From an uncultured Bacteroidota bacterium (GTDB taxonomy: Bacteria; CLD3; SB21), in the NCBI GenBank assembly GCA_964415295.1, contig CAYPYN010000002.1:324595-388594 (forward strand): DNA of 64,000 nucleotides, in the 5' to 3' direction. Positions 1-64,000 of the stretch are shown in pieces. The notes below the pieces were generated by a model. It searched no databases. It saw only the letters and a program-made list of their open reading frames with translations, and was not told where the DNA came from. Both the position numbers and the translations under genes were made by a program. Positions within the stretch are counted from its first letter, which is position 1, and each line of letters opens with the position of its first letter.

Positions 1-1998
1 AGCGCCCGTCAGCGGATCGCGGTTCTGCTGGATCATGCTGTTGAATTGTTTTCCGCGCCGCGTCGATACTAAAAATTGATTCGGCTGCAGCTTCAATTCC
101 TTTGGTTTAACAACGGTAAAATTCGCCTTACCATTCGCGGTCGGGAATTGCCACCCCTCACAAAGCCTCAGGCCGCCCCATTGAACATGATCGCCGCTTT
201 TTTTGAGATGTTGAATACCGTCGTAAAGAGGAATTATTTCAGCAATTTCATTTCTAATGTCCTGACCGGAATTAAAATGGATCCTATCTTTTTTCTCCGG
301 ATAGACACGTTTGGCCAATTCCATCAGAATTTCCCATTCGCTTTTCGTTTCCCCGATCTCGTGCCCCTCGATCTGAGGACTATAAATAATGCGGCGTTCG
401 GTCGTCGTTTCCGTTCCTCCGCCGCGCTGTTCATACCGCGTCTTCGCAGGAAGCAGGATGACCGTTTCATTGGGATCCATCAGCATCTGATTGGTCACGA
501 TGATGTCCTGATGAATCCGAAGTGGAATATTCGCGACGGCATTTCTAACAAATTCCGGATCGGGCAGAACCTCGAGGAAGTTACCTCCAACCTGATACAA
601 AATATCGATCTTGTTTTCGGCCGCCGCGTCGATCATTTCCACAGCGGTGAGTCCTCGTTGATCGGGAACGGTAAATCCGTATTGTTTTGATAGTTTTCCG
701 GCGCTATCCGGATTAACGGGCGCGCCTCCCGGAAAAGCCGTAGCGTAGGCGCCCATTTCCGCGCCGCCCTGAACGCCGGAATGACCGCGGATCGGCATCA
801 GACCGCAGCCTTCCCGTCCAACAAATCCCTTGGTCAACCCCAGATTGATGATCGCACGCACGCTCTCACTGCCGCACGAATGCTGAGTGATGCCCATACT
901 CCACACCAGAACGCCCCGCTGAGCCTCGTGCATTAATCGTGCAAAATCTTTCATACGTTCACGCGAAAGGCCCGAATATTTCTCCAGATTCTCCCATGAT
1001 TCATTTTCCAGATAGGTCTTCATGGTATCAAACCCGGCGGAATGATTTTTTATAAATTCATTGTCAATCCAATGCTCAGCGATCATCCATTTGATCACAC
1101 CGTTGATAAAGGCTATGTCGCCGCCGGTGTGAACCAAAAAGAATTCATCCGTGATCTTGGTCCCGAAAAGCGCGCTCTCCGTCACCGAAGGAACCCAGTA
1201 GTGCTCCATTCCGGGTTCGCGATACGGGTTCACACATACCACTTTGGTTCCGCGCTTTTTGGCATAGTACAAATATTTCATCGTCACCGGCTGATCATTG
1301 GCCGCATTGGAACCGAAAAAGACGATCAGATCGGTCTTGAACCAATCGGTATAGCTGCACGTAGTGGCAGCGGCACCGATGGTCGACTTGAGCGCAACCG
1401 TGCTCGGCGAGTGACAGATGCGGGCGGAATTATCCACGTTGTTGGTGCCGAGGAACCGCGCGACTTTTTGCGCCACATAGTATACTTCATTGGTAATGCC
1501 TCGCGATGTCAGATAAAAGGCCAGCCTTTTCGGGTTTGTAGATCGTATCTTTTCGGAGATGATACGGTAAGCCTCTTCCCACGAAATTCTGGTAAATCCT
1601 TTATCGCCCTTTCTGCGGATCATCGGATACGGCAGGCGGCCCAGTTCCCGTAATTGCCGGTTATCCAGATGTTTCAGATTTTCTACATCCTCCAGCTTTT
1701 TGAAATCCAATGCCGGCGCCGTGTTGAGCCGAAGCAGTTTCAGGCGCACCAGGCACAAGTGCGTGCTTTCGATCGTCCAGTCATGAAAGCCGGCCACGCC
1801 CAGCGCGCATCCGTCACAGACACCCTTGGACAGAATGCGCCACGCATAACGCATGTTGCCTTTGTTCTCCCAAATGATCTTGACCATATCCAAAAAATGA
1901 TTGGGCTTGGTTCTGCCGATGCCATTGGGCGACAAACTCACCCACGTGCTGGGATGCCACAGTCTTTTGAGGCTGGAATTTTTGATGCGATGATCCAT
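1..1998 (-). CDS. Molybdopterin oxidoreductase, YdeP/FdhF-like alpha subunit (partial, C-terminus beyond window start)
   Basis: Translating the minus strand from the ATG at 1998 gives MDHRIKNSSLKRLWHPSTWVSL..., then CDGCALGVAGFHDW, then GTNNVDNSARICHSPSTVALKSTIG. These are hallmark motifs of the molybdopterin (MGD) oxidoreductase / formate dehydrogenase family. All listed plus-strand ORFs in 76..2052 are antisense artifacts of this gene. Confidence 0.75.
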   Translation of the reverse strand, partial: MDHRIKNSSLKRLWHPSTWVSLSPNGIGRTKPNHFLDMVKIIWENKGNMRYAWRILSKGVCDGCALGVAGFHDWTIESTHLCLVRLKLLRLNTAPALDFKKLEDVENLKHLDNRQLRELGRLPYPMIRRKGDKGFTRISWEEAYRIISEKIRSTNPKRLAFYLTSRGITNEVYYVAQKVARFLGTNNVDNSARICHSPSTVALKSTIGAAATTCSYTDWFKTDLIVFFGSNAANDQPVTMKYLYYAKKRGTKVVCVNPYREPGMEHYWVPSVTESALFGTKITDEFFLVHTGGDIAFINGVIKWMIAEHWIDNEFIKNHSAGFDTMKTYLENESWENLEKYSGLSRERMKDFARLMHEAQRGVLVWSMGITQHSCGSESVRAIINLGLTKGFVGREGCGLMPIRGHSGVQGGAEMGAYATAFPGGAPVNPDSAGKLSKQYGFTVPDQRGLTAVEMIDAAAENKIDILYQVGGNFLEVLPDPEFVRNAVANIPLRIHQDIIVTNQMLMDPNETVILLPAKTRYEQRGGGTETTTERRIIYSPQIEGHEIGETKSEWEILMELAKRVYPEKKDRIHFNSGQDIRNEIAEIIPLYDGIQHLKKSGDHVQWGGLRLCEGWQFPTANGKANFTVVKPKELKLQPNQFLVSTRRGKQFNSMIQQNRDPLTGA

Positions 1999-2202
1999 GA
2001 ACGCCTTCGCGTAAAAGGTCAAAAAATACCGGATGTATTGAAACAGGATTAACTTAGCGAAGATAGAGAACGGCGATACGAATTGCTACTATTTTTTGTG
2101 AATAGCTACCGCAGATGTAGCGGGTTACTAATTCCTTTTCCAGGATAATTTAAAATCAGCAAAAATACTTTGCGCGCGTTGCGGCCTTTGCGGTTAGGGT
2201 TT

Positions 2203-3387
2203 TTACGATGCTATAAGCCACAATTTCTTCTGAGGACGCGAAATGAATTCCGCTCCATCGTCGCCAACCAGTACCATTTCCTCTACCGTGGCCACACCAT
2301 AACCCTCAACCGTCAGACGCGGTTCGATCGTAAAAACCATTCCTTTTTCGATCGTCTGAAAAGGCTTTTCCGCATATTTTTCCCATGCCGGTCCAAGTAA
2401 CGCCGTTCCGTCATGAGCAAAGCGGCCAACCTGATGCCCGAGCGCGTGGGGAAATTCACCGTAACCTTGTTTCACGATAAACTCACGCGCGATCTTGTCG
2501 ATCTCGATCCCTTTAGCACCGGGCTTCATGGCTTTTCTGGCCGATTCGATCGATTGCACGATCGTATCAAACCCTTTTTGAACGGGTTCCGGCGGCGCTA
2601 TTTCCCCTTCTTTTAAAATATAAAATGTTCTCTGCAGATCGGAACAGTAACTATTATACTTCACGCCAAAGTCGATATTCAGAACGTGCCCCGGCCTTAC
2701 AACGCGTAAAGTCGGATTGTAATGCGCACCGGCATGTTCGGGTCCTGTAAAGACTGCGGGGCAAACCTTTTCATCCCAAGCCAATCCGAGGCCGTGTTGC
2801 CGCACTCTATCCTGCATAAAATCTGCTACATCTTTTTCTGTGACCCCGGGCTTGATGTATCGTCGGGCGTCGTCAAGGATCGCCTCGGCTTTGGCTACAG
2901 AATCTTTGATATGCCGTATCTCCGTTTCCGACTTTCTCTGACGCAGCGCGGAAACGATCTTTTCCGAAGATATTAACCTGTTTTCATAACCGATCTCAGT
3001 CAAATATCCGACCAGCGTCAGATACAATCCGTAGGTCAATCCGTCGCATATCTCACTGCCAACGGAGTAATTGATCGCGATCGATTTTGGGTTCAGTTTG
3101 GTAATGAATTCCAGAAAATGCTTTTTGATCCCCTCCACGTAGCCGATCACTTCGTCGTAGGAACCCAGATCTTCGATGGCTTTTTTGTCATAAAGTCCGA
3201 CGATCGCACAAGTTTTACCGCTTGAAGTGACGATAAACATAGAATGCCAGGTCACATCGCCATTGGTCAGATAAGGCAGTGTGGGGTCGCCATTCAGCGC
3301 GCTCTCACGGGTGAATGTGATCCAGCAGTCGATCCCAAGTTCTTTAAGTATCCCCTTGGCCTGTTGTACTTTTTCTCGCACCAGCAT
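2203..3387 (-). CDS. Xaa-Pro aminopeptidase / prolidase (M24B metallopeptidase family)
   Basis: 394 aa with a creatinase/prolidase N-domain and an M24 pita-bread C-domain (HALGHQVGRFAHDG, metal-ligand pattern). It lies in the hydroxyproline locus. Confidence 0.82.
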   Translation of the reverse strand: MLVREKVQQAKGILKELGIDCWITFTRESALNGDPTLPYLTNGDVTWHSMFIVTSSGKTCAIVGLYDKKAIEDLGSYDEVIGYVEGIKKHFLEFITKLNPKSIAINYSVGSEICDGLTYGLYLTLVGYLTEIGYENRLISSEKIVSALRQRKSETEIRHIKDSVAKAEAILDDARRYIKPGVTEKDVADFMQDRVRQHGLGLAWDEKVCPAVFTGPEHAGAHYNPTLRVVRPGHVLNIDFGVKYNSYCSDLQRTFYILKEGEIAPPEPVQKGFDTIVQSIESARKAMKPGAKGIEIDKIAREFIVKQGYGEFPHALGHQVGRFAHDGTALLGPAWEKYAEKPFQTIEKGMVFTIEPRLTVEGYGVATVEEMVLVGDDGAEFISRPQKKLWLIAS

Positions 3388-3402
3388 GGGAGTATCCTTT
3401 CA

Positions 3403-4386
3403 TTATAAATTAACCATCGTTCCGAGACCTTTTTTCTCTGCTTCTGCTATCACATGAGCCGCCACGGCCAGGTCCTGGGCCGCATTCCCTACAGATTTGA
3501 ATACCGTGATCTCGCTATCGGAAGTTCTTCCGGGCTTCGACCCGGATACGATCTCTCCTAATTCAGCATAGATATGTTGCGTATACATTTTTCCTTCTTT
3601 GATCGGAATGGCGATATCTCCTGCTTCCTTCAAAGCCGTTTCCCTTTGATCGACAATGAGTTTACACATTACGATAGTCTCCTCGGGGATCTCGCGAGCA
3701 TTGGGTTTGTAAGACCCGACGCCGTTGATATGAATGCCCTGTTTGAGATCGCGGTGGGAAAAGACGGGTTCACCGGAAGTGGTCGCCGTACAAATAATGT
3801 CGGCCAAATTCAAGTTGCGGTGATCGGATTGCAATTGGAATACCCGATCGTGCTTTTGGCTCATTTCGCTGCAAAATGATTGAGCCTGCTCTTCATCGGC
3901 GCCATAAACCAAAACCTTTTCAATATCTCGGACGGCCATTACGCCTTCCACCTGTGTCCTTGCCTGCGCTCCGGTTCCGAATATCGCGAGTATTTTAGCA
4001 TCTATTCGTGCCAGGATATCGGTGGCCAATCCGGACGCCGCGCCGGTTCTTAACGCCGTCAGGTATTCCGCATCCATCACAGCCAACGGTTTCCCGTTCT
4101 GCGCATCCGTCACGAGCATCAGTCCCTGGATAAGCGGTAAGCCTTTGGCAGCGTTGTCGTTAAAGATAGAAACAACTTTGACGCCGCTGCTCCCGCTTTT
4201 TGGAAGGTGAACGGGCATGTAAAGCATACGCGCGTTTTGATAGGGAATTTCCATGTTGATTCTGAGGGGAACGACAGCCTCACCGGACGATAACTGGCTG
4301 AAAGCGTCCTTCATCAAGTCCAACGCCCTGTGCATGGAAATGCAATGCTGAACGTCGGATCGGGAGAGTATGCGTAACGAGTTCAT
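3403..4386 (-). CDS. Ornithine cyclodeaminase/mu-crystallin family protein; putative Delta1-pyrroline-2-carboxylate reductase
   Basis: 327 aa with an OCD/mu-crystallin Rossmann fold (IFGTGAQA). Its role is inferred from adjacency to a Cys/Thr proline-racemase-family dehydratase. Confidence 0.75.
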
Positions 4387-4413
4387 AGGATCACCCGTTG
4401 CAGGAATGGTCTA

Positions 4414-5475
4414 TTATCGGAAGAAAAATCCTTTTTTCAAAGGGTCATCGGGATCGATAAGAAATTCATTCTTACCGCAAATGTGTGCCGTCCCTTCAAC
4501 TTCAGGTATGACCGCACGGTGCGGTCCAAAGGTCGTGACTTCTTTGACACGGCAGATGAACTTACTGCCGACGATACTTTCGATCACCATCGGCTGGCCG
4601 ACAGCAAGTTCCCCGCGTTCGTAATGCAAAGCCATCCGCGCGCTCACACCCGTTCCAGTCGGACTGCGGTCCACTTCACCCTCGGCGAAGATACACACGT
4701 TGCGGCTGTCCGCGCCCTTCTCTAGGCCGGGACCTGTGAAGATCGTGCCGTAGAGAAAATTCAGGTCCTTCTCAAACGGATGTTCTATCTTGAAATTTTT
4801 CATTACAGCGCGTTTGATCGCCATTCCTTTTTCGATCAGCGGCCGGTAATCTTGACCCGTCATGCGAAGGCCGACGTCATCCGCCTTGACGTAGGCATAG
4901 AATGCGCCGCCGAACGCGATGTCAAAACGAACCCGTCCGATAGCCGGAACCTCCACCGTTTGATCGAGCGCCAGAACAAACGAAGGCACGTTATGAAAAT
5001 AAACGCTTTTTACTTTTTTGTTTTTGATGCGCGCATACGCCGTAACAAGGCCCGCAGGCGTATCGATCCCGACCATGGTTTCAGGCGTGCGCATTTTTAC
5101 CAACCCCGTTTCCACGGCAACTTTGGTCACAGCGATGATCCCGTGGCCGCACATCGTGCTGTAGCCTTCGTTGTGCATAAATAGCACACCGAAGTCTGCT
5201 TCCTTGGTAACGGGCGGGGTTATAATACAGCCATACATATCCGCATGCCCGCGCGGTTCCCACATGAGCGCTTTCCGCAAATGATCCAGATGTTCTTTCA
5301 TATAACGCCGGCGCTCGAGGATCGTTCGTCCTTTTAAAGGCGGCAGTCCCGATGTGATTATCCGTAGCGGTTCACCGCCCGTATGCGCGTCAATGGCCGT
5401 GATCTTCATCCACGTTTTCGGCGGCGTCCACTTCTGCATTTTTTTGATTCGATCCGTAAAAGCTTTTTGAGTCAT
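4414..5475 (-). CDS. Proline racemase family protein, Cys/Thr type; putative trans-3-hydroxy-L-proline dehydratase
   Basis: 353 aa. The first catalytic motif, MCGHG, has Cys. The second, SPTGTG, has Thr where racemases and epimerases have Cys. Confidence 0.8.
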   Translation of the reverse strand: MTQKAFTDRIKKMQKWTPPKTWMKITAIDAHTGGEPLRIITSGLPPLKGRTILERRRYMKEHLDHLRKALMWEPRGHADMYGCIITPPVTKEADFGVLFMHNEGYSTMCGHGIIAVTKVAVETGLVKMRTPETMVGIDTPAGLVTAYARIKNKKVKSVYFHNVPSFVLALDQTVEVPAIGRVRFDIAFGGAFYAYVKADDVGLRMTGQDYRPLIEKGMAIKRAVMKNFKIEHPFEKDLNFLYGTIFTGPGLEKGADSRNVCIFAEGEVDRSPTGTGVSARMALHYERGELAVGQPMVIESIVGSKFICRVKEVTTFGPHRAVIPEVEGTAHICGKNEFLIDPDDPLKKGFFFR

Positions 5476-5484
5476 GACAGTACC

Positions 5485-6750
5485 TTAATCAAATCGGTTA
5501 GGATTCAGCGCCTCGGTATCCACGGTCGGTTTTTGTCCCGTCACGATCTCGGAAACAATTTTGCCGGTGACCGGTGACAACGTAATTCCAAGCATGGCGT
5601 GACCGGTTGCGGCGATCAGGTTTTCGATCTGACTGAATCGTCCGATAAAAGGAATGCCGTCGGGCGAACAAGGTCTCAGTCCTGCCCACGCCTGATGCGT
5701 ATCTACCGTTTCAAGCCGCATGTCATCCAGATAGGCCGGAACGGCTTTCAGAATGGCTTTCACCCGGCGTTCATTGATCGTCAGATCAATGGGACTGAGT
5801 TCCAGCGTACCGCCGAAACGCATAGCGGATCCCATCGGCGTGATGGCAACGCGCGCCTCGGTCAGAATAAAGGGTATTTTCGACCGATGCGCCGGGTTTT
5901 GTACCGTAACGCTGTAACCTTTTCCGGGCTGAACCGGCAATTTAATGGAAAGTTTTTGCAATACTTTCGGCGACCATGATCCCGCCGCCAAGACGAAGTC
6001 CTTCGCACCGATCTTGTCGCCATGAATAATAACCGATGTTAAGCGACTGCCCGATCTCTCAAATCCTGTTACTTCGGTTTTTTCAAAGAACGCAACGCCG
6101 CTCTTTTTTGCAAGGTCAGTCATAGCGTTGACAAATTGATCCGGAATGAGGTGACCGTCGTTTGGAAAAAATAATCCGCCGCGGGAAAGGATCCTGACAT
6201 TCGGTTCGAGTTCGTTGAGTTGCGCATTATTCAAGATCCTCGCTTCCACGCCCACCTCTTCCGCCAGATGCGCTTCGTGCCGGTTCGCTTTTTCGCCCGC
6301 CGCCGTATTGTACAACATCAGAAGTCCGCGATGTTCAAACCCGTATTCGATCTTCTCATCGGCGTTGATCTCTTGAAACAACCGCAGGCTCTCTTGTGTA
6401 AGATCTCTTAACACAGGCATACCCCGCCGCATTTGCTTCTCGCTGCTCGCGCGAAAATAACGCCACAGCCACAGCAGCAGATCCGCATCCATGCGCGGAT
6501 GAATATAGAATGGACTTTCCGGGTTGAACATCCATTGGAGGCCTTTGGCAACCATCCCCGGCGCGGCGAGGGGAACAAAATGACTGGGGCTGATCAATCC
6601 TGCATTGCCCCAGGAACAGGAAGTTTCCTTCCCGATCTCGTTCTTTTCAATTACGGCAACACTCAACCCGCTCTTTGTCAAATAATATGCGGAGCATATC
6701 CCGATCGCCCCTCCGCCGATGATCACTACATCAAATTTCTGCTCCATCAA
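5485..6750 (-). CDS. FAD-dependent oxidoreductase (DadA/DAO-like); putative D-hydroxyproline dehydrogenase
   Basis: 421 aa with an N-terminal VVIIGGGAIG FAD dinucleotide-binding motif and a DAO domain. It lies in the Hyp locus. Confidence 0.8.
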   Translation of the reverse strand: MMEQKFDVVIIGGGAIGICSAYYLTKSGLSVAVIEKNEIGKETSCSWGNAGLISPSHFVPLAAPGMVAKGLQWMFNPESPFYIHPRMDADLLLWLWRYFRASSEKQMRRGMPVLRDLTQESLRLFQEINADEKIEYGFEHRGLLMLYNTAAGEKANRHEAHLAEEVGVEARILNNAQLNELEPNVRILSRGGLFFPNDGHLIPDQFVNAMTDLAKKSGVAFFEKTEVTGFERSGSRLTSVIIHGDKIGAKDFVLAAGSWSPKVLQKLSIKLPVQPGKGYSVTVQNPAHRSKIPFILTEARVAITPMGSAMRFGGTLELSPIDLTINERRVKAILKAVPAYLDDMRLETVDTHQAWAGLRPCSPDGIPFIGRFSQIENLIAATGHAMLGITLSPVTGKIVSEIVTGQKPTVDTEALNPNRFD

Positions 6751-6793
6751 TTCTCCGGTTCATTTTCAAACATATAATGTTGTTTTCAATTTC

Positions 6794-6977
6794 GGCCTTG
6801 AAAAAAAAGGCGCCGAAACTTGAGTTCGCTCCATAAATTCTGCGAAAAAAATGTTTGAGACCGCTGAAAGCGGTCGAGTTTTTTTTCGCAACCAACAAGC
6901 GAACGAAAGTTTAGACGTTTTTTTCACAGCCTTGATTTTTCTTTGCTTCTTTCTTTGCATCAAGGCAAAGAAAGAAG
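6794..6977. repeat. MITE-like intergenic element, copy A: ~33 bp imperfect terminal inverted repeats plus a 3' 13 bp-stem hairpin
   Basis: It starts GGCCTTGAAAAAAAAGGCGCCGAAACTTGAGTTCGC and ends GCGAACGAAAGTTTAGACGTTTTTTTCACAGCCTTGA. A perfect hairpin CTTCTTTCTTTGC-atcaag-GCAAAGAAAGAAG follows at 6945..6977. Homologous to copies at 8755, 8964, 10861 and 13382. Confidence 0.7.
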
Positions 6978-6978
6978 A

Positions 6979-7980
6979 TTAAATAACCTGAAATCCATGC
7001 GCATACGGGTCTTCATCATCCACCAGAATCGTATTAAATCCCGTCACGCAAGCCCATCCTTCGATACTCGGTATGATCGCATCGTAGGAACCAACCTTCG
7101 TCGCCGCTTCCACGCGCCCGCGGAACAGGCTTCCGATAATACTTTCGTGAACGAAGCTATCTCCGACTTTCAATTTCCCTTTTGCGGCCCATTGCGCCAT
7201 GCGCGCAGAAGTTCCCGTCCCGCACGGAGAACGGTCGATCGCTTTATCGCCGTAGAATACGGCATTTCGCGCATGCGCTTCCGGATGTCTGGGCGTTCCC
7301 GTCCATTCAACGTGTGAACAGCCTTTGATCGACGGGTTTTCCGGGTGCACGAAGGAATATTTTTCATTGATACGCTGCCGAATGATCGGACTCCACCATG
7401 TAATATCGGAGCCATGAATATGTTCCAACCCCTTGAAATTTTCTTGGGGATCGATGATCGCATAGAAATTTCCGCCATAGGCGACGTCAAACGCGAGTTC
7501 GCCCAGATCGGGACATTCAACCGTTAAACCCGAGGAGTGAAGGAAAGAAGGTACGTTGACAATCCGAACGGACTTAACTTTATCTCCTTTCATCTCGTAA
7601 TGCGCTTCCACCAGGCCGGCGGGAACTTCCAGTCGAAGCATTCCGGGAGTTTTAGGAACGACCAGATTTTGTTCGATCATGACCGTTACGGTTCCAATGG
7701 TACCGTGTCCGCACATGGGCAGACAGCCGCTTGTTTCGATAAACAAAATGCCGATATCGTTATCCGGATGAAGTGCCGGATACAATAAACTGCCGGACAT
7801 CATATCGTGTCCCCGAGGCTCGAACATCAGCGCCGTCCGTATCCAGTCGAACTCTTTCATGAAATAAAGACGACGCTCATTCATGTTATTCCCCTGCAAT
7901 TCGGGCTTACCGCTTGTTACAACCCGTACGGGGTTCCCGCAAGTATGAGCGTCAATACATGTGAATGTGGTCTTGGACAT
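6979..7980 (-). CDS. 4-hydroxyproline 2-epimerase (proline racemase family, Cys/Cys type)
   Basis: 333 aa with both catalytic motifs carrying Cys (PMCGHG and SPCGTG). Confidence 0.85.
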   Translation of the reverse strand: MSKTTFTCIDAHTCGNPVRVVTSGKPELQGNNMNERRLYFMKEFDWIRTALMFEPRGHDMMSGSLLYPALHPDNDIGILFIETSGCLPMCGHGTIGTVTVMIEQNLVVPKTPGMLRLEVPAGLVEAHYEMKGDKVKSVRIVNVPSFLHSSGLTVECPDLGELAFDVAYGGNFYAIIDPQENFKGLEHIHGSDITWWSPIIRQRINEKYSFVHPENPSIKGCSHVEWTGTPRHPEAHARNAVFYGDKAIDRSPCGTGTSARMAQWAAKGKLKVGDSFVHESIIGSLFRGRVEAATKVGSYDAIIPSIEGWACVTGFNTILVDDEDPYAHGFQVI

Positions 7981-7989
7981 GGCGGTTTC

Positions 7990-8631
7990 TTATTTATCTA
8001 TCGCTTCGCGAGTCAATTTATCCAGATAATCCATCAAACGATCGGTTGCCTCGATCGCTTTGCTTTCATCATTCGCCGCAACGGCGCGCATGATTTCTGC
8101 ATGAAGCCCTGCCGATTGCGTCAGATCCTCATCGTGATGAAAACGGTACCAAAAACGCCGGCAGTGCGCACGAAGAGGCGCACACGCCTCCGATGCAAAC
8201 GGATTTCGGGCCGCTTCGGCTATAATTTGGTCAAATTCATGGTCAAAGTGAATAAAAGAATTCAGATCGCCTTTTTCTGATGCCGATTCTATCCGATCGG
8301 CGAGTTCCGACAATGTCTTCCTTTGTTCCGGAGTTGCGCGGCGCACGGCCTTAGCAACAAGTACTTTTTCCAGTGCCCGTCGGGTTTCCAAAAGCGCCAG
8401 ATGATCGGAAATATGGATCTCGCTGACAATAATACCTTTGCGCGGCAGAGTCTCCACCAAATGTTCCTGCGCCAGACGCAGCAGCGCTTCACGAACCGGC
8501 GTCCGCCCGATGCCGGTCTTTTGCACCAACTCGCCTTCGGATATGACGCTGCCCGGCTTAAGTTCCAGCGTCACGATCATCTCCTCGATCCGATCGTAGG
8601 CTTGGTTGGATAGTGTGGCTGAGTTGTTCAT
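7990..8631 (-). CDS. GntR family transcriptional regulator (FadR/FCD subfamily)
   Basis: It has a wHTH GntR N-domain (SEGELVQKTGIGRTPVREALLRL) and an FCD C-domain. The ORF extends to 8685, but the MNNSATL start at 8631 is more plausible. Confidence 0.78.
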   Translation of the reverse strand: MNNSATLSNQAYDRIEEMIVTLELKPGSVISEGELVQKTGIGRTPVREALLRLAQEHLVETLPRKGIIVSEIHISDHLALLETRRALEKVLVAKAVRRATPEQRKTLSELADRIESASEKGDLNSFIHFDHEFDQIIAEAARNPFASEACAPLRAHCRRFWYRFHHDEDLTQSAGLHAEIMRAVAANDESKAIEATDRLMDYLDKLTREAIDK

Positions 8632-8754
8632 GTATAGACTATTCTCATAGTATGCACCCTCACCCCTTATCCCTCCCCTTGGCAAAGAGGCTGTTGCAGA
8701 AAGAGATTATTCAATGTCAATTTTCCGTGATAAGAAAAATCATGTGAATTTTCG

Positions 8755-8940
8755 GGCCTTTGAAAAAATGCCGTTAAGAAATCGAAGCGAAAGCCCGTTA
8801 AAAACAAAACATGTCCGAGTGGCGCTTCAGGCGCCACGAGTTTGTTTTGTTTAGGGCTTGAGCGAAGATTGAGGCATTTTTTCAACAGCCAAGGCCCTTT
8901 TCTTTCTCTCTTTCTTTTGGGCCAGCAAAAGAAAGAGAAG
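8755..8940. repeat. MITE-like element, copy B1 (same orientation as A, C and D)
   Basis: It begins GGCCTTTGAAAAAATGCCG and ends GGCATTTTTTCAACAGCCAAGG. A tail hairpin CTCTTTCTTTTG-ggccag-CAAAAGAAAGAG follows. Confidence 0.65.
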
Positions 8941-8963
8941 TGATTGCATTCTATGACTTGGAT

Positions 8964-9161
8964 CCACTTTCTTTTTAAAAAAGAAAGTGGCAAAGAAAAC
9001 TTCGGCTGTGATAAAAACGCCTAAACCCTCGTTCGCAGATCGAGGTTGCGAAAAACGATTCTCTATCTTTACATAACATTAAATCAGAACGTTTAGGGAA
9101 GCCGTTTTTCGCATGAATTTTTTCTGCGAACTCGGGTTTCTTCGGCATTCTTATCAAGGCC
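8964..9161. repeat. MITE-like element, copy B2 (inverted orientation, tail-to-tail with B1)
   Basis: It is the reverse complement of copy D. The hairpin CCACTTTCTTTTTAAAAAAGAAAGTGG is followed by CTTCGGCTGTGATAAAAACGCCTAAACCCTCGTTCGCAGA, and the element ends ...TCTGCGAACTCGGGTTTCTTCGGCATTCTTATCAAGGCC. Confidence 0.7.
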
Positions 9162-9241
9162 GCGAATACCGAAAACGAATTCCGTGAATTATTCAACGAT
9201 TATGTCATTTTGCAACAGCCTCAATGGCGAAGGCAGTTCCA

Positions 9242-10678
9242 TTACGCCATCATGTACGTCGTCTTCACCGTCGTATAGAACTCCTTCGCATACGAACCCT
9301 GTTCCCTTGGACCGTAACTCGATCCTTTTCGCCCGCCGAAAGGCACATGATAATCGATCCCCGCGGTCGGCAAATTGATCATCACCATCCCGGCCTGAGC
9401 ATGCTGTTTGAAATGCTGAGCTAATTTCAACGACTGCGTGCAAATGCCCGAGGTCAAACCATACGGCGTGTCGTTGGCAATGGCAAGCGCTTCTTCATAA
9501 TTCTTCACACGGATCACACTTGCAACCGGTCCGAAGATCTCTTCACGATTGATCCGCATCGATGGATCGGTTTCCGCAAACAACGCCGGTTCAAAATAGA
9601 ACCCTTTCTTGTTTCTTTGCAATCGTTCTCCGCCACAAAGCAGTTTGGCGCCTTCTTTTTTTCCGATGTCTATATATTCAAGGTCTTTGCTCATCTGCTC
9701 TTCATCCACCACCGGCCCGATGTCTGTTCCTGTGGCAAGCGCATCATCAACTTTCAATTTCTTCATCCGCTCGGTTAGGGCTTGAATGAATCGGTCGTGA
9801 ATGCCTTCTGTTACAATAAGCCGGCTCGATGCCGTGCACCGCTGACCTGTTGAATAATACGATCCCTGGATAGCGGCATTGACCGCGACGTCGAGATCCG
9901 CGTCGTCGAGGATCACCAGGGGATTCTTACCGCCCATTTCGAGTTGGACCTTCGCCATGCGCGAAACACATTGAACGGCGATCTTCTTTCCAACTTCCAC
10001 CGATCCCGTAAAACTGATTCCTGCAACTCCCGGGTGATTAACGAGCGCATGACCCACGACCTCTCCGCGACCCATGACCATATTAAAAACACCTTTGGGC
10101 AAACCCGAGCGCGAAATGATCTCCGCTAAGGCCCATGCGCTGGCTGGAACGAGTTCTGCCGGCTTGAACACGACGCAATTACCAAAAGCCAGCGCCGGCG
10201 CTATTTTCCATGCCGGAATCGCGATCGGAAAATTCCACGGCACGATCAGCCCGACAACGCCGATCGGTTCACGCACGGCATCCACGATCACACCGGGGCG
10301 AACGGACGCAATGAGATCGCCGGAATTCCTCAGCGCTTCGCCGGCAAAGAATTTAAAAATGTTCCCGGCGCGGTTCACTTCCCCGATCGCTTCGGGCAAC
10401 GTCTTCCCTTCTTCGCGGGCGAGCAATTGTCCCAATTCATTTTGCCGGAAAAGGATCTCGCTTCCGATCATATCCAGAATATTGAATCGTATCTGTGGTG
10501 TACTGTAAGCCCAAGCCGGAAAAGCTTCTGTGGCGGCTTTTACGGCTTGATCAACTTGGGACGCATCGGCTTCCGCAAAGAGGCCTATTGTATCGATTAC
10601 ATCGGACGGATTGATATCCGGTGTCGCTGTCGCACCATCAATCCACTCACCATTGATAAAGAGTTTTTTTGTTTCCAT
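9242..10678 (-). CDS. NAD(P)-dependent aldehyde dehydrogenase; putative alpha-ketoglutarate semialdehyde dehydrogenase
   Basis: 478 aa ALDH superfamily protein with the catalytic motifs ELGGKNP (LEMGGKNP) and GQRCTA. Confidence 0.85.
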   Translation of the reverse strand: METKKLFINGEWIDGATATPDINPSDVIDTIGLFAEADASQVDQAVKAATEAFPAWAYSTPQIRFNILDMIGSEILFRQNELGQLLAREEGKTLPEAIGEVNRAGNIFKFFAGEALRNSGDLIASVRPGVIVDAVREPIGVVGLIVPWNFPIAIPAWKIAPALAFGNCVVFKPAELVPASAWALAEIISRSGLPKGVFNMVMGRGEVVGHALVNHPGVAGISFTGSVEVGKKIAVQCVSRMAKVQLEMGGKNPLVILDDADLDVAVNAAIQGSYYSTGQRCTASSRLIVTEGIHDRFIQALTERMKKLKVDDALATGTDIGPVVDEEQMSKDLEYIDIGKKEGAKLLCGGERLQRNKKGFYFEPALFAETDPSMRINREEIFGPVASVIRVKNYEEALAIANDTPYGLTSGICTQSLKLAQHFKQHAQAGMVMINLPTAGIDYHVPFGGRKGSSYGPREQGSYAKEFYTTVKTTYMMA

Positions 10679-10860
10679 GGTTGTTTTTCTATTAATTCTG
10701 AATCATTTGTTATTACTGAGATTGCTTTTGTTATTGTCGGCCTTGGAAAGTTCCAAAATAGAACCGATTTCCGCGCAACTCTATCCTGCTTCGCTTCCTT
10801 CAACAAGCATGCCGAGTCATATAGCGCCTCTATGAATTTGAATTGTGCATTGGTATTCCA

Positions 10861-11055
10861 GGCCTTGAAAAAAATGCCGGACAAACCCGAGTTCGCGCCT
10901 TAACATCGGCGAAAAACCAGTCAATACATCAGTGAATTTGCACGGCTTCATGAAATAGGACCTGTTTTTCGCCGCTATGATAGCGAACGAGGGTTTAGGC
11001 ATTTTTTTCAAAGCCAAAGTTTTATTTGCAACTTTCTTTTCTAAAAAGAAAGTTG
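10861..11055. repeat. MITE-like element, copy C
   Basis: It begins GGCCTTGAAAAAAATGCCGGACAAACCCGAGTTCGC and ends GCGAACGAGGGTTTAGGCATTTTTTTCAAAGCCAAAG. The tail hairpin is CAACTTTCTTTTCTAAAAAGAAAGTTG. Internal inverted repeats GGCGAAAAAC and GTTTTTCGCC are also present. Confidence 0.7.
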
Positions 11056-11083
11056 ATATGAGGTATTTGTTAATCAAGAGTAA

Positions 11084-11989
11084 TCAAACCTTCGGCAACA
11101 CCGGTCTATTCGCCAGCGCGGTCTTCACAATTTGTTCCACCCTCGCCCGCTCCTCGCCAATCAGCGTCAACCGTGGCGGACGAACGAGCTCAGATCCTAC
11201 GCCAACGAGTTGTTCGACGAGCTTAATGTTCTGAACGAATTTCGTTGATACATCCAGATGCAACAGCGGCATGAACCAACGGTAGATCGGCAGTGCTTCC
11301 TGGATCCGCCCGGCTTTGATCAATTGGTAAAGCACCACGGTCTCCTTCGGGAACGCGACAACCAATCCGGCCAGCCACCCGCTGGCTCCCAGGACCAGAC
11401 TCTCCATCGCCAGATCATCCACGCCGCAAAATATTTGATAACGGTTGCCAACCAAATTTATTATGTCGGTCAGACGTCGAATATTATCCGACGATTCTTT
11501 GATCGCCACGAACCGCGGCTCGTCGGCCATCTCTGCAAACATCTCCGGCGTGATGTCAACTTTATAGGCCACCGGATTATTGTAGATCATGATCGGTCGG
11601 TCGGTTGCTTTGGCTACTGTGCGATAATGCTGGATCGTTTCGCGCCGGTCTGACGGATATGGAATTGCGGGTAAAACCATGAATCCATCCACGCCAAGTT
11701 TCGCCGCCTGTTCCGCATAGTCACAGGCTTTTGCTGTAGAGGTTTCCGCTACGCAAGATATGACTGGAACTATTCCCTTGGCCGCGCCTACCGTCATCTT
11801 TATGATGTCCAATTTCTCCTGTGGCGACAGAGTCATGTTTTCTCCGAGAGAACCAAGCACTACCAAACCATGAACGCCGGCATCCATCTGAAATTGTATG
11901 TGCTTTTCCATTGCGGAAAGATCCAGCGAAAGGTCATTCTTGAATTTGGTCGTGAGTGCAGGAAAAATCCCTTCCCATTTGTTAGACAT
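11084..11989 (-). CDS. Dihydrodipicolinate synthase/N-acetylneuraminate lyase family protein; putative Delta1-pyrroline-4-hydroxy-2-carboxylate deaminase
   Basis: 301 aa DapA-family TIM barrel protein. Its role is inferred from its position in the hydroxyproline locus. Confidence 0.8.
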   Translation of the reverse strand: MSNKWEGIFPALTTKFKNDLSLDLSAMEKHIQFQMDAGVHGLVVLGSLGENMTLSPQEKLDIIKMTVGAAKGIVPVISCVAETSTAKACDYAEQAAKLGVDGFMVLPAIPYPSDRRETIQHYRTVAKATDRPIMIYNNPVAYKVDITPEMFAEMADEPRFVAIKESSDNIRRLTDIINLVGNRYQIFCGVDDLAMESLVLGASGWLAGLVVAFPKETVVLYQLIKAGRIQEALPIYRWFMPLLHLDVSTKFVQNIKLVEQLVGVGSELVRPPRLTLIGEERARVEQIVKTALANRPVLPKV

Positions 11990-12082
11990 TATTATCTCCT
12001 ATAAAAACATAATGATAAATATCCATATATCTGTAATATATCACAAAAATCCAAATTAGCAATATGTTTTTTCCAGAAAATA

Positions 12083-13246
12083 TTAGTCAGCTTGATGCAG
12101 CTTTACAAAGTAGAAAATAAGCAGAATGGTGATGAATGACGATAAGGCAAATGTCGCCATTGGATTCACAAAGTACCAGATCAGTCCGGCCAAAGTACTC
12201 GCAATCAAAGCAGTCACACTTTGAAAAGCCGCATACGTTCCGATCGCCGTTGCGGTATCTTTTTTGTCACAGATGTTACTAATCCACGCTTTGGAAATAC
12301 CCTCCGTTCCTGCCGCATACAAACCATACAGAAAGAACAGGGCGTAAAAAATATACAGTTCGCGATTTATCGCAAAACCGGCGTAAACAACGGCAAACAA
12401 GATCAACCCACCGACAAATGTTTTCCGAAATCCTATACGATCTCCTAAAATACCCATCGGATAGGAAGCCAAAGCATACACTAGATTATAAAACACATAA
12501 GCCGAGATCACGTGCACGTCGTCAAATCCCCGGTGCTTGATCATGAGTAACAAGAAAATATCGGAACTGTTGATAATCGCGAAGATCAGAAGGCCGATCA
12601 AGAGCTGGCGGTACGCGAACGGACTTTCTTTCCAGTAGTTGATAAAAGAAAAAAATGAAACGGATGAATCGGGCTTTGGATCGGCATTCTTTTCTTTAAC
12701 AAGCAGGGTTAGGAAAATGGCTAGAATTCCAGGAATAAAAGCGATAAAAAAGATCGTTCGGTATTCTCCCGGATACCATTGCAGAAAAGCCAGCGCCGTG
12801 AGCGGCCCCAGAACCGCGCCCAGCGTGTCAAAGCCGCGATGGAATCCGAATACTTTACCTTTGTGCTCCGCCGTGGTTTCGCCCGACAATATAGCATCCC
12901 GCGCGCCGGTCCGGATACCTTTTCCCAATCTATCGGTGGTTCGTGCGATCAGCACCCAAATCGGAAATGTGAACGCCGCCATCATTGGTTTAGAAACGGC
13001 GCTTAGGGCATAACCCAACTGTACAAATGGAACTCGGCGTCCCATGCTGTCGGACAACTTTCCAAAATAGCCCTTACTCATGCCCGCCGTTGCTTCGGCT
13101 ATGCCTTCCAGTAAACCGATCCACACAGCTGTGAATCCGATGCTTTGCAGATACATCGGCATGATCGGATACAGCATTTCGCTGGCGAAATCGGTGAAAA
13201 GACTAACCAGCGAAAGGATCCAGATTGTACGGGTGATGAATTTCAT
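12083..13246 (-). CDS. MFS transporter
   Basis: 387 aa with about 12 predicted TM helices. The MFS signature resembles GRRVPF and DRLGKGIRTGARDA. Confidence 0.8.
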   Translation of the reverse strand: MKFITRTIWILSLVSLFTDFASEMLYPIMPMYLQSIGFTAVWIGLLEGIAEATAGMSKGYFGKLSDSMGRRVPFVQLGYALSAVSKPMMAAFTFPIWVLIARTTDRLGKGIRTGARDAILSGETTAEHKGKVFGFHRGFDTLGAVLGPLTALAFLQWYPGEYRTIFFIAFIPGILAIFLTLLVKEKNADPKPDSSVSFFSFINYWKESPFAYRQLLIGLLIFAIINSSDIFLLLMIKHRGFDDVHVISAYVFYNLVYALASYPMGILGDRIGFRKTFVGGLILFAVVYAGFAINRELYIFYALFFLYGLYAAGTEGISKAWISNICDKKDTATAIGTYAAFQSVTALIASTLAGLIWYFVNPMATFALSSFITILLIFYFVKLHQAD

Positions 13247-13381
13247 TATTCTGTTTCTCTGTCAACCGCTTCCAACATCCTATTGACGACAAATCCTAGA
13301 AGTACCACCCCGCTTATTGACCGTCATAATTTGTCACATTTTCTTCAAATATTTTAATGAGTTCTCGCTTTGGTATTTCAC

Positions 13382-13575
13382 GGCCTTGATAAAAATGCCG
13401 AAGAAACCCGAGTTCGCAGAATAATACTGCGAAAAACGGCTTTCATAAACGTTCTGATTTAGTGTCTCGTGATGATAGAGTATCGTTTTTCGGCGCCCGC
13501 TCTGCGAACGAGGGTTTAGGCATTTTTATCACAGCCGAAGTTTTCTTTCCCGCTTTCTTTTTTAAAAAGAAAGCG
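13382..13575. repeat. MITE-like element, copy D
   Basis: It begins GGCCTTGATAAAAATGCCGAAGAAACCCGAGTTCGCAGA and ends TCTGCGAACGAGGGTTTAGGCATTTTTATCACAGCCGAAG. The tail hairpin is CCGCTTTCTTTTTTAAAAAGAAAGCGG. Confidence 0.7.
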
Positions 13576-13599
13576 GATCCAATATATGACAGATCTTCA

Positions 13600-14175
13600 T
13601 TAACTGCCCTTTGGAAACCCATCACATTGCGCGGTCTTCCTCGCCTGCACGAGATGCCTTTCCTGGTGGTTGACCAACACAGCAAAGCATTCACCCAAAC
13701 TGAATTTAAAGAACGAATTCACCGGTGAGCGCAGTTTCACAGAATTAATGTCCCACCCGTCGCACTTCTTGATGAGGATCAGCAATTCCTGTTCATGGCG
13801 AACAAAATCCTCCAAAACCTTCTTCCCTTCAATGCGGACGGACGGCTGGAAGACTGGAAAAGTCTTGAATTTGAATAAGGATCCGGGTTTCATCATGCGG
13901 GCAAACCAGCGCCCGAAAAGGCTGGGCCGATAAGGTTTTTTCTCTACAAGTTGACTGGCGCTCGTGAGTTCAATAGCCTTTTTAATACCGGCAAAATACT
14001 GCTGGTCGGAAACAATGATGTGGTCGAGGCACTGCGCAATACTCCAGCTTTTTTCATCCGGTTTCCAGTTCAATTGCTGGGGATTGAACGCATTGGCAAA
14101 ACCGCGAACTTCCTCGACATGTTTTTCAAGCCTCTCACTCAACGACCGTAAATGTGCGTTTTTCAATTCGGCCAT
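13600..14175 (-). CDS. DinB/YfiT-like family protein
   Basis: 191 aa with a four-helix-bundle DinB_2-like pattern (conserved His in HIIVSDQQY and HQERH). Confidence 0.6.
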   Translation of the reverse strand: MAELKNAHLRSLSERLEKHVEEVRGFANAFNPQQLNWKPDEKSWSIAQCLDHIIVSDQQYFAGIKKAIELTSASQLVEKKPYRPSLFGRWFARMMKPGSLFKFKTFPVFQPSVRIEGKKVLEDFVRHEQELLILIKKCDGWDINSVKLRSPVNSFFKFSLGECFAVLVNHQERHLVQARKTAQCDGFPKGS

Positions 14176-14177
14176 CG

Positions 14178-15122
14178 CTACACCTTCTCAAAATCGCCGA
14201 TCTTGTCCAAATGAAGGATCGTGGTCTTGCCGTCCTTCGATCGTTCGAACATGGTCTTGAATTTCGCATTCCACTCGATCTCATCGAACCTATACGAATG
14301 CCTGGCGCTCACAGTCTGCGCAAACGTGTCATCAAAAGCTTTCAGGGAAATCATAATCTCCGCATCGGCTTTCGCAAGATCTTCGGTAGAAATCCCGAAC
14401 AGCGGACTTTTGTCATCGATGGGATGAACCACCGTCCAATTCATCGTAAGAAAATTGATCGTCTTAAGTTGCAGCGGGAGATCGAAGAAGCGGCGGATCG
14501 CATGTCCGTTATCCTCGATAACCATACTGATCAATACCTGTATTTCAGCGTCGACCAATGGATTGTTTTTTGCATTAGCCAGTCGGAACATGAGCGCCTT
14601 ACCGTCGCGAAACGGGGCCATCAGCGCCTTCTCACTGAACAGGATATTCGCGACTGGCCTGGAAAATCGCCCGTATAAAAGGCCCGTAGCCAACGCAAAG
14701 CACAGAACGCCCGTCATGGCTTCGAGCGAGGCAACGATATTGGCCAGTAAACCCACAGGATTGACGCGGCCGTAGCCAACTGTGGTCAGCGTCTGTGCGC
14801 TGAAGAAGAATTCTTCCATAAATTGATCGGCCAAGGTCGCACCATTGGTTCCGGCAAAGTGTTCGATGCCGATCAAAAAATAGACACAGGCAAACAAAAG
14901 ATTGAGCGTAAAATAAAAACATAAAATGATGGTCAGAAATTTCCACAGCGGCATTGTGATCATAGCATTGAAGAAGCTGAGCCTTTGAAGCAAAGGCACG
15001 CCCGTCTTGTGCACGTTGAAACTGCCGTCTTTATTGAGCAGCCGGCTCCCCTGATTGGCCACAAGGCTGCTCAGTCCCGAATCGTTGTAGTCTTTGAGAG
15101 ATCTGTAGATTTTTCCGATCAT
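14178..15122 (-). CDS. Inward-rectifier-type potassium channel (KirBac-like)
   Basis: 314 aa with two TM helices flanking a pore helix. The selectivity filter is TTVGYG, and a Kir-like cytoplasmic C-domain follows. Confidence 0.8.
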   Translation of the reverse strand: MIGKIYRSLKDYNDSGLSSLVANQGSRLLNKDGSFNVHKTGVPLLQRLSFFNAMITMPLWKFLTIILCFYFTLNLLFACVYFLIGIEHFAGTNGATLADQFMEEFFFSAQTLTTVGYGRVNPVGLLANIVASLEAMTGVLCFALATGLLYGRFSRPVANILFSEKALMAPFRDGKALMFRLANAKNNPLVDAEIQVLISMVIEDNGHAIRRFFDLPLQLKTINFLTMNWTVVHPIDDKSPLFGISTEDLAKADAEIMISLKAFDDTFAQTVSARHSYRFDEIEWNAKFKTMFERSKDGKTTILHLDKIGDFEKV

Positions 15123-15249
15123 CGAAATGGTTCCAAACTTTGATCATTAACTTTACTCGGTCGTTGAGCCTGTCGAAACGACCGGATAGGCTCCTGTTAG
15201 GTCGCCGAGTTGCAGAGTGAGCTTGTCGAACTCTTGTCGAAGCGACCAA

Positions 15250-16593
15250 TTACAACAAATTACTCGCCAATTCCGCCAGCGCGCTGCGTTCGCCTTTGAC
15301 CAGATTCACATGCGCAAAAAGTTCCTGCCCTTTCATCCGATCCACCAGATAAGTCAACCCGTTGGACTGGCTGTCGAGATACGGGGTATCGATCTGGTAG
15401 ATATCGCCGACAAACACCATCTTTGCGCCTTCGCCCGCGCGCGTAATGATCGTCTTGATCTCATGCGGCGTCAGGTTTTGCGCTTCATCGACAATAAAGA
15501 AGATCTTGTCCAGACTGCGACCGCGGATATAGGCCAGAGGTGCGATCACAAGTTTTTCCTTCTCGATCATATCGGAGATGCGTGTATGTTCCGCGCTGTC
15601 GGTCGGATACTTATGTTTGATCACCGAAAGATTATCCCACAAAGGCTGCATATACGGATCGAGTTTTTCATGAATATCGCCCGGAAGATAACCGATGTCC
15701 CTGTTGCTCAGCGGTACCACCGGTCTTGCCAGATAGATCTGACTGTAATTCTGTCTTTGCTGCAGCGCGGCCGCCAGCGCCAATAAGGTCTTTCCCGTTC
15801 CCGCTTTCCCGGTGAGCGTCACTACCGAGACCTCCGGACGCATCAGGGCATCCAGCGCAAAAACCTGTTCCGCATTCCTCGGCTCGATCCCGTAAGCCGG
15901 CCTTTTGGAAACTTTCTCCAGGACACTGGCGCCGGGATTAAAATGCGTCAGAACGCTGGAACTGTGATTTTTTAAAATGTAATACTCATGCGCTAATGGT
16001 TTTCGCGGAAGCTGGATCTGATCCAAAGTCACACCCTGGGCTTGCTCATAGAATTTGCGTATCACCGTCGTATCAAAATCCTGGTGCATCTGGATACCGG
16101 TGTACAATTCGTCGATATTCCGGATCTTGCCCGTCTCATAATCCTCCGCCGGAATGCCGAGCGACTTGGCCTTCATGCGTAAATTGATATCTTTGGTGAT
16201 GACAATGACCTCGCGGTCTTTGCGCTTCGCTCTCAACTGGTCGGCCAATGCAAGAATGCGATGATCGGGTTTGTTCACAGTGAAAGCCTGTGATACCATT
16301 TCTGAGAAAGGCTCTCCGACCTCGACAAAAAGGCGTCCGTGATTCTTACTGAGCGGTAATCCTTTTTTGAATAACTGATCTTTGGAAAGTTTGTCCATTT
16401 CTCGGATAAACTCCCGCGCCTGGAAATTGATAAGGTCGCTGCCTTTTTTGAAGGAATCGATCTCTTCCAGCACGACGATCGGGATAACGACGTCGTGCTC
16501 TTTGAAGTTATAGATACAAGTATAATCGTACAGGATCACATTCGTGTCCAGGATAAAAAGCTTCTTCTTTTCATCGTGATTACTTGTTGCCAT
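15250..16593 (-). CDS. PhoH2: N-terminal PIN domain fused to a PhoH-like ATPase
   Basis: 447 aa. The PIN domain begins LFILDTNVIL, and the Walker A motif is GKAGTGKT. Confidence 0.85.
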   Translation of the reverse strand: MATSNHDEKKKLFILDTNVILYDYTCIYNFKEHDVVIPIVVLEEIDSFKKGSDLINFQAREFIREMDKLSKDQLFKKGLPLSKNHGRLFVEVGEPFSEMVSQAFTVNKPDHRILALADQLRAKRKDREVIVITKDINLRMKAKSLGIPAEDYETGKIRNIDELYTGIQMHQDFDTTVIRKFYEQAQGVTLDQIQLPRKPLAHEYYILKNHSSSVLTHFNPGASVLEKVSKRPAYGIEPRNAEQVFALDALMRPEVSVVTLTGKAGTGKTLLALAAALQQRQNYSQIYLARPVVPLSNRDIGYLPGDIHEKLDPYMQPLWDNLSVIKHKYPTDSAEHTRISDMIEKEKLVIAPLAYIRGRSLDKIFFIVDEAQNLTPHEIKTIITRAGEGAKMVFVGDIYQIDTPYLDSQSNGLTYLVDRMKGQELFAHVNLVKGERSALAELASNLL

Positions 16594-16743
16594 TAGACCT
16601 TAGGGGTTGGTGGATGTTCAGTTGTTTAGAATCGCCACGAAAAAGCACAAAATAATATTAATAATTTTTGACGATAGGGTTTTGAGTTTTTGTGCCTTTT
16701 GTGCTTTTTTGTGGCTGTCAGATATTCTTCTCTGTGGTTGGTA

Positions 16744-17544
16744 TTAATTCCTATTATATACCTCGATCGCCTTTTCCATTTTTCCCGACTGCATCAAACT
16801 TGGAATCCACGACAAATTGGCTACCACGCCGCCGGCAACCAGTAAGCCAACCGATGGCGGATGTTCCTTATCTGCACCAATGAAAGCCGAGCCGATCAAA
16901 CCCAGCCCTCCCAGGATCAGAACTATTTTGGCGGTGCCGAGTGTCTTATGTTCTCTGAGCAGCTGAATACTTTTAGGGTTTGACGAAAGGGCGGCCATTA
17001 AATTATCGCGCGTGGCAGGGAGAATATCGCTCGTATCGCTGGTGGAGAAATAATCGAAACGTGCAAACGATGTGATGCCTGGCGTGTACTGCGTGATCCG
17101 GCCGCCTGGAGTGGATATCGTATTAAAAGAACCCGGCGAGGAATACATTTGATAGGCTGTATATAAATTTACTTTACCTGACCGGGTCCTTTTGACCAGT
17201 TTTGAATCCCCATAAAGACCGCCAATATGAGCCAGTGCAAAATAACCTTCTCCGTTCTGGAACGCCCTGATCTTAGAAAGAGGATACCTTACCGTATCCT
17301 CGAATATGAGATATTCCTGCCCAAAGAGAGGGGATTTGAGTTCAACTTTCCCATAGAGCTTTTCTTTGGTTCTCAGAACTATAAAACTCTGTTTTTCCAG
17401 TTCTTGATCCTGAGCCGAGAGATACCAAACCGGCACCAACCACACGCCGATCAAGGCAAAAGAAAAAAAGGCACAAAAGCCAGTGAATGCTGTACTTTTA
17501 TGCCCTTTCGATGTCTTCGATTGAACTATCACTATGACAGACAA
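16744..17544 (-). CDS. Hypothetical membrane protein
   Basis: 266 aa with N- and C-terminal hydrophobic segments and no recognisable motifs. Confidence 0.45.
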   Translation of the reverse strand: MSVIVIVQSKTSKGHKSTAFTGFCAFFSFALIGVWLVPVWYLSAQDQELEKQSFIVLRTKEKLYGKVELKSPLFGQEYLIFEDTVRYPLSKIRAFQNGEGYFALAHIGGLYGDSKLVKRTRSGKVNLYTAYQMYSSPGSFNTISTPGGRITQYTPGITSFARFDYFSTSDTSDILPATRDNLMAALSSNPKSIQLLREHKTLGTAKIVLILGGLGLIGSAFIGADKEHPPSVGLLVAGGVVANLSWIPSLMQSGKMEKAIEVYNRN

Positions 17545-17612
17545 CTTCCTTCGTTGTGCCGTTATAAAGTCCCGACCGTAAAGTTCATACCTTCAAAGAA
17601 CAGGAACCGTGA

Positions 17613-20600
17613 TTATGAGCAACCCATGCTGTTGCCGCAGTTCAAGCATTTATAGCAGGCGCCGTTGCGCACGGTCATGTGTCCGCACACATCGCAGGCC
17701 GGGGCATCGCCCATCATTTCGCTCAGTTGTTTTTCCATCAGGTTCATCGGGGCGTCTTTCGTCATATCCGATGCAACCGCCTCTGCGATCTCCGCCGGTT
17801 TGCTTTCTGTCGTGGCGGCCGGCTGGATCTGTCCATCCAGGGTCGGTGGAACGTGAACAAAGTCCATACGCCCGAGATATTCCATGCCGAGAACGCGGAA
17901 AATGAAATCGAGGATCGATGTTGCATTTTTGATATTCGGATGATCCGTGAAACCGCTCGGCTCGAAACGGGTAAAAGTGAATTTCTCGACGAATTTCTCC
18001 AGCGGCACGCCGTACTGCAGACCCATCGAGACCGCTACAGCGAAACAGTTGAGCAGACTCCGGTACGCGGCGCCTTCTTTGAACATATCGATGAAGATCT
18101 CGCCCAGCTGTCCGTCTTCGTATTCGCCGGTACGGAAATAGATCTTATGACCGCCGAGCGTAACTTCCTGTGTGAATCCGTGCCGTTTGTGCGGAATGGG
18201 TTTCTTCTGCCCGCGCTTGAGTTCCTTGCTCATTTTCTCCACGACATCTTTGACCGCTTTGTCGAGCTGCTCCTGTGTGATCGTCGCCGTCACGTCTTCC
18301 GAATCGCTGCTCAGCGATTTATTGCTCAGCGGCTGGGAGAATTTGGATCCGTCGCGATAAAGCGCTACGGCTTTGAGTCCGAGTTTCCATCCTTCAAAAT
18401 AGATCTTTTCGATGTCTTTGACCGTCGCTTCGTTGGGAATATTGACGGTCTTGGAAATTGCGCCAGAGAGGAACGGCTGCACGGCGCCCATCATTTTAAT
18501 GTGACCCATCGGATCGATGAAACGTTTCCCGATACCGCATTTATTGGCGCAGTCGAATACGGCCAGATGCTCTTCCTTCAGCAGATGCGTACCTTCCACG
18601 GTCTGCGCGCCGCCGATGTAAATCACCGCGCGGGAGATCTGCTCGCCGGAAAGGCCGCGGGCTTTCAGCGTTTTGATATTGATGTGCGGCGTCCATTCGT
18701 CGAGCGATTTATTCTTATTCACATACGCTTCGGCTTCTTCGATCTCCGCGTCTTTGAAACCCAATTGATTCAATTGCTCCGGATTCACATACGGCGCACC
18801 TTTGAATGTGCCGTGGCCGAGAATATACTTGATGATACCGTCGATCTCGTCCGGCGTATATCCGAGCTTACGAAGGGATTGAGGTATGGAACTGTTGACG
18901 ATCTTGAAATAACCGCCGCCGGCCAGTTTTTTCCATTTGACCAGAGAGAATTCCGGTTCCACGCCCGTCGTATCGCAATCCATCAGAAGACCGATCGTAC
19001 CCGTCGGCGCCAAAACCGTCGCCTGGGCATTGCGGTAGCCGTACTGCTCACCCATTTTCACGCAGGTGTCCCAGTCCTCGCGCGCCGCCTTGAGCAGTTC
19101 ATCCGGACAATATTCCGGATCGATCTTGTAGGCCGCATCGCGGTGTTTATTCATCACACGCATCATCGGTTTTTCGTTCTTCTTGTATCCGGCAAAAGGC
19201 CCTTTGATAGAGGCGACTTCGGCCGAACCGCGATAGCCCCAAGCGTGCATGATCGCCGTAATGGCTCCGGCCCAGGCGCGGCCTTCTTCGCTGTCGTACG
19301 GAATGCCGTTGACCATGAGCAATGTGCCGAGATTGGCATAACCCAATCCGAGCGGCCGGTAATCGTGGCTGTTCTGCGCGATCTTGTGCGTCGGATACGA
19401 CGACATGTCCACTAAAATTTCCTGCGCAATGATGAAAATGCGGCAGGCCTCGCGGAAACCTTCGATATCGAACTTCCCATTCTCATCGGCGAATTTCATC
19501 AGATTGATCGAAGCGAGGTTGCACGCCGTATCGTCGAGGAACATGTATTCGGAACACGGATTGGAGGCGTGGATTTTGTCCGTATTGGGGGACGTATGCC
19601 AGTCGTTGATCGTATCGTCGAACTGGATGCCGGGGTCGGCGCAGGCCCATGCGGCATTGGCGATCTGATCGAAAAGATCACGCGCTTTGTACGTATCCAC
19701 TACCGCACCCGTCGTGCGGCCGATGGTGCTCCAGTTGCCGTCTTCGAGAACGGCGTTCATGAACTTATCCGAAACGCGAACCGAGTTATTCGAGTTCTGC
19801 CCGGCAACCGTCTGATACGCCTCGCCGTTGAAATCGGATTCGTAACCGGCATCGATCAGCGCCTTGACTTTTTTCTCTTCTTTCACTTTCCAATTGATGA
19901 AATCCACGATCTCCGGATGGTCCATATCGAGACAGACCATCTTCGCCGCACGGCGGGTGGTTCCTCCGGACTTCGTGGCGCCCGCTCCGCGGTCCAAGAC
20001 CGACAGGAAAGACATAAGACCGGATGAAGTGCCTCCGCCGGAAAGTTTTTCCTGTTTTCCGCGCAATGCGGAAAAGTTACTTCCGGTGCCCGAACCGTAT
20101 TTGAATAAACGGGCTTCGTTCTTGGCCAATTCAAAGATCCCCATCAGATCGTCCGAGACCGATTGAATGAAACAAGCGGAACATTGCGGATGGGAATACG
20201 AATCGTCGGTCGCTTCGATGTTGCCCGATTTGGGATTCCAATAATAGTTGCCACCCGTACCATTAATACCGTACTCATGATACAAACCGCAATTGAACCA
20301 GACGGGCGAATTGAAGGCACCCATTTGATTAATCAGCAAGTGCGTGAGTTCCATTTCAAAAATCTCCGCGTCGGCAGAGGAATTGAAATAGCCGAGATTT
20401 TCGCCTTCCGCACGGATCGTGTGGGCCACGCGGTGAACCAACTGTTTCGCGCTCGTTTCATGGCCGGTTCCAGGCACTCCCGCTTTACGGAAATACTTGG
20501 ATGCGGCTATATCCGTAGCTAATTGCGACCAGCTTCTGGGAATTTCCAGATCTTTCATTTCAAATACGACCGAACCGTCGGGTTCGGTGATCACGCTCGA

Positions 20601-20777
20601 ACGTTTTTCAAATTCGATCGTATCGAATGGATGAAGACCTTCCTGAGTAAAGTAACGGTCGAAACGTAATCCTTTGGCGCCTTCATACGAAATCCCGTTG
20701 ATCTCATGTTTTGAAGCCTTGCTCGGAGATGATTTCTTTACGTCCTTCACTTGGGCATCAGGGTTTTGAACGGCCAT
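17613..20777 (-). CDS. nrdJ: Ribonucleoside-diphosphate reductase, class II, adenosylcobalamin-dependent
   Basis: 1054 aa class II RNR. The conserved RNR core includes the active-site region NPCSEY and a C-terminal zinc ribbon CDVCG...CYKCLNCG. Confidence 0.9.
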   Translation of the reverse strand: MAVQNPDAQVKDVKKSSPSKASKHEINGISYEGAKGLRFDRYFTQEGLHPFDTIEFEKRSSVITEPDGSVVFEMKDLEIPRSWSQLATDIAASKYFRKAGVPGTGHETSAKQLVHRVAHTIRAEGENLGYFNSSADAEIFEMELTHLLINQMGAFNSPVWFNCGLYHEYGINGTGGNYYWNPKSGNIEATDDSYSHPQCSACFIQSVSDDLMGIFELAKNEARLFKYGSGTGSNFSALRGKQEKLSGGGTSSGLMSFLSVLDRGAGATKSGGTTRRAAKMVCLDMDHPEIVDFINWKVKEEKKVKALIDAGYESDFNGEAYQTVAGQNSNNSVRVSDKFMNAVLEDGNWSTIGRTTGAVVDTYKARDLFDQIANAAWACADPGIQFDDTINDWHTSPNTDKIHASNPCSEYMFLDDTACNLASINLMKFADENGKFDIEGFREACRIFIIAQEILVDMSSYPTHKIAQNSHDYRPLGLGYANLGTLLMVNGIPYDSEEGRAWAGAITAIMHAWGYRGSAEVASIKGPFAGYKKNEKPMMRVMNKHRDAAYKIDPEYCPDELLKAAREDWDTCVKMGEQYGYRNAQATVLAPTGTIGLLMDCDTTGVEPEFSLVKWKKLAGGGYFKIVNSSIPQSLRKLGYTPDEIDGIIKYILGHGTFKGAPYVNPEQLNQLGFKDAEIEEAEAYVNKNKSLDEWTPHINIKTLKARGLSGEQISRAVIYIGGAQTVEGTHLLKEEHLAVFDCANKCGIGKRFIDPMGHIKMMGAVQPFLSGAISKTVNIPNEATVKDIEKIYFEGWKLGLKAVALYRDGSKFSQPLSNKSLSSDSEDVTATITQEQLDKAVKDVVEKMSKELKRGQKKPIPHKRHGFTQEVTLGGHKIYFRTGEYEDGQLGEIFIDMFKEGAAYRSLLNCFAVAVSMGLQYGVPLEKFVEKFTFTRFEPSGFTDHPNIKNATSILDFIFRVLGMEYLGRMDFVHVPPTLDGQIQPAATTESKPAEIAEAVASDMTKDAPMNLMEKQLSEMMGDAPACDVCGHMTVRNGACYKCLNCGNSMGCS

Positions 20778-21478
20778 GGTGAGAAATCCTTATGGGTTTA
20801 GAATTATATCAAAATAAAGTGTTCTTATTTTTTATCGAGAACCTGACAAAGCAGCGATTCAAAGAGAAAAATTCCCTCTTATGTTCCTTAGTATTTTTTC
20901 AAAAAAAGAAAAAAAGACCTTTTGAAAATACTGCGAACATGACTGTCTTCGGATGTAACGGACAGTTATTATTTCTTGAAATGCCTTCTCTCTCGGAAAG
21001 ACCATTTCTAACAGGGGTAAAAACATTATAAAACACCTTGTTTTTAAACGCAAGAAGATTTTGATAATTAACATAATCCACAAATTATCAACATTCTTAA
21101 TGTATTATAAACAATATGTAAATTCCACAAAAAAAAGTTATTAACATAAAATTGATGTTCACATTTTTTGAACAAAATACCATGCCAAAATCGGCTGTTT
21201 ATCCATGATTTCAGTGTTATTTTTTTCACCCGAGTATAACATCAATAATATAAATATTTCTCAGACGGCTGAGATTGAATCACAACAAATTTTCTAATAA
21301 CTTTTACACAGTCGGATAAAGTTCTTGCTTTTTTTTGGCAAAAAAAGTACTATTCACACCAGAAAAACAGCCCACTGAGACAATACCTTCACGGATTGCT
21401 CGCGCCTGTTCATACACAACCTGTTCATTCGAACAACTTTAAAGTGAAATAGCTAAATATAACTTCGGAGCTCGGCTT
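20778..21478. promoter_or_regulatory. 700 bp AT-rich divergent intergenic region between nrdJ and sdhC
   Basis: No credible ORFs. The region has A/T tracts and an A/T hairpin CTTTTTTTTGGCAAAAAAAG at about 21333-21352. It probably carries divergent promoters and operator sites. Confidence 0.4.
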
Positions 21479-22159
21479 ATGCTTCCCTTTTCAACGGTTA
21501 TATGGTCATCGGTAGGAAAAAAGATCCTGACCGGAATCACCGGTATCCTGCTTTGCCTTTTTGTTATCGGTCATATGGGCGGAAATATCAATCTTTTCAT
21601 AGGACCGGACGCATTCAATTCGTATACCAAAAAACTTGAGAGTCTCGGTGTACTTCTATATGTGATTGAGATCGGACTGGTCACCGTATTTGTGATCCAC
21701 GCGATCATCGGCATCTCAATCTATCTTAAGAAACGAGAGGCACGACCGGAACCTTATATGAAAGTCGGCGATGCCGGAGGCAATAGCCAGAAGTCGGTTT
21801 CGTCGGAAACCATGATATGGACCGGCTTGATCATGTTCGTTTTTACGATCCTGCATCTGATCACTTTCAAATACGGTCCATATTACCGCACTTATGTCGA
21901 CGGCGTGGAAATGAGGGATCTATACAGATTGGTCGTTGAGGTCTTCCAATCCCCGTCATACGCTTTCGGATATGTCATTATAATGCTCCTTCTGGGTTTT
22001 CATCTCCGTCACGGTTTCTGGAGTGCTTTCCAGTCCCTCGGATTGACCAACCCGCGAATGAAGGCGTTTGTCTACAGTCTCGGAATGTTCATTTCATTCG
22101 TTCTGGCCGTAGGATTTCTCTCCATGCCCTTATGTATTTATTTTGGATTGGTAAAATAG
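21479..22159 (+). CDS. sdhC: Succinate dehydrogenase/fumarate reductase cytochrome b subunit (Bacteroides type)
   Basis: 226 aa with five TM helices and His ligands. It sits upstream of sdhA/sdhB in frdCAB-like order. Confidence 0.85.
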   Translation: MLPFSTVIWSSVGKKILTGITGILLCLFVIGHMGGNINLFIGPDAFNSYTKKLESLGVLLYVIEIGLVTVFVIHAIIGISIYLKKREARPEPYMKVGDAGGNSQKSVSSETMIWTGLIMFVFTILHLITFKYGPYYRTYVDGVEMRDLYRLVVEVFQSPSYAFGYVIIMLLLGFHLRHGFWSAFQSLGLTNPRMKAFVYSLGMFISFVLAVGFLSMPLCIYFGLVK

Positions 22160-22222
22160 TATTAGCATCGGAAATTCATAAAATTCGATTATCGATTTTG
22201 ATTCTTTATACGGAGGCTTCAC

Positions 22223-24136
22223 ATGAAACTGGACTCTAAACTCCCCGGCGGACCTCTTGCCGAAAAATGGAGCAAACATAAGTTTGACATGAAACTGGTT
22301 AACCCGGCCAATCGGCGCAAATACACCGTCTTGGTGGTCGGAACCGGATTGGCCGGCGCTTCCGCCGCGGCTTCGCTGGGCGAATTGGGATATAACGTAA
22401 AATCGTTCTGCATACAGGATTCCCCCCGCCGTGCCCACAGCATCGCCGCACAAGGTGGCATCAACGCCGCCAAGAATTATTCAAACGACGGTGACAGCGT
22501 GTGGCGATTATTCTATGATACCATCAAAGGCGGTGACTACCGCGCCCGCGAGGCCAACGTGTATCGGCTGGCGGAACTCAGCGTCAATATCATCGACCAA
22601 TGCGTTGCACAGGGTGTACCTTTTGCCCGTGAGTACGGCGGACAACTGGATAACCGCTCTTTCGGCGGTGCGCAGGTCTCACGAACCTTTTACGCACGGG
22701 GACAGACAGGCCAACAGCTTCTGCTTGGCGCTTACGGCTCCATGATGCGGCAGGTCGAAGAGGGTCGCGTCATGATGTACGCACGCCGCGAAATGCTGGA
22801 TCTTGTAGTCATCGACGGCAAGGCGCGAGGCATCGTCGTGCGCAATCTGACCAACGGACAGATAGAAACCTATGCGGGCGACGCGGTTCTGCTTTGCACG
22901 GGCGGCTATGGTAACGTCTTTTATCTCTCTACCAACGCCAAAAATTCCAATGCCACCGCGGCATGGCGCTGCTACAAAAAAGGCGCCGCATTCGGAAACC
23001 CTTGTTACACTCAGATCCACCCGACGTGCATTCCTCAAAGCGGCGACTATCAGGCCAAACTGACCCTTATGAGTGAGAGCTTACGCAACGACGGCCGCGT
23101 CTGGGTGCCAAAGAATAAAGGCGACAAACGTCCGCCGGAACAAATCCCCGAAGATGAACGCGATTATTATTTGGAACGTAAATACCCGAGTTTCGGCAAT
23201 CTCGTTCCGCGCGACGTAGCATCCCGCAATGCCAAAGCCGTTTGCGACGAAGGGCGCGGCGTAGGTGAGACGGGACTGGCTGTCTATCTCGATTTCTCTG
23301 ATGCGATCAACCGACTCGGTGAAGCCGATATAAAGGACAAATACGGAAATCTTTTTGATATGTATGAACGTATCACGGGCGACAACCCGTACAAAACTCC
23401 GATGCGGATCTACCCTGCGGTACATTATACAATGGGCGGGCTCTGGGTTGACTACAATCTCATGACCTCGATCCCGGGTTTATTTGCTCTGGGTGAAGCC
23501 AATTTCTCCGACCATGGCGCCAACAGACTGGGCGCCTCGGCGCTCATGCAGGGCCTGGCCGATGGCTATTTTGTGATTCCATACACACTGGCCAATTACC
23601 TCGCCACCAACTCCTTTTCAAAAGTTTCTCCGGATCAGGCTGAATTTGTGTCCGCAAAAGATGACGCTCAGTCCCAGATCAAGAAACTGATGGCCGTTGG
23701 CGGAAAAAAGACGGTGACCGAATTTCACAGGGAACTCGGCAAGATCATGTGGGATAACGTAGGCATGGCGCGAACCGAGAAAAGCCTGAAATACGCTTTG
23801 CAGGAAATACCCAAGCTAAGGGAGGAATTCTGGAAGAACGTGATGATCCCGCAGGATACCGATAATCTGAATAAGAACCTGGAATTTGCCGGCCGCGTAG
23901 CCGATTTCCTGGAACTGGGTGAGCTCATGGCCAAAGATGCTCTGCATCGCAACGAATCCTGCGGCGGCCATTTCCGCGAAGAATATCAAACGCCGGAAGG
24001 GGAAGCCCAGCGTGATGATGAAAAATTCACCTATGTTGCGGCTTGGGAATATGCCGGTCAGGATAAGGAACCCATTCTTAATAAAGAACCTCTCGAGTTT
24101 GAGAATGTCCACTTAAGTCAACGCAGCTATAAATAA
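22223..24136 (+). CDS. sdhA: Succinate dehydrogenase/fumarate reductase flavoprotein subunit
   Basis: 637 aa with the FAD-binding motif [14 protein letters not shown], the covalent-FAD His region [14 protein letters not shown] and the catalytic Arg/His motifs. Confidence 0.9.
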
Positions 24137-24177
24137 ACCTTTTCACCGCTAACAGGCGGTAAAAAATACGAGGAAAT

Positions 24178-24936
24178 ATGGAAACCAACAATAAATTGAC
24201 CCTGCACCTGAAAGTCTGGCGCCAGAAGAACGGAAACTCCAAAGGCAAATTGGTCGACTACACACTGACCGACGTTTCCACGCACATGTCGTTTCTGGAA
24301 ATGCTGGATGTACTCAACGAGCAGTTGATGAAAAAGGGCGAAGATCCGGTGGAATTCGACAACGATTGCCGCGAAGGGATCTGCGGTATGTGCAGCCTTG
24401 TGATCAACGGAGTAGCTCACGGTCAGGAAAAGAGCACGGCCACATGCCAATTGCATATGCGCAAATTCAACGACGGCGATACGATTACGATCGAGCCCTG
24501 GCGTTCCAAAGCCTTCCCGGTAATTAAAGACCTGGTCGTTGATCGTAGCGCTTTTGATCAGATCATTTCCGCCGGCGGATATACTTCATGCCGTGTCGGC
24601 GCCGCGGCCGACGGCAACAGTCTGCTGATTCCCAAAGACATGGCCGAAAAAGCCATGGACGCCGCCGCCTGCATCGGCTGCGGAGCCTGCGTCGCTGCCT
24701 GTCCCAACGGATCCGCTTCTCTTTTTGTGGCGGCCAAGATCGCCCAATTCTCCTATCTGCCACAAGGTCAGGCCGAACGTAAGCAACGCGTTCTAAATAT
24801 GGTCAGCAAGATGGATGAACTGGGCTTCGGCGACTGCTCCAATCACGGCGAATGCGAAGCGGCCTGCCCCAAAGAGATCTCTATCACACACATCGCCATT
24901 ATGCGTAAAGAATATTTGAAAGCCGCGTTAAGCTGA
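24178..24936 (+). CDS. sdhB: Succinate dehydrogenase/fumarate reductase iron-sulfur subunit
   Basis: 252 aa with the 2Fe-2S motif CREGICGMC and the 4Fe-4S/3Fe-4S motifs [12 protein letters not shown] and [12 protein letters not shown]. Confidence 0.9.
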
Positions 24937-24965
24937 GAATATTTGTCTATTGCCGTATCACACTA

Positions 24966-24997
24966 AAAGGGTTGTTAAGAGCAACCCTTTTTTTGTT
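24966..24997 (+). terminator. Rho-independent terminator after sdhB
   Basis: Hairpin AAGGGTTG-ttaaga-GCAACCCTT followed by TTTTTTG. Confidence 0.7.
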
Positions 24998-25120
24998 AAT
25001 TTCCGGGAGCTAAAGACAAAATTTTTACATATTTCGTGAAACATTTTGTCGCCAGGGGCGTATCTTTTAACGGTCGCTTATACTAGCTTCTGAAGCCTTC
25101 ATAAAACGGCAAGGTGGTTT

Positions 25121-26848
25121 ATGCTCCATCATATTAAAACATTCTGGTTGACCGTCGTGATCATGGTTTCCTGTTCTACCACGATTATGGCTCAGTACGT
25201 GATCGCCGATCTCAAGAATTTTGAAATGGACAAGATTTACGTGAAAGGATTCACGGTAAAACGAACGGCCACAATCTCAGTAGATGCGGTGGGTGTTATG
25301 TCGCGGTCTGAAAAATGGAACCGCTGGAATCCCATGATTGCTTACGGCTGGATACTCAATACCGACACCAAAGAAGTCGTTTGGGAAATGAAGCCTTACA
25401 ACGTTAATTCCGAATCCGGAACAAGCAATGTGGAATTTCACGGAACCGTGGCGCTTCAGCCGGGCAATTACGAAGCGTATTATTCCACTTATGGCCAGAA
25501 AATCATCCGTATATCCAAGTCCGACAGTTACATGGGCGAATTTTTCAAGAACCTCGCCAAAGTATTTGTTGACGATGAAGATTTGTATCATGATGCCGAT
25601 CAATGGAAACTCAAGATTGTGTCCAATGCATCAAGCGACAACTTCGCCTCGTACGACGGATCCAAATCGAAAAAAGTTATTTGTGCTCTGTCCGGCGCGC
25701 GCGACAGCGATTATCTGGAAAAAGGCTTTACGCTTGAGAAAGATATGAAAGTGAGGATTTACGCCATTGGTGAGGGTCAGGATCGCCGCATGTATGATTT
25801 CGGATGGCTGTTAGACGACAAAACGTCCAAGACCGTTTGGGAAATGCGGTATGAAACCACTTCCCATGGTGGCGGTGCAGAAAAGAACCGTACGTATTCA
25901 GGAATTTTTAATCTGCGCGCCGGCAATTATGTCGCAACCTATGTGACTGACGACTCCCACTCTTTTACGGAATGGAATATGCAGCCGCCGTACGATCCGG
26001 CTAATTGGGGTCTGACCATCAGCGTACTGGACGAAGAGGACCTGGCGTACGTTCGTGACTACAAAAAGTCCAAGAAACAGGAGATCATCTCCCTGACCCG
26101 AATTGGCGACAGTGAATACAAGTCGGAAGGATTTTCGTTGACGAAAACCACGGACATCCTTATCTATTCGCTGGGCGAAGGCCGCGATCACCGCATGTAT
26201 GACTACGGCTGGATCACCAATGCCGAAACCGGCCGTACGGTTTGGGAAATGCGGTACATGGACACAAAGTTCGCCGGGGGCTCGGACAAGAACCGTCTCT
26301 TCGAAGGCACAGTGACTCTGGAACCCGGGAACTATATGGTTTATTACAAGACCGACGGATCTCACTCGTACGACGATTGGAACGATGATCCCCCATACAA
26401 CGGAAGTAAATGGGGTATCACGCTCAACTTGGTCAACAATGAGGATGCAAAGAACCTTTCGAAATACAGCGAAACAGAAGACCAGAGTCTCATTGCTCAG
26501 ATCGTCAGGGTTGGTGATGATGAATACCGTACCAAAGAATTTACGCTAACCAAGGACGCCAAAGTGCGTGTCCTGTGCCTCGGCGAAGGAAAAAGCGGAC
26601 GTATGTATGATTACGGGTGGATCAAAAATGAATCCACCGGCCAGACGGTTTGGGAAATGACCTACGGCATGAGTGAAAATGCCGGAGGCGCTCGTAAGAA
26701 CAGACTGTTCGACGGAAACATCTACCTGGATGCCGGCAATTATCAAGTTGTATATATTACGGACGGTTCCCACTCGTTCGACGACTGGAACGACGATCCC
26801 CCGTATCAACCCGATAAATGGGGCATTACGATCAAACGGGTCAAATAA
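25121..26848 (+). CDS. Secreted protein built from four tandem ~135 aa repeats of an uncharacterised domain
   Basis: 575 aa with signal peptide MLHHIKTFWLTVVIMVSCSTTIMAQ. The four repeats share the pattern F(T/S)L-K-x-V-GEG-RMYDYGW-TVWEM-Y-GG-KNR-F-G-L-GNY-VY-TDGSHS-DDWNDDPPY-KWGIT. Confidence 0.7.
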   Translation: MLHHIKTFWLTVVIMVSCSTTIMAQYVIADLKNFEMDKIYVKGFTVKRTATISVDAVGVMSRSEKWNRWNPMIAYGWILNTDTKEVVWEMKPYNVNSESGTSNVEFHGTVALQPGNYEAYYSTYGQKIIRISKSDSYMGEFFKNLAKVFVDDEDLYHDADQWKLKIVSNASSDNFASYDGSKSKKVICALSGARDSDYLEKGFTLEKDMKVRIYAIGEGQDRRMYDFGWLLDDKTSKTVWEMRYETTSHGGGAEKNRTYSGIFNLRAGNYVATYVTDDSHSFTEWNMQPPYDPANWGLTISVLDEEDLAYVRDYKKSKKQEIISLTRIGDSEYKSEGFSLTKTTDILIYSLGEGRDHRMYDYGWITNAETGRTVWEMRYMDTKFAGGSDKNRLFEGTVTLEPGNYMVYYKTDGSHSYDDWNDDPPYNGSKWGITLNLVNNEDAKNLSKYSETEDQSLIAQIVRVGDDEYRTKEFTLTKDAKVRVLCLGEGKSGRMYDYGWIKNESTGQTVWEMTYGMSENAGGARKNRLFDGNIYLDAGNYQVVYITDGSHSFDDWNDDPPYQPDKWGITIKRVK

Positions 26849-26869
26849 GAATCTCCCGCAAAAACTTAA

Positions 26870-26903
26870 AAGCGATTTCTTTAAGGAAATCGCTTTTTTT
26901 ATT
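26870..26903 (+). terminator. Rho-independent terminator
   Basis: Hairpin AAGCGATTTC-tttaagg-GAAATCGCTT followed by TTTTTTT. Confidence 0.7.
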
Positions 26904-26979
26904 TTCAATAAATTCCGGGTTGTTATTGAAATAAAAAATTGTACATTGCTCATGCACGCCAACCCGGGGAGGTTCCACT

Positions 26980-27306
26980 ATGTTTGACCGCATCAAATTC
27001 ACCATCAAACCTAAATCCGTTCATATCAGCGTGGATCCGTTCTTTGCTAATGATTACGTATTATACCACGAGAGGAACGGTGAAATTCGCCTGCTGGAGA
27101 GGGATCTGGAAGGTTTCGAGACGGATGAAGATCTCTGCATCTATGATACTTCCAAAGGCGTCCAATACGATATCGACAAGAAGGACGACCATTTCACCGT
27201 TACCGTCGAAGAGATGGATCTGGATGCCCTTCTCTTCATCGGATTGCCGAGAGAAGCATTGGATCAGATCATCCTGCTCAAAAAACGCGTGATAAATCCC
27301 AGATGA
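26980..27306 (+). CDS. Hypothetical small acidic protein
   Basis: 108 aa. A GGGGAGG Shine-Dalgarno site lies 7 nt upstream of the ATG. No recognisable motifs. Confidence 0.4.
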   Translation: MFDRIKFTIKPKSVHISVDPFFANDYVLYHERNGEIRLLERDLEGFETDEDLCIYDTSKGVQYDIDKKDDHFTVTVEEMDLDALLFIGLPREALDQIILLKKRVINPR

Positions 27307-27311
27307 TATTG

Positions 27312-30300
27312 TTATTTCTTGTCAATCAGTATGACCGGTAATTCCTTTGCTTTGATAAATTCATTGAGTTTCGGAAGCTCTTTTTCGCAAAGCCATTGGC
27401 ATTTTCTCACTTCAAGATCCACCAGCCCGGATAATTGTTCGAAAACCTCTATCGACTGCTTGGTAGGCCTCATGTCTGCGGACGAAACCGTGCTCGTCAG
27501 AGAAACCAATTTATTGCTCAACTTCATGGGATAATTCAGCACGTCCTGGGAACTTTTGATCTTGGTTTGTATCAATTCATTTTCAACCGCCGAAAGACTG
27601 TCCAGAAGAGGCTTTGCAAATTTCCTGATCTCCCGGACCAGCGAAGTGTCTTTGAATTTCCCGCAAAATTCGTTGAATTGTTTTTGAATTTCACGGATCG
27701 AATTGATCGTCTTGTGGGCTTCCGTGATCTTCCTATTGATTTTCAGTAACAGATCCAACTGATGCTTCAAATCCTCCTGCGAAAATTCAACGCGCGGATC
27801 CTTTCTTATTTCAAAACTCTGCTTTTGGATGAAGGCTCCTGACGTAAGACGAATCTGATAGATACCCGGCAATACCTTCGGACCAGCCGTTGATCCATCC
27901 CAGAAGATCGCTCCCGGAACTTCTTCAGCGTCCGGATGACGCATGTCCCAGACGAACCGGTTCATGCCCGTGTCCGCCGGCACCACGAACATCCGCGTCT
28001 CTTTGGGCTTTTCATAAAATTCAGCGGAAGGCCGGACTTCTTTTCCCTTCTTGTCCTTCTTGCTTGAATAACTGACTATTAAGTTCCCTTCAGCATCCAG
28101 AAAATCAAGCTTTACTTCTTCCGTCGGTCTATTCTTGAAAAAATAATTTACCAGCACTCCGTTCGGCGGGTTTTGACCCAATGCAAGACCGGGACGGTTG
28201 TACTGAAAACCTTCCATCCGATAGGCAAAACGGGGCTCCATCAGAAAAGCTTCCGCTTTGGCCAGACCGTCATTCATTTGATAGAGCGGCGTAAGATCGT
28301 CCAATATCCAGAATGACCGGCCGTGTGTTGCCACGACGAGATCCATGTCCCGTGCCTGGACAGCTATATCATGGATCGGAGTAAGCGGTAAGTTCAGCTG
28401 CAGCGATTGCCACGAGCCGCCGTCATCAAATGACACATATACGCCCGTTTCCGTGCCGGCATAAAGTAATCCCTTTCGATTGGGATCTTCGCGAATCACG
28501 CGGGTATAAGCGTCGGCCGGAATTCCATCCGCGATCTTTGTCCATGTTCGACCGAAATCGTTCGTTTTGAACAGATACGGTTTAAAATCGTTCAGTTTGT
28601 AACGGGTTGCCGCCACGTAAGCTGATCCGGCATCCCATGGCGAGGCTTCGACCATACTTACCAAGGACCATTCGGGAAGATCCTTTGGTGTCGCATTGAT
28701 CCAGTTTGCGTCCTGTCCCCGCTTGATATAAATGAGACCGTCATCGGTTCCGGCCCAGAGCAATCCCTTTTCTTTGGGTGATTCCGCAAGGGTGAAAATC
28801 GTATTATAATATTCGACACCCGTATTATCTTTGGTGATGGGCCCACCGGAAGCCTTTTGTTTACCGGTATCGTTGCGGGTGAGGTCAGGACTGATATCTT
28901 CCCAACTCATTCCCTCATCCGTACTGCGATGAACTTTTTGAGACGTTACATAAAGCGTATTGGGGTCGTGCGGGGATAACAAGATCGGATAGGTCCATTG
29001 AAAACGGTATTTCAAACCTATTGTGCCGGCTCCGATCGGTGATTCCGGCCAAACCGAGATATTTTGCTCCTGTTTGGTCCGATAATTGTACTTGGTCAGG
29101 TAGCCGCCATAACTGCCGCCATACGTGATGTGGGGACGTTCCGGATGTGCAACAACGTATCCACTCTCTCCACCGGCAACCGGATGCCAGTCGGTAAAAT
29201 CAATCCCCCAACTGCCGGTCCTGCTCACGATACCGATAGTGCTGTTGTCCTGCTGCGCGCCGTAAACGTGATAAGGAAACTGATTGTCCAGCGATACGTG
29301 GTAAAATTGAGCGGTGGGGATATCCTGATCGGTCCATGATTGGCCGCCGTTGTATGAAACAACTCCGCCGCCATCGTCTCCGATGATCATGCATTGCGGA
29401 TCGTTCGGATTGATCCACAGATCGTGGTGATCACCGTGCTGAGTCGGCATATTTCTGAATGTTTTTCCGCCATCCATTGATTTGAAAAATTGTACATTCA
29501 ATGCATATAAAGTCTCGGCATGTTTTGGATCCGCATAAATATGGCTGTAATACCAAGCACGCTGCCTCAGATTTCGATCATCGTTGGTCCGCTGCCAGGT
29601 GTCTCCTCCGTCGTCCGAGCGAAAGATGCCGCCGTTTTCGGATTCAATACTGACCCATATGCGTCCGGCCTGGGCGGGTGATACCGCTATACCAATCTTT
29701 CCGACGAGGCCCTTCGGCATACCGGGCTTTTTTGTAATCTCTGTCCACGTGTCGCCTCCATCGGTTGATTTATACAGTCCGCTACCTTCGCCTCCGCTGG
29801 ACATACTCCATGGATTTCGATAAGCCTCCCACATCGCGGCATATAAAACGCGCGGATTATTCGGATCGATCTGGATATCCACTGCGCCCGTCTTATCATT
29901 CTTGAATAATACATTTTTCCACGAAATCCCGCCGTCAACAGAGCGATAGATACCGCGCTCTTTATTGACTCCAAAGATTTGCCCCATAGCGGCAACATAG
30001 ACCAAATTCGGGTCTTTGGGATGAACGGCAATTCTCGCTATCGTCTGTGTTTCTTTTAGACCGGCGTGTTTCCACGTTTTACCGGCATCCGCCGATCTGT
30101 ACATGCCATCCCCGGGCGAAATATTTCCACGAATGCACGACTCACCGGTACCGGCATAGATCACATTCGGGTCGGAGGGCGCCGTTTCGATCGCACCTAC
30201 CGAACTGCTTTTCAGAAAGCCATCCGAAATATTCATCCATGATATACCTCCGTCAACGGACTTCCAGATACCGCCTCCGGTTGCTCCAAAATAGAAAGTC

Positions 30301-30494
30301 TGCGGCTGATCCGCATGGCCGGTCACGGCAATGGAACGGCCTCCACGGAATGGCCCTATATTGCGCCATTGCATGGACTTAAAAAAGTATTCGTCGTATT
30401 TCTTTCCGACGACCGTCTTATTCTTTTGTTGTGCGTCCGCCGGTGAAGAGTAAAAGACGCAGGCCAGCAACAGCCATAGAATAGGGGTTTTCAA
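27312..30494 (-). CDS. Secreted BNR/Asp-box repeat protein (sortilin/VPS10- or GH74-like beta-propeller) with a C-terminal helical domain
   Basis: 1060 aa with signal peptide MKTPILWLLLACVFYSSPADA. At least eight SxDxGxTW Asp-box repeats are present (SVDGGISW, SADAGKTW, STDGGDTW, SDDGGDTW, SMDGGKTF, YNGGQSW, STDEGMSW and FDDGGSW). Confidence 0.75.
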   Translation of the reverse strand: MKTPILWLLLACVFYSSPADAQQKNKTVVGKKYDEYFFKSMQWRNIGPFRGGRSIAVTGHADQPQTFYFGATGGGIWKSVDGGISWMNISDGFLKSSSVGAIETAPSDPNVIYAGTGESCIRGNISPGDGMYRSADAGKTWKHAGLKETQTIARIAVHPKDPNLVYVAAMGQIFGVNKERGIYRSVDGGISWKNVLFKNDKTGAVDIQIDPNNPRVLYAAMWEAYRNPWSMSSGGEGSGLYKSTDGGDTWTEITKKPGMPKGLVGKIGIAVSPAQAGRIWVSIESENGGIFRSDDGGDTWQRTNDDRNLRQRAWYYSHIYADPKHAETLYALNVQFFKSMDGGKTFRNMPTQHGDHHDLWINPNDPQCMIIGDDGGGVVSYNGGQSWTDQDIPTAQFYHVSLDNQFPYHVYGAQQDNSTIGIVSRTGSWGIDFTDWHPVAGGESGYVVAHPERPHITYGGSYGGYLTKYNYRTKQEQNISVWPESPIGAGTIGLKYRFQWTYPILLSPHDPNTLYVTSQKVHRSTDEGMSWEDISPDLTRNDTGKQKASGGPITKDNTGVEYYNTIFTLAESPKEKGLLWAGTDDGLIYIKRGQDANWINATPKDLPEWSLVSMVEASPWDAGSAYVAATRYKLNDFKPYLFKTNDFGRTWTKIADGIPADAYTRVIREDPNRKGLLYAGTETGVYVSFDDGGSWQSLQLNLPLTPIHDIAVQARDMDLVVATHGRSFWILDDLTPLYQMNDGLAKAEAFLMEPRFAYRMEGFQYNRPGLALGQNPPNGVLVNYFFKNRPTEEVKLDFLDAEGNLIVSYSSKKDKKGKEVRPSAEFYEKPKETRMFVVPADTGMNRFVWDMRHPDAEEVPGAIFWDGSTAGPKVLPGIYQIRLTSGAFIQKQSFEIRKDPRVEFSQEDLKHQLDLLLKINRKITEAHKTINSIREIQKQFNEFCGKFKDTSLVREIRKFAKPLLDSLSAVENELIQTKIKSSQDVLNYPMKLSNKLVSLTSTVSSADMRPTKQSIEVFEQLSGLVDLEVRKCQWLCEKELPKLNEFIKAKELPVILIDKK

Positions 30495-30570
30495 TGTATG
30501 TCTCCTTTGCTATGAGTTTGACTTTTAATCTTAACGTTTTATATTAGGCAGATCTAAAAAGGAAAAGCTT

Positions 30571-31377
30571 ATGTGCCGATTAGTTGTATATAAAGGTCGA
30601 GCGGTGCCGATTTGCAAATTATTACTGGAACCGCCCCATTCCCTACTAAAGCAGAGTTATGAGGCACGGGAGATGTTATCAGGCCGGCTGAACGCCGATG
30701 GGTTTGGTATTGGTTGGTATCAGAAAGCCCTCGATCCGAGTCCCGCCATTTATACCAGCACTCTTCCAGCATGGAATGATGTCAATTTACCGCGCATGAC
30801 AAACAAAATCGCCTCCGACCTTATATTCGGTCACGTCCGCGGCGCTTCGGATGGCATGCCGGTTACTTCCGCTAACACGCACCCTTTTTGTTATAAGAAT
30901 TTCATGTTCATGCACAACGGTTCAGTGGACAGCTTCCGTTCAAAAATTTATCCTGAAGTAACCTCATTTATAGACAAGAATCTTTGGGAGCATATCAAAG
31001 GTAATACGGATTCGGAACATATCTTCGGATTGTGGCTGAGTTTCCTTGGTATTTCCGATGTCCGTCCGTTCACGGTCGAGGAACAATCGGAGGCGCTTCG
31101 AAAAACAATTTCTTTCCTCGAAACTCTGGCCGACCGAATGAAAATCGAGATGGTCTTAAATTTGGCCATTTCCGACGGTTCCAATATTCTTGCGACGCGC
31201 CATCATTTTGGCAGCAGGAAAGCTTCGTTGTACTTTGCCAAAAATCTTACCGCATTCCCGGACTCTATTATCATTGCTTCTGAAAAACTGAACGACGACA
31301 ACGATTGGAAGCCGATTCCTGAAAGATCATTGGTCACAATTGAGGATGGCCATATTTTCCGGATTTCTACGCTGTGA
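30571..31377 (+). CDS. Class II (Ntn-type) glutamine amidotransferase domain protein (YafJ/EgtC-like)
   Basis: 268 aa beginning MCRL with a Cys2 nucleophile. Further motifs are DGFGIGWY and HTRWAS-like GHVRGASDG. Confidence 0.75.
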   Translation: MCRLVVYKGRAVPICKLLLEPPHSLLKQSYEAREMLSGRLNADGFGIGWYQKALDPSPAIYTSTLPAWNDVNLPRMTNKIASDLIFGHVRGASDGMPVTSANTHPFCYKNFMFMHNGSVDSFRSKIYPEVTSFIDKNLWEHIKGNTDSEHIFGLWLSFLGISDVRPFTVEEQSEALRKTISFLETLADRMKIEMVLNLAISDGSNILATRHHFGSRKASLYFAKNLTAFPDSIIIASEKLNDDNDWKPIPERSLVTIEDGHIFRISTL

Positions 31378-31498
31378 AACCTGCGCCACGCGTATCTTTC
31401 CCCACAGCCAGTACTTACGGTTGAACACATTCATACCCTATGGATCCAAGAAATGGAACGGACTTCCAAGGTCGTCTCTACGGCTATAGTCTTGCATG

Positions 31499-31521
31499 AA
31501 AAGCCGCCATGGCGGCCATTC
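31499..31521. terminator. Bidirectional terminator between convergent genes
   Basis: Palindrome GCCGCCATGGCGGC flanked by A-rich and T-rich runs. Confidence 0.5.
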
Positions 31522-31541
31522 TTTGACTATGTGTTGAAAGG

Positions 31542-32459
31542 CTAATCCTTTTTGTTTTTATTCACTTCCCCCGCAATCACCATCGCGTCGCGGATCTGAT
31601 CGGCGATCGATGTCAGACCTCCCGGGGAATGCGGCATAAGAATCGTATTGGTATGCGAATGCTCACCGATATTTTGCAGCGTATCAAAGTACTGCGTCAT
31701 CAATACAAGGGTCATCACATCTTTGGCCGAAGATCCTTCGACGGCGGCCTGGAACTGTTCCACGGAATCCCTCAATCCTTCGATGATCGCTTTGCGCTGA
31801 TCAGCAATACCTTTGCCCTGCAAGGCTTTGCTTTGCGCTTCCGCTTCTGCGGCTTTTACTTTGAGAATCCGGTCCGCCTCGCCTTTTTCCGAAGCCGCCA
31901 TACGCAAACGCGTGGCCGCATTAATCTCGTTCATGGCCTCTTTGACTTTGGAATCCGGGTCGATATCTGTAACAAGGGCTTTCAAAATATCATAACCAAA
32001 AGCTTCCATGGTCTGATTCAGTTCCTGACGCACGGCATCGGCAATTTCATCCTTTTTTTCAAATAGATCGTCCAATTTGAGTTTAGGCACGCGCGCACGC
32101 ACGAGATCGAATACAAATGAGGTCACCTGCTGATGCACGTTGGTCAGCTTGTAGTAGGCATCGTATACTTTTTCCGGGATAACGAAGTACTGAACAGAAA
32201 CTTTGAGATGGACAAATACGTCGTCCGCGGTTTTCGTCTCGACCACCACGTCCAGCTGCTGTACGCGCATATTGATCCGCGTGACCAGCGCATCGACGAT
32301 GGGAATTTTGAAACGGAGTCCGGGTTGTGCCAGACGAAGAAACTTACCAAACCTTTCGATGATCCCAACGGTCTGTTGTTTGATCACAAAAAAAGAGCCC
32401 AACAAAATGATAAAAAATATAAATGCGGCCAATCCGAAACATATCCATGCACCATCCAT
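31542..32459 (-). CDS. SPFH/band-7 (stomatin/prohibitin-like) membrane protein
   Basis: 305 aa with an N-terminal TM helix and an SPFH domain (VVETKTADDVFVHLKVSVQY). A coiled-coil C-terminus is rich in Ala/Glu. Confidence 0.85.
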   Translation of the reverse strand: MDGAWICFGLAAFIFFIILLGSFFVIKQQTVGIIERFGKFLRLAQPGLRFKIPIVDALVTRINMRVQQLDVVVETKTADDVFVHLKVSVQYFVIPEKVYDAYYKLTNVHQQVTSFVFDLVRARVPKLKLDDLFEKKDEIADAVRQELNQTMEAFGYDILKALVTDIDPDSKVKEAMNEINAATRLRMAASEKGEADRILKVKAAEAEAQSKALQGKGIADQRKAIIEGLRDSVEQFQAAVEGSSAKDVMTLVLMTQYFDTLQNIGEHSHTNTILMPHSPGGLTSIADQIRDAMVIAGEVNKNKKD

Positions 32460-32601
32460 GACACACCTCCGATATTTTCTATTGAAGAATTGACGAGGAA
32501 TGAAATTAAGTCTGCATCAAATTATAAAAAAGATTGGAAATTGGCCATACTTATTTATATATATGAAAAACTTTTTGAGTCGTTTGCTAAAGTAATAACC
32601 A

Positions 32602-33501
32602 TTGATGCTCCACGAAATCGCAAAGGAGATCCATTCCCCGACCAATGCCGCTCTTTTGGCACGGGTCATAAGCCTCCTCAGGTGCACTTCCTGCGGCGCA
32701 TCCCGTTTTGAGATACATCGGGACGAATCGACCCCTCTGGACATTCAGACGCATTGCGTCGTCGTTTGTGAAGAGTGCAAGACCTGTTTCAAATACGAGA
32801 ACGGCATTCTCGAAATGCTGACCGAAAGACCATCCGGCCTGAGTCTTGCACAACGAAGCAACTTCACTGACATGGTCGCCGATTATTATCAGTCGGCCTG
32901 GCGCTCCTGGTGCATGCATCTGTTCTGCGGAAAAAAATTTGACAACGAGGCGGAATCGAAGCAGTTAATTGATTTATTACGTTTCAATGAGCTCCCTCAG
33001 AACCCTGTTTTCGTCGATGTAGGAACAAGTCACGGATATTATGCCATTTCCGTCGCCGGCAAATTAAAAGAGACGCATCCGGAAGGATATGTTATCGGAA
33101 TTGATTTTTCCAAAAAGATGTTATACCGGGCGGTCGCGGCGGCAGAAAAAGCGGCCGTGAGCGACCGCATTTTATGGATCCTCGCCGACGCGGAAGATAT
33201 GCCTTTTTCAGGTGGATGCGCTGACCGTGTAACGTGCGGCGGCGGCCTCAACGAATACGGGCATCCGCAGAAGGTCATTTCAGAATGCGCCAGAGTTGTG
33301 TCCGAGAATAGTTTGTATGTTACAATGAATCTTTTCTCCAAAGGTGCCTTTTCAAAATTCTTGTTTTTCATAACACGTCTTATATCCGGACTCTTGTTCC
33401 TGACCAGGGATTCGTGGAACCGAATGTTGGAAGAAGCAGGATTTCACCAAAGAGAGCAGCGCATCTGCGGTGTGGTTATGTTCACTGTTTCGCAGAAATG
33501 A
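32602..33501 (+). CDS. Class I SAM-dependent methyltransferase with an N-terminal Trm112-like zinc ribbon
   Basis: 299 aa. The zinc ribbon contains CTSCGAS...CEECKTCF. The methyltransferase motif I is VDVGTSHGYYAIS and a post-I acidic residue follows. Confidence 0.7.
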   Translation: MMLHEIAKEIHSPTNAALLARVISLLRCTSCGASRFEIHRDESTPLDIQTHCVVVCEECKTCFKYENGILEMLTERPSGLSLAQRSNFTDMVADYYQSAWRSWCMHLFCGKKFDNEAESKQLIDLLRFNELPQNPVFVDVGTSHGYYAISVAGKLKETHPEGYVIGIDFSKKMLYRAVAAAEKAAVSDRILWILADAEDMPFSGGCADRVTCGGGLNEYGHPQKVISECARVVSENSLYVTMNLFSKGAFSKFLFFITRLISGLLFLTRDSWNRMLEEAGFHQREQRICGVVMFTVSQK

Positions 33502-33848
33502 CCGGAAATATTCAAAGCGATTGGCGGAGCCGTATGGAGACTGAAATGAGTGCAGCCCGCCAAGCCTGGGATGAGAAGAACGACGGTCGCGCAAGAGCCT
33601 GCGTGCGAAGAGCGGTTGGAATTCTGCTAAAGGAAGTGGATAGGCGGGATGGAAAGCCGTTGAATTCTTCTTTTTCCGCTGTGGACCGTTTGCGCCACGT
33701 TGCCGCCGATCAGGAACTTCCGGAAAACATCAGGAAAGCGGCTCAAAGATTGGTGACGAATATCAATAACCGTCTTAGTACCGACTTCACACTTCATCCC
33801 ATTCACGATGCCAATATCCTGATCGATTATTTCCAAAAAGACACCTGA
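33498..33848 (+). CDS. Hypothetical protein
   Basis: About 117 aa, from an ATG that overlaps the stop of the upstream methyltransferase (ATGA). The longer ORF from 33414 would overlap the upstream gene. No motifs. Confidence 0.35.
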   Translation: MTGNIQSDWRSRMETEMSAARQAWDEKNDGRARACVRRAVGILLKEVDRRDGKPLNSSFSAVDRLRHVAADQELPENIRKAAQRLVTNINNRLSTDFTLHPIHDANILIDYFQKDT

Positions 33849-34090
33849 CTCTAGGTTTGCCTACCGACCACCGCAAGAAAAAACTTTCATCTGCAATTTT
33901 TTTGTTTCTAATATCCTTTAACATTTGGATAATACTGGAAATAATGTGCTCATAATCACATTGTAAACGTAATAAAAACAATAAAAAAAGTCAGTGGGTG
34001 TCGATACGTAAATTTGGCACGAAGCTTGTATGCAATATGGCCGCAACGATAAAGAAATTTAGGACCAGTTAAATAGATTTTGGAGAAGTT

Positions 34091-34921
34091 ATGAAAGCGA
34101 TCATTTTAGCGGCAGGACAAGGAAAAAGGTTACTCCCTCTGACCCAGGACACCCCTAAAACGTTATTGAATATTTCCGGCACCACGATTTTGGAATACCA
34201 GTTGGTCACTTTGGCCAGTTGCAATGTCAAAGAAGTGGTCTTAGTTGGCGGCTTCCGTGTGGACAAACTGAAAGACTATGCGGAACGCTATATTGCCCTG
34301 CACGGATTGGACCTCAAGTTAAAGGTCATCAACAACAAAGATTACGCGATCACGAACAATCTGTATTCTCTGTGGCTCGCTAAGGACGAAATGAATTCGG
34401 ATTTTCTCGTTATCAATGGCGACAACGTTTTCGATCGCCGCGCGATCGTGAAAATGCTGCAGCAGAAAGACATTACAGCCGCCGTGGCCATACACAAGAA
34501 CCCCAGCTACGACGATGAAGATATGAAAGTTCGTATTGTTGGTTCCAATGTGGTTGAAATCAGCAAAGGTATTGACAATCAGCTGGCCAGCGGCGAATCG
34601 ATCGGACTCCGGTTATTCCGCGGCAAAGGCGTAGCCGCTTTCAAGTATGCGATGGATCTGGCTATGATAGAAGACGTCAAACGCAACGCCTTTTTCGTTC
34701 GCGCGATCCAGCACATGATCGACATGGGTCACAACGTCGGTTACGTCGAAGTGACGGAATACAAATACGGTGAACTCGACTTTTTCGAAGACCTGAAGAA
34801 TCTCGAAATCGAAATGGCCGGTATGATGAAACAAACGATCATGATGCATACCAATCCGGCGAGCCTTTATGCGATCAGCTTACAGCCTTACCGCGCTTCC
34901 GGCATGAAAAAAGCGAGCTAA
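34091..34921 (+). CDS. Nucleotidyltransferase (sugar-/alcohol-phosphate cytidylyltransferase-like, IPCT/LicC-like)
   Basis: 276 aa with the N-terminal motif MKAIILAAGQGKRLLPL (GxGxRL NTP-binding loop) and LVINGDNVFD. A GGAGAAG Shine-Dalgarno site lies upstream. Confidence 0.8.
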   Translation: MKAIILAAGQGKRLLPLTQDTPKTLLNISGTTILEYQLVTLASCNVKEVVLVGGFRVDKLKDYAERYIALHGLDLKLKVINNKDYAITNNLYSLWLAKDEMNSDFLVINGDNVFDRRAIVKMLQQKDITAAVAIHKNPSYDDEDMKVRIVGSNVVEISKGIDNQLASGESIGLRLFRGKGVAAFKYAMDLAMIEDVKRNAFFVRAIQHMIDMGHNVGYVEVTEYKYGELDFFEDLKNLEIEMAGMMKQTIMMHTNPASLYAISLQPYRASGMKKAS

Positions 34922-34962
34922 TAGCTTGTAAATATTGATATCATTTGCAATTATATTAAATT

Positions 34963-34994
34963 CTTGATAGTTTAACTATCAAGAATTTTTTTTT
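34963..34994 (+). terminator. Hairpin plus T-run (terminator or attenuator) between the cytidylyltransferase gene and the downstream operon
   Basis: Stem CTTGATAG-tttaa-CTATCAAG followed by AATTTTTTTTTT. Confidence 0.55.
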
Positions 34995-35003
34995 GGCGTC
35001 AAT

Positions 35004-36170
35004 ATGAAAATAGCCTATATCACAACCATCAAGATTCCCAGCCCGCAGGCGATATCAGAACAGGTGCTGAATAATCTTTCCGCATTGAGTTCTCACTCCG
35101 ACCTTACAATCACGCTGATTGCGCCAAAAAGAAAAGACGAGGAGCCTTCATCGGATACCATACGCCAATATTACGGGCTGAAGACTCCGGTGAAAATACA
35201 ATTCATGATGTACGCACGTTGGATGGGGCCAAAGCTCCGACGGTTTCTGCACCCCTTTTTGGCACCTCTATATTGTTCACTAAAAGGATTTGATGTATTC
35301 TATACCCGACATCCGACCATTCTGTTTTTTTGTCTTCTGCTTCACAAAAAAACGGTTTTCGATACTTACCGAATGGATCTGAGTTACGATGGAAGATATC
35401 TATTATGGAGAAAGTTCTGTCTGAATCGACGGAAGCTCATCGGTATATTCAGCCATTCGGAATTGGCCCGTCAGTCCTATATCAAAGCGGGCTTTGATCC
35501 TGATAAGATAATCACCGTTTACAACGGCTGTAACGATCGCTTCGAGGAGAGTTGTACCCAAAGAGCCAAGGTTCGTACCGATCTGAACATACCGCACGAC
35601 CAGATCGTAGTATGTTATGCCGGGCGCATCGAAAGCAAGAAAAAAAGGACCGATCTTCTTCTTCATATCGCCCATGAATTTCCCGATATCGTTTTTTTGA
35701 TAGTTGGAGGGGCTACTCAACCGTCTGAAGACGCCGTTTTTGACGACTCCATCAAAGCGCTCGGTCTTAACAACGTAATCCGGACCGGAATGGTCAAACC
35801 GTGCGAAGTCATGAATTATTTATGTGCTTCGGATATACTCATCATACCGCCTTCGGAAGACCCGCTGCACAAATGCGGCAAAACGGTACTGCCTCTCAAA
35901 ACTTTTCAATACTTGTCGGCCCGAAAAGCGATCCTGGCACCGAGACTCCCGGATATCGGTGAGGTATTAAATCACATGCAAAACGCGGTTCTGGTCACCC
36001 CCGGAGACCTAAGCGAGGCCAACCAGCAGTTGCAGGTGCTCATTGTGAACCACGACCTTCGCACAAAATTATCCAACCAGTGCGCTGAAGATATAAAGAA
36101 GTACACATGGGAATATCGGGCCAATCAAATTGCCGGTTTTCTGCATCAACATACCTCCGAAGGACGTTAA
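35004..36170 (+). CDS. Glycosyltransferase family 4 (GT-B fold)
   Basis: 388 aa with a GT4 C-terminal domain. The EX7E-like region includes SEDPLHKCGKTVLPLKTFQYLSARKAIL. Confidence 0.75.
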   Translation: MKIAYITTIKIPSPQAISEQVLNNLSALSSHSDLTITLIAPKRKDEEPSSDTIRQYYGLKTPVKIQFMMYARWMGPKLRRFLHPFLAPLYCSLKGFDVFYTRHPTILFFCLLLHKKTVFDTYRMDLSYDGRYLLWRKFCLNRRKLIGIFSHSELARQSYIKAGFDPDKIITVYNGCNDRFEESCTQRAKVRTDLNIPHDQIVVCYAGRIESKKKRTDLLLHIAHEFPDIVFLIVGGATQPSEDAVFDDSIKALGLNNVIRTGMVKPCEVMNYLCASDILIIPPSEDPLHKCGKTVLPLKTFQYLSARKAILAPRLPDIGEVLNHMQNAVLVTPGDLSEANQQLQVLIVNHDLRTKLSNQCAEDIKKYTWEYRANQIAGFLHQHTSEGR

Positions 36171-37009
36171 TGATGAAGTTCAGTATCCCCCGAAAGATGC
36201 TATGGACTATGGCCATGGTTTTTGGTCTGTCCGCCGTGATCGGTTTTCTTCTCCTCGAAAACAGTATGCGGCCGGTTCTGATCCCTCTGATAGTTGGCAT
36301 AGCAACACTGCTGTTTTTTAGTGCTTATGCATATATTGAGTTATCCAGCCGCTTAAGCTCCCATCATGACCTTGTTTACAGACAAACTGAAGCTTTATTC
36401 GGGATTCATTCCGTACTGCATCCAAGACTTCCTTTACCCTCGATGAGAGGCTGGACCATTCTTCCGGACGCCGCCGCCATTATTATTTCCAATATTCTTT
36501 CCCGAAAGCCTAACTTCATTCTCGAGTGCGGGTCCGGCGTCTCCACTATTCTGTGCGGATATTCTCTGGAGCGACTCAATAGTAAAGGCAAGATTCTGTC
36601 CATCGATCATGAAGCGTATTATGGTTCGTTAACCGCGAAGACCATGGAGAAACACGGTTTTTCATCGGATATGTTCAAAATTGTCCACGCACCGCTTATT
36701 ACTCACAAGAATGATTCCAAGCCCTTCATTTGGTATGACACGTCGTTCTTGTCCTTATTGACAAATCCCGTGGATCTTCTTATCGTGGATGGACCTCCGC
36801 ACAAGACGCAGTATAAAGCCCGTTATCCCGCCATGGCATTCCTTTTCGAAAAGCTGTCGGACAATGCCGTCATCATCCTGGACGATGGCAGCCGTCAGGA
36901 TGAAAAAGCCATCGTCGAGCAATGGCTGTCAGAATATCCTTCTTTAAAATTAGAATTTCATGACACTGAAAAAGGTGTTGCTGTGTTAACCAAAACCTCT
37001 GGCGCATGA
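36171..37009 (+). CDS. Membrane-anchored class I SAM-dependent methyltransferase
   Basis: The start ATG abuts the upstream stop. Two N-terminal TM helices are followed by motif I ILECGSGVSTIL and motif LLIVDGPPH. Confidence 0.65.
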
Positions 37010-37012
37010 CCC

Positions 37013-37600
37013 ATGGAAACAACCATTAAGAAAATCGTATCGGAATCCATTTCAGCAAAGAACAAGCTTCTTGAAAACAAGGAACTGATTCGAACCATCG
37101 GCGTGGTGGTCAATCAAATAACAGACGCTTACCGAAATAACCGAAAAGTACTTTTCTGCGGCAATGGCGGCAGCGCTGCGGATGCTCAACACATCGCCGC
37201 CGAATTATCCGGAAGGTTTTATCTCAACCGGAAACCGCTTTATGCCGAAGCACTGCATACCAATTCGTCTCATGTAACGGCCGTGGCCAATGACTTCGGA
37301 TACCACGAAGTATTTTCAAGACTGATAGAAGCCATGGCCAATAAAAACGACATTTTGGTCGCCATTTCAACTTCGGGAAATTCTCCCAATATTTTAAAAG
37401 CCATCGAGGCGGGCCGGAAAGCCGGCATGATTACAGTCGGCCTGACCGGAGAAAATGGCGGCAAAATGAGGAACTTGTGCGATCATCTACTCAACGTACC
37501 GTCCAACGATACACCGCGTATCCAGGAGTGTCATATCCTGATTGGACACATTATTTGTGAACTTGTCGAAAAGGCGCTTTTTGAACCGGATCGACCTTGA
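37013..37600 (+). CDS. gmhA: SIS-domain D-sedoheptulose-7-phosphate isomerase
   Basis: 195 aa. FCGNGGSAADAQHIAAEL and ISTSGNSPNILKA are hallmark GmhA motifs. Confidence 0.85.
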   Translation: METTIKKIVSESISAKNKLLENKELIRTIGVVVNQITDAYRNNRKVLFCGNGGSAADAQHIAAELSGRFYLNRKPLYAEALHTNSSHVTAVANDFGYHEVFSRLIEAMANKNDILVAISTSGNSPNILKAIEAGRKAGMITVGLTGENGGKMRNLCDHLLNVPSNDTPRIQECHILIGHIICELVEKALFEPDRP

Positions 37601-38847
37601 TTGGAGTTTTTATGAAAGTCATCATTGATGCCCGTTCGCGCATGTCATTTGAGAAAGTCTACAGCATCCCGTTGTTTGAACGCATACTTAGACAACTCAA
37701 TGAACTCAAAGCCGACGTGGAAGCTATCATACTTCTTCCGCCGGACTGCAATCCTGATCATGCACTCACAGGAGGTTTTTCAAAAAGATATAAGATCAGG
37801 AAGAAGTTCATTACCACAGTTGATCCATTGCAAAAAGTGATCTCGGCCGAATCAGCCGGCGACGGTGACATGATCCTTCTGGAAGGGGACGGAATATATG
37901 ACGAAAGGATCATTTCGGCACTTATTTCCAGTCCTAAATCTATCCTGATTTGCGATGGTTCAAGTCCTTTGCCTTTGGCGGCCAGACTATCTCATGACCA
38001 TATTGGGATCCTACTGTCGTCCCAAAGAGGTGTCATGGAGTCCATCAATAATCTGGTGGAAAGCGGTTCGGTTCATCGATTTGAGATTCGTTCGATGAAC
38101 AATTATGTGCGATTTCTCCGCCGCAATGTCATACCGTTAATCACGAGAATTGTATCGAAAGATCAGATTCCTGAGATTGAAAATACGATGTACGCCAATA
38201 CATTCAAAGGAACGTTGGAGCTGGTGGCCGTTTACGGATACCGAATTCCTGTAAGAGAACTCACCAAATTATTCGCCCGAACACCAATCACTCCAAATCA
38301 TGTCACAGCGGCCGCATTGATTTGCTCTTTTGGCGCCATACCCTTCTTGGCTTTAGGTTGGCTCTGGACGGGTATTTTGATGGCCGCCGGTTTCATTATC
38401 TTTGATTCGCTTGACGGAAAATTGGCCCGGATGACCATCCGACTTAGCAAGGCCGCCGATCGCTTTGATCATTTGACGAGCACACCGACGCGATCGGCCT
38501 GGTATCTAGCTATGGGCTGGCATCTATCGAACGGAAATCTCCTAGACGGAACGGGGCTTTTTGCACTCGTCTACGCCGCCATGCCTTATGTGGATAAGCT
38601 GACCGGAGTTGCTTTTAATGCAAGATTCGGCCGGTCTCCGTTGGATTACACTCCGCTGGATGCGAAGGTCCATCTTTTTACAGTACGAAGAAATGATATC
38701 TTTTTGATGATTCTCGGGCTGAGTTTCGGATTTATTGAAACGGCCTATCGCATCGCGGCCATCTGGGCCTTGTTGACATGGCTTTGGCATCTGTATCGGT
38801 TCATCTGGTTCAACCTCTTCCCTCTCAAGAAGGAAGCCCAGTCATGA
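37597..38847 (+). CDS. Fusion protein: degenerate cytidylyltransferase-like N-domain + CDP-alcohol phosphotransferase-like membrane domain (paralog 1, non-canonical motif)
   Basis: 416 aa. The N-domain has KVIIDARSRMSFEKV in place of the GxGxRL loop but keeps ILLEGDGIYDERII (compare LVINGDNVFD in the 34091 protein). The C-domain has DGKLARMTIRLSKAADRFDHLTS, a CDP-alcohol phosphotransferase motif with G replaced by A and the last D replaced by S. It overlaps the gmhA stop by 4 bp. Confidence 0.7.
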   Translation: MIGVFMKVIIDARSRMSFEKVYSIPLFERILRQLNELKADVEAIILLPPDCNPDHALTGGFSKRYKIRKKFITTVDPLQKVISAESAGDGDMILLEGDGIYDERIISALISSPKSILICDGSSPLPLAARLSHDHIGILLSSQRGVMESINNLVESGSVHRFEIRSMNNYVRFLRRNVIPLITRIVSKDQIPEIENTMYANTFKGTLELVAVYGYRIPVRELTKLFARTPITPNHVTAAALICSFGAIPFLALGWLWTGILMAAGFIIFDSLDGKLARMTIRLSKAADRFDHLTSTPTRSAWYLAMGWHLSNGNLLDGTGLFALVYAAMPYVDKLTGVAFNARFGRSPLDYTPLDAKVHLFTVRRNDIFLMILGLSFGFIETAYRIAAIWALLTWLWHLYRFIWFNLFPLKKEAQS

Positions 38848-40019
38848 AAGTAATGATCCTGGCCATGAAATTCCTTCCTGCAAGCGGAGGAAGCGCCTCG
38901 TATGCATACAATATGGCGATCGGTCTGCATAGACTTGGACATGATATTACACTGATGGCGCCGACTTACTCGCACAGAACCATGGAAGATCATGTGTTTC
39001 CTTTCAAAGTCAGGCGATTATTTTGGTCGGGTCCCCATTTCGGAATGTTCAGGCTCTTGTTTGCGGCACTCCATATTATGGCTGTTTACATCCGGATCAA
39101 ACCGGACGTTGTTTGGACCACAAGCTTTGCAGGTTGCCGTGTTCTCGGGCTTCTGACCTTCTTAAGTGCCCGCTTTGTCGGAACGATACACGGCGGGGGT
39201 ATTCACCGGCGCTATCCCTCAAAAAAAATTTCCAACAAATTCGGTGATTACCTCGGAATGAGGTTCATGAAACGGGCGGATGCTATCGTTACCATCAGCG
39301 AAGAATCCAAAAAGATAATAAAGACCAAATTGCCTTTCGAGTTCATACATCGGAAGCTCCGTCTTATTTACAACAGTATAGACTTTGATAAGACGAAATT
39401 CCGATCCAGAGAAGACGCTCTGCAACTTCTGTCTGGTCTGAAAGACAAAAAGGTAATCCTCACGGTGGCGAGACTGGTGGCCGCAAAGGGTCAAGACGTT
39501 GTCATTCGCGCTATGTCTTTACTGGCCGATCGTCATCCGGATGCCGTCTATGTCATCGTAGGTGAAGGAGTGGAGAGACCGGCTCTGGAGGCTCTTGTCA
39601 AAGAGCTACGTTTGGAGGACCGTGTCCTATTCGCGGGATATGTCACCGACGAACAGCTTGAAATGTATTACGCCGTATGCGATCTGTTTGTGATGGCCGG
39701 GCGATGGACCCCTAATTTTGTGGAGGGTTTCGGCCTCGTATATCTCGAAGCAGGCATTCGAGGCAAAGTGGTCATTGGAACAAGAGTCGGAGGAATTCCA
39801 GAAGCCATTGTCGAAGGGCAGACGGGTTTTGTAATCGAGCCGGAAAACCCCGAATTGCTTTCGCAAAAGATCGCCGAAGTACTCTCCGACGAGAAACTCC
39901 GGTCAGAAATGGGAATTTTCGCCGCCCAATACATCGACCGTCACTACAGTAACGATGTCATGGCCGGCCACAACAACGATCTTCTCAAAGCACTGAAGGG
40001 ATCGCAACAGAAAGTATGA
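38845..40019 (+). CDS. Glycosyltransferase family 4
   Basis: The start MKVMILAMKF overlaps the upstream stop. It has a GT4 signature and an EX7E-like motif (VEGFGLVYLEAGIRGKVVIGTRVGGIPE). Confidence 0.8.
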
Positions 40020-41332
40020 ATAGTCTCGTAAAACAATCCTTACGTATTCTGTTTGGAAAATCGAGCATTTCCGGCATCGGTGTGTTGTTCACCATATATT
40101 TTGCCTACGAACTGCCAAAGAATTTATTCGCACTGATCGCCCTTTACAGTACGGCCGCCAGTTTTACTCAGGTCATGATCGACCTTGGCCTGTCGGCAAA
40201 AATGGTCCGCGAAGCGCCGTCCCTTCTGAAAGACCAATCGACCCTTAAGGACGCCGTAGATCGCGTAATCATGCCCAGCGTGGTTCTTCGCTGGATGGCG
40301 GCCGGTATCGTTTGTTTGATCATGTTCGGTTTTCTCCAATGGATGCAGGTACCTTTGTCCGACGAATTCCCGGATCTCAATATTCAGTTCATGATCCTGA
40401 TCGCTCCCGTGAGCATGATGTTTGAGAATGGCAATTCCACGCTCTCTTCCATTTTTCAGGTCAATCGCCGATTTGGTACGGATGCGATGCTGGCTTCTCT
40501 GGCGACCTTGCTTGAAATGGTTTTTGCCTTTATACTCTATCTTAATTTTGGCATGAGTCAGTATTTTACAGGCGTTCTGGCGGCACAAGCTTCCATTTTT
40601 CTTGTCAGGCTGTATCTTTGCCGGGAAACGATCCGACTCTTCAATTCGGCGGGATTGCCTTGGAAAAAGTACAGGGGTATTGTAAGAGAATATTGGCCCT
40701 ATTACTTAAGGCGCTTTTTCCGTTTCGGGCTTCTGCAGGGAGAACAGCTGTTGGTAGCGATACTCCTTCCGCTTGCACAGCTGGCCGATTTTAATCTGGC
40801 AAAAAAATTGTCAAAGTATATGAAATTCTATATTGAGGCCTTTACGAACCCGCTCATCATGAAGCTCTCCAAGAATCGAGACATCGAACTTAGGCGCAGG
40901 CACGCACGTCAATTCCTGCTTTTTACGGTACCCCCGCCGATCATACTTTGCCTGTTGAGCCCGTGGATCATGCAGATCGCCGGAGGGGAAAAATATGCCG
41001 GGAGTTGGTTCATCCTCGCCATACTTTATGCTTCCTATGTATTCTATGCTTTTTCCAATCTCCAGATATCCGCAATAACTATATTCGGAAAAGGTACTGA
41101 TGTCCTGATGAGAGATGCGATAGGCAGTGTGGTCGGTTTGTGTGCCACGTTTGTTTTGATTCTGCTGTTCGGGCAATACGGATTGGCATGGGGCCAGCTT
41201 CTCGCTTATTTCACACTTTTCATAACCGGATACCAGTTGTCAAAGAAGTACATTGACTCTGATACGTCTGTTGATAAAGAGAAAAATAAAAACAAAACTC
41301 CGGAACCATCGGCACTGACGATTCCGGACTGA
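40016..41332 (+). CDS. Wzx-like oligosaccharide/lipid flippase (MOP superfamily)
   Basis: 438 aa with about 12 predicted TM helices. It overlaps the upstream stop by 4 bp. Confidence 0.7.
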   Translation: MNSLVKQSLRILFGKSSISGIGVLFTIYFAYELPKNLFALIALYSTAASFTQVMIDLGLSAKMVREAPSLLKDQSTLKDAVDRVIMPSVVLRWMAAGIVCLIMFGFLQWMQVPLSDEFPDLNIQFMILIAPVSMMFENGNSTLSSIFQVNRRFGTDAMLASLATLLEMVFAFILYLNFGMSQYFTGVLAAQASIFLVRLYLCRETIRLFNSAGLPWKKYRGIVREYWPYYLRRFFRFGLLQGEQLLVAILLPLAQLADFNLAKKLSKYMKFYIEAFTNPLIMKLSKNRDIELRRRHARQFLLFTVPPPIILCLLSPWIMQIAGGEKYAGSWFILAILYASYVFYAFSNLQISAITIFGKGTDVLMRDAIGSVVGLCATFVLILLFGQYGLAWGQLLAYFTLFITGYQLSKKYIDSDTSVDKEKNKNKTPEPSALTIPD

Positions 41333-41362
41333 TTCTGGCAAAACCCAATTTGCGGAGTAATT

Positions 41363-42010
41363 ATGAAGTTGCTAAACCTCGCCAATACCATCACCATGGT
41401 TCGTATCATCATCCTGTACATCACTGTTTACCTGATATACAATGGGGAAATAGTATTCCTGTTTATGGCAATCGGGCTGTCCATAGTCATAATCGGCTTA
41501 GATTGGCTGGATGGTTTTGTGGCCCGCCGTCGTAATGAGGTGACGCAATTCGGCGGTGTTTTGGATATCACCGGCGACCGTATTGTCGAAAATGTGTTCT
41601 GGATCGTCTTTGCCGACCTCGACATCATTCCGATGTGGATACCCATTATCGTTATGTCCCGCGGTTTCATGACTGATGCGATCCGCAGCCAGGCTTTGAC
41701 CGAAGGTAAAACCGCCTTTGGAGAGAATACCATGATGACCAGTGATATCGGGAAATTTCTTGTATCCGGCCGGTTCATGCGCGGACTATACGGCATTATC
41801 AAAGGCGTGACATTCCCATACCTGATCCTGGTACTGATCGCGCAGGAGCGTCATTTGAGGGATGCCAATCTTCAGGACTATCTGTGGGTCTCTACTTACA
41901 CGAAGAACGGCGGCGTCGCTTTGGCCATTACTACAACGGTTGTGAGCCTATTAAGAGGAATCCCTGTTCTGACCGAGGGACGTAAACTCTTTGTTAAGGA
42001 TGAAAAGTGA
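41363..42010 (+). CDS. CDP-alcohol phosphatidyltransferase (PgsA/PIP-synthase-like), canonical motif
   Basis: 215 aa. DGFVARRRNEVTQFGGVLDITGD fits D-G-x2-A-R-x8-G-x3-D-x3-D exactly. Multiple TM helices. Confidence 0.85.
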   Translation: MKLLNLANTITMVRIIILYITVYLIYNGEIVFLFMAIGLSIVIIGLDWLDGFVARRRNEVTQFGGVLDITGDRIVENVFWIVFADLDIIPMWIPIIVMSRGFMTDAIRSQALTEGKTAFGENTMMTSDIGKFLVSGRFMRGLYGIIKGVTFPYLILVLIAQERHLRDANLQDYLWVSTYTKNGGVALAITTTVVSLLRGIPVLTEGRKLFVKDEK

Positions 42011-42648
42011 AACTGGCTATTTTCGATATCGACGGAACCATTACTAATAAATCATCGGAACGATTTTTCATCAAGTATCTGTTGGAACGGAAGATCATCG
42101 GCTACGGCCATTTGGTGAAGACATTTTTTCTATTCGTAATGAAGCACCCTTTGCAGGCACGGACGGGTTTTAAACAGAATAAGATGTATCTGAGAGATCT
42201 AAGTGATAAAGCCCTGCGACTGGCTGCGGCCGAGTGTTTCAAAAGGAGCATCAAGCCCAATATTAAACAAACCATATTGGATGAAATAAATGAACGGAAG
42301 TCCCGAGGATACAAGATACTCCTACTAAGTGGGTCGCTTCCCTGTCTTGTGGAACCGATGCTAGATCATACCGGCGCCGATCATATGATCTGTTCCGATG
42401 TAGAAATTTCCAACGGTCTTTTCACTGGACATATGACAGATCTGCATCCATACGGACCAAGAAAAAGGATACTCGCAGAAAGATTTTGTCAGAGAAACGG
42501 CTACCGCATGGACCAATCGTGCGCCTATGCCAACGAATGGGCCGACCGGTTTCTTTTGGAATCAGTCGGAGAAGCAGTTGCTGTCGATCCGGATGAGAAG
42601 CTCAGGAAATTGGCTGACTCCAAGAAGTGGAAAATGATTAAAAGTTAA
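42007..42648 (+). CDS. HAD-superfamily hydrolase, subfamily IB (phosphoserine-phosphatase-like)
   Basis: 213 aa with motif I LAIFDIDGTIT, then S/T, K and DD motifs. It overlaps the upstream stop by 4 bp. Confidence 0.75.
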   Translation: MKLAIFDIDGTITNKSSERFFIKYLLERKIIGYGHLVKTFFLFVMKHPLQARTGFKQNKMYLRDLSDKALRLAAAECFKRSIKPNIKQTILDEINERKSRGYKILLLSGSLPCLVEPMLDHTGADHMICSDVEISNGLFTGHMTDLHPYGPRKRILAERFCQRNGYRMDQSCAYANEWADRFLLESVGEAVAVDPDEKLRKLADSKKWKMIKS

Positions 42649-42649
42649 T

Positions 42650-44092
42650 ATGGCTAAAACATTTAAACTCAAGCAGGCCGCGTGGTTTAAGGATGAAGAG
42701 AGGGAATTTACAGTTCCCGATTCCTTCACTGTTGACTTGATCACTCCGAAGGATGCCCCCTCTTTGACACCCGACGAGATACTCGGCTCAATTCAAAAAC
42801 CTTTCGGTCCATCATTAAGAGAAATGGCCATTGGAAAAAAGAAGGTTGTCGTTGTAACCGACGATCTCGGAAGACCCACACCTGCTTACCTGTTGATTCC
42901 AATTTTAATCGAAGAGTTGGAGACGGCCGGTATACTGAAAGAAAATATTTCCTTCGTTATCGCGACCGGTTCCCACCGTCAGTTGTCTTGCAGTGAGATT
43001 GAAAAAAAAATCGGCAAGACCATAGCCGATTCCTATCCCGTTCATTGTCACGATGCCTTCAATTCCCCCATGGTTCATCTTGGCCGTTTGGATAATGGAT
43101 TCCCCTGTATAGCCAATAGACAAGTTGCCGAAGCCGATCTGATTCTTGGGATAGGGTGCGTGATCCCGCACGCTTGCCATGGTTTTGGAGGCGGCGCTAA
43201 GCTTTTCTGTCCCGGTATTGCCGGCATGGAAAGCATTGTTACCATGCACGGTTTTGTACCAAAACGCGGCCGCGTGATAACCGATCCTCCTCCTGGTGTG
43301 TGGGATATGCGTTCGGCATCCGAGGCCTTTGCCCGGCTATTGCCGCCGATCTTCCTGGTAAACGCCGTTGTCAATTCGCAAAGAGAAATTGCCGGATTAT
43401 TTGCCGGAGAGACCGATCCGGTTTTTCGGGCGGCTCAAGAACGGGCGTTGGAAATTTATAAAACGGAAATCGACCCTGAAAAGGCCGCCTCGTACGACGT
43501 CATCTTGGTCAACATGTATCCTCTGGATTCAGATCCGGTCCAGTCGGGAAAAAGCCCGTGGATCCGTCAGTACTTCAAGCATGCTTTACCTATTCAGATC
43601 AACAGTTCTGCGGACGGTATCGACTACCACGGCTGGAAATTATTGAGAAAGAGCCGCTGGTCAACTTTCTTAATACTATTAACCGGAGAAGCCTTGAGCC
43701 TTAAATTCATGCCCGTTTTCCTAAGACGGCCGGCTTCGTGGAAAATCATTAAAACCCTGAGGTCCTATTGCCTTAAACGAATGTTGGATCACCCGGGTGT
43801 CGATTATGACACATTCATCAAAAACCAACATACGCTGACTCAACGTACGGAAGATTATACAGATGATTCTAAGATCCCAAGTCTATTTCGCAAACCCTGG
43901 ATATTCTCTGAGAATTATCCTCCGTTACAATTCAAGAAGAAATATCCATTCGGGTCATTGCTGAGAAATTGGGATCACGTAATTCAGTCCATACAGAGCC
44001 ATTTTCCCAAGCCAAAAATTGCCGTCGTAACATGCGCCGCGATGCAGATTCCCGTTTATAGCAACTCACAAAACGAACCAAATGCTTTATGA
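42650..44092 (+). CDS. LarA-like (lactate racemase N-terminal domain / DUF2088) protein
   Basis: 480 aa. The N-terminal region VVVVTDDLGRPTP...IATGSHR resembles the nickel-pincer racemase/epimerase family. The C-terminal half is divergent. Confidence 0.6.
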   Translation: MAKTFKLKQAAWFKDEEREFTVPDSFTVDLITPKDAPSLTPDEILGSIQKPFGPSLREMAIGKKKVVVVTDDLGRPTPAYLLIPILIEELETAGILKENISFVIATGSHRQLSCSEIEKKIGKTIADSYPVHCHDAFNSPMVHLGRLDNGFPCIANRQVAEADLILGIGCVIPHACHGFGGGAKLFCPGIAGMESIVTMHGFVPKRGRVITDPPPGVWDMRSASEAFARLLPPIFLVNAVVNSQREIAGLFAGETDPVFRAAQERALEIYKTEIDPEKAASYDVILVNMYPLDSDPVQSGKSPWIRQYFKHALPIQINSSADGIDYHGWKLLRKSRWSTFLILLTGEALSLKFMPVFLRRPASWKIIKTLRSYCLKRMLDHPGVDYDTFIKNQHTLTQRTEDYTDDSKIPSLFRKPWIFSENYPPLQFKKKYPFGSLLRNWDHVIQSIQSHFPKPKIAVVTCAAMQIPVYSNSQNEPNAL

Positions 44093-45315
44093 CCATCCTT
44101 ATTGATGCCAGATCGAAATACGCTTCGGAAAGACTATTCAACTTATCCTTAACCGAGAGAATTCTGAGGCAATTGCATGTATTGGAAGCCAGAAACGTAT
44201 GCGTAATAATTTCTGAAGGCATGCGTCCTGACAATTTTGTTAAGACCGGATTTGAAAAACGTTTTCCTCTAGCGTTGCGCTGGATCTGCACAAACGAACC
44301 ACTGGCTAGAATTGCCGGCGAAACCGCAGATAAGAGCGACTACCTCATTCTCGAAGGAGACGGCATTTACGACGATCGTATTTTAAAAGAACTGTTGGAA
44401 TCGAAATCTTCGTTATGGGTAAGAAATGAGAAGAACCCGGAAGCGCCTCTAGCCCTCGCTCTCCGCGGATCCGACGTAAGGCATTTCACGGAATCCGGCA
44501 AATCACCAAAGGAATTCTTGGCAACCTTCTCCATTCCAACACTTGGCACGCACTCCATGCAGGCCTATATCCGCTTTTTGCGGAAACATATTGAACCCGT
44601 TTTGATTCGCTTGACGGATCCAAAGGATATTCGATCGATCGAAAACGATCTTTACGAAAAAACCTTTAAAGGCGGAATGGAAATCGTGGCGATCTACGGT
44701 TACCGGATCCCCGTTCGCGAACTCACTCGTTTTTTTGCCAAGACACCGATTACGCCCAATATGGTGACCGGCGTAGCTACCCTTTGTAAACTGGGAGCTA
44801 TACCGTTCTTTTTCTACGGTCATCTCTTGACGGGTCTGCTGTTGGCTTTTTCTTTTATTATCCTTGATTCACTGGATGGAAAACTGGCCCGCATGACCTT
44901 CCGATTCAGCGATACGGCCGATAAAGTTGATCATATGACAAGCATGCCGGCGCGGGTTGGGTGGAACTTCGGCATGTGCTGGCATTTTTCCGGCGGAGAC
45001 CTTACCAGCATACCCGGGATCGCCGGATTGATCGTAACGGTCCTGCCTTTTCTGGACGACATCAACTGGACCATTATCAAGCACAAATTCCATCGTTCTC
45101 TTTTCGATCTTACCCCTTTTGATGCAACCGTGCACCTGTTCAATGTCAAACGCAATGATACAGCCGTTATGATCATCGGCACCTTGGCCGGATTTCCTTT
45201 ACAGGCTTTTTATTTCATAACTTTTTGGACCATGGTCGTTTGGATCTGGCACACGGTACGAACCGCCTATGTGATCCTGGTTCTTAGTAAACAACATCCG
45301 GAAATGCTGCAATAA
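44089..45315 (+). CDS. Fusion protein: degenerate cytidylyltransferase-like N-domain + CDP-alcohol phosphotransferase-like domain (paralog 2, non-canonical motif)
   Basis: 408 aa, a paralog of the 37597 gene. The N-domain has MTILIDARSKY and ILEGDGIYDDRIL. The C-domain has DGKLARMTFRFSDTADKVDHMTS, with the same G-to-A and D-to-S substitutions. Confidence 0.7.
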   Translation: MTILIDARSKYASERLFNLSLTERILRQLHVLEARNVCVIISEGMRPDNFVKTGFEKRFPLALRWICTNEPLARIAGETADKSDYLILEGDGIYDDRILKELLESKSSLWVRNEKNPEAPLALALRGSDVRHFTESGKSPKEFLATFSIPTLGTHSMQAYIRFLRKHIEPVLIRLTDPKDIRSIENDLYEKTFKGGMEIVAIYGYRIPVRELTRFFAKTPITPNMVTGVATLCKLGAIPFFFYGHLLTGLLLAFSFIILDSLDGKLARMTFRFSDTADKVDHMTSMPARVGWNFGMCWHFSGGDLTSIPGIAGLIVTVLPFLDDINWTIIKHKFHRSLFDLTPFDATVHLFNVKRNDTAVMIIGTLAGFPLQAFYFITFWTMVVWIWHTVRTAYVILVLSKQHPEMLQ

Positions 45316-45336
45316 AACCGATAAGGCGATTAATCC

Positions 45337-46830
45337 ATGACCCCTTCTCCAGCTATAAGAAATGCGATACTGATCACGGTCAACTCACAACACCAGTCCA
45401 TAGTTACCGATGTGCTCTACGGCGGCGAAACTCTGCTTAACCGTTCGCTCGTGGCTATGTCCAAATCCGGGATTACGAAGGCAACGATCGTCTCGGCACC
45501 GGGTTCATCCCAAAAGATTATGGAAATGATCAGTAAAGTCGATCATCGTCTTTCTCTCAAGTATGATATCACGGAACTGAGTCAAAATGAAATTTTATCG
45601 GTAAAGATCAAATCGATTACCGCCGGAAACAAAGAAAGCTTTTTGATTTTCGAGGCGGACAAGTTCATGCATCCAACCTTCCTTCAGCAGGTCGTGGCGT
45701 CGGAGCTTCCGGATAAAGCCGTACTCCCGGCTTATAAAGATGTGCTCACCAAAGACGGACAGGTTGTCTTTGCTCCCTCTTTTAAAGAAAAATTCAAGAT
45801 CATTTTTGCAAATGCCGGGAGTTTCAACAAAATCAAAGTTGAGAACGCCGACTGGTCTTTATTCAACTCCAATCCCATGACACTTTCTGCGGCCAATGTC
45901 CGTACTGTTTTGACACAGAACGGGAGCGGTATTATATCCACTGACGTGATGGTTTGTTCAGGAAATATATTAAACCGCTTGACTGATTTTCGATCCCTGG
46001 ATGAAGCAATAAATCAGGCGATCGGATCGGGCCTTGCATCAGTGGCATTTGTCAAAGATGCCTGGTGGCTGCGTGTCACGCCGTCCATATCGAAGTCGCA
46101 CATCAAAGAGATGATATGGAAAATCGCTTTTAAAGAGATCAGCGGGGAATTTTCCAAGGCGGTTAACTCCAAGATGTCAAAACCGTTATCATTTTATTTT
46201 GCACGTAAAGGCGTAACTCCCAATACCCTCAGCAATGCGCAACTGGTCCTGTTTCTTTTGGCCTCCTGTTTCCTGCTATTCAATACACACTGGGCGATGA
46301 TCGTATTTGCGGTAATCTGGCAGTTTTCCGCCGGCGTTTTGGACCGCTGCGACGGCGAGGTAGCCCGCATTCGCAATCACGAATCGGAATCCGGCGGTCG
46401 CTTTGACATGATCATCGACGACATGCGTTTTGGATTACCGTTCATCATATTGGGTGCGGTACTTTATCTGGAAAGTCAAGACTCATTGTATCTCTTCTCC
46501 TTTGGAGCGGCATTTGTCTGGTTCTTAGCCTTGACCCTGTACGAACAGAATTTCATGCGCAAAGCCGGGTATGTCAGCCGCCAGGTGATGTATGTCGATT
46601 ATATGAAAATGATCGGTGAGGATAGCCAGACAACGTCGGCATTGAAGAAATACGCACCTATCGCCAAGGGCGATATCAGAACGTTTTATGTTTTTCTTTT
46701 ATCTCTTTTTGGTCTAAAAGAGATTGTCTTTTGGGTACTTTTGGCTTATCTTACCTTAGTTCCTATCTCTTCCTTCGTGGGTGTCCTGCGCTTTAAGAAG
46801 GAATATTCCAAGAACCCGGGCCGGGTGTAG
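45337..46830 (+). CDS. Fusion protein: cytidylyltransferase-like N-domain + canonical CDP-alcohol phosphotransferase (DIPPS-like) domain (paralog 3)
   Basis: 497 aa. The C-domain motif DGEVARIRNHESESGGRFDMIIDD fits D-G-x2-A-R-x8-G-x3-D-x3-D exactly. The N-domain (~250 aa) lacks a glycine-rich loop. Confidence 0.75.
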   Translation: MTPSPAIRNAILITVNSQHQSIVTDVLYGGETLLNRSLVAMSKSGITKATIVSAPGSSQKIMEMISKVDHRLSLKYDITELSQNEILSVKIKSITAGNKESFLIFEADKFMHPTFLQQVVASELPDKAVLPAYKDVLTKDGQVVFAPSFKEKFKIIFANAGSFNKIKVENADWSLFNSNPMTLSAANVRTVLTQNGSGIISTDVMVCSGNILNRLTDFRSLDEAINQAIGSGLASVAFVKDAWWLRVTPSISKSHIKEMIWKIAFKEISGEFSKAVNSKMSKPLSFYFARKGVTPNTLSNAQLVLFLLASCFLLFNTHWAMIVFAVIWQFSAGVLDRCDGEVARIRNHESESGGRFDMIIDDMRFGLPFIILGAVLYLESQDSLYLFSFGAAFVWFLALTLYEQNFMRKAGYVSRQVMYVDYMKMIGEDSQTTSALKKYAPIAKGDIRTFYVFLLSLFGLKEIVFWVLLAYLTLVPISSFVGVLRFKKEYSKNPGRV

Positions 46831-47038
46831 AAAAAAAATAACACTGTGATTGGATTCCGCTTTTTTGGTTTCTCTTATTTAAGAGTATTTTATCTTAAAT
46901 ATTAGAAACACTGATTTTACTTAAAGATCTGTACGGCTTTCTTTTTCGGCACAATTATTGTCTATTACTGGTGGGAATTTCTGAAGGTCACTTGATCCTT
47001 AAGCTGTCTTTCACTTTAATTTCTGAAAGGGATACACC
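46831..47038 (+). promoter_or_regulatory. Intergenic region with the direct repeat AATTTCTGAAGG / AATTTCTGAAAGG upstream of the activase gene
   Basis: The two copies are separated by about 36 bp at roughly 46975-47030. It is the only gap over 100 bp in the co-directional block and is probably an internal promoter or operator. Confidence 0.3.
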
Positions 47039-50000
47039 ATGCACAATCCCGCATTGCGACCCGTTTATGTCGGCATTGACGTTGGTTCTATCAGCGTCAA
47101 AATGGCCGCGCTGACCGCACCTGAGGACGAACTTGGTTCTTCTGATCACTTCGAACTTTTCAAGAACCAGCGCTTCACAATGGCTCTGTCCCGCTATCGC
47201 CGTTCGAACGGCGAAAGCCTGGCCGTGACCGTGCAGATGCTGCGTCAGTTAACAGAAATAATTCCTCTGAGCCGCATCGCCGGGATTCAGGTCATTGGAT
47301 CCGGCGGACGACAGATCAGCGATCATTTACAGGCGCAATTCGAGAATGAATTTCGTGCCGTAGCCAAAGGCGTGGGTACCTTATATCCGGATGTTCAGAC
47401 CGTATTCGAAATGGGCGGCGACAATTCCAAGTTCCTTCATATTCAAATCAACAAGCAGAGCGGCATGATCGGGATCGAAGATTATGAAAAGAACGGCGAT
47501 TGCGCGGCGGGCACGGGGTCTTTTATGGATCAGCAGGCCAGCCGATTGAAATACAACATCGAAGAAGTAGGAGACATCGTACTGAAAGCCGGAAAAGCCA
47601 GTACCATTGCCGGCCGTTGCTCCGTTTTTGCAAAGAGCGACATGATCCACGCCCAGCAGAAAGGCGAACAGCCCCCTGAAATCCTCAAAGGTCTGTGCGA
47701 AGCGGTTGTCAGAAACTTTAAGAGTTCCATCGTTAAAGGACGTACGATCGCGCCCAAAGCCATTTTCATCGGCGGCGTCTCGGCCAATAAAGGTGTGGTT
47801 CAAGCCATGAAGAACTTATTTGAAATTCCGGACGAGGATTTCATCACGACGCCGTTTTATGCCTGGTGCGGAGCTATCGGCGCGGCGCTCTTGGCTAAGG
47901 AAGCGAAGGTTCTAAAAGATCACCGGTATCTCGAAAGCTTAATTTCAGAAGGAGAACTCAAATCAAATAATAGTTTTGCGTCGGGACAACCGCTTCACAC
48001 ACGCGATGTCATCTTTTTGCGTGACCGGGTGAAGCCGTATTCCTTTGAAGGAAAATCCATTCCCGTCAAAGCCTATTTGGGAATTGATATCGGTTCGGTC
48101 AGCACCAACCTGGTCGTGATCGACGACGATAATAATATCATAAAAGAGATCTACGTCTATACGCAGGCGAGGCCTATCGAGATCGTAAACCAGGGTCTTA
48201 AGGATATCCACCGGGAACTGGGCGGAAAAATATCCGTTGAAGGCGTTGGCACGACAGGTTCCGGGCGGGAATTGATCGGAGAGCTGATCGGCGCCGATGC
48301 GATTAAGGACGAGATCACGGCGCATAAGACGGGAGCCGTCTACATCAGCGACAAACTCATCCAAGCCAAAGTCGATACGATATTCGAAATCGGCGGGCAG
48401 GATTCCAAATTCATCAGCCTGCAGGATAATATCGTGGTTGATTTTGCGATGAACGAGGCCTGTGCGGCAGGAACCGGTTCCTTCCTGGAAGAACAGGCGG
48501 AAAAACTCGGCATCAGCATCAAAGGTGAGTTCTCAAAGCTGGCCTTGAGTTCCGCCAGTCCGATCAAGCTCGGCGAACGATGCACGGTCTTCATGGAAAA
48601 AGACATCAACGCCTTCATGCAGACGGGCGCGGCCAAAGAGGACATCGTAGCGGGACTTGCCTATTCCATTGTTCACAATTATCTCAACCGGGTCGTGCGT
48701 TCAAGGAAGATCGGCGACACAATCTATTTCCAGGGCGGCACCGCTTACAATGATTCCGTGGCCGCGGCCTTCTCGATGGTTCTGGGTAAGAAGATCATCG
48801 TGCCTCCGCACAACGGCGTTGTCGGCGCTATCGGCGCGGCTATTCTAGCCAAAGAAAAAGTTCTTGCCGGTCAGGATAAGACGAAATTCCGAGGCTACAG
48901 TCTTGATGCGATCAATTATACCGTTCGCCATTTTACCTGCCGCGCCTGCTCCAATTTCTGCGACATGCAGGAGGTCAAAGTGGATTCAGAAAAAACATTC
49001 TGGGGGGATAAATGCTCCGACAAATTCCGTAAGAAAGCCAAAGTGGATAAAAAGCCGGTCATACCCAACCTGGCCGATCTCCGGGAAAACATCCTCATGG
49101 AAACATTTGAACCGGGCCGTAATCAAGGGAACAAATCGATCGGGCTCCCGAGGAGCATGCATTTTTTTGAGAAACTTCCATTTTGGAATGCCTATTTCAA
49201 TAGCGTGGGTTTTCAAGTGGTATTGTCGGAATCTACCAATAAAGAGATCATTAATGCCGGCGTCGAAGCGACCATCGCCGAACCGTGTTTCCCGATCAAG
49301 GTCGCTCACGGTCATTTTAAGAATCTAATAGACAAAGGCTGCGATTATATTTTCCAACCCAATGTCATCGACGGCGAGACGAAGTTCATGAACTACAACT
49401 CCCACCATTGCCCATGGACGCAGACTTTGCCGTTCGTTCTCAAAGGCTCCTCTCTCGGTGAAGGCCGCGAAGAAATGATCCTGTGTCCGACCCTTCATTT
49501 CCGCGAAGGTCAGAAAAAGATATCGGATGAACTTTTTGATTATCTGAAGAGGCCCCTGAATCTCAAACGGACATTGCACGATAAAGCCGTGCAAAGGGCT
49601 TATGATGCCCAGCACCGGTTCCAGCAAAAGCTCTATGAATTGGGCCGTGACGCGATCCGTGCTATCGACGACAGCGGCGAAATGGCCGTGATCCTGGTCG
49701 GCCGCGTGTATAACGTGAACGACCGCAGCATGAATCTCAATATCCCCAACAAATTGCGGGAGTATTACGGGATTAATGTCATCCCCATGGACATGCTCGA
49801 TATTCATTCCATCGATATCACCGATATCAACAACAACATGTACTGGAATTCCGGCCGAAAGATCCTTCAGATTGCGAAGTTCATAAAGGACAGACCGCAC
49901 CTGCATCTCATTTACATCACCAATTTCAAGTGCGGTCCGGATTCTTACATCAAACATTTCGTCGCCGAGGCATCAGGGAAACCTTTTCTAACCCTGCAAC

Positions 50001-50125
50001 TGGACGGCCACGCCAACGACGCCGGTGTGGTTACCCGATGCGAGGCTTATCTGGACAGCAAGGGATTTTTCAGATCCCAAAATGCCTCCTACCGGTACGA
50101 AATGGAAAAATGCGACGTCTGTTAA
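47039..50125 (+). CDS. CoA-substrate-specific enzyme activase-like protein (two BadF/BadG/BcrA/BcrD-type ATPase domains + C-terminal Cys-containing domain)
   Basis: 1028 aa with two acetate/sugar-kinase-fold ATPase starts (VYVGIDVGSISVKMA and YLGIDIGSVSTNLVVID). The downstream Cys cluster is CRACSNFCD. Confidence 0.7.
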   Translation: MHNPALRPVYVGIDVGSISVKMAALTAPEDELGSSDHFELFKNQRFTMALSRYRRSNGESLAVTVQMLRQLTEIIPLSRIAGIQVIGSGGRQISDHLQAQFENEFRAVAKGVGTLYPDVQTVFEMGGDNSKFLHIQINKQSGMIGIEDYEKNGDCAAGTGSFMDQQASRLKYNIEEVGDIVLKAGKASTIAGRCSVFAKSDMIHAQQKGEQPPEILKGLCEAVVRNFKSSIVKGRTIAPKAIFIGGVSANKGVVQAMKNLFEIPDEDFITTPFYAWCGAIGAALLAKEAKVLKDHRYLESLISEGELKSNNSFASGQPLHTRDVIFLRDRVKPYSFEGKSIPVKAYLGIDIGSVSTNLVVIDDDNNIIKEIYVYTQARPIEIVNQGLKDIHRELGGKISVEGVGTTGSGRELIGELIGADAIKDEITAHKTGAVYISDKLIQAKVDTIFEIGGQDSKFISLQDNIVVDFAMNEACAAGTGSFLEEQAEKLGISIKGEFSKLALSSASPIKLGERCTVFMEKDINAFMQTGAAKEDIVAGLAYSIVHNYLNRVVRSRKIGDTIYFQGGTAYNDSVAAAFSMVLGKKIIVPPHNGVVGAIGAAILAKEKVLAGQDKTKFRGYSLDAINYTVRHFTCRACSNFCDMQEVKVDSEKTFWGDKCSDKFRKKAKVDKKPVIPNLADLRENILMETFEPGRNQGNKSIGLPRSMHFFEKLPFWNAYFNSVGFQVVLSESTNKEIINAGVEATIAEPCFPIKVAHGHFKNLIDKGCDYIFQPNVIDGETKFMNYNSHHCPWTQTLPFVLKGSSLGEGREEMILCPTLHFREGQKKISDELFDYLKRPLNLKRTLHDKAVQRAYDAQHRFQQKLYELGRDAIRAIDDSGEMAVILVGRVYNVNDRSMNLNIPNKLREYYGINVIPMDMLDIHSIDITDINNNMYWNSGRKILQIAKFIKDRPHLHLIYITNFKCGPDSYIKHFVAEASGKPFLTLQLDGHANDAGVVTRCEAYLDSKGFFRSQNASYRYEMEKCDVC

Positions 50126-50146
50126 TGCCGGATTGAAACCAATATT

Positions 50147-51481
50147 ATGACAAACGGAGACAATTATATGAATACTCATCAGCCTTCCTTGAAAGACCGA
50201 ACCGTGTATATTCCCCGAATGAGTTACGAAGGGGCGAGAGCGATGGCCGCGGCACTGAAAGCCATAGGGATTCAGGCACAGCCCGTGCCTCCGTCCGACC
50301 ACAACACGTTGGCCTTAGGAAAAAAATTCTCTTCCGGAGATGAATGCCATCCGCAAACAGTTACCCTCGGAGGCTTTCTGAAAATTTTAGAAATGCCGGG
50401 ATTTGACCCACAAAAGACCGCCTTTCTTATGCCGATGGCCGGTGGCCCTTGCCGATTCGGTCAATATTCCGTGTATGTGCGGAAAGTTCTGGATCAACTC
50501 GGTCATTCCGACATTTTGGTGTTCTCCCCCACCGGAGAGAATAGTTATGACGGATTCGGCGAACAAGGAAAGGGGTTTGCGCGGATCGCCTGGCGCGCGG
50601 TGGTGGCTTCGGATATTCTGCGCAAACTGCTTCTTAAAACACGTCCTTATGAGATCACACGCGGTTCATCCGATGCTGTATTCGAACAGTCGCTGGACCA
50701 TATTTGCGAGGCGATTGCTGCATGGAACGGAAACTCCAAGGAACATATGGAAGGTCTTCTGCATGCCTTAACGGTTTGTCGTGAACGTTTTCGGCAAATC
50801 AGCTGCAACTACGACCCGGACAGGCCTCTTATAGGTGTGGTCGGCGAAATCTACTGCCGTCTCGATGATTTTGCCAATGAGCAGATCCTCCGCGTCATCG
50901 AGGCTCAGGGCGGTGAAGCCTGGATGGCCGATATTTCCGAATGGATCTGGTATACCAATTACCGTCAGATCGGAACGATCCGCGATAAGGGACAGCGGTT
51001 TTCCAAAGCCATGCTGGCCGCCAAGATCAAGAACTTCGTTCAGCGGCGTGATGAGCATGCTCTGCTGGAACTATTCCGAGAAGATTTCAAAGGCTACGAA
51101 GAACCGCATCACGTCACACAGGTCCTTCAAAAAAGCCTTCCCTATCTGCCGCATTACGGCGCTCTTGGTGAAATGACCGTCAGTTCCGGCAAAGCTATGT
51201 ATCTTTATGAAAAAGGCGTGGACGGGATCGTGGATGTGAGCCCCTTTACTTGTATGAACGGAATAGTATGCGAAGCGCTTTATCCGAAGATCAGCCGCGC
51301 TCATGATAATATTCCAATGAAGGTATTCTATTTTGACGGAACCCGTTCCGATTGGGACAGGGACATCGGAATCTTTATTGAATTGGCGAGGAATTACAGA
51401 CAGAAGAAAACCCGTAAGCGGATATATCCAAATTATTTTTTGACTAAGGACGGAAATTCTGCTAACTTCCTTCGCGTGTAA
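50147..51481 (+). CDS. Activase-associated protein (HgdB/DUF2229-like, 2-hydroxyacyl-CoA dehydratase-related)
   Basis: 444 aa, separated from the 47039 gene by only 21 bp. In other genomes this domain is often fused to the C-terminus of the large activase proteins. Confidence 0.55.
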   Translation: MTNGDNYMNTHQPSLKDRTVYIPRMSYEGARAMAAALKAIGIQAQPVPPSDHNTLALGKKFSSGDECHPQTVTLGGFLKILEMPGFDPQKTAFLMPMAGGPCRFGQYSVYVRKVLDQLGHSDILVFSPTGENSYDGFGEQGKGFARIAWRAVVASDILRKLLLKTRPYEITRGSSDAVFEQSLDHICEAIAAWNGNSKEHMEGLLHALTVCRERFRQISCNYDPDRPLIGVVGEIYCRLDDFANEQILRVIEAQGGEAWMADISEWIWYTNYRQIGTIRDKGQRFSKAMLAAKIKNFVQRRDEHALLELFREDFKGYEEPHHVTQVLQKSLPYLPHYGALGEMTVSSGKAMYLYEKGVDGIVDVSPFTCMNGIVCEALYPKISRAHDNIPMKVFYFDGTRSDWDRDIGIFIELARNYRQKKTRKRIYPNYFLTKDGNSANFLRV

Positions 51482-51507
51482 TTGCATTCATTAAGCGGAG
51501 TCACGTC

Positions 51508-52239
51508 ATGAAAATGTTTCCAAAGATACCTCTGGCATTGACCTTGGCCGCCGTTCTGGTCTTTGTTTTCCGCATGGACGAAGCCTCATCCGGCGTAGAT
51601 CGGGTCGTTGTTGAGGATTTCTCAACCTCCATCACAGGTCAATTCCCAAAGAACTGGGGCTGGTTGGATGGTACGTCGGTTAAGAAGATCAGTGAAGCGT
51701 CGCCCGGAGAAGTGCCTTACGTTGTCCTTGAAGAAAACGGAAATAAATACCTCCACGCCGATGATGCGGGGCAAGCCGTTACGATCGTAAGCGACAAAAA
51801 ATGGAACGTCAAGAAATATCCCTGTCTCAGTTGGCGCTGGAGAGTAAAGCAATTCCCGACCGGCGCGAATGAAAAAAGGGCCGGCAAAAAGGACAGCCCG
51901 GCCGCATTGTACATCACGTATTATGTCAATTTCCTGGGCATTCCCAAAAGTATAAAATACATCTGGAGCAATGAACTCGGACCCTGCGATATTTTTAAGA
52001 ATGAAGGTACTGGAAAAGCCATGCAGACGGTTGTGGAATCGGGTGCAATAAAGAAAGATGTCTGGGTCACCGAGACCATCAATATTTACGAGCACTATAA
52101 AAAAGTCTTTGGTGATTATCCTCCCGATGAGATCGCGGGCATTGCTATCCGTACTGACGCCGACCACACCAAGAGCCGGGCAACAGCCGATTACGATGAC
52201 ATTGTTGCGTTGGCGGATTGCGATGGGAAGTGTAAATAG
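51508..52239 (+). CDS. Secreted DUF3047-like protein
   Basis: 243 aa with an N-terminal signal/TM segment and a GGAG Shine-Dalgarno site. Conserved W/Y-rich segments include WRWRVKQFP and IKYIWSN. Confidence 0.55.
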   Translation: MKMFPKIPLALTLAAVLVFVFRMDEASSGVDRVVVEDFSTSITGQFPKNWGWLDGTSVKKISEASPGEVPYVVLEENGNKYLHADDAGQAVTIVSDKKWNVKKYPCLSWRWRVKQFPTGANEKRAGKKDSPAALYITYYVNFLGIPKSIKYIWSNELGPCDIFKNEGTGKAMQTVVESGAIKKDVWVTETINIYEHYKKVFGDYPPDEIAGIAIRTDADHTKSRATADYDDIVALADCDGKCK

Positions 52240-52275
52240 CAGTACACACGATTAACCCTCAATGCTGAAAACACG

Positions 52276-52839
52276 ATGACGCCAATTGCTGGATCCAGAC
52301 ACGCAACCAAAAAGCTCGCGCTTTGTTTCTTTTTGTTTTTCACCATACCGGCCTTTATGGTCAAGGGTCAGGAAGAAAAACCGCCCGTTAACGCGCTGCG
52401 CTTTTCCAGTCAGATCGTCATCGGCACCGTCGGGGGCGTCATGGCCTCTCTCGCAGGAAATTATGTCGGTAATATTATTTTCTCGAGCGGCAAGACGAGT
52501 TCTGCCGTATGCTGGACCATCGGTGTAACCGCGGGCGTCGTAGGAATTGGAGAATTAGGCGGTCCGACCGGATCTTATAACCTGGCTTTCCTGGGCAGCG
52601 CCGTTGGCGCGATCCCATTCGGCGTTTGGGGTTATCGGGCGCTCGGTATGCATGAAGGTGTGATCTTTAAAAAGCGCGGACCAAAAAACTTAAAAGACTG
52701 GACAGGCATCCTGGCTTCGCCCGTGTTGTCAGCAACCGCATTTACACTGACCCGGAAGCACAAGAACCTGAGCGTTATTCCCGGGTACGATCCTGAGAGT
52801 AAAATGGCGACCCTGAGCCTGAATATCAGGTTCCGGTAA
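52276..52839 (+). CDS. Hypothetical glycine-zipper membrane protein
   Basis: 187 aa with a signal peptide and Gly-rich TM segments (GTVGGVMASLAGNYVGN and GVTAGVVGIGELGG). Confidence 0.45.
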   Translation: MTPIAGSRHATKKLALCFFLFFTIPAFMVKGQEEKPPVNALRFSSQIVIGTVGGVMASLAGNYVGNIIFSSGKTSSAVCWTIGVTAGVVGIGELGGPTGSYNLAFLGSAVGAIPFGVWGYRALGMHEGVIFKKRGPKNLKDWTGILASPVLSATAFTLTRKHKNLSVIPGYDPESKMATLSLNIRFR

Positions 52840-52842
52840 ATA

Positions 52843-55800
52843 TCATTTTGTTGCGATGGATACACGGCCTCTACCGATGACGCCGTGGAGGGTCTTGAAG
52901 AATTCGTTATTGGGTACAATGCGGAATTTGTTGACCTTGTATCGTGCTACTGCATTCTTGTCGGGTATGTCCACGTTCAACTGGATCTCGCAAGTATTCG
53001 CATTCTTATCGCGGCCGGTCTTCATGCTGTTCCTGAAAATTTCAGCCAATTTATCCAGCACCCCGTTCTGCAATTGTTCTGAAGAAAGCTGGATCACTAC
53101 CTTATTAGTGAAACGCTCCAGCACGTCATCCATCGCCAACACCGTGTCGGCAATAATACTCATGGACTCGTTCCGGTGCGAAGCCTTTCCGGAGATCATT
53201 ACCACGTTTTCTTTGCGCAATTTGTCCGCACAGTCCTTCATGACGCTGGCAAAAACGACTGCCTCCATCGTTCCTCCAAACCCTTCCAGCTTAACAAAGG
53301 CCATCGGATTCCCTTTCTTGTCGAAGATCTGGCGCACATCGGCAATCATGCCGCCCACGCGCATTTCCGCTCCGTCCCTCACGGAAGTCTCTTCTCCGAT
53401 ACGGTAAGTGGAGAACGCCTCAAGTTCGAAGCGGTATTTATCCAGCGGATGCCCGGATGCATAGAATCCAAGGAGTTCTTTCTCTTTGGCCAATTCCTCG
53501 GCATGCGTCCATCGCGGCACGTCCGGTAGAACAAAGATCCCTGAGTCCACGGGTTTTTCCGATGGAGCGAGATTTCCGAAAATATCCGTCTGATCGGAAT
53601 TGGCCTGCACCTGTTTTTTGGACCCATAATTCAGCGCTTTTTCAATGGAAGCAAATAGCTGTGACCGGTGGCCGTGAAGCGAATCGCACGCGCCCGACAT
53701 CACCAGGCTTTCCATGACCTTCTTGTTGGCGAGACGCAGATCGACGAATTCGCAAAGATCAAAAATCGTCTTGAACTTACCGTGCGTTTCGCGTGCCTGA
53801 ATGATCGATTCGATCGCTCCTAAGCCGACATTCTTTACGGCTCCAAGGCCAAAGCGTATCGTGTTATTTTTGACGGAAAACTCCGCGACGCTTTCGTTGA
53901 CATCGGGCGGCAACACTTCAATGCCCATGTCGCGGCAGGCATTGATGAGAACCGAGATGCGGTCCGTATTGGCCATTTCGCTCGATAGAACGGCGGCCAT
54001 GAATTCCGCCGTATAATGCGCTTTCAGGTAAGCCGTTTGATACGCCAGGATCGAATAAGCGGCAGAGTGGGATTTATTGAACGCGTAATTGGAAAACGGC
54101 ACCAGAATGTCAAATATCTGCTCCGCGAGGACTTTTGTGTAGCCGCGGGCTACGGCCCCATCCACCCATTCCGGCCGGATCTTTTCGAGTTCTTCCGGTT
54201 TCTTTTTGGACATAATTCGACGCACAACATCGGCTTTGCCGAGAGAAAAGCCGGCCAGAACCTGTGCAACCTGCATCACCTGCTCCTGGTAAACGATCAC
54301 ACCGTACGTGCTCATCAAAATGGGTTCGAGATTGGGATGAAAACAATCGATCGGAAGTTTCCCGTTCTTACGCGCGATAAAGGTCTCGATAAATTCCATA
54401 GGGCCGGGACGGTACAACGCATTCATCGCGATCAGATCGTCGATGCAGGTCGGCTTGAGTTTCTTCATGTATTCCGTCATGCCCTGCGATTCGAACTGGA
54501 AAATGCCTACCGTTTCGCCGCGCCAGAAAAGCTGGAACGCCTTGTCGTCATCGAGAGGAATGGTATTGAGGTCAATATCCACCCCATGATTCATTTTGAT
54601 ATGCCGGCGGGCATCGTCGAGGATACTCAGCGTCGTAAGGCCCAGAAAATCCATTTTGAGCAGACCGATCTTCTCGACCCAATCTTTGTCGAATTGCGTG
54701 GAAATTTCGTCCTTGGCCGATTTGTACACCGGAACAAACTTCTTGATCTGGTCCGGTGTGATCACGACGCCGGCGGCATGAATACCGGGCTGCCGGACGA
54801 GACCTTCCAGGGTCTGAGAATATTCAAGAAGATTCCGCATGCGGTCGTCGTCGCTGTCGGACAGTTTCTTCAGATCCGGGACTTCGTCGATAGCCTCCTT
54901 CAAGGTGATGTCCAAACGGCGAGGGATCATCTTGGCGATCCGGTCGGCGTCTGCCAGCGTAATATTGAGCGCCCGAGCAACATCACGGATCACCGCACGC
55001 GCCTTCATCGCGCCAAACGTGATGATCTGCGCTACGTTATCCTTGCCGTATTTATTGATTACATATTCAATGACTTTACCCCGATTCTTATCGTCAAAAT
55101 CGATATCAATATCCGGCATGGAAATGCGGTCGGGATTAAGAAAACGCTCGAAGAGAAGGCTATACTTGAGCGGATCCACATCCGTAATGCCTATCGCATA
55201 GGATACCAGACTTCCTGCGGCCGAGCCGCGGCCCGGACCGACCGACACACCCATTTGCTTTGCCGAGTTGATGAAATCCTGCACGACAAGGAAATATCCC
55301 GGGAAACCCATCTTCGCGATCATTTCCAGTTCGTAATCGAGACGCGCGGTCATTTCCGGTGTGACCTGTCCGCCCATTTTCTTCTTCAGGCCTTCCTGCG
55401 CAAGGAATTTCAGATACTCATTCTCACCGCCAAACGGCTCGGGCAGAGTGAATTTGGGCAATTGCGATTTTCCGAATTCCATCTCGAACGTACATTTTTC
55501 AGCCAGAGCCAGTGTATTCTCGATCGCGGACGGAACATCTTTGAACAATTGTTTCATTTCGTCCGAAGAGCGGAAATAAAACGTATCGCCGGGATATTTA
55601 GGCCGGGTCACATCGGTCATGGTTTTCCCGGACTGGATGCACAAAAGAACCTCGTGCGCGCCGGCATGCGAAGGCTCCATGTAGTGGATATCATTGGTTG
55701 CGATCAGAGGAATATGCAGCTCTTTCGACAACCTCATCAAACCGTCATTGACCACGGCGTCCACCGAAAGCCCGTGACGCTGCATTTCGAGATAGAAATC

Positions 55801-56289
55801 GCCGTTGAATATTTCCAGATATTCCGAAGCCAGGGCTCTGGCTTCCTCATATTTGCCGTGCATCAGGCGTTGAGGGATCTCTCCTTTAAGGCACGCGGAA
55901 GTTCCGATCAATCCGGCGGCATATTGCCTGATGAATGCCTTATCGATGCGGGGCTTGTAATAAAATCCGTCGAGATATCCCTGCGACGCCAACAGCATCA
56001 GGTTGTGATAGCCCTCCTGATCCTTCGCGATCAAAACGAGGTGATAGATCAACTTGCTCTTTTCAAGGCGGTTGGGCGCGATATACGCCTCCATGCCGAT
56101 GATGGGTTTGACGCCGGCCTTCTTGGCTTTACTGTAAAATTCCGCTGCGCCGAACATGTTACCGTAATCCGTGATCCCCAGGCCCGGCATCTTGTGATTG
56201 ACAGCGGCTTCGACCAGATCATCGACCTTGCAGATGCTGTCGAGAAGGCTGTAATCGGTGTGATTGTGGAGATGTATGAAATCGGACAT
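52843..56289 (-). CDS. dnaE: DNA polymerase III alpha subunit
   Basis: About 1148 aa from the start MSDFIHLHNHTDYSLLD (PHP domain), followed by the polymerase core and an OB fold. The ORF continues to 56325 but the internal start is preferred. Confidence 0.9.
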   Translation of the reverse strand: MSDFIHLHNHTDYSLLDSICKVDDLVEAAVNHKMPGLGITDYGNMFGAAEFYSKAKKAGVKPIIGMEAYIAPNRLEKSKLIYHLVLIAKDQEGYHNLMLLASQGYLDGFYYKPRIDKAFIRQYAAGLIGTSACLKGEIPQRLMHGKYEEARALASEYLEIFNGDFYLEMQRHGLSVDAVVNDGLMRLSKELHIPLIATNDIHYMEPSHAGAHEVLLCIQSGKTMTDVTRPKYPGDTFYFRSSDEMKQLFKDVPSAIENTLALAEKCTFEMEFGKSQLPKFTLPEPFGGENEYLKFLAQEGLKKKMGGQVTPEMTARLDYELEMIAKMGFPGYFLVVQDFINSAKQMGVSVGPGRGSAAGSLVSYAIGITDVDPLKYSLLFERFLNPDRISMPDIDIDFDDKNRGKVIEYVINKYGKDNVAQIITFGAMKARAVIRDVARALNITLADADRIAKMIPRRLDITLKEAIDEVPDLKKLSDSDDDRMRNLLEYSQTLEGLVRQPGIHAAGVVITPDQIKKFVPVYKSAKDEISTQFDKDWVEKIGLLKMDFLGLTTLSILDDARRHIKMNHGVDIDLNTIPLDDDKAFQLFWRGETVGIFQFESQGMTEYMKKLKPTCIDDLIAMNALYRPGPMEFIETFIARKNGKLPIDCFHPNLEPILMSTYGVIVYQEQVMQVAQVLAGFSLGKADVVRRIMSKKKPEELEKIRPEWVDGAVARGYTKVLAEQIFDILVPFSNYAFNKSHSAAYSILAYQTAYLKAHYTAEFMAAVLSSEMANTDRISVLINACRDMGIEVLPPDVNESVAEFSVKNNTIRFGLGAVKNVGLGAIESIIQARETHGKFKTIFDLCEFVDLRLANKKVMESLVMSGACDSLHGHRSQLFASIEKALNYGSKKQVQANSDQTDIFGNLAPSEKPVDSGIFVLPDVPRWTHAEELAKEKELLGFYASGHPLDKYRFELEAFSTYRIGEETSVRDGAEMRVGGMIADVRQIFDKKGNPMAFVKLEGFGGTMEAVVFASVMKDCADKLRKENVVMISGKASHRNESMSIIADTVLAMDDVLERFTNKVVIQLSSEQLQNGVLDKLAEIFRNSMKTGRDKNANTCEIQLNVDIPDKNAVARYKVNKFRIVPNNEFFKTLHGVIGRGRVSIATK

Positions 56290-56459
56290 AGCTTTAGTAA
56301 AGAAACTTTTAACCACAAAGTGCACAAAATAATACTAACAAAGAGCGCAAGGAATAGAAAGTATTATACTTAGTGATCTTGTGATTTTCTCTCAGTGAAC
56401 TTTGTGGTTAGCAAAAATTAACAATACAAACTTAGAATGTTTTTGAACTTTATCAAATA

Positions 56460-57692
56460 TTATTTCGGCTCCAGCAAGACCATCGTTTCTATATGTTCCG
56501 TTGCAGGAAACATGTCGAGCGGAACGACACGGCTTACCCGATATCCGTTTTGCGTCCAGTGCTTTAATTCAGCCGAGATTAAATCGGCCTCGCAAAAGAT
56601 ATGGAGAGCTTTCTTCAGTTTTTGTTCGGCTAAAAACTCTATAACACCGTTATCCGTACCGTTGCGCGGCGGATCAAGTATCACGGATGATGGAACCGAT
56701 CCTTGGCTCATAAATTTACCCAGAGACTCCGCCGTGATTTTTTCTTTATAGAATCGCACATTGCTGATCTTGTTCCGCACCGCATTTGATTTAGCTGACG
56801 CAACCGCTGAAGGCGATGATTCGATCCCTGTTACATGCGTGACCCGTTTAGCCGCGCTCAGCCCAAAAAGACCAAAACCGGAGTAAAGATCGTAGAGAAC
56901 ATCTTCTTTCTTCAGATTCATCATGTTCAACGCGGTCTCAGCCATAGTTCCAATGATCGAGGCGTTCGTCTGCGAAAAAGCTAAAGGCGAGAAAAGCAAA
57001 GACAGGTCACGGATCTTCAGGAAGACCTCATTTTTTCCATAGACCTTCCTGAAATTCTCATGAGCCCGGTCGGATAGATAATATTTGGACCGTTCCTCGA
57101 CCACAAAAAACAGACCGGAAATCTCTTTAATTTCTTTGGTCAGATTTTTTGACAACCGCGTCAGGGAAGCGCCGATCTCTTTGGATGAATCCTGAAGATT
57201 GAAGATGATCCAGAATTCATCATAGCTTCCTTTGAGGATCACGTGGCTCAATACACGGGCCAGAGCCCTTCCATCACGGGAGGCGATGAATTGCTGAATA
57301 TGCTGATAGATATGATTATGACCGGCAGGTTCTATGGCGCAGTGCATCACATCGATCGGGCGGACGCGGCCGGATTCTGAGATATCGGTCAGGCCAAGAA
57401 GTGTCTGGCCATTGGCGTCGCGAAACGCCCGGCGCTTACTTACCGTTCGGTATCCTCTTCCCTGCGGCGAAACGACCAGAGGCTCCGCTGTTCCGGGCAG
57501 CTTGTTCACCCGCCAAAATTCCGCGAAGGACTTTTCTTTTACAGTGGTTTCATCCTTATAGCCGAGGTCAATGGCCGGACAAATGGTACAAATTTCGCCG
57601 CGGTAGGTTTCACAATATTTATCCTTAGGCTTGACGCGCGAAAAAGTGGAAGACCGGTTGGTTCGAAGAAATATTTCGGAAAATGAGGTCAT
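56460..57692 (-). CDS. RNA (uracil-5-)-methyltransferase, TrmA/RumA (RlmD-like) family
   Basis: 410 aa with an N-terminal Cys cluster (CETYRGEICTICP), SAM motif I DLYSGFGLFGLSAA and a catalytic region near VILDPPRNG. Confidence 0.75.
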   Translation of the reverse strand: MTSFSEIFLRTNRSSTFSRVKPKDKYCETYRGEICTICPAIDLGYKDETTVKEKSFAEFWRVNKLPGTAEPLVVSPQGRGYRTVSKRRAFRDANGQTLLGLTDISESGRVRPIDVMHCAIEPAGHNHIYQHIQQFIASRDGRALARVLSHVILKGSYDEFWIIFNLQDSSKEIGASLTRLSKNLTKEIKEISGLFFVVEERSKYYLSDRAHENFRKVYGKNEVFLKIRDLSLLFSPLAFSQTNASIIGTMAETALNMMNLKKEDVLYDLYSGFGLFGLSAAKRVTHVTGIESSPSAVASAKSNAVRNKISNVRFYKEKITAESLGKFMSQGSVPSSVILDPPRNGTDNGVIEFLAEQKLKKALHIFCEADLISAELKHWTQNGYRVSRVVPLDMFPATEHIETMVLLEPK

Positions 57693-57836
57693 GGAGTTGA
57701 AATATCAAATCACAAAAAACAAATTACAAACAAATCTCAAGTTCTAATTCCAGAAAACACATCTTCTTGATTATCGTTTGCTATTTGGTTCTTGGAATAT
57801 ATCTGGAATTTGGCGCTTGTTATTTGTGATTTAATA

Positions 57837-59390
57837 CTATTCCCATTCAATAGTGGCCGGCGGCTTGGAGCTGATGTCGTACGTCACGCGGTTAATGCCA
57901 CGGACTTCGTTGATGATCCTGTTGGATACTTTGCCGAGCAATTCGTACGGCACATGCGCCCAATCGGCGGTCATACCGTCCTGACTGGTAACGGCGCGGA
58001 GCGCCACGGCGTTCTGATACGTTCTCTCATCCCCCATCACACCGACCGACTTAACCGGAAGAAGGACCGTGAACGCCTGCCAAATATTCTTGTATTCGCC
58101 GGATGCTTTCAACTCGTCAATGAAAATCGCATCCGCTTCGCGTAAAAGATCGCAACGTTCTTTGTTGACTTCGCCCAAAATACGTACCGCTAATCCCGGA
58201 CCCGGGAACGGATGGCGCATCAGCAATTCATCGGATAATCCCAACTGACGTCCCACCGATCGTACTTCATCCTTAAAGAGTTCCCGCAGCGGCTCGATCA
58301 GTTTTAATCGCATTTTTTCCGGCAGACCGCCGACGTTGTGATGCGTTTTTATCGTAGCCGAGGGACCTTTGACGGAAACACTCTCGATCACATCCGGATA
58401 TAAAGTGCCCTGGGCAAGGAAATCAATATGACCGACGGTCGTACGCAGTTTTTCTACTTCCGTTTCAAACACATCGATGAACGTATTACCGATGATCTTG
58501 CGTTTCTTTTCCGGATCTTCCACGCCTTTGAGCCGTGAGAGAAAAAGCTGCGAGGCATCGGCCACGATCAGATGGTTCTTAAAGAACTTCTTAAATGTGG
58601 ATTCCACCTGCTCGCGTTCGTTCTTCCGGAGCAAACCGTTGTCCACAAAAATGGCCGAAAACCGGTCCGGTATGGATTCATGAAGCAGCATCGCCGCCAC
58701 GGAAGAATCCACGCCGCCGGACAAGGCGCAGATCACGTATCCGTCACCGACCGTATCCCGGATATTCTTTACGGATTCTTTTACAAAAGAAGAAGCGGTC
58801 CAGGAACCGGAACAACCGCAAATGCTTTTTGTGAAGTTCTCAAGGAGGTTTTTACCCAAAACCGTGTGAGCCACTTCGGGGTGGAATTGTACGCCCCAGA
58901 ATTTCTTATTCGTTTGCCTCATGGCCGTGATCGGAGCATTATCCGTTCCGGCGATGATCTCAAATTCCGCCGGAGCCTTTTCAAGACGGTCGCCGTGACT
59001 TTGCCATACGGTGGTCGCCGCCGGGAAACCTTTGAACAAATCGTCGTGGTTGGCAATACGAATTTCCGCACGGCCGTATTCGCGGTGCGCCGCTTTGTCT
59101 ACTTTGCCGCCGAGATAATGCGCCATGACCTGCATGCCATAGCAAATTCCAAGTACCGGCACGCCGAGATCAAATACGGTTCGATCCGGCAAGGGAGCTT
59201 TTTCGTCGTATACGCTTGACGGTCCACCGGATAGAATGATCCCTACCGGCTTAAGTGAGCGGATCTTTTCAGGCGATGTATTAAACGGATGGATCTCACA
59301 ATAGATATTCATCTCGCGTATGCGGCGGGCGATGAGTTGGGTAAATTGCGAGCCGAAATCAAGAATGAGAATGGTTTCAGAATGGTGCAC
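57837..59390 (-). CDS. guaA: GMP synthase (glutamine-hydrolysing)
   Basis: 517 aa with a GATase1 N-domain ([27 protein letters not shown]), the ATP-PPase motif SGGVDSSV, and the C-terminal dimerisation domain ending IEWE. Confidence 0.92.
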
Positions 59391-59477
59391 GGACTTGAAC
59401 CTTTATTGTTAATGCTTTTGGTTGAATAGAAATTGAATCATTGATTCATTTAGTCATTGAGTCATTTGAAATCGGTT

Positions 59478-59903
59478 TTATTTTATTTTTTGATAGATAT
59501 TCCAGGCTTTTTCGAAGTCTTTCAGCAGAAAACTTGTTTTTGTTTCACCTAATTTTGGATGGTGATTACGCAGATCCTCAATCGTAGACCAGCGAAATTC
59601 AGAATGTTCCTTGGACAATTGAACCTCTCCAGAGCTGGTCGTTGCTAGATAATCGATGGAAGTAAGCAGACCATTTTGGTAATTTCCATGCCAAACATAC
59701 ACCGGCATGAGCAGTTCCACCTCTAATCCCGTCTCCTCTCTTACTTCCCGCATAACGCCCTTGTTCGGATCCTCATCCGGTTCAAGCCGGCCGCCGGGCG
59801 GACCCCAGACCGCGGGCTCATGGTTGCGTTTCAACAGGAGAAATTTATTGCCGCGAACGATATAAGCAATCACGGCTAATTGATGCGTGTGTGCCATTAG
59901 CAT
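59478..59903 (-). CDS. NUDIX hydrolase
   Basis: 141 aa with the Nudix box GGRLEPDEDPNKGVMREVREETGL. Confidence 0.8.
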   Translation of the reverse strand: MLMAHTHQLAVIAYIVRGNKFLLLKRNHEPAVWGPPGGRLEPDEDPNKGVMREVREETGLEVELLMPVYVWHGNYQNGLLTSIDYLATTSSGEVQLSKEHSEFRWSTIEDLRNHHPKLGETKTSFLLKDFEKAWNIYQKIK

Positions 59904-60427
59904 TATTTCTTGAGTGACAGGTATTTTTCCCGGCCCATACGAATAGCCGCATGCGCAAAGGCCATAGGCTCCCAGCCAAAACTGCGCACATCCTTTCCTT
60001 CCAAATGTTTATAAGTGGAAAAGAAATGTTCGATCTCGACCAACAAATGATGCGGTAATTGTTCCACACGCAACACATCTTTGTAGTGTTCGTCACGCAC
60101 CGCAACAGAAATGATCTTATCGTCCGGACCTTTATCGTCGCGCATGCGCAACACGCCCAGCGAACGCGCTTCTACAAGAATACCGATCGACAGCGGCTGG
60201 CTGGTCAATACCAGAATATCGAGCGGATCGCCGTCGTCATAGTACGTTCCCGGGATGAACCCATACGCCGTCGGGTAATGCACGGCGGAATACAGCACGC
60301 GGTCGAGTTTGAATATGTTCAACTCCGGATCATACTCGTATTTGTTACGGCTGCCTTCCGGGATTTCAATGATCGCATTGACGATCTCGGGAAACTGATC
60401 ACCTATGGGATAATCTTTTAAATTCAT
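59903..60427 (-). CDS. ppa: Inorganic pyrophosphatase (family I)
   Basis: About 174 aa from MNLKDY. The EIPxGSxNKYE-like motif IEIPEGSRNKYEYD and DGDPLDILV are present. The ORF extends to 60478 but the internal start is preferred. Confidence 0.85.
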   Translation of the reverse strand: MNLKDYPIGDQFPEIVNAIIEIPEGSRNKYEYDPELNIFKLDRVLYSAVHYPTAYGFIPGTYYDDGDPLDILVLTSQPLSIGILVEARSLGVLRMRDDKGPDDKIISVAVRDEHYKDVLRVEQLPHHLLVEIEHFFSTYKHLEGKDVRSFGWEPMAFAHAAIRMGREKYLSLKK

Positions 60428-60489
60428 AAAGCCTCTGGTTTGGTGGCGCAATATGCAGAAAAAAGAGGTAAGAAACAAAAAAAAGATAT

Positions 60490-61854
60490 TCAGGAAATCT
60501 TTTTCAGGCTTTTATTGGCGGCAATAAGAATGGGATCCCACACGGGAGAAAAAGGCGGTGAATAAAGCAGGTCCAGTCCGGCCAAATCGCGAATGGTCAT
60601 TTTATTTTGAATGGCCACCGAAAGAATATTCGCACGCATCGCGGCGCCTTCTTCGGCGATCAGGTTGGCGCCGATCAGACGTTTGCGGAATTTATCGATG
60701 ATGAATTTTATAAAAACAGGTCTTGAACCCGGATACGATTTGGAGCGTGAACTGGATGTAATGGATTCCGTGATCACCTGAAATCCGTGATAGGCCGCTT
60801 CATCTGAACTCAATCCGACCGAAGCCACTTCAAGTTCGAATACCTTGACGGCGGTCGTTCGGACCACGCCGGGGAATTCCGATCTCGATCCGGCCAGATT
60901 CTCACCGGCGATCCATCCGGTTTTGTTGGCTATATTTCCAAGCGGCAGATAAATGGATTTATTGGAAATAATATTCTTGATCTCCGTACAGGCGCCGGCG
61001 GCATAAATATTATCGAAATTGGTCTTCATACGCGGATCAACAAGGATACCACCCGATACGGCCGTTCGAATACCGGCTTTCTTAGCTATTTCGGTGTTGG
61101 GTTCAAACCCCAATGCCATGAGTATCAGATCAGCCTCAAAATCGCCGGCCGTCGTTTTCACTTTTGACGCCAGACCGTCTTTCATTTCCATGCCGGTTAC
61201 CACCGCATTTCCGATGAATTTTACACCATGCCTTTTTAGTTCATCCGCGACGATCGCTTGCGATTCGGGCTCCAACGTATTCATCGGCTGTACGGCACGG
61301 TGTATAACCGTGATCTCCAAACCGTGTTTTGCGAACGCCTCGGCCATTTCCATGCCAATAAATCCGCCGCCGATGATCAGCGCTTTTCGCGGCTTGCGCG
61401 TTTCGATGAATTTCTTAAGATCGATACTATCCTGCAGGTGTTTGATCGTAAAAACATTTTTTCCCTGAAGCCAGCCCCCATCTGGAATTCGCGCGCGTGC
61501 GCCGGTGGCGATGAGGAGTTTATCGTAGGCGTATTCGACACGCTTTCGGTTTTTTAAATCCATTACAACAATCTGGTTCTGTTTTGGGAGAATCTCTTCT
61601 ACGCGATGGAACGTTCTGACCGAACAACCCTTTTCTTTTTCGAATTCCGACGGAGAAAATGTGATTATGTTATGATAATCCGGGATCACGCCGCCGACAT
61701 AATACGGCATGGAACATGTTCCGTAAGAAATGAACTCCCCTTGTTCGAAAATAGTAATATTGAGATCCGGATCGATACGTTTGGCCTTTGCCGCCGCCGC
61801 AGGCCCGGCCGCCGTACCGCCTATGATGAGGATAGTCTTCTGAATTTTCTTCAT
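60490..61854 (-). CDS. FAD-dependent pyridine nucleotide-disulfide oxidoreductase (CoA-disulfide reductase / NADH oxidase family)
   Basis: 454 aa with the FAD-binding motif ILIIGGTAAGPAAAAKA, the redox Cys region YGTCSMPYY and the NAD-binding motif ALIIGGGFIGMEMA. Confidence 0.8.
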   Translation of the reverse strand: MKKIQKTILIIGGTAAGPAAAAKAKRIDPDLNITIFEQGEFISYGTCSMPYYVGGVIPDYHNIITFSPSEFEKEKGCSVRTFHRVEEILPKQNQIVVMDLKNRKRVEYAYDKLLIATGARARIPDGGWLQGKNVFTIKHLQDSIDLKKFIETRKPRKALIIGGGFIGMEMAEAFAKHGLEITVIHRAVQPMNTLEPESQAIVADELKRHGVKFIGNAVVTGMEMKDGLASKVKTTAGDFEADLILMALGFEPNTEIAKKAGIRTAVSGGILVDPRMKTNFDNIYAAGACTEIKNIISNKSIYLPLGNIANKTGWIAGENLAGSRSEFPGVVRTTAVKVFELEVASVGLSSDEAAYHGFQVITESITSSSRSKSYPGSRPVFIKFIIDKFRKRLIGANLIAEEGAAMRANILSVAIQNKMTIRDLAGLDLLYSPPFSPVWDPILIAANKSLKKIS

Positions 61855-61862
61855 GACACCAC

Positions 61863-63209
61863 TCAGGTTTTCTGCGGTTTTTTTCTTGCTGCCGGGAAAA
61901 GGATATTATTCAGGATCAGACGGTAACCGGGCGAATTCTTATGCAGAGCGAGATCTGTCGGCGGATCACCAACCTGATGGGCATAATCCTCGGGATCGTG
62001 CCCGCCGTAAAAAGTGAACATACCTTTACCGAAGTTGCCGTGAATATATTTGGCGGTACCGATTGAAGCGTCTTCACCCATGATGACCAGGTTGTCTTTG
62101 ACGAGCGAGCGGCGGTAGCCGGTGGTCTGACCCATAAATCCTTTGACCGTCGAGACATGGTTTTGAGTCAGCATCGTCGGAACGGGATCGTATTTTGCAG
62201 AAAAATCGAACAGGGTAAAATAATCCTCTTCGGGCGTCTTCAAACGCGCCGTCAGATTGGACGGATGATCGATATCGGAAAACTCATACGCGTACGGATT
62301 CATCTCAACCTTAAATCCGGTGAAGGCCAGTGTTTGGGAGTAATTCAAACGGCTGTTGGCGGACGGATCGGCCGGATCGCCGTCGTACATGATGTCGCAG
62401 ATATCCGTATTCTGCGCGGCAAGTGCAATGTCAAAACTGTCGGTGGCCCCGCACATGGCAAAAAGGAAACCTCCGTTGGCCACATACTCCTTCATCAGCT
62501 TCACAACCGCCAATTTTTCCCTGGAAACCTTGGCAAAGCCCATCTGGCGGGCAAATGACTCATAGTCCTTTTGCTGTTGTATATACCAGGGCGCGGTGGC
62601 ATAAAGCGCATAGAATTTGCCGTATTGTCCCGTGAAATCCTCATGGTGCAGATGCAGCCAGTCGTACTCGGAGAGTTTTCCCTGCAAGACCTCAAGGTCG
62701 AAGATCTTGTCGTAGCGGATCTCGGCATATTCCAACGCCATGGTAACCGCATCGTCCCAAGGTTTCTTGTCCGGCGGCGTGTACACGGCGATACGCGGCG
62801 CTTTTTCCAGCAGAATCGATTCCATATTCTCATCCGCAATGGTCTGATATACCTGTACGATTTCGGACGCACTCAACGTCTGCATCGTAACGCCGCGAAC
62901 GAGGCATTCGTTCTCAACCCCGGCCGAATAATCCATCATAAAAGAACCGCCGCGATAGTTCAGCAGCCATTCCACATTATTTCCTCCCTCGAGCGTTTTG
63001 AAAGCCACGCCGTACGCTTTGAGGTGATCGTTTTGCCTGAGATCCATGGGAATCAATATTTTCTGGGCAAACAAAGGTAGTGAAAGGCTCAGCAAGATGG
63101 TCCAACAATGGAGAGCGTAACGGAAGAGTTGAGTCATTAATCGTTTCGCATTACGTTTTTTGGTTTGTTTCGTTGATTCAATCGAACAAAACAATGAGTG
63201 AGAATTCAT
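61863..63209 (-). CDS. Hypothetical secreted protein (possible GATase1-like / ThuA-like fold)
   Basis: 448 aa. The probable true start is MTQLFRYALHCWTILLSLSLPLFAQ (signal peptide) at about 63137. GFLFAMCGATDSF resembles a nucleophile-elbow Cys; this is weak evidence only. Confidence 0.45.
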   Translation of the reverse strand: MNSHSLFCSIESTKQTKKRNAKRLMTQLFRYALHCWTILLSLSLPLFAQKILIPMDLRQNDHLKAYGVAFKTLEGGNNVEWLLNYRGGSFMMDYSAGVENECLVRGVTMQTLSASEIVQVYQTIADENMESILLEKAPRIAVYTPPDKKPWDDAVTMALEYAEIRYDKIFDLEVLQGKLSEYDWLHLHHEDFTGQYGKFYALYATAPWYIQQQKDYESFARQMGFAKVSREKLAVVKLMKEYVANGGFLFAMCGATDSFDIALAAQNTDICDIMYDGDPADPSANSRLNYSQTLAFTGFKVEMNPYAYEFSDIDHPSNLTARLKTPEEDYFTLFDFSAKYDPVPTMLTQNHVSTVKGFMGQTTGYRRSLVKDNLVIMGEDASIGTAKYIHGNFGKGMFTFYGGHDPEDYAHQVGDPPTDLALHKNSPGYRLILNNILFPAARKKPQKT

Positions 63210-63694
63210 TCTGCAGAAAATATCTTATGGACTTCTTCCGCAGTCCTGGCGTTCAGCAGTTTCTCTTTATTACGGCCGCTGCGCAAAAAGCGGGCAATCT
63301 GAGCCAGCGCTTTCACGTGAGGCCCTGTAACGGAAGGAGGGGAAGCCAGCATAAAAAACAACTTCACCGGCTGGCCGTCGGCCGCGTCAAAGTGGATGCC
63401 TTCGCGCTTGATGCCGAACGCCGCCACCAGCTTTTCGACTCCGGATGTTTTACCGTGAGGAACGGCCACTTCTTCACCAAGCCCTGTGCTCAGTTTGGCT
63501 TCACGTTCGATAATGGCCTGACGGACCGCAGACTTATCCAGAAGAGCGCCGGTCCGGTCCAGCGTTTCAATAAGCTCATCGATGATCTCTTGTTTGGTCA
63601 AACCCCGGAGTTCCAGATTAATCGCCGCCGGCTTCAGAAGTTCCGATAGAGTCTGTTTCTGTTTCGATTCCGATTTCAATAACATAGTCTCCAT
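63206..63694 (-). CDS. ptsN: PTS EIIA-Ntr type nitrogen-regulatory protein
   Basis: About 162 aa from METMLL. The PTS_EIIA_2 domain has the phosphorylatable His in VAVPHGK. The stop overlaps the downstream gene start by 4 bp. Confidence 0.75.
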   Translation of the reverse strand: METMLLKSESKQKQTLSELLKPAAINLELRGLTKQEIIDELIETLDRTGALLDKSAVRQAIIEREAKLSTGLGEEVAVPHGKTSGVEKLVAAFGIKREGIHFDAADGQPVKLFFMLASPPSVTGPHVKALAQIARFLRSGRNKEKLLNARTAEEVHKIFSAE

Positions 63695-63775
63695 GATAAT
63701 AACGCGGTAAAAGTAGTGAATACGTCCCTTTAATTCAACGATATTTACCGGGAAAACGGCGAAAAGTTTCAATTC

Positions 63776-64000
63776 ATTTCTTTCGGCGGCACGATCACCA
63801 CTTCCTCTCTTTCTATCACTACTTGACCCGGGCGTGAGCCTTTAGGCTTTCGTACATATTTTTTCAATGTGTACGCCACCGGCACCAGGGAAGAGGTCCT
63901 GGCTTTGCTGAAAAACGCCGCGATCGACGCCGCCGACTCTATGGCTTGTTTGCCGGGATTGTCCTTACGTCCGTCGCGCTTGAGGATGACATGAGAACCG
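63776..64000 (-). CDS. Partial ORF (N-terminus beyond window), possibly a ribosome-associated / sigma-54-modulation (HPF-like) protein
   Basis: The C-terminus is ...HVILKRDGRKDNPGKQAIESAASIAAFFSKARTSSLVPVAYTLKKYVRKPKGSRPGQVVIEREEVVIVPPKEMN*. Its position immediately upstream of ptsN recalls the rpoN-hpf-ptsN arrangement. The identification is weak. Confidence 0.3.

Follow-up and report, generated by a model that had tools for sequence, protein, structure and literature searches.

A dispersed family of palindromic, hairpin-forming repeats in the intergenic gaps of a Bacteroidota hydroxyproline locus

Five related non-coding elements occupy four intergenic gaps of the minus-strand hydroxyproline (Hyp) locus in the window, i.e., the 64-kb stretch of DNA analysed here. 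They belong to a dispersed, hairpin-forming repeat that entered these gaps by insertion, as the initial annotation had proposed: further copies lie beside unrelated genes, the orthologous sites of relatives are empty, and other sites of relatives are filled. The elements are probably lineage-restricted, non-autonomous, mobile or recently mobile palindromic repeats, inserted independently, with bidirectional termination or 3'-end protection as their most likely role. The family is previously undescribed, and in kind it is an ordinary bacterial "junk" repeat. Small palindromic repeats are a common and poorly catalogued route to operon terminators, RNA-stabilising hairpins and promoters, and such elements have hardly been described in the host group, the uncultured Bacteroidota/FCB-type bacteria.

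All five copies were recovered at the reported positions by sequence inspection, nhmmer and a family HMM, and all five are intergenic and flanked by minus-strand genes, with none inside a coding region. With copy 5 as the single-sequence query, nhmmer returned copy 3 (E = 6e-46), copy 4 (2e-24), copy 1 (7e-13) and copy 2 (3e-07); in the family HMM search copy 1 reached E = 2e-42. The same HMM gave no sixth copy over the 64-kb window, the other 57 kb of which are element-free. The core of each copy had been located correctly, whereas the repeat unit reaches ~20-75 nt further at its 'GGCC' end and, at the other, continues for ~8 nt beyond the small hairpin. The revised extents are as follows, with other loci designated by L numbers in the text.

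6772..6978, + strand: copy 1, C-type unit; extent set against the empty sites in L010, L011 and L013
6772-6793, 6794-6931, 6946-6977, + strand: head extension (~22 nt), long hairpin and A/T hairpin of copy 1, the hairpins from the fold
8686..8945, + strand: copy 2, B-type unit, from fold and alignment
8686-8754, 8755-8890, 8907-8938, + strand: head extension, long hairpin and A/T hairpin of copy 2
8957..9223, - strand: copy 3, A1-type unit, inverted, from fold and alignment
8964-8990, 9004-9161, 9162-9223, - strand: A/T hairpin, long hairpin and head extension of copy 3
8686..9223, no strand assigned: tail-to-tail composite of copies 2 and 3, ~540 bp, with inverted GAGGCTGTTGCA at both ends
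10849..11063, + strand: copy 4, A2-type unit; long hairpin 10861-11015, A/T hairpin 11029-11055
13328..13585, + strand: copy 5, A1-type unit; head extension 13328-13381, long hairpin 13382-13536, A/T hairpin 13550-13576

Each copy consists of one long imperfect hairpin (about 140-160 nt) and a separate 11-13 bp A/T-rich hairpin, the latter, already noticed earlier, being found by folding in five of five copies. The plan of a unit is thus a variable 5' head extension (~20-75 nt), the long hairpin, conserved in its arms and variable at its apex, and the short A/T-rich 3' hairpin; units measure ~207-270 bp and occur singly or in tail-to-tail pairs. The 5' and 3' ends described as shared by all copies are exact in copies 3, 4 and 5, whereas copy 2 is strongly diverged and copy 1 deviates at several positions, each deviation being matched by a change in the opposite arm. 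Similarly, the internal inverted repeat GCGAAAAAC...GTTTTTCGC holds for copies 1, 3 and 4, whereas in copy 5 its 3' half reads GTTTTTCGG, one base off, and in copy 2 it is replaced by AAAAACAAAAC...GTTTTGTTT. The head extension of copy 2 opens with the outer motif AGAGGCTGTTGCAG, and that of copy 3 ends in its reverse complement, TTGCAACAGCCTCA. No conserved ORF is present in the units and the family is non-coding; a conserved small ORF or type I toxin was rejected, as the ORFs starting from ATGCC in either arm vary in length and frame among copies.

The expected folding of the elements into long hairpins as RNA was borne out (z = -6.6; 0 of 200 shuffles equally stable), and the fold with DNA parameters is likewise extreme (z = -7.7; again 0 of 200). 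Pairing holds in 95.8% of cells, a value reached by 0 of 500 shuffles and compared with 44-58% in slid controls, and 20 of 45 base pairs of the aligned copies have changed on both sides. Watson-Crick pairs account for 94% of the paired cells. As to the strand of action, 12 G-T against 2 A-C cells lean towards the element-sense strand, while the folding energy is better for the sense strand in 9 copies and for the antisense strand in 5. An additional outer helix between TTTGG before the head and CCAAA after the tail was discarded, its pairing being lost in L002A, L004A and L005A. At gathering thresholds, Rfam 15 gave no covariance-model match over the whole window; the sole match of a permissive pass was a chance plant-miRNA (E = 0.81, with 27 bits where 140 are required).

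Dispersal beyond the window is readily apparent. An exact search with the arms gave 7 matches in 3 MAGs, all beside unrelated genes (those for a GGDEF response regulator, a PEGA protein, an amino-acid permease and an M28 peptidase), and further B- and C-type copies occur in the same MAG loci. The known family amounts to ~20 copies, spread over at least 6 genomes or assemblies. Insertion is documented from both sides. The syntenic Hyp loci L010, L011, L013, L016 and L017 have the same gene order with empty sites, their spacers measuring 24-144 nt compared with 228-609 nt in the window. Conversely, L012 (epimerase 88% identical) carries an element upstream of the epimerase gene and L016 (ALDH 86% identical) one between PhoH and IRK, and both of these sites are empty in the window. 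The order IRK-DinB-MFS-DHDPS-Aldedh-GntR-epimerase-DAO is thus conserved in element-free relatives with short spacers, so insertion postdates the assembly of the locus; this contradicts the suggestion that the elements mark its recent assembly, and the tight operon junctions of relatives and the occupied ones of the window can be compared gene by gene as 'before' and 'after'. Furthermore, the same gene was assembled independently as L015, whose breaks fall precisely within the tail hairpins of copies 4 and 3, as a repeat would be expected to cause. A metagenome scan with the arm pattern gave two matches, both of them to a terminator hairpin that fits by chance on a contig of flavobacterial type, and no new members; a scan of a viral collection gave no matches and hence no phage link.

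The copies of the window fall into at least four sub-lineages, each common to other genomes, which indicates that insertion took place several times independently; local duplication as the source of the cluster was ruled out by the identity matrix. Different types inside the Hyp locus share only 62-74% identity. Copies 3 and 5 are the only window copies that group together (87%), copy 3 being 86-87% identical to copy 5, L001A, L006A and L007A; the similarity of copy 5 to L001, L006 and L007 covers 13328-13582. Copy 2 is 62-66% identical to the other copies, compared with 89% to L006B and L007B in MAG-300. For copy 1, the nearest relatives are L016 and L002A (74% each); copy 4 shares 83% identity with L004A and 80% with L002A. 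The composite 8686-9223 aligns as a single unit with L006 (77% over 546 nt) and L007 (79% over 517 nt), so that the A1+B arrangement recurs in other gene contexts; L001 is the same composite with an internal deletion that has removed ~130 nt of one long hairpin.

Regarding the ends, the inverted repeats of about 33 bp that had been taken for termini are internal hairpin arms: at copy 1 they lie 22 nt in from the left end and ~47 nt in from the right end. Copy 1 is the only insertion mapped against empty sites, and the sequences at its actual ends, CATATAATG... and ...AAGAAAGAAGA, do not form an inverted repeat. At this one well-mapped junction, 13 nt of spacer follow the anchor AATTCTCCG both in the window, with the insert removed, and in L010, and the flanks read TCAAA| and |TTAAA. 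The search for target-site duplications proposed initially accordingly gave none of 4 nt or more at copy 1, although an A-rich one of up to 3 nt may be present. TCAA(A/T/G) stands at or near the left junction of three C-type copies (copy 1, L016 and L012) and is absent from that of L004A. Inverted ends are truly terminal only in the composite of copies 2 and 3, and the outer motif was found only at its two ends, plus one match with two mismatches; the composite is flanked by CTTA/CTTA in L006 only. No partner transposase or other mobilising gene is linked to the family, and no partial copies occur elsewhere in the window. With respect to the bacterial MITE definition (PMC3184786), the elements are small (< ~400 bp), carry no transposase gene, occur as multiple dispersed intergenic copies and vary in presence at orthologous sites, whereas terminal inverted repeats on single units and flanking target-site duplications are missing. 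Given the internal position of the inverted repeats and the clean mapped junction, the elements appear MITE-like in behaviour and are not proven classical MITEs. The inferred mechanism of movement seems to make no target duplication, and together with the lack of terminal repeats this hints at a non-classical mode.

Among known systems, the Correia/CREE elements of Neisseria are similarly non-coding intergenic repeats with inverted-repeat arms (100-160 bp) that lie at gene ends, are co-transcribed, can supply terminators, promoters and RNA-processing sites, and vary in occupancy between close relatives (PMC3184786). Their 26-bp inverted repeats are, however, terminal and accompanied by a TA target duplication (PMC3184786), whereas the present family has internal inverted repeats, an outer A/T hairpin and head extension, no duplication at the mapped junction, and no sequence similarity to Correia. 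The ERIC/IRU elements of Enterobacteriaceae are likewise imperfect palindromes over most of their length, with conserved pairing, intergenic and transcribed with the flanking genes, and they influence mRNA stability (PMC3184786). ERIC is ~127 bp long with terminal repeats and a TA flank (PMC3184786), whereas the present units differ in sequence, are larger, have three parts and form tail-to-tail composites. SPRITE is also a dispersed repeat downstream of genes with a predicted structure resembling an intrinsic terminator, and the present units may be regarded as SPRITE-like in their predicted stable stem, G+C closure, U-run and location just after genes; SPRITE is, in contrast, ~105 bp with a short stem, whereas the present family has a very long stem, the signal on both strands and a host in another phylum. 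RAYT-mobilised REP/BIME/REPIN sequences share the palindromic extragenic character, the frequent inverted doublets, the lack of target duplication and the location between operon genes, where REPs stabilise the upstream mRNA. REP units are, however, 20-40 nt, G+C-rich and headed by a conserved 5' GTAG; no GTAG-headed short unit was found in the family alignments, whose arms are A/T-rich and at least 33 nt long, and no RAYT gene is linked to the family. Finally, IS200/IS605-derived PATEs are asymmetric units with subterminal hairpins, lacking terminal inverted repeats and target duplication, as at copy 1; they differ in that no Y1 transposase, TnpA or TnpB is linked to the present family, which also gave no Rfam match of the omega-RNA type. 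PATE insertion also takes place 3' of a fixed target of 4-5 nt, and in the present family TCAA(A/T/G) is no more than a candidate for such a target. An integron attC site or gene cassette was rejected: the arms GCCTAAAC / GTTTAGGC miss both cores (RYYYAAC ... GTTRRRY) by one inserted base, gene order is conserved in element-free relatives, and both orientations occur.

In nearly all of 16 copies, a GGC or CGGC clamp followed by T5-8 closes off the long hairpin on each strand, and the native terminators of the window have the same A-tract/stem/T-tract form. Since every copy of the window carries a G+C clamp and T-run on either strand, the elements could plausibly serve as terminators or stabilisers within the operon, with bidirectional termination or a 3'-end protecting hairpin as the likeliest effect. 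The location agrees with gene 3' ends: elements begin 0-29 nt from the upstream stop codon for copies 1, 4 and 5 and for L016. Copy 1 immediately follows the epimerase stop codon (6979-6981), leaving 23 nt before the DAO start codon (ATG 6748, minus strand), copy 4 begins 20-28 nt past the DHDPS stop codon (11084-11086), and copy 5 begins 14-23 nt past that of DinB_2 (13600-13602). In the preferred reading, several sub-lineages inserted separately into the short spacers of a hydroxyproline locus that was already in place, and the long hairpin, transcribed within the Hyp mRNAs, would act as a bidirectional intrinsic terminator or as a 3'-end protecting hairpin. The elements may in this way set MFS-DHDPS, Aldedh, GntR-epimerase and DAO-onward apart as separate units of the locus, and genes further downstream would then need read-through or a promoter adjacent to the head. 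Two features count against termination: the hairpin greatly exceeds the usual length of terminator stems and has a T-run able to pair with the opposite A-run, and copy 1 lies within the tight epimerase-DAO operon junction of relatives, where a strong terminator would have a polar effect if no promoter came with it. Promoter-like hexamers are found near the heads (6789-6762, 8748-8720 and 9215-9188); outward or inward promoters were nevertheless rejected as a feature of the family, since these single sigma-70-like sites are not conserved between sub-types and the promoter scan is at chance level (13 found against 8.8 +/- 3.3 expected in shuffles).

A rather unlikely reading, although the strongest of the rivals, is that the elements are selfish passengers without meaningful effect on expression, in gaps that merely tolerate insertion, their pairing being kept by template switching or hairpin-templated repair. 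Replication template switching can create and maintain hairpins, with compensatory changes possible without selection (PMC8794818). The predominance of Watson-Crick pairs, the few G-T (12) and A-C (2) cells and the lack of a consistently better-folding strand also point to a palindrome acting at the DNA level and not as RNA of one strand, and the ~130-nt loss in L001 is typical of palindrome instability. On the other hand, a hairpin of -70 kcal/mol with a U-run, as predicted, would be unlikely to remain silent in an mRNA. The same gene ends in relatives bear other hairpins, such as the unrelated TTCCCCGCCTT...AAGGCGGGGAA at the site of copy 4, which suggests that hairpins are favoured there. 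Furthermore, the four occupied junctions fall within six consecutive ones of the ~47 counted in the window from the gene map (P about 0.002) and hold different sub-lineages, which is hard to explain by tolerance alone.

It is improbable that the units are independent small-RNA genes, each with a promoter in the head and a ~200-nt hairpin RNA ending at the T-run, with tail-to-tail pairs as convergent genes. A sigma-70-like TTGCAA-N16-AATAAT does read into copy 3 (9215-9188), TTGCAA with an A/T-rich -10-like hexamer recurs in L001A, L006A and L007A, the G-T wobbles and tandem G.A mismatches slightly favour the element-sense strand, and the apexes of copies 1 and 2 (8819-8847 in the latter) form G+C stem-loops that lead into T-runs on the sense strand. 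However, this promoter-like site is absent from copies 1, 2, 4 and 5, whose head extensions range with the others from ~22 to ~75 nt, the scan for promoters does not exceed chance, Rfam gives no match, pairing is almost purely Watson-Crick, and a gene would hardly be expected to arise in a 23-nt operon spacer such as the one that received copy 1. Hyp-specific cis-regulatory DNA or RNA (GntR/FCD operator arrays or a ligand-sensing leader) duplicated within the locus is a very remote alternative, even with five of five window copies in the Hyp locus and another in the same locus of L012, given that copies in other genomes adjoin unrelated genes, orthologous Hyp loci do without elements, window copies are not each other's closest relatives, and the likely operator is a different palindrome outside the elements. 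The latter, TGTAATATATCACA at 12032-12045, is conserved with L011 and is likely the GntR operator; as the sole exact operator-like palindrome, it led to the rejection of an operator within the elements.

The preferred reading of mobile terminator-like repeats can be extended only speculatively, and we consider the extension doubtful: the elements would be a portable, orientation-independent terminator/insulator cassette, moved without target duplication by an HUH- or IS110-like route or by hairpin recombination, that prefers gene 3' ends and displaces native terminator hairpins. Its sub-lineages would have been recruited repeatedly to split the Hyp operon, with arms kept complementary by template switching.

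In practical terms, the elements break short-read assemblies, as in L015, and generate spurious ORFs, which in the window are found at 8667-8993, 10817-11077 and 13443-13694.

The five hairpin repeats that the initial annotation placed in the gaps of the hydroxyproline (Hyp) locus are indeed related. With copy 5 as the lone nhmmer query, the other four are recovered from the window (copy 3, E = 6e-46; copy 4, E = 2e-24; copy 1, E = 7e-13; copy 2, E = 3e-07), and a family profile search detects no sixth member in the other 57 kb. The genes flanking the copies all lie on the minus strand.

Hairpin repeats (coordinates as first described) and neighbouring genes
5485-6748, minus, FAD-dependent oxidoreductase (DAO); start 6748 re-read from orthologues
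6794-6977, plus, hairpin repeat, copy 1
6979-7980, minus, 4-hydroxyproline epimerase
7990-8634, minus, GntR/FCD regulator; start 8634 re-read from orthologues
8755-8940, plus, hairpin repeat, copy 2
8964-9161, minus, hairpin repeat, copy 3
9242-10678, minus, aldehyde dehydrogenase
10861-11055, plus, hairpin repeat, copy 4
11084-11989, minus, DHDPS-like gene
12083-13246, minus, MFS transporter
13382-13575, plus, hairpin repeat, copy 5
13600-14175, minus, DinB_2 gene

Open reading frames of 83-108 codons lying wholly or largely within the elements (8667-8993, 10817-11077 and 13443-13694) are almost certainly spurious and would misguide automatic annotation. Elsewhere, at 25331-26659, four in-frame motif copies ending ...GWI...TVWEM, about 405-456 nt apart, fall inside one 575-aa ORF (25121-26848); they form a repeat within that protein and are unconnected with the hairpin family.

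A set of genomes, one per species, scanned for exact right-arm matches yielded seven copies: four in MAG-300, two in MAG-301 and one in an uncultured Bacteroidota MAG. Their neighbours (a GGDEF response regulator, biotin carboxylase, PEGA protein, Mrp-type ATPase, amino-acid permease, homocysteine methyltransferase and M28 peptidase) bear no relation to hydroxyproline. Among loci from other genomes, given here as L-handles, nhmmer adds copy-2-type members in L004, L006 and L007 (the latter two from MAG-300) and one copy-1-like member in L005. The repeats are a dispersed family, not DNA specific to the Hyp locus. Because a JGI metagenome scan gave just two matches, both due to chance, and a viral scan none, the family is taken to be rare and lineage-restricted. 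These intergenic palindromes of mobile type make up a genuine repeat family, not catalogued before, from an uncultured Bacteroidota/FCB-type lineage; the family is of a known kind and has some unusual anatomy.

The copies fall into types A1 (copies 3 and 5), A2 (copy 4), B (copy 2) and C (copy 1), and identity across types is only 60-74%. Copies 3 and 5 share 87% with one another and 86-87% with MAG-300/301 copies; the nearest relatives of copy 2 are the MAG-300 units L006B and L007B (89%), of copy 4 the unit L004A (83%), and of copy 1 L016 and L002A (74% each). The low identity between types, together with the closer kin in other genomes, indicates that at least four sub-lineages, each shared with other genomes, inserted independently into this locus; local duplication is rejected on the same grounds. 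The four occupied junctions lie inside six consecutive ones out of about 47 on a rough gene map, a clustering with P about 0.002 under uniform placement by our own count, which could arise from target preference, tolerance or selection.

Gene order (IRK, DinB_2, MFS, DHDPS, Aldedh, GntR, epimerase, DAO) is kept in relatives with short spacers, compared here for L011 (81% epimerase identity) and L016 / L017 (86% ALDH identity).

Spacer lengths in the Hyp locus (L011; L016 / L017; window)
DinB→MFS: 271 nt; 139 nt; 353 nt
MFS→DHDPS: 77 nt; 93 nt; 94 nt
DHDPS→Aldedh: 78 nt; 85 nt; 405 nt
Aldedh→GntR: 144 nt; 72 nt; about 609 nt
GntR→epimerase: 32 nt; 61 nt; about 10 nt
epimerase→DAO: 24 nt; 116 nt; 228 nt

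An HMM search finds no family member in these six spacers of the relatives. Conversely, L012 (88% epimerase identity) carries a copy head 47 nt upstream of the epimerase start, where the window has only about 10 element-free nucleotides, and L016 has a complete copy in its PhoH-like-to-IRK spacer, which in the window is 127 nt long and has no family member. In L015, a separate short-read assembly with an identical ALDH gene, the sequence breaks off precisely within the copy 4 and copy 3 tail hairpins, which is typical of assemblies at repeats. The copies thus entered an already existing Hyp locus, and the suggestion that they mark its recent assembly is refuted by the relatives' gene order with element-free spacers and by the differing occupancy. 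After DAO the window carries an ornithine cyclodeaminase/mu-crystallin gene and a second proline-racemase-family gene (3403-4386 and 4414-5475, within 3403-5475), a pair missing in syntenic relatives, where an M24 peptidase directly follows DAO. In L018 (85% ALDH identity), a bAvd gene and a reverse transcriptase at 88-1535, directly upstream of the Hyp-locus DHDPS gene, look like a diversity-generating retroelement.

The conserved unit is larger than first described. Alignment of all copies with wide flanks shows, on the head ('GGCC') side, the TTGGTATTC motif and up to about 75 nt of further conservation, and on the tail side about 8 nt (GATYCAAR) past the small hairpin; the stretch of copy 5 matching L001 (MAG-301), L006 and L007 runs from 13328 to 13582. 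Copies 3 and 2 are arranged tail to tail. Taken whole, this composite matches L006 at 77% across 546 nt and L007 at 79% across 517 nt, and it also aligns with L001, in which one long hairpin has lost about 130 nt; a second tail-to-tail pair is present in L005. The composite is bordered by inverted GAGGCTGTTGCA ends at 8686-8699 and 9210-9223. The shortened B-type partner (L001:~900-1070 vs L006:1384-1601) is an example of palindrome deletion, the parts flanking the deletion being 96-97% identical to the MAG-300 copy. Immediately beyond copy 2 (8641-8672), plus-strand CACCCTCACCCCTTATCCCTCCCC matches half of a palindrome, AACCCCATCC..CCCTCCCCTTGGCAAGGGGAGGG..GGGTGGGGTT, that fills the L016 Aldedh-to-GntR spacer (L016:11438-11509); the composite may have landed within a resident palindrome or taken the place of half of it.

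Accurate in its description of the elements, the initial annotation was partly right in interpreting them. By the definition in a review (PMC3184786), a MITE has inverted repeats at its termini and is flanked by target duplications. The copy 1 insertion, mapped against three empty sites, spans 6772-6978; on the minus strand the window reads TAA, then the insert TCTTCTTTC...GGCCGAAATTGAAAACAACATTATATG, then TTTGAAAATGAACCGGAGAATTGATG, against the empty sites TAAGGGTTTTGAATCGGAGCATTTCAGATG in L011 and TGAAATTTAATTGAATCGGAGAATTGGAGATG in L010. The insert-free spacer equals that of L010 in length, so there is no target-site duplication of ≥4 nt at this junction. The ~33 bp inverted repeats proposed as termini are internal to the insert, whose two ends are unrelated. 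On this one good junction, single units lack two defining MITE features, while the dispersed and inserted character of the MITE reading stands; terminal inverted ends occur only in the composite of copies 2 and 3. No transposase is linked to the family. IS200/IS605-derived elements are alike in their asymmetric layout (subterminal hairpins, no duplication), a resemblance only, and TCAA(A/T/G) beside the left end of three C-type copies is suggestive only.

Every copy folds, on either strand, into one long imperfect hairpin and a separate 11-13 bp A/T-rich hairpin, bearing out the long RNA hairpins initially proposed. Copy 5 has fold z-scores of -6.6 as RNA and -7.7 as DNA, equalled by 0/200 shuffles. 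RNAalifold, run on 14 full units, predicts 45 pairs, 20 of which stay paired despite changes on both sides; 95.8% of cells are paired vs 44-58% with partners slid, and 0/500 shuffles attain the observed values. Copies that are otherwise alike differ at two base pairs at the tail hairpin foot, which take four or more complementary states, and the copy 1 arms change from CC...GG to TT...AA with the adjoining tandem G.A mismatch retained. Plain Watson-Crick pairs make up 94% of the pairing, beside 12 G-T cells and only 2 of A-C, and the two strands show no consistent difference in how well they fold. This pattern suits a DNA-level or both-orientation palindrome better than a one-strand structured RNA, and such paired changes are documented to arise neutrally through template switching during replication (PMC8794818). 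That the repeats are a family of sRNA genes is a weak possibility: a TTGCAA-N16-AATAAT site is directed into copy 3, but it is not kept across sub-types, and Rfam returns no family matches to the elements. A Hyp-specific regulatory element is ruled out by dispersal, insertion into an existing locus and independent sub-lineages, and attC sites by core sequences and synteny. The GntR/FCD regulator's operator is probably a different sequence, the palindrome TGTAATATATCACA at 12032-12045 upstream of the DHDPS-like gene; it is the sole exact match in the window, is conserved in L011 as TGTAATATATTACA, and sits within a sigma-70-like promoter (TTGCTA-N16-TATATT).

With few exceptions among the 16 copies, the long hairpin closes on either strand with GGC or CGGC followed by T5-8, mirrored by an A-run on the opposite side. 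The window's own terminators have exactly the same A-tract/G+C stem/T-tract form (e.g. near 26868-26900 and 24965-24995), and the apexes of copies 1 and 2 themselves score as terminators. Copies 1, 4 and 5 and the L016 copy begin 0-29 nt past the upstream stop codon. In relatives, unrelated hairpins follow DHDPS (TTCCCCGCCTT...AAGGCGGGGAA) and Aldedh (CCCTCCCC...GGGGAGGG), and two differing palindromes follow the epimerase (L012 vs L014/L018). From these features we infer that the family probably acts as a bidirectional terminator or stabiliser; 3'-end hairpins would turn over, the present family now occupying that role. Six of the seven single copies with known neighbours are antisense to the genes and have their head beside the downstream start codon, a suggestive bias that is not significant, and promoter-like sites around the heads are no more frequent than chance would give.

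The spacer from epimerase to DAO is a hot spot for differing hairpin families, which land just past one and the same stop codon: only 24-26 nt long in L010, L011 and L013, it holds unrelated palindromes at L012:1096-1177 (AACCCCACCC...GGGCGGGGTT) and at L014:1070-1160 and L018:6352-6442 (both TTTCACCGC...GCGGTGAAA); in L016 it spans 13215-13330. Another repeat family, of TTCGACAGGCTCA / GCTCCCTGAGCCTGTCGAAGGGAGC-type hairpins, occupies other spacers of the region in the window (15123-15249, PhoH-to-IRK), L011 (3286-3397, 4921-5191 and 8854-8997) and L013. After the PhoH-like gene, a long A-tract/T-tract palindrome, GCCACGAAAAAGCACAAAA...TTTTGTGCTTTTTTGTGGC, at 16630-16715 may represent another small repeat or terminator family; its part AAAGTGCACAAAATAATACTAACAA repeats at 56317-56341.

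Follow-up and report, generated by a model that had tools for sequence, protein, structure and literature searches.

What does the gene block at positions 34091-46830 make, in which several CDP-alcohol phosphotransferase (CAPT) domains lie beside a cytidylyltransferase, glycosyltransferases and a flippase? Within the window, the 64,000-nucleotide stretch of DNA that was analysed, the domain identities of this block, its catalytic motifs, the fold, the homology to families of CPG-type loci and the conserved linkage are established. From sequence comparison the block is predicted to be an operon for a CDP-glycerate-type pathway leading to an exported anionic phospho-glycolipid, a reading to which a probability of roughly 0.5 is given.

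Composition of the block

The block consists of 12 co-directional ORFs on the plus strand, rather than the 13 genes of the original prediction, whose own list also sums to 12. The tight packing described there is borne out, with 10 of the 11 junctions being overlaps or gaps of no more than 30 bp. Three starts were corrected (g3 to 36170, g5 to 37612, which matches database protein P0001, and g6 to 38844) and conserved synteny in several MAGs, with proteins 49-67% identical, shows the ORFs to be real genes. The features are as follows, with the spacing to the next gene at the end of each line (negative values are overlaps).

g1, 34091..34921, plus strand: CpgD-like (LicC/IMPCT-clade) alcohol-phosphate cytidylyltransferase, 276 aa (Pfam NTP_transf_3, NTP_transferase); +82 bp
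Hairpin between g1 and g2, 34958..34988, plus strand: perfect 14-bp inverted repeat, then T7
g2, 35004..36170, plus strand: divergent GT4 glycosyltransferase (Glycos_transf_1 2.5e-13; weak NCBIfam matches); -1 bp
g3, 36170..37009, plus strand: membrane-anchored class-I SAM methyltransferase (Methyltransf_24), two N-terminal transmembrane helices; +3 bp
g4, 37013..37600, plus strand: GmhA-like SIS sugar-phosphate isomerase (TIGR00441 207.0 bits, cutoff 209.45); +11 bp
g5, 37612..38847, plus strand: CpgA-family fusion of a nucleotidyltransferase-like N-domain and a six-helix CAPT domain (motif DSLDGKLARMTIRLSKAADRFDHLTS); -4 bp
g6, 38844..40019, plus strand: GT4 glycosyltransferase (Glycos_transf_1 1.2e-42; BshA-, MshA- and EpsE-like NCBIfam matches); -4 bp
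g7, 40016..41332, plus strand: Wzx-like flippase (Pfam Polysacc_synt); +30 bp
g8, 41363..42010, plus strand: small PgsA/AIPS-like CAPT with full catalytic signature (PF01066 1.5e-17; motif DWLDGFVARRRNEVTQFGGVLDITGD); -4 bp
g9, 42007..42648, plus strand: HAD-IB phosphatase, phosphoserine-phosphatase class (TIGR01490 107 bits, cutoff 98.3); +1 bp
g10, 42650..44092, plus strand: LarA-like nickel-pincer-type 2-hydroxyacid racemase/epimerase (Lar_N 1.3e-44); -4 bp
g11, 44089..45315, plus strand: g5 paralogue, same signature without the fourth Asp (motif DSLDGKLARMTFRFSDTADKVDHMTS); +21 bp
g12, 45337..46830, plus strand: AF2299/DIPPS-like CAPT with full signature and a nucleotidyltransferase-like N-domain lacking the G-loop (PF01066 1.7e-10)
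DUF3047, 51508..52239, plus strand: signal-anchored periplasmic beta-sandwich protein outside the block, listed for its recurrence beside CAPT genes

Searches with Pfam and NCBIfam profiles agree with the domain calls made earlier for g1-g4 and g6-g10. The start of g3 overlaps the stop codon of g2, and g9 likewise begins with a 4-bp overlap of the g8 stop. The hairpin may be a terminator, attenuator or operator, and the region has no more terminator-like sites than chance would give. It parts g1 from the rest of the block, which counts against a single predicted operon.

The Wzx-like flippase, the two GT4s, GmhA and the methyltransferase are typical parts of a routine Wzx/Wzy-type O-antigen or capsule cluster with phospho-substituents, the outcome that the original prediction had named as refuting it. 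This identity was rejected as very improbable: genes for an initiating phosphoglycosyltransferase, a Wzy polymerase, a chain-length regulator, export (Wza/Wzc) or nucleotide-sugar synthesis are absent from the block and its immediate surroundings, known clusters of this kind do not have four CAPT-family genes and a LarA homologue, and the core conserved across phyla is a cytidylyltransferase, a CAPT and a flippase. The GT4 of the g6 cluster occurs in 19 related loci, g7 homologues in 13, and g8 together with g9 in six; one relative (L002) carries a GT4 in place of g3, and g8 is 86-93% identical in two others (L006 and L007). The neighbours in 87 related loci are mostly lipid flippases and exporters (Wzx-like, MsbA-like, MprF-TM-like, LptFG, MlaC, OEP), MlaC and OEP adjoining the loci in Gemmatimonadota, and LPG_synthase_TM and DUF3047 also recur. 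This context upholds the earlier view of a membrane-bound CDP-alcohol-type pathway and not a soluble solute.

Fusion proteins and CAPT signatures

Fold and profile comparison confirm that g5, g11 and g12 have the IPCT/DIPPS-type domain fusion that had been proposed, which is also the architecture of AF2299. Their description as three paralogues is apt for g5 and g11 (43% identity) but not for g12, which is only distantly related to them (24% identical in a 222-aa BLAST alignment; full-length hhalign probability 98.7%). The CAPT matches of g5 and g11 reach 21.7 and 18.1 bits, short of the Pfam gathering score of 22. The AF2 model of g5 (pLDDT 86) has as its top Foldseek match the IPCT-DIPPS 4MND (4e-12), with AF2299 at 6.7e-11, and the PDB matches of g12 are AF2299 (4O6M, 3.9e-11) and 4MND (1.6e-8). 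A Pfam search gave no match for the N-domains of the three proteins, and the G-loop is absent from them. Nevertheless, the N-terminal half of g5 finds MurU and RmlA by Foldseek, and the fusion N-domains align with the g1 family at 96.3% and 94.5% in profile comparison (for g12, hhalign 96.3%, E 1.7e-9), which indicates a nucleotidyltransferase-like domain despite the missing loop.

Given that these cytidylyltransferase-like domains are without the catalytic loop, a bifunctional IPCT/DIPPS was rejected for g5, g11 and g12. The same loss bears on whether the product could be a soluble phosphodiester compatible solute (DIP-, GPI- or DGP-like) of the kind that IPCT/DIPPS makes, as the domain architecture and the HAD phosphatase would allow. 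Such a solute is barely credible, since the flippase, GT4s and membrane methyltransferase share the block, the context over the 87 loci is one of lipid export, and the GC content is mesophile-like with no heat-specific feature in the locus.

The fourth Asp of the CAPT signature is the proposed catalytic base. The full signature is kept by g8 and g12, and is invariant within the g12 family, whereas g5 and g11 have DxxDGxxAR-x8-A-xxx-D-xxx-S, in which G2 and the fourth Asp are gone. Four CAPT domains are thus present as predicted, but their catalytic content was overstated, with two of the four lacking the base. As a D-to-N change at this Asp nearly abolishes a PIP synthase (PMC4634129), g5 and g11 may be inactive; from their signatures they would either be partners of g12 with no catalytic role or act as enzymes on an altered acceptor.

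A phosphate acceptor figures in a further reading, in which a phospho-polyol or teichoic-acid-like product, which could be carried on polyprenyl phosphate, would be made via CDP-glycerol, CDP-alditol or CDP-linked heptose (from the GmhA product), and the CAPTs without the fourth Asp would pass the phospho-unit to a phosphate with no need of a catalytic base. The closest solved relative of g12, AF2299, binds CDP-glycerol (PMC4634129). A missing base would fit an anionic nucleophile, the block has GT4s and a Wzx-type flippase with no classical initiating transferase, GmhA is also within it, and an aldo-keto reductase adjoins eight related loci. This reading is nonetheless rather unlikely: no CAPT is known to use a phosphate acceptor, g1 falls outside the TagD/TarI type, the linkage to LarA indicates a carboxylate substrate, and GmhA is an accessory, given that it is confined to the locus's closest relatives (six loci).

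The head-group donor

The GxGxR...K loop of the NTP_transferase domain is intact in g1, and R13, K23 and D111 are invariant across its family. Its PDB matches are LicC (1JYK, 1.7e-15) and T. maritima IMPCT (4JD0, 5.8e-12), the latter being also the top fold match of CpgD (PMC12275187). A g1-like gene is present in 31 of the 87 related loci and lies directly upstream of a g5/g11-family member in many phyla; in related MAGs g1 is 93-97% identical and g5 only 49-66%. The enzyme probably makes a CDP-activated head-group donor.

In the characterised ceramide di-phosphoglycerate (CPG2) pathway of Caulobacter, CDP-glycerate is the product of CpgD, and phosphoglycerate is transferred to ceramide by the CAPT CpgA (PMC9393093, PMC11324152, PMC12275187). 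The core of the block is homologous to this CpgD/CpgA part, a relative missed by the original prediction, which recognised no characterised pathway in the gene set. Members of the g5/g11 family occur with a g1-type cytidylyltransferase in Caulobacter-type sphingolipid loci of Proteobacteria, Binatia and Myxococcota. A Sulfitobacter sphingolipid locus (CerR-, Spt-, CpgC-, CpgB- and CpgA-like genes, Metallophos, LptF2/G2, a bCerS-like GNAT and a CC_1153-like gene) has the published Caulobacter layout (PMC11324152). The gene at its CpgD position is 36% identical to g1 over 245 aa (full length, E 1e-46), an identity that does not fix the specificity of g1, given that the clade also holds choline-phosphate and inositol-phosphate enzymes; a putative orthology with CpgD is based on synteny in MAG loci. 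Both g5 and g11 share a family with the two CAPT genes at the Sulfitobacter locus (E 1e-37 to 1e-40, and 1e-14 to 6e-23), the second of which is 26% identical to g5 over the full length (E 1e-39), and like CC_1159 they join a cytoplasmic N-domain to PF01066. This core homology favours phosphoglycerate over inositol phosphate as the candidate, and we infer CDP-glycerate as the product of g1.

An independent argument for a 2-hydroxyacid such as glycerate as the transferred unit comes from g10, which retains all the LarA residues for catalysis, cofactor binding and carboxylate binding (equivalents of R75, H108, H174, K184, H200, Q295 and K298, conserved in 15 of 15 locus-linked homologues) and whose type is linked to the g5/g11 CAPT family in 15 loci of several phyla. 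Glycerate-specific LarA homologues exist (PMC11770544). The C-terminal part of g10 is divergent, with one hydrophobic segment (residues 340-358), and the scanned window ORFs included no larB, larC or larE. The preferred substrate of CpgD is 2-phosphoglycerate, whose 2-OH is not free for a LarA-type enzyme to work on. Both points count against the CDP-glycerate reading.

It is also conceivable, albeit unlikely, that g1 makes CDP-inositol, that a CAPT moves inositol phosphate to diacylglycerol or ceramide, and that the HAD phosphatase and GT4s process the lipid in a Kennedy-type route. This would fit a PIM-like glycolipid or the 'alternative inositol lipid cluster' postulated for Bacteroides vulgatus and Prevotella, which is proposed to comprise an NTP transferase, a CAPT and a HAD protein, exactly the trio of the block, plus an LPG-synthase homologue (PMC9246714). 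LPG_synthase_TM adjoins 12 related loci, a GINT1_N protein occurs in a Latescibacterota locus, the best NCBIfam match of g12 is IPCT/DIPPS, g5 and g11 match PIP or archaetidylinositol-phosphate synthases, and g6 matches MshA-like GT4s; these NCBIfam scores are, however, far under their cutoffs (59 against 580; 39 against 170). Myo-inositol-phosphate synthase is usually adjacent in Bacteroidetes, yet no such family was found in the 38 window ORFs scanned or in the annotated recurrent neighbour clusters. Furthermore, a LarA-type racemase is without a role alongside inositol, and g1 matches proteins at the CpgD position (E 1e-46) more closely than it does IPCT structures (4e-7 to 6e-12).

Predicted pathway and locus type

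We infer all the steps of the CDP-glycerate-type pathway, and its substrates, from the comparisons above. A membrane lipid would receive, on the cytoplasmic side of the membrane, a phosphodiester-linked, glycosylated and probably anionic head group and then be flipped outward. To begin, g1 would activate an alcohol or hydroxyacid phosphate with CTP, most likely phosphoglycerate to give CDP-glycerate. The first phosphatidyl-X head group would be made on a glycerolipid by g8 (67 bits against pgsA TIGR00560, cutoff 109) and the translationally coupled phosphatase g9, by analogy with PgsA/Pgp or PIPS/PIP-phosphatase. As CpgA adds a second phosphoglycerate in Caulobacter, g12 with g5 and g11 would add at least one further phospho-unit from the CDP donor. 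The C2 configuration of the hydroxyacid unit would be set by g10, acting on free glycerate, 3-phosphoglycerate or a 3-linked glycerate. The product would be decorated by the GT4s g2 and g6 and the methyltransferase g3, with g4 perhaps supplying heptose, and flipped by g7.

DUF3047 may act downstream in the periplasm, possibly as an accessory that helps to transport or handle the product. It adjoins these CAPT genes in 12 loci, including L087, where it directly follows the cluster, and L037 of Gemmatimonas; some homologues are fused to MlaC, and the AF2 model (pLDDT 90) has only generic CBM/GH12-like fold matches.

It counts against the CDP-glycerate reading that the Caulobacter pathway has no counterpart to the GmhA, GT4s and methyltransferase of the window; conversely, no Spt, CerR, CerS, CpgB or CpgC homologue is present in the window, and sphingolipid genes are absent from its locus type. 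Loci of this type occur in CLD3/Bacteroidota MAGs, Latescibacterota and Gemmatimonadota; their additional components are an AF2299-like CAPT, a LarA-like 2-hydroxyacid racemase, Wzx-like flippases, GT4s and DUF3047. In summary, beside the Caulobacter-type sphingolipid loci there is a second, so far undescribed type, to which the window belongs, and what remains undescribed is the full set: without sphingolipid genes, and with a LarA-like racemase, an AF2299-like CAPT, a PgsA-like CAPT with a HAD phosphatase, GT4s and GmhA.

Composition of the gene block

The plus-strand block at 34091-46830 holds twelve open reading frames (g1-g12), one fewer than the original prediction counted, and it is co-directional, as had been described. 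The starts of g3 (now 36170), g5 (37612, in agreement with the public protein P0001) and g6 (38844) were corrected. From g2 onward the junctions measure -1, +3, +11, -4, -4, +30, -4, +1, -4 and +21 bp, and g1 lies 82 bp apart from g2. Searches with Pfam and NCBIfam models bore out most of the predicted domains. The genes, by start position, are as follows; CAPT denotes CDP-alcohol phosphotransferase.

34091, plus strand: g1, nucleotidyltransferase with intact GxGxR...K loop (G-loop)
35004, plus strand: g2, GT4 glycosyltransferase
36170, plus strand: g3, Methyltransf_24 protein with two transmembrane helices
37013, plus strand: g4, GmhA-like SIS protein
37612, plus strand: g5, fusion protein, cytidylyltransferase-like and CAPT domains
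38844, plus strand: g6, GT4 glycosyltransferase
40016, plus strand: g7, Polysacc_synt flippase (Wzx-like)
41363, plus strand: g8, PgsA-like CAPT
42007, plus strand: g9, HAD-IB hydrolase, translationally coupled to g8
42650, plus strand: g10, Lar_N protein
44089, plus strand: g11, fusion protein of the g5 family
45337, plus strand: g12, fusion protein distantly related to g5 and g11

The score of g4 against TIGR00441 (207.0 bits) is just under the equivalog cutoff of 209.45, and that against PRK13938 is 203.5 versus 320. The locus is real: with its flanks it recurs in synteny, at 49-67% identity, in a contig labelled phylum CLD3 (a label taken from the contig name) and in several MAGs designated 'bacterium' or Bacteroidota. 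A routine O-antigen or capsule cluster would account for the glycosyltransferases and the Wzx-like gene, but the latter is the only gene of its kind, no initiating phosphoglycosyltransferase, Wzy or chain-length regulator/exporter being found in the twelve genes or their flanks, and this explanation is unlikely.

Between g1 and g2, at 34958-34988, there is an AT-rich inverted repeat, perfect over 14 bp, with a run of seven T's after it, which could be a terminator or attenuator of g1 transcription, or an operator. This hairpin alone stood out from a promoter and terminator scan whose counts were at chance level, and an Rfam scan of the window gave no matches. Elsewhere, on the minus strand at 2203-10678, two proline-racemase-family genes lie with genes for a DAO-type FAD oxidase, an ornithine cyclodeaminase/mu-crystallin, an M24 peptidase and an aldehyde dehydrogenase, in what looks like a hydroxyproline/proline catabolic cluster.

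The fusion proteins and the CAPT signature

The union of a cytidylyltransferase-like domain with a CAPT domain, predicted for g5, g11 and g12, is upheld by the fold matches of g5 and by profile links to the g1 family. The original observation of block, domains and fusion architecture was largely right. g5 and g11 are 43% identical, and g12 is only their distant relative (hhalign 98.7%, whole length). The N-terminal domains of all three have no Pfam match. The AlphaFold model of g5 (pLDDT 86) has its best solved matches in IPCT-DIPPS (4MND) and AF2299, with E-values of 4e-12 to 1e-8 and TM-scores of about 0.6 against 4MND, 4O6N, 5D92 and 6WMV, and g5 is thereby predicted to adopt the six-helix CAPT transmembrane fold of AF2299, DIPPS and PIPS. 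The N-terminal half of the model alone matches MurU and RmlA, and profile comparison ties the N-terminal domains to the g1 family, with 96.3% probability for the g12 family and 94.5% for the g5 family.

The number of competent cytidylyltransferase domains had nevertheless been overstated. The GxGxR...K catalytic loop is missing from all three fusion proteins, the alignments of the g5/g11 and g12 families contain no conserved G-loop, and the N-domains begin IDARS... in g5 and g11, while that of g12 has ILITVNSQHQ... Given the missing loop, these proteins are not bifunctional IPCT/DIPPS enzymes. They share with A. fulgidus IPCT/DIPPS (4MND) and AF2299 (4O6M), their best fold and sequence matches among solved structures, a cytidylyltransferase-like domain and a six-helix CAPT domain, and g12 keeps the full CAPT signature; however, besides lacking the loop in all three, they lack two residues of that signature (G2 and D4) in g5 and g11. 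The scores against the IPCT/DIPPS model NF041135 are 23-59 bits (g12, 59; g5, 22.9), with 68.9 for g1, versus an equivalog cutoff of 580. The genomic context is one of lipid and glycan genes, whereas IPCT/DIPPS serves solute synthesis, and a soluble solute pathway is unlikely here.

The class I CAPT (PF01066) signature, D1xxD2G1xxAR...G2xxxD3xxxD4, has eight residues, of which the fourth aspartate (D4) is the putative catalytic base; a D-to-N change at this position nearly abolishes PIP synthase activity (PMC4634129). Four CAPT domains had been predicted. In two of them, those of g8 (DWLDGFVARRRNEVTQFGGVLDITGD) and g12 (DRCDGEVARIRNHESESGGRFDMIID), all eight residues are present, with PF01066 scores of 64.8 and 42 bits against a cutoff of 22, and the signature is invariant across the g12 family. 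The other two lack D4: g5 and g11 both read DxxDGxxAR-x8-A-xxx-D-xxx-S, with G2 replaced by Ala and D4 by Ser, and score 21.7 and 18.1 bits, under the cutoff. D4 is not conserved across the alignment of their family either, and in 90 members taken from the loci its position is occupied by D (28), A (26), S (26), T (4), V (4) or H (2).

It is possible that g5 and g11 are catalytically inactive. That they are dead pseudo-enzymes was not adopted, since simple decay is argued against by two features: first, the family is conserved, with many residues invariant outside the motif (D328, D345, D350, W385, R396); second, a cytidylyltransferase gene lies directly upstream in many genomes. They would serve g12 as partners without catalysis of their own, or else be enzymes whose acceptor has changed. 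Between the window and two MAGs (L006 and L007), g1 is 93-97% and g8 86-93% identical, where g5 is only 49-66% identical; the small catalytic enzymes are far more constrained than the fusion proteins.

Two locus types and the Caulobacter CPG2 pathway

The g5/g11 family, though small, is found widely: out of 1.84 billion cluster representatives 387 belong to it at E<=1e-30, and 277 stretches were confirmed in genomes representing species. Its hosts include Latescibacterota, Gemmatimonadota, Binatia, Myxococcota, Alpha-, Beta- and Gammaproteobacteria and Bacteroidota MAGs, among others. Clustering of the neighbour genes across 87 loci gave two types. Type A (23 loci; Proteobacteria, Binatia, Myxococcota) keeps D4, and its neighbours encode an Spt-like aminotransferase, a CerR-like reductase, a GNAT (bCerS-like) protein, a DAGK_cat kinase, a Metallophos protein, LptF/LptG paralogs, an MsbA-like transporter, and CofC-like and g1-like nucleotidyltransferases. 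Type B (49 loci, the window included) has lost D4, and none of its loci contains the sphingolipid genes (Spt, CerR, bCerS, DAGK_cat kinase or Tam41-like CpgC). It has instead g12-like full-signature CAPTs (20 loci), Wzx-like flippases (27) and, in 11 loci each, LarA-like proteins, GT4s, LPG_synthase_TM and DUF3047, joined in Gemmatimonadota by MlaC and OEP.

The layout of type A is the published one of the Caulobacter CC_1152-CC_1168 region. There, CpgD (CCNA_01210/CC_1152) makes CDP-glycerate, and CpgA (CCNA_01217/CC_1159), with PF01066 and a cytoplasmic N-domain, is genetically required for addition of the second phosphoglycerate onto ceramide phosphoglycerate, the evidence for its activity so far being genetic only; CpgB, CpgC, CC_1153 and CC_1158 are further members of this ceramide (di)phosphoglycerate (CPG/CPG2) pathway, and LptC2F2G2 are the proposed exporters (PMC9393093, PMC11324152, PMC12275187, PMC13228409). 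A link of the proteobacterial loci to LPS/Kdo, considered on account of their MsbA-like, LptFG and CTP_transf_3 neighbours, was rejected, as these are sphingolipid CPG2 loci with Lpt paralogs (PMC11324152).

This relative had been missed when the gene set was said to match no characterised pathway: g1 and g5/g11 share families with the genes at the CpgD and CpgA positions, orthology to CpgA and CpgD themselves resting on synteny in the MAG loci. In a Sulfitobacter sphingolipid locus (L069), the CpgD-position gene product is 36% identical to g1 over 245 aa (E 1e-46). g5 and g11 match the CpgA-position protein at about 28% over the C-terminal half (E 1e-14 to 6e-23) and a second family member at 26-28% over the full length (E 1e-37 to 1e-40). 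This second, full-signature CpgA-family member (L069, 10001-11200; L084, 9992-11194; L060, 9923-11248; and similar) occurs in CPG2-type sphingolipid loci of Alphaproteobacteria, Binatia and Burkholderiales, where it adjoins an LptG paralog or MsbA-like gene. It is the closest to g5 and g11, and is absent from the set of six CPG2 genes that the literature examined gives for Caulobacter.

The PDB matches of g1 are 1JYK, 4JD0 and 2XME, and its R13, K23 and D111 are invariant in the alignment of its family; g1 falls into the LicC/IMPCT fold clade and keeps the Arg, Lys and Asp that are catalytic in CpgD (there R16, K26 and D112). CpgD contacts glycerate through N90, N110, S170, M147 and K161. g1 carries N90, N109, M145, K159 and S170 where they could correspond to these; its family keeps N109 and K159 without exception and M145 nearly so, K159 being common to IMPCT also.

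Both systems pair a LicC/IMPCT-clade cytidylyltransferase with CAPT-family membrane proteins bearing a cytoplasmic N-domain; window-type loci, like CPG2, are linked to dedicated lipid export genes, and both products are likely anionic lipids of the outer surface. The differences are several. The window is without Spt, CerR, bCerS, the CpgB kinase, CpgC, Metallophos and LptFG paralogs, tblastn with the L069 proteins finding no homologs of these in the 64 kb. It adds an AF2299-like CAPT, a PgsA-like CAPT with HAD hydrolase, the LarA-like protein, GT4s, GmhA, a methyltransferase and Wzx; D4 is lost in its family members and kept in CPG-type loci; and its host belongs to another phylum.

Two related loci differ in content. 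After the family member in L025 (Latescibacterota, 11218-16316) come genes for a GT4, a sulfotransferase, a GINT1_N-domain protein and a flippase, with a LarA-like gene nearby; GINT1_N is known from plant GIPC glycosylation, and the arrangement suggests a sulfated glycolipid variant. In L087 (Bacteroidota MAG, 3206-5227) a transketolase gene lies directly upstream of a g1-like gene, which may or may not be tied to the GmhA-like gene of the window.

The LarA-like protein and the proposed lipid

Aligned to solved lactate and malate racemases (2YJG, 6D6Z), g10 keeps the equivalents of Arg75, His108, His174, Lys184, His200, Gln295 and Lys298, and all seven are conserved in 15 of 15 homologs that lie beside this CAPT family in different phyla. 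In LarA, His108 and His174 are catalytic, Lys184 tethers the cofactor, His200 binds Ni, and Arg75, Gln295 and Lys298 serve the carboxylate (PMC7583248, PMC11770544). Given that these residues are kept, g10 is probably a 2-hydroxyacid racemase or epimerase of the nickel-pincer kind. It differs from the LarA superfamily in being far under the cutoff of every curated subfamily (186 versus 500), in having no LarA_C Pfam match and in a divergent C-terminal part that contains a hydrophobic segment; the cofactor synthesis genes larB, larC and larE are absent among the window ORFs scanned. The presence of g10 argues independently for a pathway that handles a 2-hydroxy carboxylate. Glycerate would suit, and glycerate-specific LarA homologs are known (PMC11770544). 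As the 2-OH must be free for LarA-type chemistry, glycerate, 3-phosphoglycerate or a 3-linked glycerate would qualify as the substrate, but not 2-phosphoglycerate, which CpgD prefers in vitro. The literature search returned no papers linking CAPTs to lactate racemase, and the LarA superfamily paper does not mention CDP, lipid or membrane.

Past the predicted operon by 208 bp, at 47039-50125, a 1028-aa protein carries two BcrAD_BadFG ATPase domains and DUF2229 (acyl-CoA dehydratase activase-like), and its equivalent also follows g12-like genes in two other loci (L027, L030). Activases of this kind usually serve 2-hydroxyacyl-CoA dehydratases, and the gene is an odd neighbour for a 2-hydroxyacid racemase. 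Further on, a DUF3047 gene (51508-52239) is flanked by plus-strand ORFs of 444 aa (50147-51481; no Pfam or NCBIfam match) and 187 aa (52276-52839; no Pfam match). DUF3047, a signal-anchored beta-sandwich protein (for example P0165, P0166, L021:930-1574 and L036:1507-2835), recurs with these genes in distant phyla, sometimes fused to MlaC, and in Gemmatimonadota and Latescibacterota loci has MlaC, OEP and an MprF-TM-like gene as neighbours, a setting that hints at a part in handling lipids in the periplasm. As its fold matches are generic (CBMs, GH11/12, C5-epimerase N-domain; TM-score <=0.5), no function can be assigned from the fold; the single paper mentioning it is uninformative.

The main alternative is an inositol pathway of Kennedy type, as in the putative and functionally unconfirmed inositol-lipid cluster of B. 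vulgatus and Prevotella, in which an NTP transferase, a CAPT and a HAD protein lie beside MIPS (PMC9246714). The three enzyme classes and an FCB-group host are common to both clusters, compared here by description, and the MprF-TM-like gene of related loci is a further likeness. However, the 38 window ORFs scanned include no MIPS-type family, NCBIfam scores fall well short of their cutoffs, and LarA would be without a role; moreover, that cluster has no counterpart to the LarA-like racemase, extra CAPTs, GT4s and flippase, and its CAPT is not a fusion protein as those of the window are. A different CDP donor, or a polyprenyl-linked product of teichoic type, is a further alternative of low but appreciable probability.

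The reading preferred over these begins with g1, which would make a CDP-activated unit, most likely CDP-glycerate. g8 and the coupled phosphatase g9 would then furnish a glycerolipid with its first phosphatidyl-X head group, to which g12, with g5 and g11, would add further phospho-units, g10 setting the stereochemistry. Decoration of the molecule would come from the GT4s, the methyltransferase and perhaps a heptose derived through GmhA, g7 would flip it, and DUF3047 may join its periplasmic handling. The original prediction of a membrane phospho-alcohol glycolipid, not a solute, is right in kind, its count of competent domains and neglect of the Caulobacter relative apart. We put at about one in four the chance that the window stands for a second type of CDP-glycerate lipid system, so far undescribed but widespread among CLD3, Bacteroidota, Latescibacterota and Gemmatimonadota. 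There, D4-less CpgA-family proteins would either partner an AF2299-like CAPT or act on an acceptor of a new kind, a LarA-type racemase with nickel-pincer cofactor would set the stereochemistry of a (poly)phosphoglycerate head group, and the anchor would be a glycosylated glycerolipid, not a sphingolipid. The product would be an anionic outer-membrane lipid, a functional analogue of CPG2 or LPS phosphates, exported by Wzx/MprF-like flippases, MlaC, DUF3047 and OEP.

Phosphoglycerate lipids (CPG2) were discovered only in 2022 and permit Caulobacter to survive without lipid A. If the window's system shares the CDP-glycerate chemistry, the latter would reach well past sphingolipid-producing Proteobacteria to several poorly known phyla, with another anchor, and g10 would have the first biosynthetic, envelope-related role of a LarA-family nickel-pincer enzyme. 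The locus also hints at a tie between DUF3047, a domain of unknown function, and periplasmic lipid handling. Finally, it is a natural test case for the CAPT mechanism, the proposed catalytic base being lost from proteins still under selection, and such D4-less proteins bear on the still unproven mechanism of CpgA.

Follow-up and report, generated by a model that had tools for sequence, protein, structure and literature searches.

Three fusion genes in one cluster

The window, a 64,000-nucleotide stretch of DNA from an uncultured Bacteroidota bacterium, contains three genes for fusion proteins, which we will call par1, par2, and par3. The initial annotation described each as a cytidylyltransferase-like domain followed by a CDP-alcohol phosphotransferase (CAPT) domain. 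This architecture is borne out by AlphaFold models (pLDDT 91.4 for par1 and 88.1 for par3) and by Foldseek, in which both models match IPCT-DIPPS (PDB:4mnd) and AF2299. We refer to the eight residues of the CAPT signature, in order, as D1, D2, G1, A, R, G2, D3, and D4. (D4 is one of eight CAPT residues described as "absolutely conserved" (PMC4634129).) The three fusion genes and their neighbors are:

34091-34921, +: standalone cytidylyltransferase of the LicC/IPCT/CpgD family, with an intact GxGxRL...PK loop
37013-37600, +: GmhA-like SIS sugar-phosphate isomerase (TIGR00441, 207 bits; cutoff 209)
37612-38847, +: par1, a D4-less CpgA-like fusion of a degenerate NTP-transferase-fold domain and a 6-TM CAPT domain
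38404-38481, +: par1 signature, D270 to S295, DSLDGKLARMTIRLSKAADRFDHLTS; G2 is Ala287 and D4 is Ser295; D1, D2, G1, A, R, and D3 are kept
38841-40019, +: GT4 glycosyltransferase (Pfam Glycos_transf_1, 1e-42)
40016-41332, +: MOP-type (Polysacc_synt) flippase
41363-42010, +: small PgsA-like CAPT (PF01066, 64.8 bits) with a canonical signature (GDD) at 41501-41578
42007-42648, +: HAD-IB phosphatase (TIGR01490, 107 bits, above the cutoff), translationally coupled to the small CAPT
42650-44092, +: LarA-like nickel-pincer-cofactor racemase/epimerase homolog (Lar_N, 1.3e-44)
44089-45315, +: par2, a second D4-less CpgA-like fusion
44866-44943, +: par2 signature, D260 to S285, DSLDGKLARMTFRFSDTADKVDHMTS; G2 is Ala and D4 is Ser
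45337-46830, +: par3, an AF2299/IPCT-DIPPS-like fusion with a full-size but loop-less NTP-transferase-fold domain; its canonical CAPT signature, DRCDGEVARIRNHESESGGRFDMIID, is at 46342-46419
47039-50125, +: double BcrAD_BadFG ATPase with DUF2229 ("acyl-CoA dehydratase activase"-like)
51508-52239, +: DUF3047 protein

All three fusion genes have intact open reading frames. Par1 had been annotated from a TTG at 37597, and its reading frame does reach back that far, but the ATG at 37612 is most likely the start (database protein P0001, 411 amino acids). The three proteins had also been described as paralogs. This holds for par1 and par2 (43% full-length identity), but par3 is not a close relative: it is 24% identical to par1/par2 (222 amino acids, E = 7e-8) and lies in a separate deep clade of the tree.

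Par1 and par2 lack G2 and D4

HMMER alignments to two characterized CAPTs (RsPIPS, PDB:5d92, and AF2299, PDB:4o6m) place the Ala of par1 and par2 on G2, the Asp on D3, and the Ser on D4, as the initial annotation had read them. No D-x3-D was found in another register of either protein. In most relatives, a glycine lies one position past the G2 column (A/M-G-x2-D/E-H). Because par1 and par2 have Ala at G2 and Asp in the next column, they have no glycine at either position. Par3 is canonical, and all 120 of the par3 homologs that we examined are GDD.

The N-terminal domains lack the NTP loop

The N-terminal domains of par1 and par3 are structurally similar to MurU, RmlA, and IPCT (Foldseek). The standalone enzyme at 34091 has an intact GxGxR...K NTP loop, which is missing from all three N-terminal domains. 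The (L/I)xxGDxxxD segment, which all three were thought to retain, is found in par1 (LLEGDGIYD) and par2 (LILEGDGIYD); par3 has FEADKFMH instead. (His112 is invariant within the par3 family.) So the N-terminal domains are indeed non-canonical, but this is not special to par1, par2, and par3. The whole family shares the loop-less domain, canonical CpgA-like and AF2299-like members among them, and the degenerate domain is ancestral to the family. It is probably a non-catalytic relic of a CpgD-like nucleotidyltransferase; it has a G-D-x-[IV]-[FY]-D-x-R segment but no triphosphate loop.

A conserved D4-less clade

Par1 and par2 are members of a monophyletic sub-family of CpgA/AF2299-type CAPT fusion proteins. 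About 50 homologs form a single D4-less clade (84/100 bootstraps by neighbor joining), with hosts from Bacteroidota, Latescibacterota, and Gemmatimonadota and one Planctomycetota MAG. In the neighbor-joining tree, this clade branches from within canonical clades, and the canonical relatives around it include Caulobacter CpgA (placed by synteny). As a branch of the CDP-alcohol phosphotransferase family, the clade spans several phyla and had not been described before. Its members always have S, T, V, or A at D4, and 67 of the 68 database homologs of par1 match D..DGKLAR-x8-[A/F]-x3-D-x3-[S/T/V]. The clade comprises at least three sub-families, each with distinct gene partners. Elsewhere in the superfamily, other branches have independently exchanged D4 for H, N, or G.

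The substitutions were selected and are not decay. D1, D2, G1, A, R, and D3 (or E) are invariant in about 50 proteins from at least four phyla, and 33 columns are invariant over 58 sequences. The reading frames are intact in dozens of genomes, with no frameshifts in the D4-less homologs, and dN/dS is 0.10-0.40 for D4-less pairs versus 0.11-0.24 for canonical pairs. The initial annotation had reached the same view from the two proteins in the window.

In the D4-less clades, D1, D2, G, K, L, A, R, and PNxxT are 90-100% conserved, as in canonical relatives, and so are D333, D355, R364, R365, H398, and R401. In contrast, the HPP motif that follows D4 in CpgA-like proteins is gone, and position 359 is His in 51/52 D4-less sequences versus Arg in 46/46 canonical CpgA-like sequences. 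(The change to His359 is a single phylogenetic event, so its covariation with D4 is not independent evidence.) His292, which is beside D3, is variable among ADT-type members.

Comparison to known proteins

Canonical relatives hold the cpgA position in sphingolipid CPG2 clusters (PMC9393093, PMC11324152). CpgA from Caulobacter crescentus (CC_1159 / CCNA_01217), an enzyme that was defined genetically, adds the second phosphoglycerate to form ceramide diphosphoglycerate, and its partner CpgD makes CDP-glycerate (PMC12275187). CpgA-like proteins and par1/par2 share the D[ST]VDGKLAR signature, the D-H after D3, and RRN and H..R on TM5/6. Their architecture is also the same, with an N-terminal domain that is NTP-transferase-like and loop-less. 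Both CpgA and the D4-less proteins have a CpgD-type cytidylyltransferase as a partner (PMC12275187). But G2, D4, the HPP motif, and Arg359, all present in CpgA-like proteins, are missing from par1/par2. Also, GT4, GmhA, LarA-like, MOP flippase, and extra CAPT genes replace the sphingolipid genes of the CpgA cluster; we found no spt, cpgB, or bcerS in the window.

AF2299 from Archaeoglobus fulgidus (PDB:4o6m, 4o6n), a CAPT of unknown substrate, likewise combines a non-catalytic cytidylyltransferase-like domain with a 6-TM CAPT domain. It is the best sequence match of par3 (E = 3.9e-11) and of the par1 profile (E = 1.8e-8), and the structural matches have TM-scores of 0.62-0.78. All eight signature residues are present in AF2299, whereas par1/par2 lack G2 and D4 and have an additional helix, with D350, D355, and H359, in the cytoplasmic loop between TM4 and TM5.

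IPCT/DIPPS from A. fulgidus (4mnd) is the top full-length Foldseek match of par1 and par3 and has the same domain order, but IPCT is an active cytidylyltransferase with a Gly-rich loop. Finally, PNxxT on TM1 and D1xxD2GxxAR on TM2 of PIPS (RsPIPS, 5d92; MtPgsA1, 6h53) align directly with the window proteins, and the basic residues of TM5/TM6 have analogs in R153 and R191, which bind phosphate in PIPS. PIPS uses CDP-diacylglycerol, has no N-terminal domain, and, unlike par1/par2, has D4 (the D93N mutant is inactive).

Conserved gene neighbors

The genes lie in a conserved cassette of a CpgD/LicC-like cytidylyltransferase, a LarA-like epimerase, a GT4 glycosyltransferase, a MOP flippase, a small CAPT, an AF2299-like CAPT, and a DUF3047 protein (also in L034 and L085). 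The cytidylyltransferase at 34091 (Pfam NTP_transf_3 and NTP_transferase) has LicC (1jyk, E = 1.7e-15) and Thermotoga maritima IPCT (4jd0) as its best matches in PDB. The gene in the CpgD position of a Sulfitobacter sphingolipid locus (L064) is 36% identical to it; the CpgA assignment in this locus was made by synteny rather than by comparison to the Caulobacter sequence. The enzyme at 34091 probably supplies the CDP-activated donor. The small CAPT is 85-93% identical to its copies in sister MAGs, and the BcrAD_BadFG/DUF2229 gene follows par3 in sister MAGs as well (L023, L025).

Every D4-less gene is coupled to a gene for a soluble enzyme of its own (GmhA, LarA-like, or CpgD-like nucleotidyltransferase). 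The GmhA-like gene is directly upstream of par1 orthologs every time (L001-L004), and the start of the GT4 gene overlaps the stop of par1. The stop of the LarA-like gene overlaps the start of par2; this gene recurs beside D4-less genes, and its product keeps the ATGSHR and PH..GGxK motifs (alignment to LarA, 2yjg). In Gemmatimonadota and Latescibacterota loci, every CAPT fusion, canonical or D4-less, adjoins its own intact CpgD-like cytidylyltransferase.

Most Bacteroidota loci, and about 17 of 28 MEA-type loci, have a par3-like canonical fusion next to the D4-less gene. But L081 has two cytidylyltransferases and two D4-lacking CAPTs; in L083, two D4-less CAPTs are accompanied by a glycosyltransferase, a LarA-like gene, and an ABC exporter; and we found no canonical fusion near the D4-less CAPTs in L081, L083, or L084. 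The FCB loci that we sampled did not include any canonical CpgA-like member.

Are the D4-less proteins active?

We tentatively prefer the view, with somewhat less than even confidence, that par1 and par2 are rewired but still active transferases rather than pseudoenzyme subunits. In the common ancestor of this sub-family of the FCB group (Bacteroidota, Latescibacterota, and Gemmatimonadota), D4 changed from aspartate to a small residue (S/T/V/A) at the same time as the HPP motif was lost and Arg359 became His. Strong purifying selection has maintained PNxxT (TM1) and D1xxD2GxxAR, which bind CDP; D3 (or E), the third carboxylate for metal binding; and a basic acceptor pocket at the cytoplasmic ends of TM4-6 (D333, K334, D355, R364, R365, N366, H398, and R401). 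The fold, motif states, phylogeny, selection, and synteny are results of the analysis; beyond these, we infer that the D4-less proteins still bind a CDP-activated polar head group from the cluster's CpgD/LicC-like cytidylyltransferase and move the phospho-alcohol to an anionic acceptor. This may be one of several successive CAPT steps towards a phosphodiester-rich envelope glycolipid or polymer, which the flippase would export. The general base could be His292, the clade-specific His359, or the substrate itself. A His has been proposed as the general base of CEPT1 (PMC10156783), which supports an active transferase by precedent. A caveat is that changing D4 to Asn in MtPIPS nearly abolishes activity while substrate binding is unaffected (PMC4634129). 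Also, the residues at D4 are chemically heterogeneous, as expected for a position without function, and the canonical CAPTs of most cassettes (par3-like and small PgsA-like) could do all of the catalysis.

These caveats are consistent with a second, somewhat less likely possibility: that par1 and par2 are catalytically dead and still bind the CDP-ligand and metal. Their role could be to regulate, scaffold, or heterodimerize with the cassette's canonical CAPTs (par3 and/or the small one at 41363), or to anchor in the membrane the soluble isomerases encoded just upstream (GmhA and LarA-like). The solved structures of PIPS, AF2299, and DIPPS are dimers, a par3-like fusion is often adjacent, and translation of each D4-less gene is coupled to that of a gene for a soluble enzyme. 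However, par3 is a distant partner from another deep clade, some loci have only D4-less CAPTs with cytidylyltransferases or exporters, the acceptor pocket is conserved along with the nucleotide site, and the sub-families with distinct gene partners look like diversification of specificity. So the initial annotation's proposal of one catalytic subunit with two regulatory or scaffold paralogs is not established, and altered chemistry, which it gave as an alternative, is no less likely.

It is unlikely that the D4-less proteins sense or sequester a CDP-activated intermediate or help to translocate a lipid-linked product. The ligand-binding residues are conserved without the base, and flippases, ABC exporters, and an LPG_synthase_TM domain accompany these genes, but dedicated flippases are already there. 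We know of no precedent in the CAPT family for a non-transferase role.

An ordinary bifunctional IPCT/DIPPS that makes the compatible solute di-myo-inositol phosphate is very improbable: despite the match to 4mnd and a phosphatase gene in the cluster, NF041135 scores are 15-59 bits (cutoff 580), the catalytic loop is missing, no inositol-1-phosphate synthase gene was found among the cluster genes scanned, and the glycosyltransferases and flippase are typical of envelope products. Decaying pseudogenes, or a mis-registered motif, might be suggested by PF01066 scores just under the gathering threshold (21.7 and 18.1 for par1 and par2; threshold 22), but are refuted by the intact reading frames, dN/dS, invariant columns, high-confidence AlphaFold model, and two independent HMMER alignments.

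Overall, a residue that was supposed to be invariant and catalytic was lost in this branch, yet the branch is under strong selection, which implies either a different mechanism or a non-catalytic subunit.

Two fusion proteins lack the catalytic aspartate of CAPTs

Three proteins in the window join an N-terminal domain with a nucleotidyltransferase fold to a CDP-alcohol phosphotransferase (CAPT) domain: par1, par2, and par3. The eight signature residues of CAPTs (D1xxD2G1xxAR...G2xxxD3xxxD4) have been described as "absolutely conserved", with metal binding assigned to D1-D3 and the role of catalytic base to D4 (Clarke et al. 2015, PMC4634129). Par3 and a small CAPT (at 41363) have all eight residues, and par1 and par2 have six. 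The motif strings quoted in the initial annotation are indeed present (nt 38404-38481, 44866-44943, and 46342-46419), and its register holds in two independent HMMER alignments (par2 to RsPIPS, 5d92, and the family profile to AF2299 from A. fulgidus, 4o6m). In both alignments, D1, D2, G1, A, and R match exactly, and Ala, Asp, and Ser fall at G2, D3, and D4. A misregistered motif with D-x3-D elsewhere can be dismissed: we tried alternative registers and none restored D-x3-D. The missing G2 needs qualifying, as most relatives place a glycine one position past the G2 column, where par1 and par2 instead have Asp.

Other CAPT features are present. The cytosine-binding motif P(D/N)xx(T/S) at the start of TM1, which is invariant in the family, is present in par1 (PNHVT), par2 (PNMVT), and par3 (PNTLS). 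The family's six-TM fold, with a juxtamembrane helix and an active site where TM2 and TM3 end on the cytoplasmic side, is predicted as well: the AlphaFold models (pLDDT 91.4 and pTM 0.87 for par1; pLDDT 88.1 for par3) match AF2299, IPCT-DIPPS, and PIPS in Foldseek (E = 1e-9 to 1e-14). Because the full-length matches are to IPCT-DIPPS (4mnd) and AF2299, and the N-domains taken alone match nucleotidyltransferases (MurU, RmlA, and inositol-1-phosphate cytidylyltransferases), the two-domain architecture is as originally proposed. Against PF01066, par1 and par2 score 21.7 and 18.1 bits, below the gathering threshold of 22; par3 (42.0) and the small CAPT (64.8) score above it. Par1 and par2 share 43% identity along their whole length. 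Par3 had been described as a third paralog, but it is not a recent one (24% identity over 222 aa, E = 7e-8).

The gene cluster

The fusion proteins are encoded in a co-directional cluster with several start/stop overlaps of 4 nt. (For par1, the ATG at 37612 is a more probable start than the 37597 first assigned.)

Genes of the cluster
34091-34921, +, standalone nucleotidyltransferase
35004-36170, +, GT4
36107-37009, +, membrane methyltransferase-like protein
37013-37600, +, GmhA-like isomerase
37612-38847, +, par1
38841-40019, +, GT4
40016-41332, +, MOP flippase
41363-42010, +, small canonical CAPT
42007-42648, +, HAD-IB phosphatase
42650-44092, +, LarA-like protein
44089-45315, +, par2
45337-46830, +, par3
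47039-50125, +, double BcrAD/DUF2229 ATPase
50147-51481, +, 444-aa protein with no family match
51508-52239, +, DUF3047

The nearest loci in public genomes are from uncultured Bacteroidota MAGs. In one of them (L002), the nucleotidyltransferase and the small CAPT are 97% and 93% identical to those in the window. A scan for promoters and terminators found nothing beyond shuffle expectation except one strong hairpin 3' of the 34091 gene. This perfect 14-bp hairpin (34958-34988) is followed by a T-run and may be a terminator or attenuator that sets the cytidylyltransferase gene apart from the remaining cluster genes. The 1,028-aa protein downstream of par3 has two BcrAD_BadFG ATPase modules and DUF2229 ("acyl-CoA dehydratase activase"-like), and a similar protein is also 3' of par3 in sister MAGs (L023 and L025). 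Upstream of the cluster (2203-11989, - strand) are hydroxyproline/proline catabolism genes (two of the proline racemase family, a DAO oxidoreductase, an ornithine cyclodeaminase-like gene, an aldehyde dehydrogenase, a DHDPS-like gene, and an M24 peptidase), which are unrelated to the CAPT cluster.

Proteins without D4 form a clade across several phyla

Among 5.8 billion proteins searched, 68 were homologous to par1, and all but the most distant contain D..DGKLAR-x8-[A/F]-x3-D-x3-[S/T/V]. We also scanned GTDB species genomes and found 277 loci, of which we retrieved 80. Within the family with D[ST][VL]DGKLAR, canonical G..D..D proteins are from Proteobacteria, Binatia, Myxococcota, and Spirochaetota; M-G..E..A proteins are from Latescibacterota, Gemmatimonadota, and one Planctomycetota MAG; and A..D..S/T/V or A-G..E..S proteins are from Bacteroidota. 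In a neighbor-joining tree, the proteins with S, T, V, or A at D4 (hereafter, D4-less) form one clade (bootstrap 84/100) with three sub-clades (94-100), nested among canonical clades. Par3-like proteins, which are AF2299-like, form a separate deep branch, and all 120 homologs of par3 retain G2, D3, and D4. Among 1.84 billion cluster representatives searched with a profile, 341 relatives had E ≤ 1e-30, and about 27 of the best 150 were D4-less.

Further small branches have independently replaced D4 with His, Asn, or Gly. One locus (L081, 8830-9990) encodes an AF2299-like CAPT fusion with Gly at this position (DCVDGTLAR...G-QKL-D-TIL-G-H), which is an independent loss of D4. Another sub-family (…LGHxLDKxSH…; L009 9392-10720, L020 4549-5757, and representatives P0217, P0222, P0225, P0226, and P0243) has His at D4 and Lys in place of the His after D3, which suggests that the histidine was swapped between two neighboring positions of TM3. 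A third sub-family (P0263-P0328, DG[LV]DGK[LQ]AR-x8-G-x2-E-H-x2-D) retains D4 but has Glu at D3, with the G2-D3 spacing shorter by one residue; the G-x2-E-H spacing is also found in the AES and MEA types of D4-less proteins.

We found no literature on CAPTs without D4 or on CAPT pseudoenzymes. Nor is there a curated family for par1/par2 proteins: Pfam matches are below threshold, NCBIfam gives weak matches to PIP synthase, and the names in databases are generic.

The D4-less genes are under purifying selection

The initial annotation argued against random decay, and the comparison of orthologs bears this out. Across seven pairs of D4-less orthologs with clean gene models, dN/dS was 0.10-0.40 (0.105 for the par1 orthologs in L001 and L003), and canonical pairs gave 0.11-0.24. 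Between the window and L002, par1 is 65% identical, comparable to GmhA, the flippase, HAD, and the LarA-like protein (67-69%). We saw no frameshifted copies of D4-less genes. Decay of these genes is excluded. (Apparent "triple fusions" of 560-630 aa, joining a nucleotidyltransferase and a D4-less protein in high-GC loci, are ORF-extension artefacts from low-complexity upstream translation; they pushed one dN/dS value up to 0.69.)

By synteny, the nearest studied relative is CpgA

In Caulobacter crescentus, CpgA (CC_1159) has a PgsA/CAPT domain and was genetically defined as adding the second phosphoglycerate of ceramide diphosphoglycerate; the ceramide kinase CpgB is encoded in the same region (PMC9393093, PMC11324152). 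CpgD (CC_1152) is a CTP:phosphoglycerate cytidylyltransferase that forms CDP-glycerate (PMC12275187). The canonical relatives of par1 and par2 in a Sulfitobacter locus (L064) sit in a gene neighborhood that mirrors the sphingolipid region of Caulobacter: an spt-like aminotransferase, an unannotated gene, a DAGK_cat kinase, a CAPT fusion, a metallophosphoesterase, LptF and LptG, a second CAPT fusion, a fatty-acid hydroxylase, a GNAT-like protein, an NTP_transf_3 protein, and a nucleotidyltransferase. Judging by this synteny, CpgA is the closest relative of par1 and par2 to have been studied.

In the tree, par1 and par2 group within the CpgA-like family, and they share its D[ST]VDGKLAR, D-H, RRN, and H..R motifs and its loop-less N-domain. 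They differ in having A...D...S, no HPP, and His359, where CpgA-like proteins have G2...D3...D4 followed by HPP, and Arg359. Like CPG2 (ceramide diphosphoglycerate) clusters, the window has a CpgD-type partner: the standalone enzyme (34091-34921) has an intact loop and is 36% identical to the gene at the CpgD position in L064. But the cassette of the FCB group differs in gene content from the Caulobacter region, and ceramide genes (spt, the cpgB kinase, and bcerS), which are present in L064, were absent from the window ORFs that we scanned.

The GxGxR...PK loop is missing from all three N-domains, as had been noted, and is intact in the standalone enzyme and its relatives. Scores against NF041135 (IPCT/DIPPS, cut-off 580) were 22.9, 15.1, and 59 bits for par1, par2, and par3, and the loop was absent in each. 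Since a loop-less N-domain, with invariant E28, R29, D102, and R104, is common to canonical CpgA-like proteins, the degenerate loop is ancestral to the family and not connected to the loss of D4. AF2299 also carries a cytidylyltransferase-like domain (PMC4634129). The GDxxxD segment was thought to be retained in all three N-domains. This is correct for par1 and par2 (GDGIYDER in par1 resembles GDNVFDRR in the standalone enzyme), but the par3 sequence there is FEADKFMH, in which a His is invariant.

Partner genes

In one compact cassette (L085), the genes encode a nucleotidyltransferase, a LarA-like protein, a D4-less protein (ADS type), GT4, a flippase, a small CAPT, another D4-less protein (AES type), a par3-like protein, and DUF3047. 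In Gemmatimonadota and Latescibacterota, there are two intact CpgD-like cytidylyltransferases, one beside a canonical CAPT fusion and the other beside a D4-less fusion. DUF3047 recurs in Bacteroidota and Gemmatimonadota-like loci (51508-52239 in the window; L034 2192-2974; L085 15181-15918); we found nothing relevant about it in the literature.

Some loci have only D4-less CAPTs. L081 encodes a TagD-like enzyme, an aminotransferase, a nucleotidyltransferase, the CAPT with Gly at D4, and a D4-less CpgA-like CAPT; L083 encodes two D4-less CAPTs, a LarA-like protein, an ELM1-like glycosyltransferase, and an ABC exporter; and L084 has a lone D4-less gene.

Par1 orthologs always have GmhA immediately upstream. 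(The sedoheptulose-7-phosphate isomerase homolog at 37013-37600 scores slightly below the equivalog cutoff.) No heptose kinase or GmhB is encoded within the cluster. This arrangement hints that a heptose 7-phosphate may be a donor or acceptor for a CAPT step.

A gene for a LarA-like protein immediately precedes par2-type genes in seven loci and lies close by in Latescibacterota. This homolog of racemases/epimerases with the nickel-pincer cofactor repeatedly adjoins D4-less genes in two phyla (42650-44092 in the window; L002, L005, L006, L008, L010, L011, L083, and L085; and, in Latescibacterota, L014, L021, L035, L038, and L040). It retains the His of ATGSHR and the Lys of PH..GGxK, and its C-terminal ~180 aa have diverged. 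We saw no larB, larC, or larE genes in the window, and we found nothing relevant in the literature on CAPTs with LarA in these phyla. That the LarA-like enzyme supplies L-2-phosphoglycerate to a CpgD-like enzyme is pure speculation, because Caulobacter CpgD prefers the D-enantiomer (PMC13228409).

Rewired catalysis or pseudoenzymes?

Many residues are 90-100% conserved in the D4-less clades, just as in canonical CpgA-like proteins. These include PNxxT of TM1 (the cytosine-binding motif in PIPS), D1, D2, G1, K, L, A, and R, a carboxylate at D3 (D or E), and the His after D3. They also include D333, K/R334, D355, R364, R365, N366, H398, and R401, which are predicted to lie in the TM4-5 loop and where TM4-6 end on the cytoplasmic side. 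In PIPS, the pocket between TM4-6 binds the phosphate of inositol phosphate via R153 and R191, so by topology we infer that D333-R401 would form the acceptor pocket. Other residues changed along with D4. The invariant HPP, three residues past D4, is lost (par1 and par2 have T-R-S or A-R-V), Thr207 and Thr211 of the juxtamembrane helix are hydrophobic or Ala, and His349 is lost. The otherwise invariant Arg359 is His in 51 of 52 D4-less proteins and in 0 of 46 canonical CpgA-like proteins; because the D4-linked changes are one evolutionary event, this covariation is only suggestive.

It is solid that par1/par2-type proteins are a selected family of membrane proteins with predicted ligand binding, that they derive from canonical CpgA-like transferases, and that they are part of a conserved pathway that draws on CDP-activated head groups and includes export of a putative envelope product. 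As to what they do, we lean, at slightly less than even confidence, towards transfer catalysis that is retained but rewired. Conservation of the putative acceptor pocket matches that of the nucleotide site; every D4-less gene pairs with its own substrate-supplying enzyme; the clade has split into sub-families, as enzymes of differing specificity do; some operons have no canonical CAPT; and D4 has been replaced repeatedly in the family. Histidines are also available, and a histidine has been proposed as the base in CEPT1 (PMC10156783). In the D4-less clade, the general base could be His292 or the clade-specific His359, or else catalysis might be substrate-assisted.

A somewhat less probable reading, but one to be taken seriously, is that par1 and par2 would be non-catalytic partners that act by binding. 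Mutational evidence from elsewhere makes D4 essential: replacing it with Asn in MtPIPS nearly abolished activity and did not compromise substrate binding (PMC4634129). Also, the residues that replace D4 are heterogeneous, CAPTs are dimeric, and canonical CAPTs are frequently adjacent.

Extending the rewired-catalysis reading to the whole cassette leads to a more tentative and, on balance, doubtful proposal. This multi-phylum clade might transfer phospho-alcohols without the D4 base (via His292/His359 or substrate assistance), as part of an assembly line of four CAPTs and a LarA-like epimerase. The product would be a novel anionic, phosphodiester-rich envelope lipid of the FCB group, functionally analogous to ceramide diphosphoglycerate in Caulobacter.

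Implications

CAPTs are responsible for most phospholipid head groups across all domains of life, and drug targets among them include mycobacterial PIPS and fungal Cho1. To our knowledge, every structural and mutational study of CAPTs has treated D4 as an absolutely conserved catalytic base. A large, selected D4-less clade is a natural experiment with two outcomes. If transfer with another base is possible, the clade would inform the debate as to whether D4 is a base or a metal ligand. Otherwise, it would be the family's first branch of pseudoenzymes. Our analysis also ties an uncharacterized cross-phylum cassette (a CpgD-like cytidylyltransferase, a LarA-like epimerase, several CAPTs, a flippase, and DUF3047) to the recently discovered chemistry of CpgA and CpgD. 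This link points to novel anionic envelope lipids in Bacteroidota, Gemmatimonadota, and Latescibacterota.
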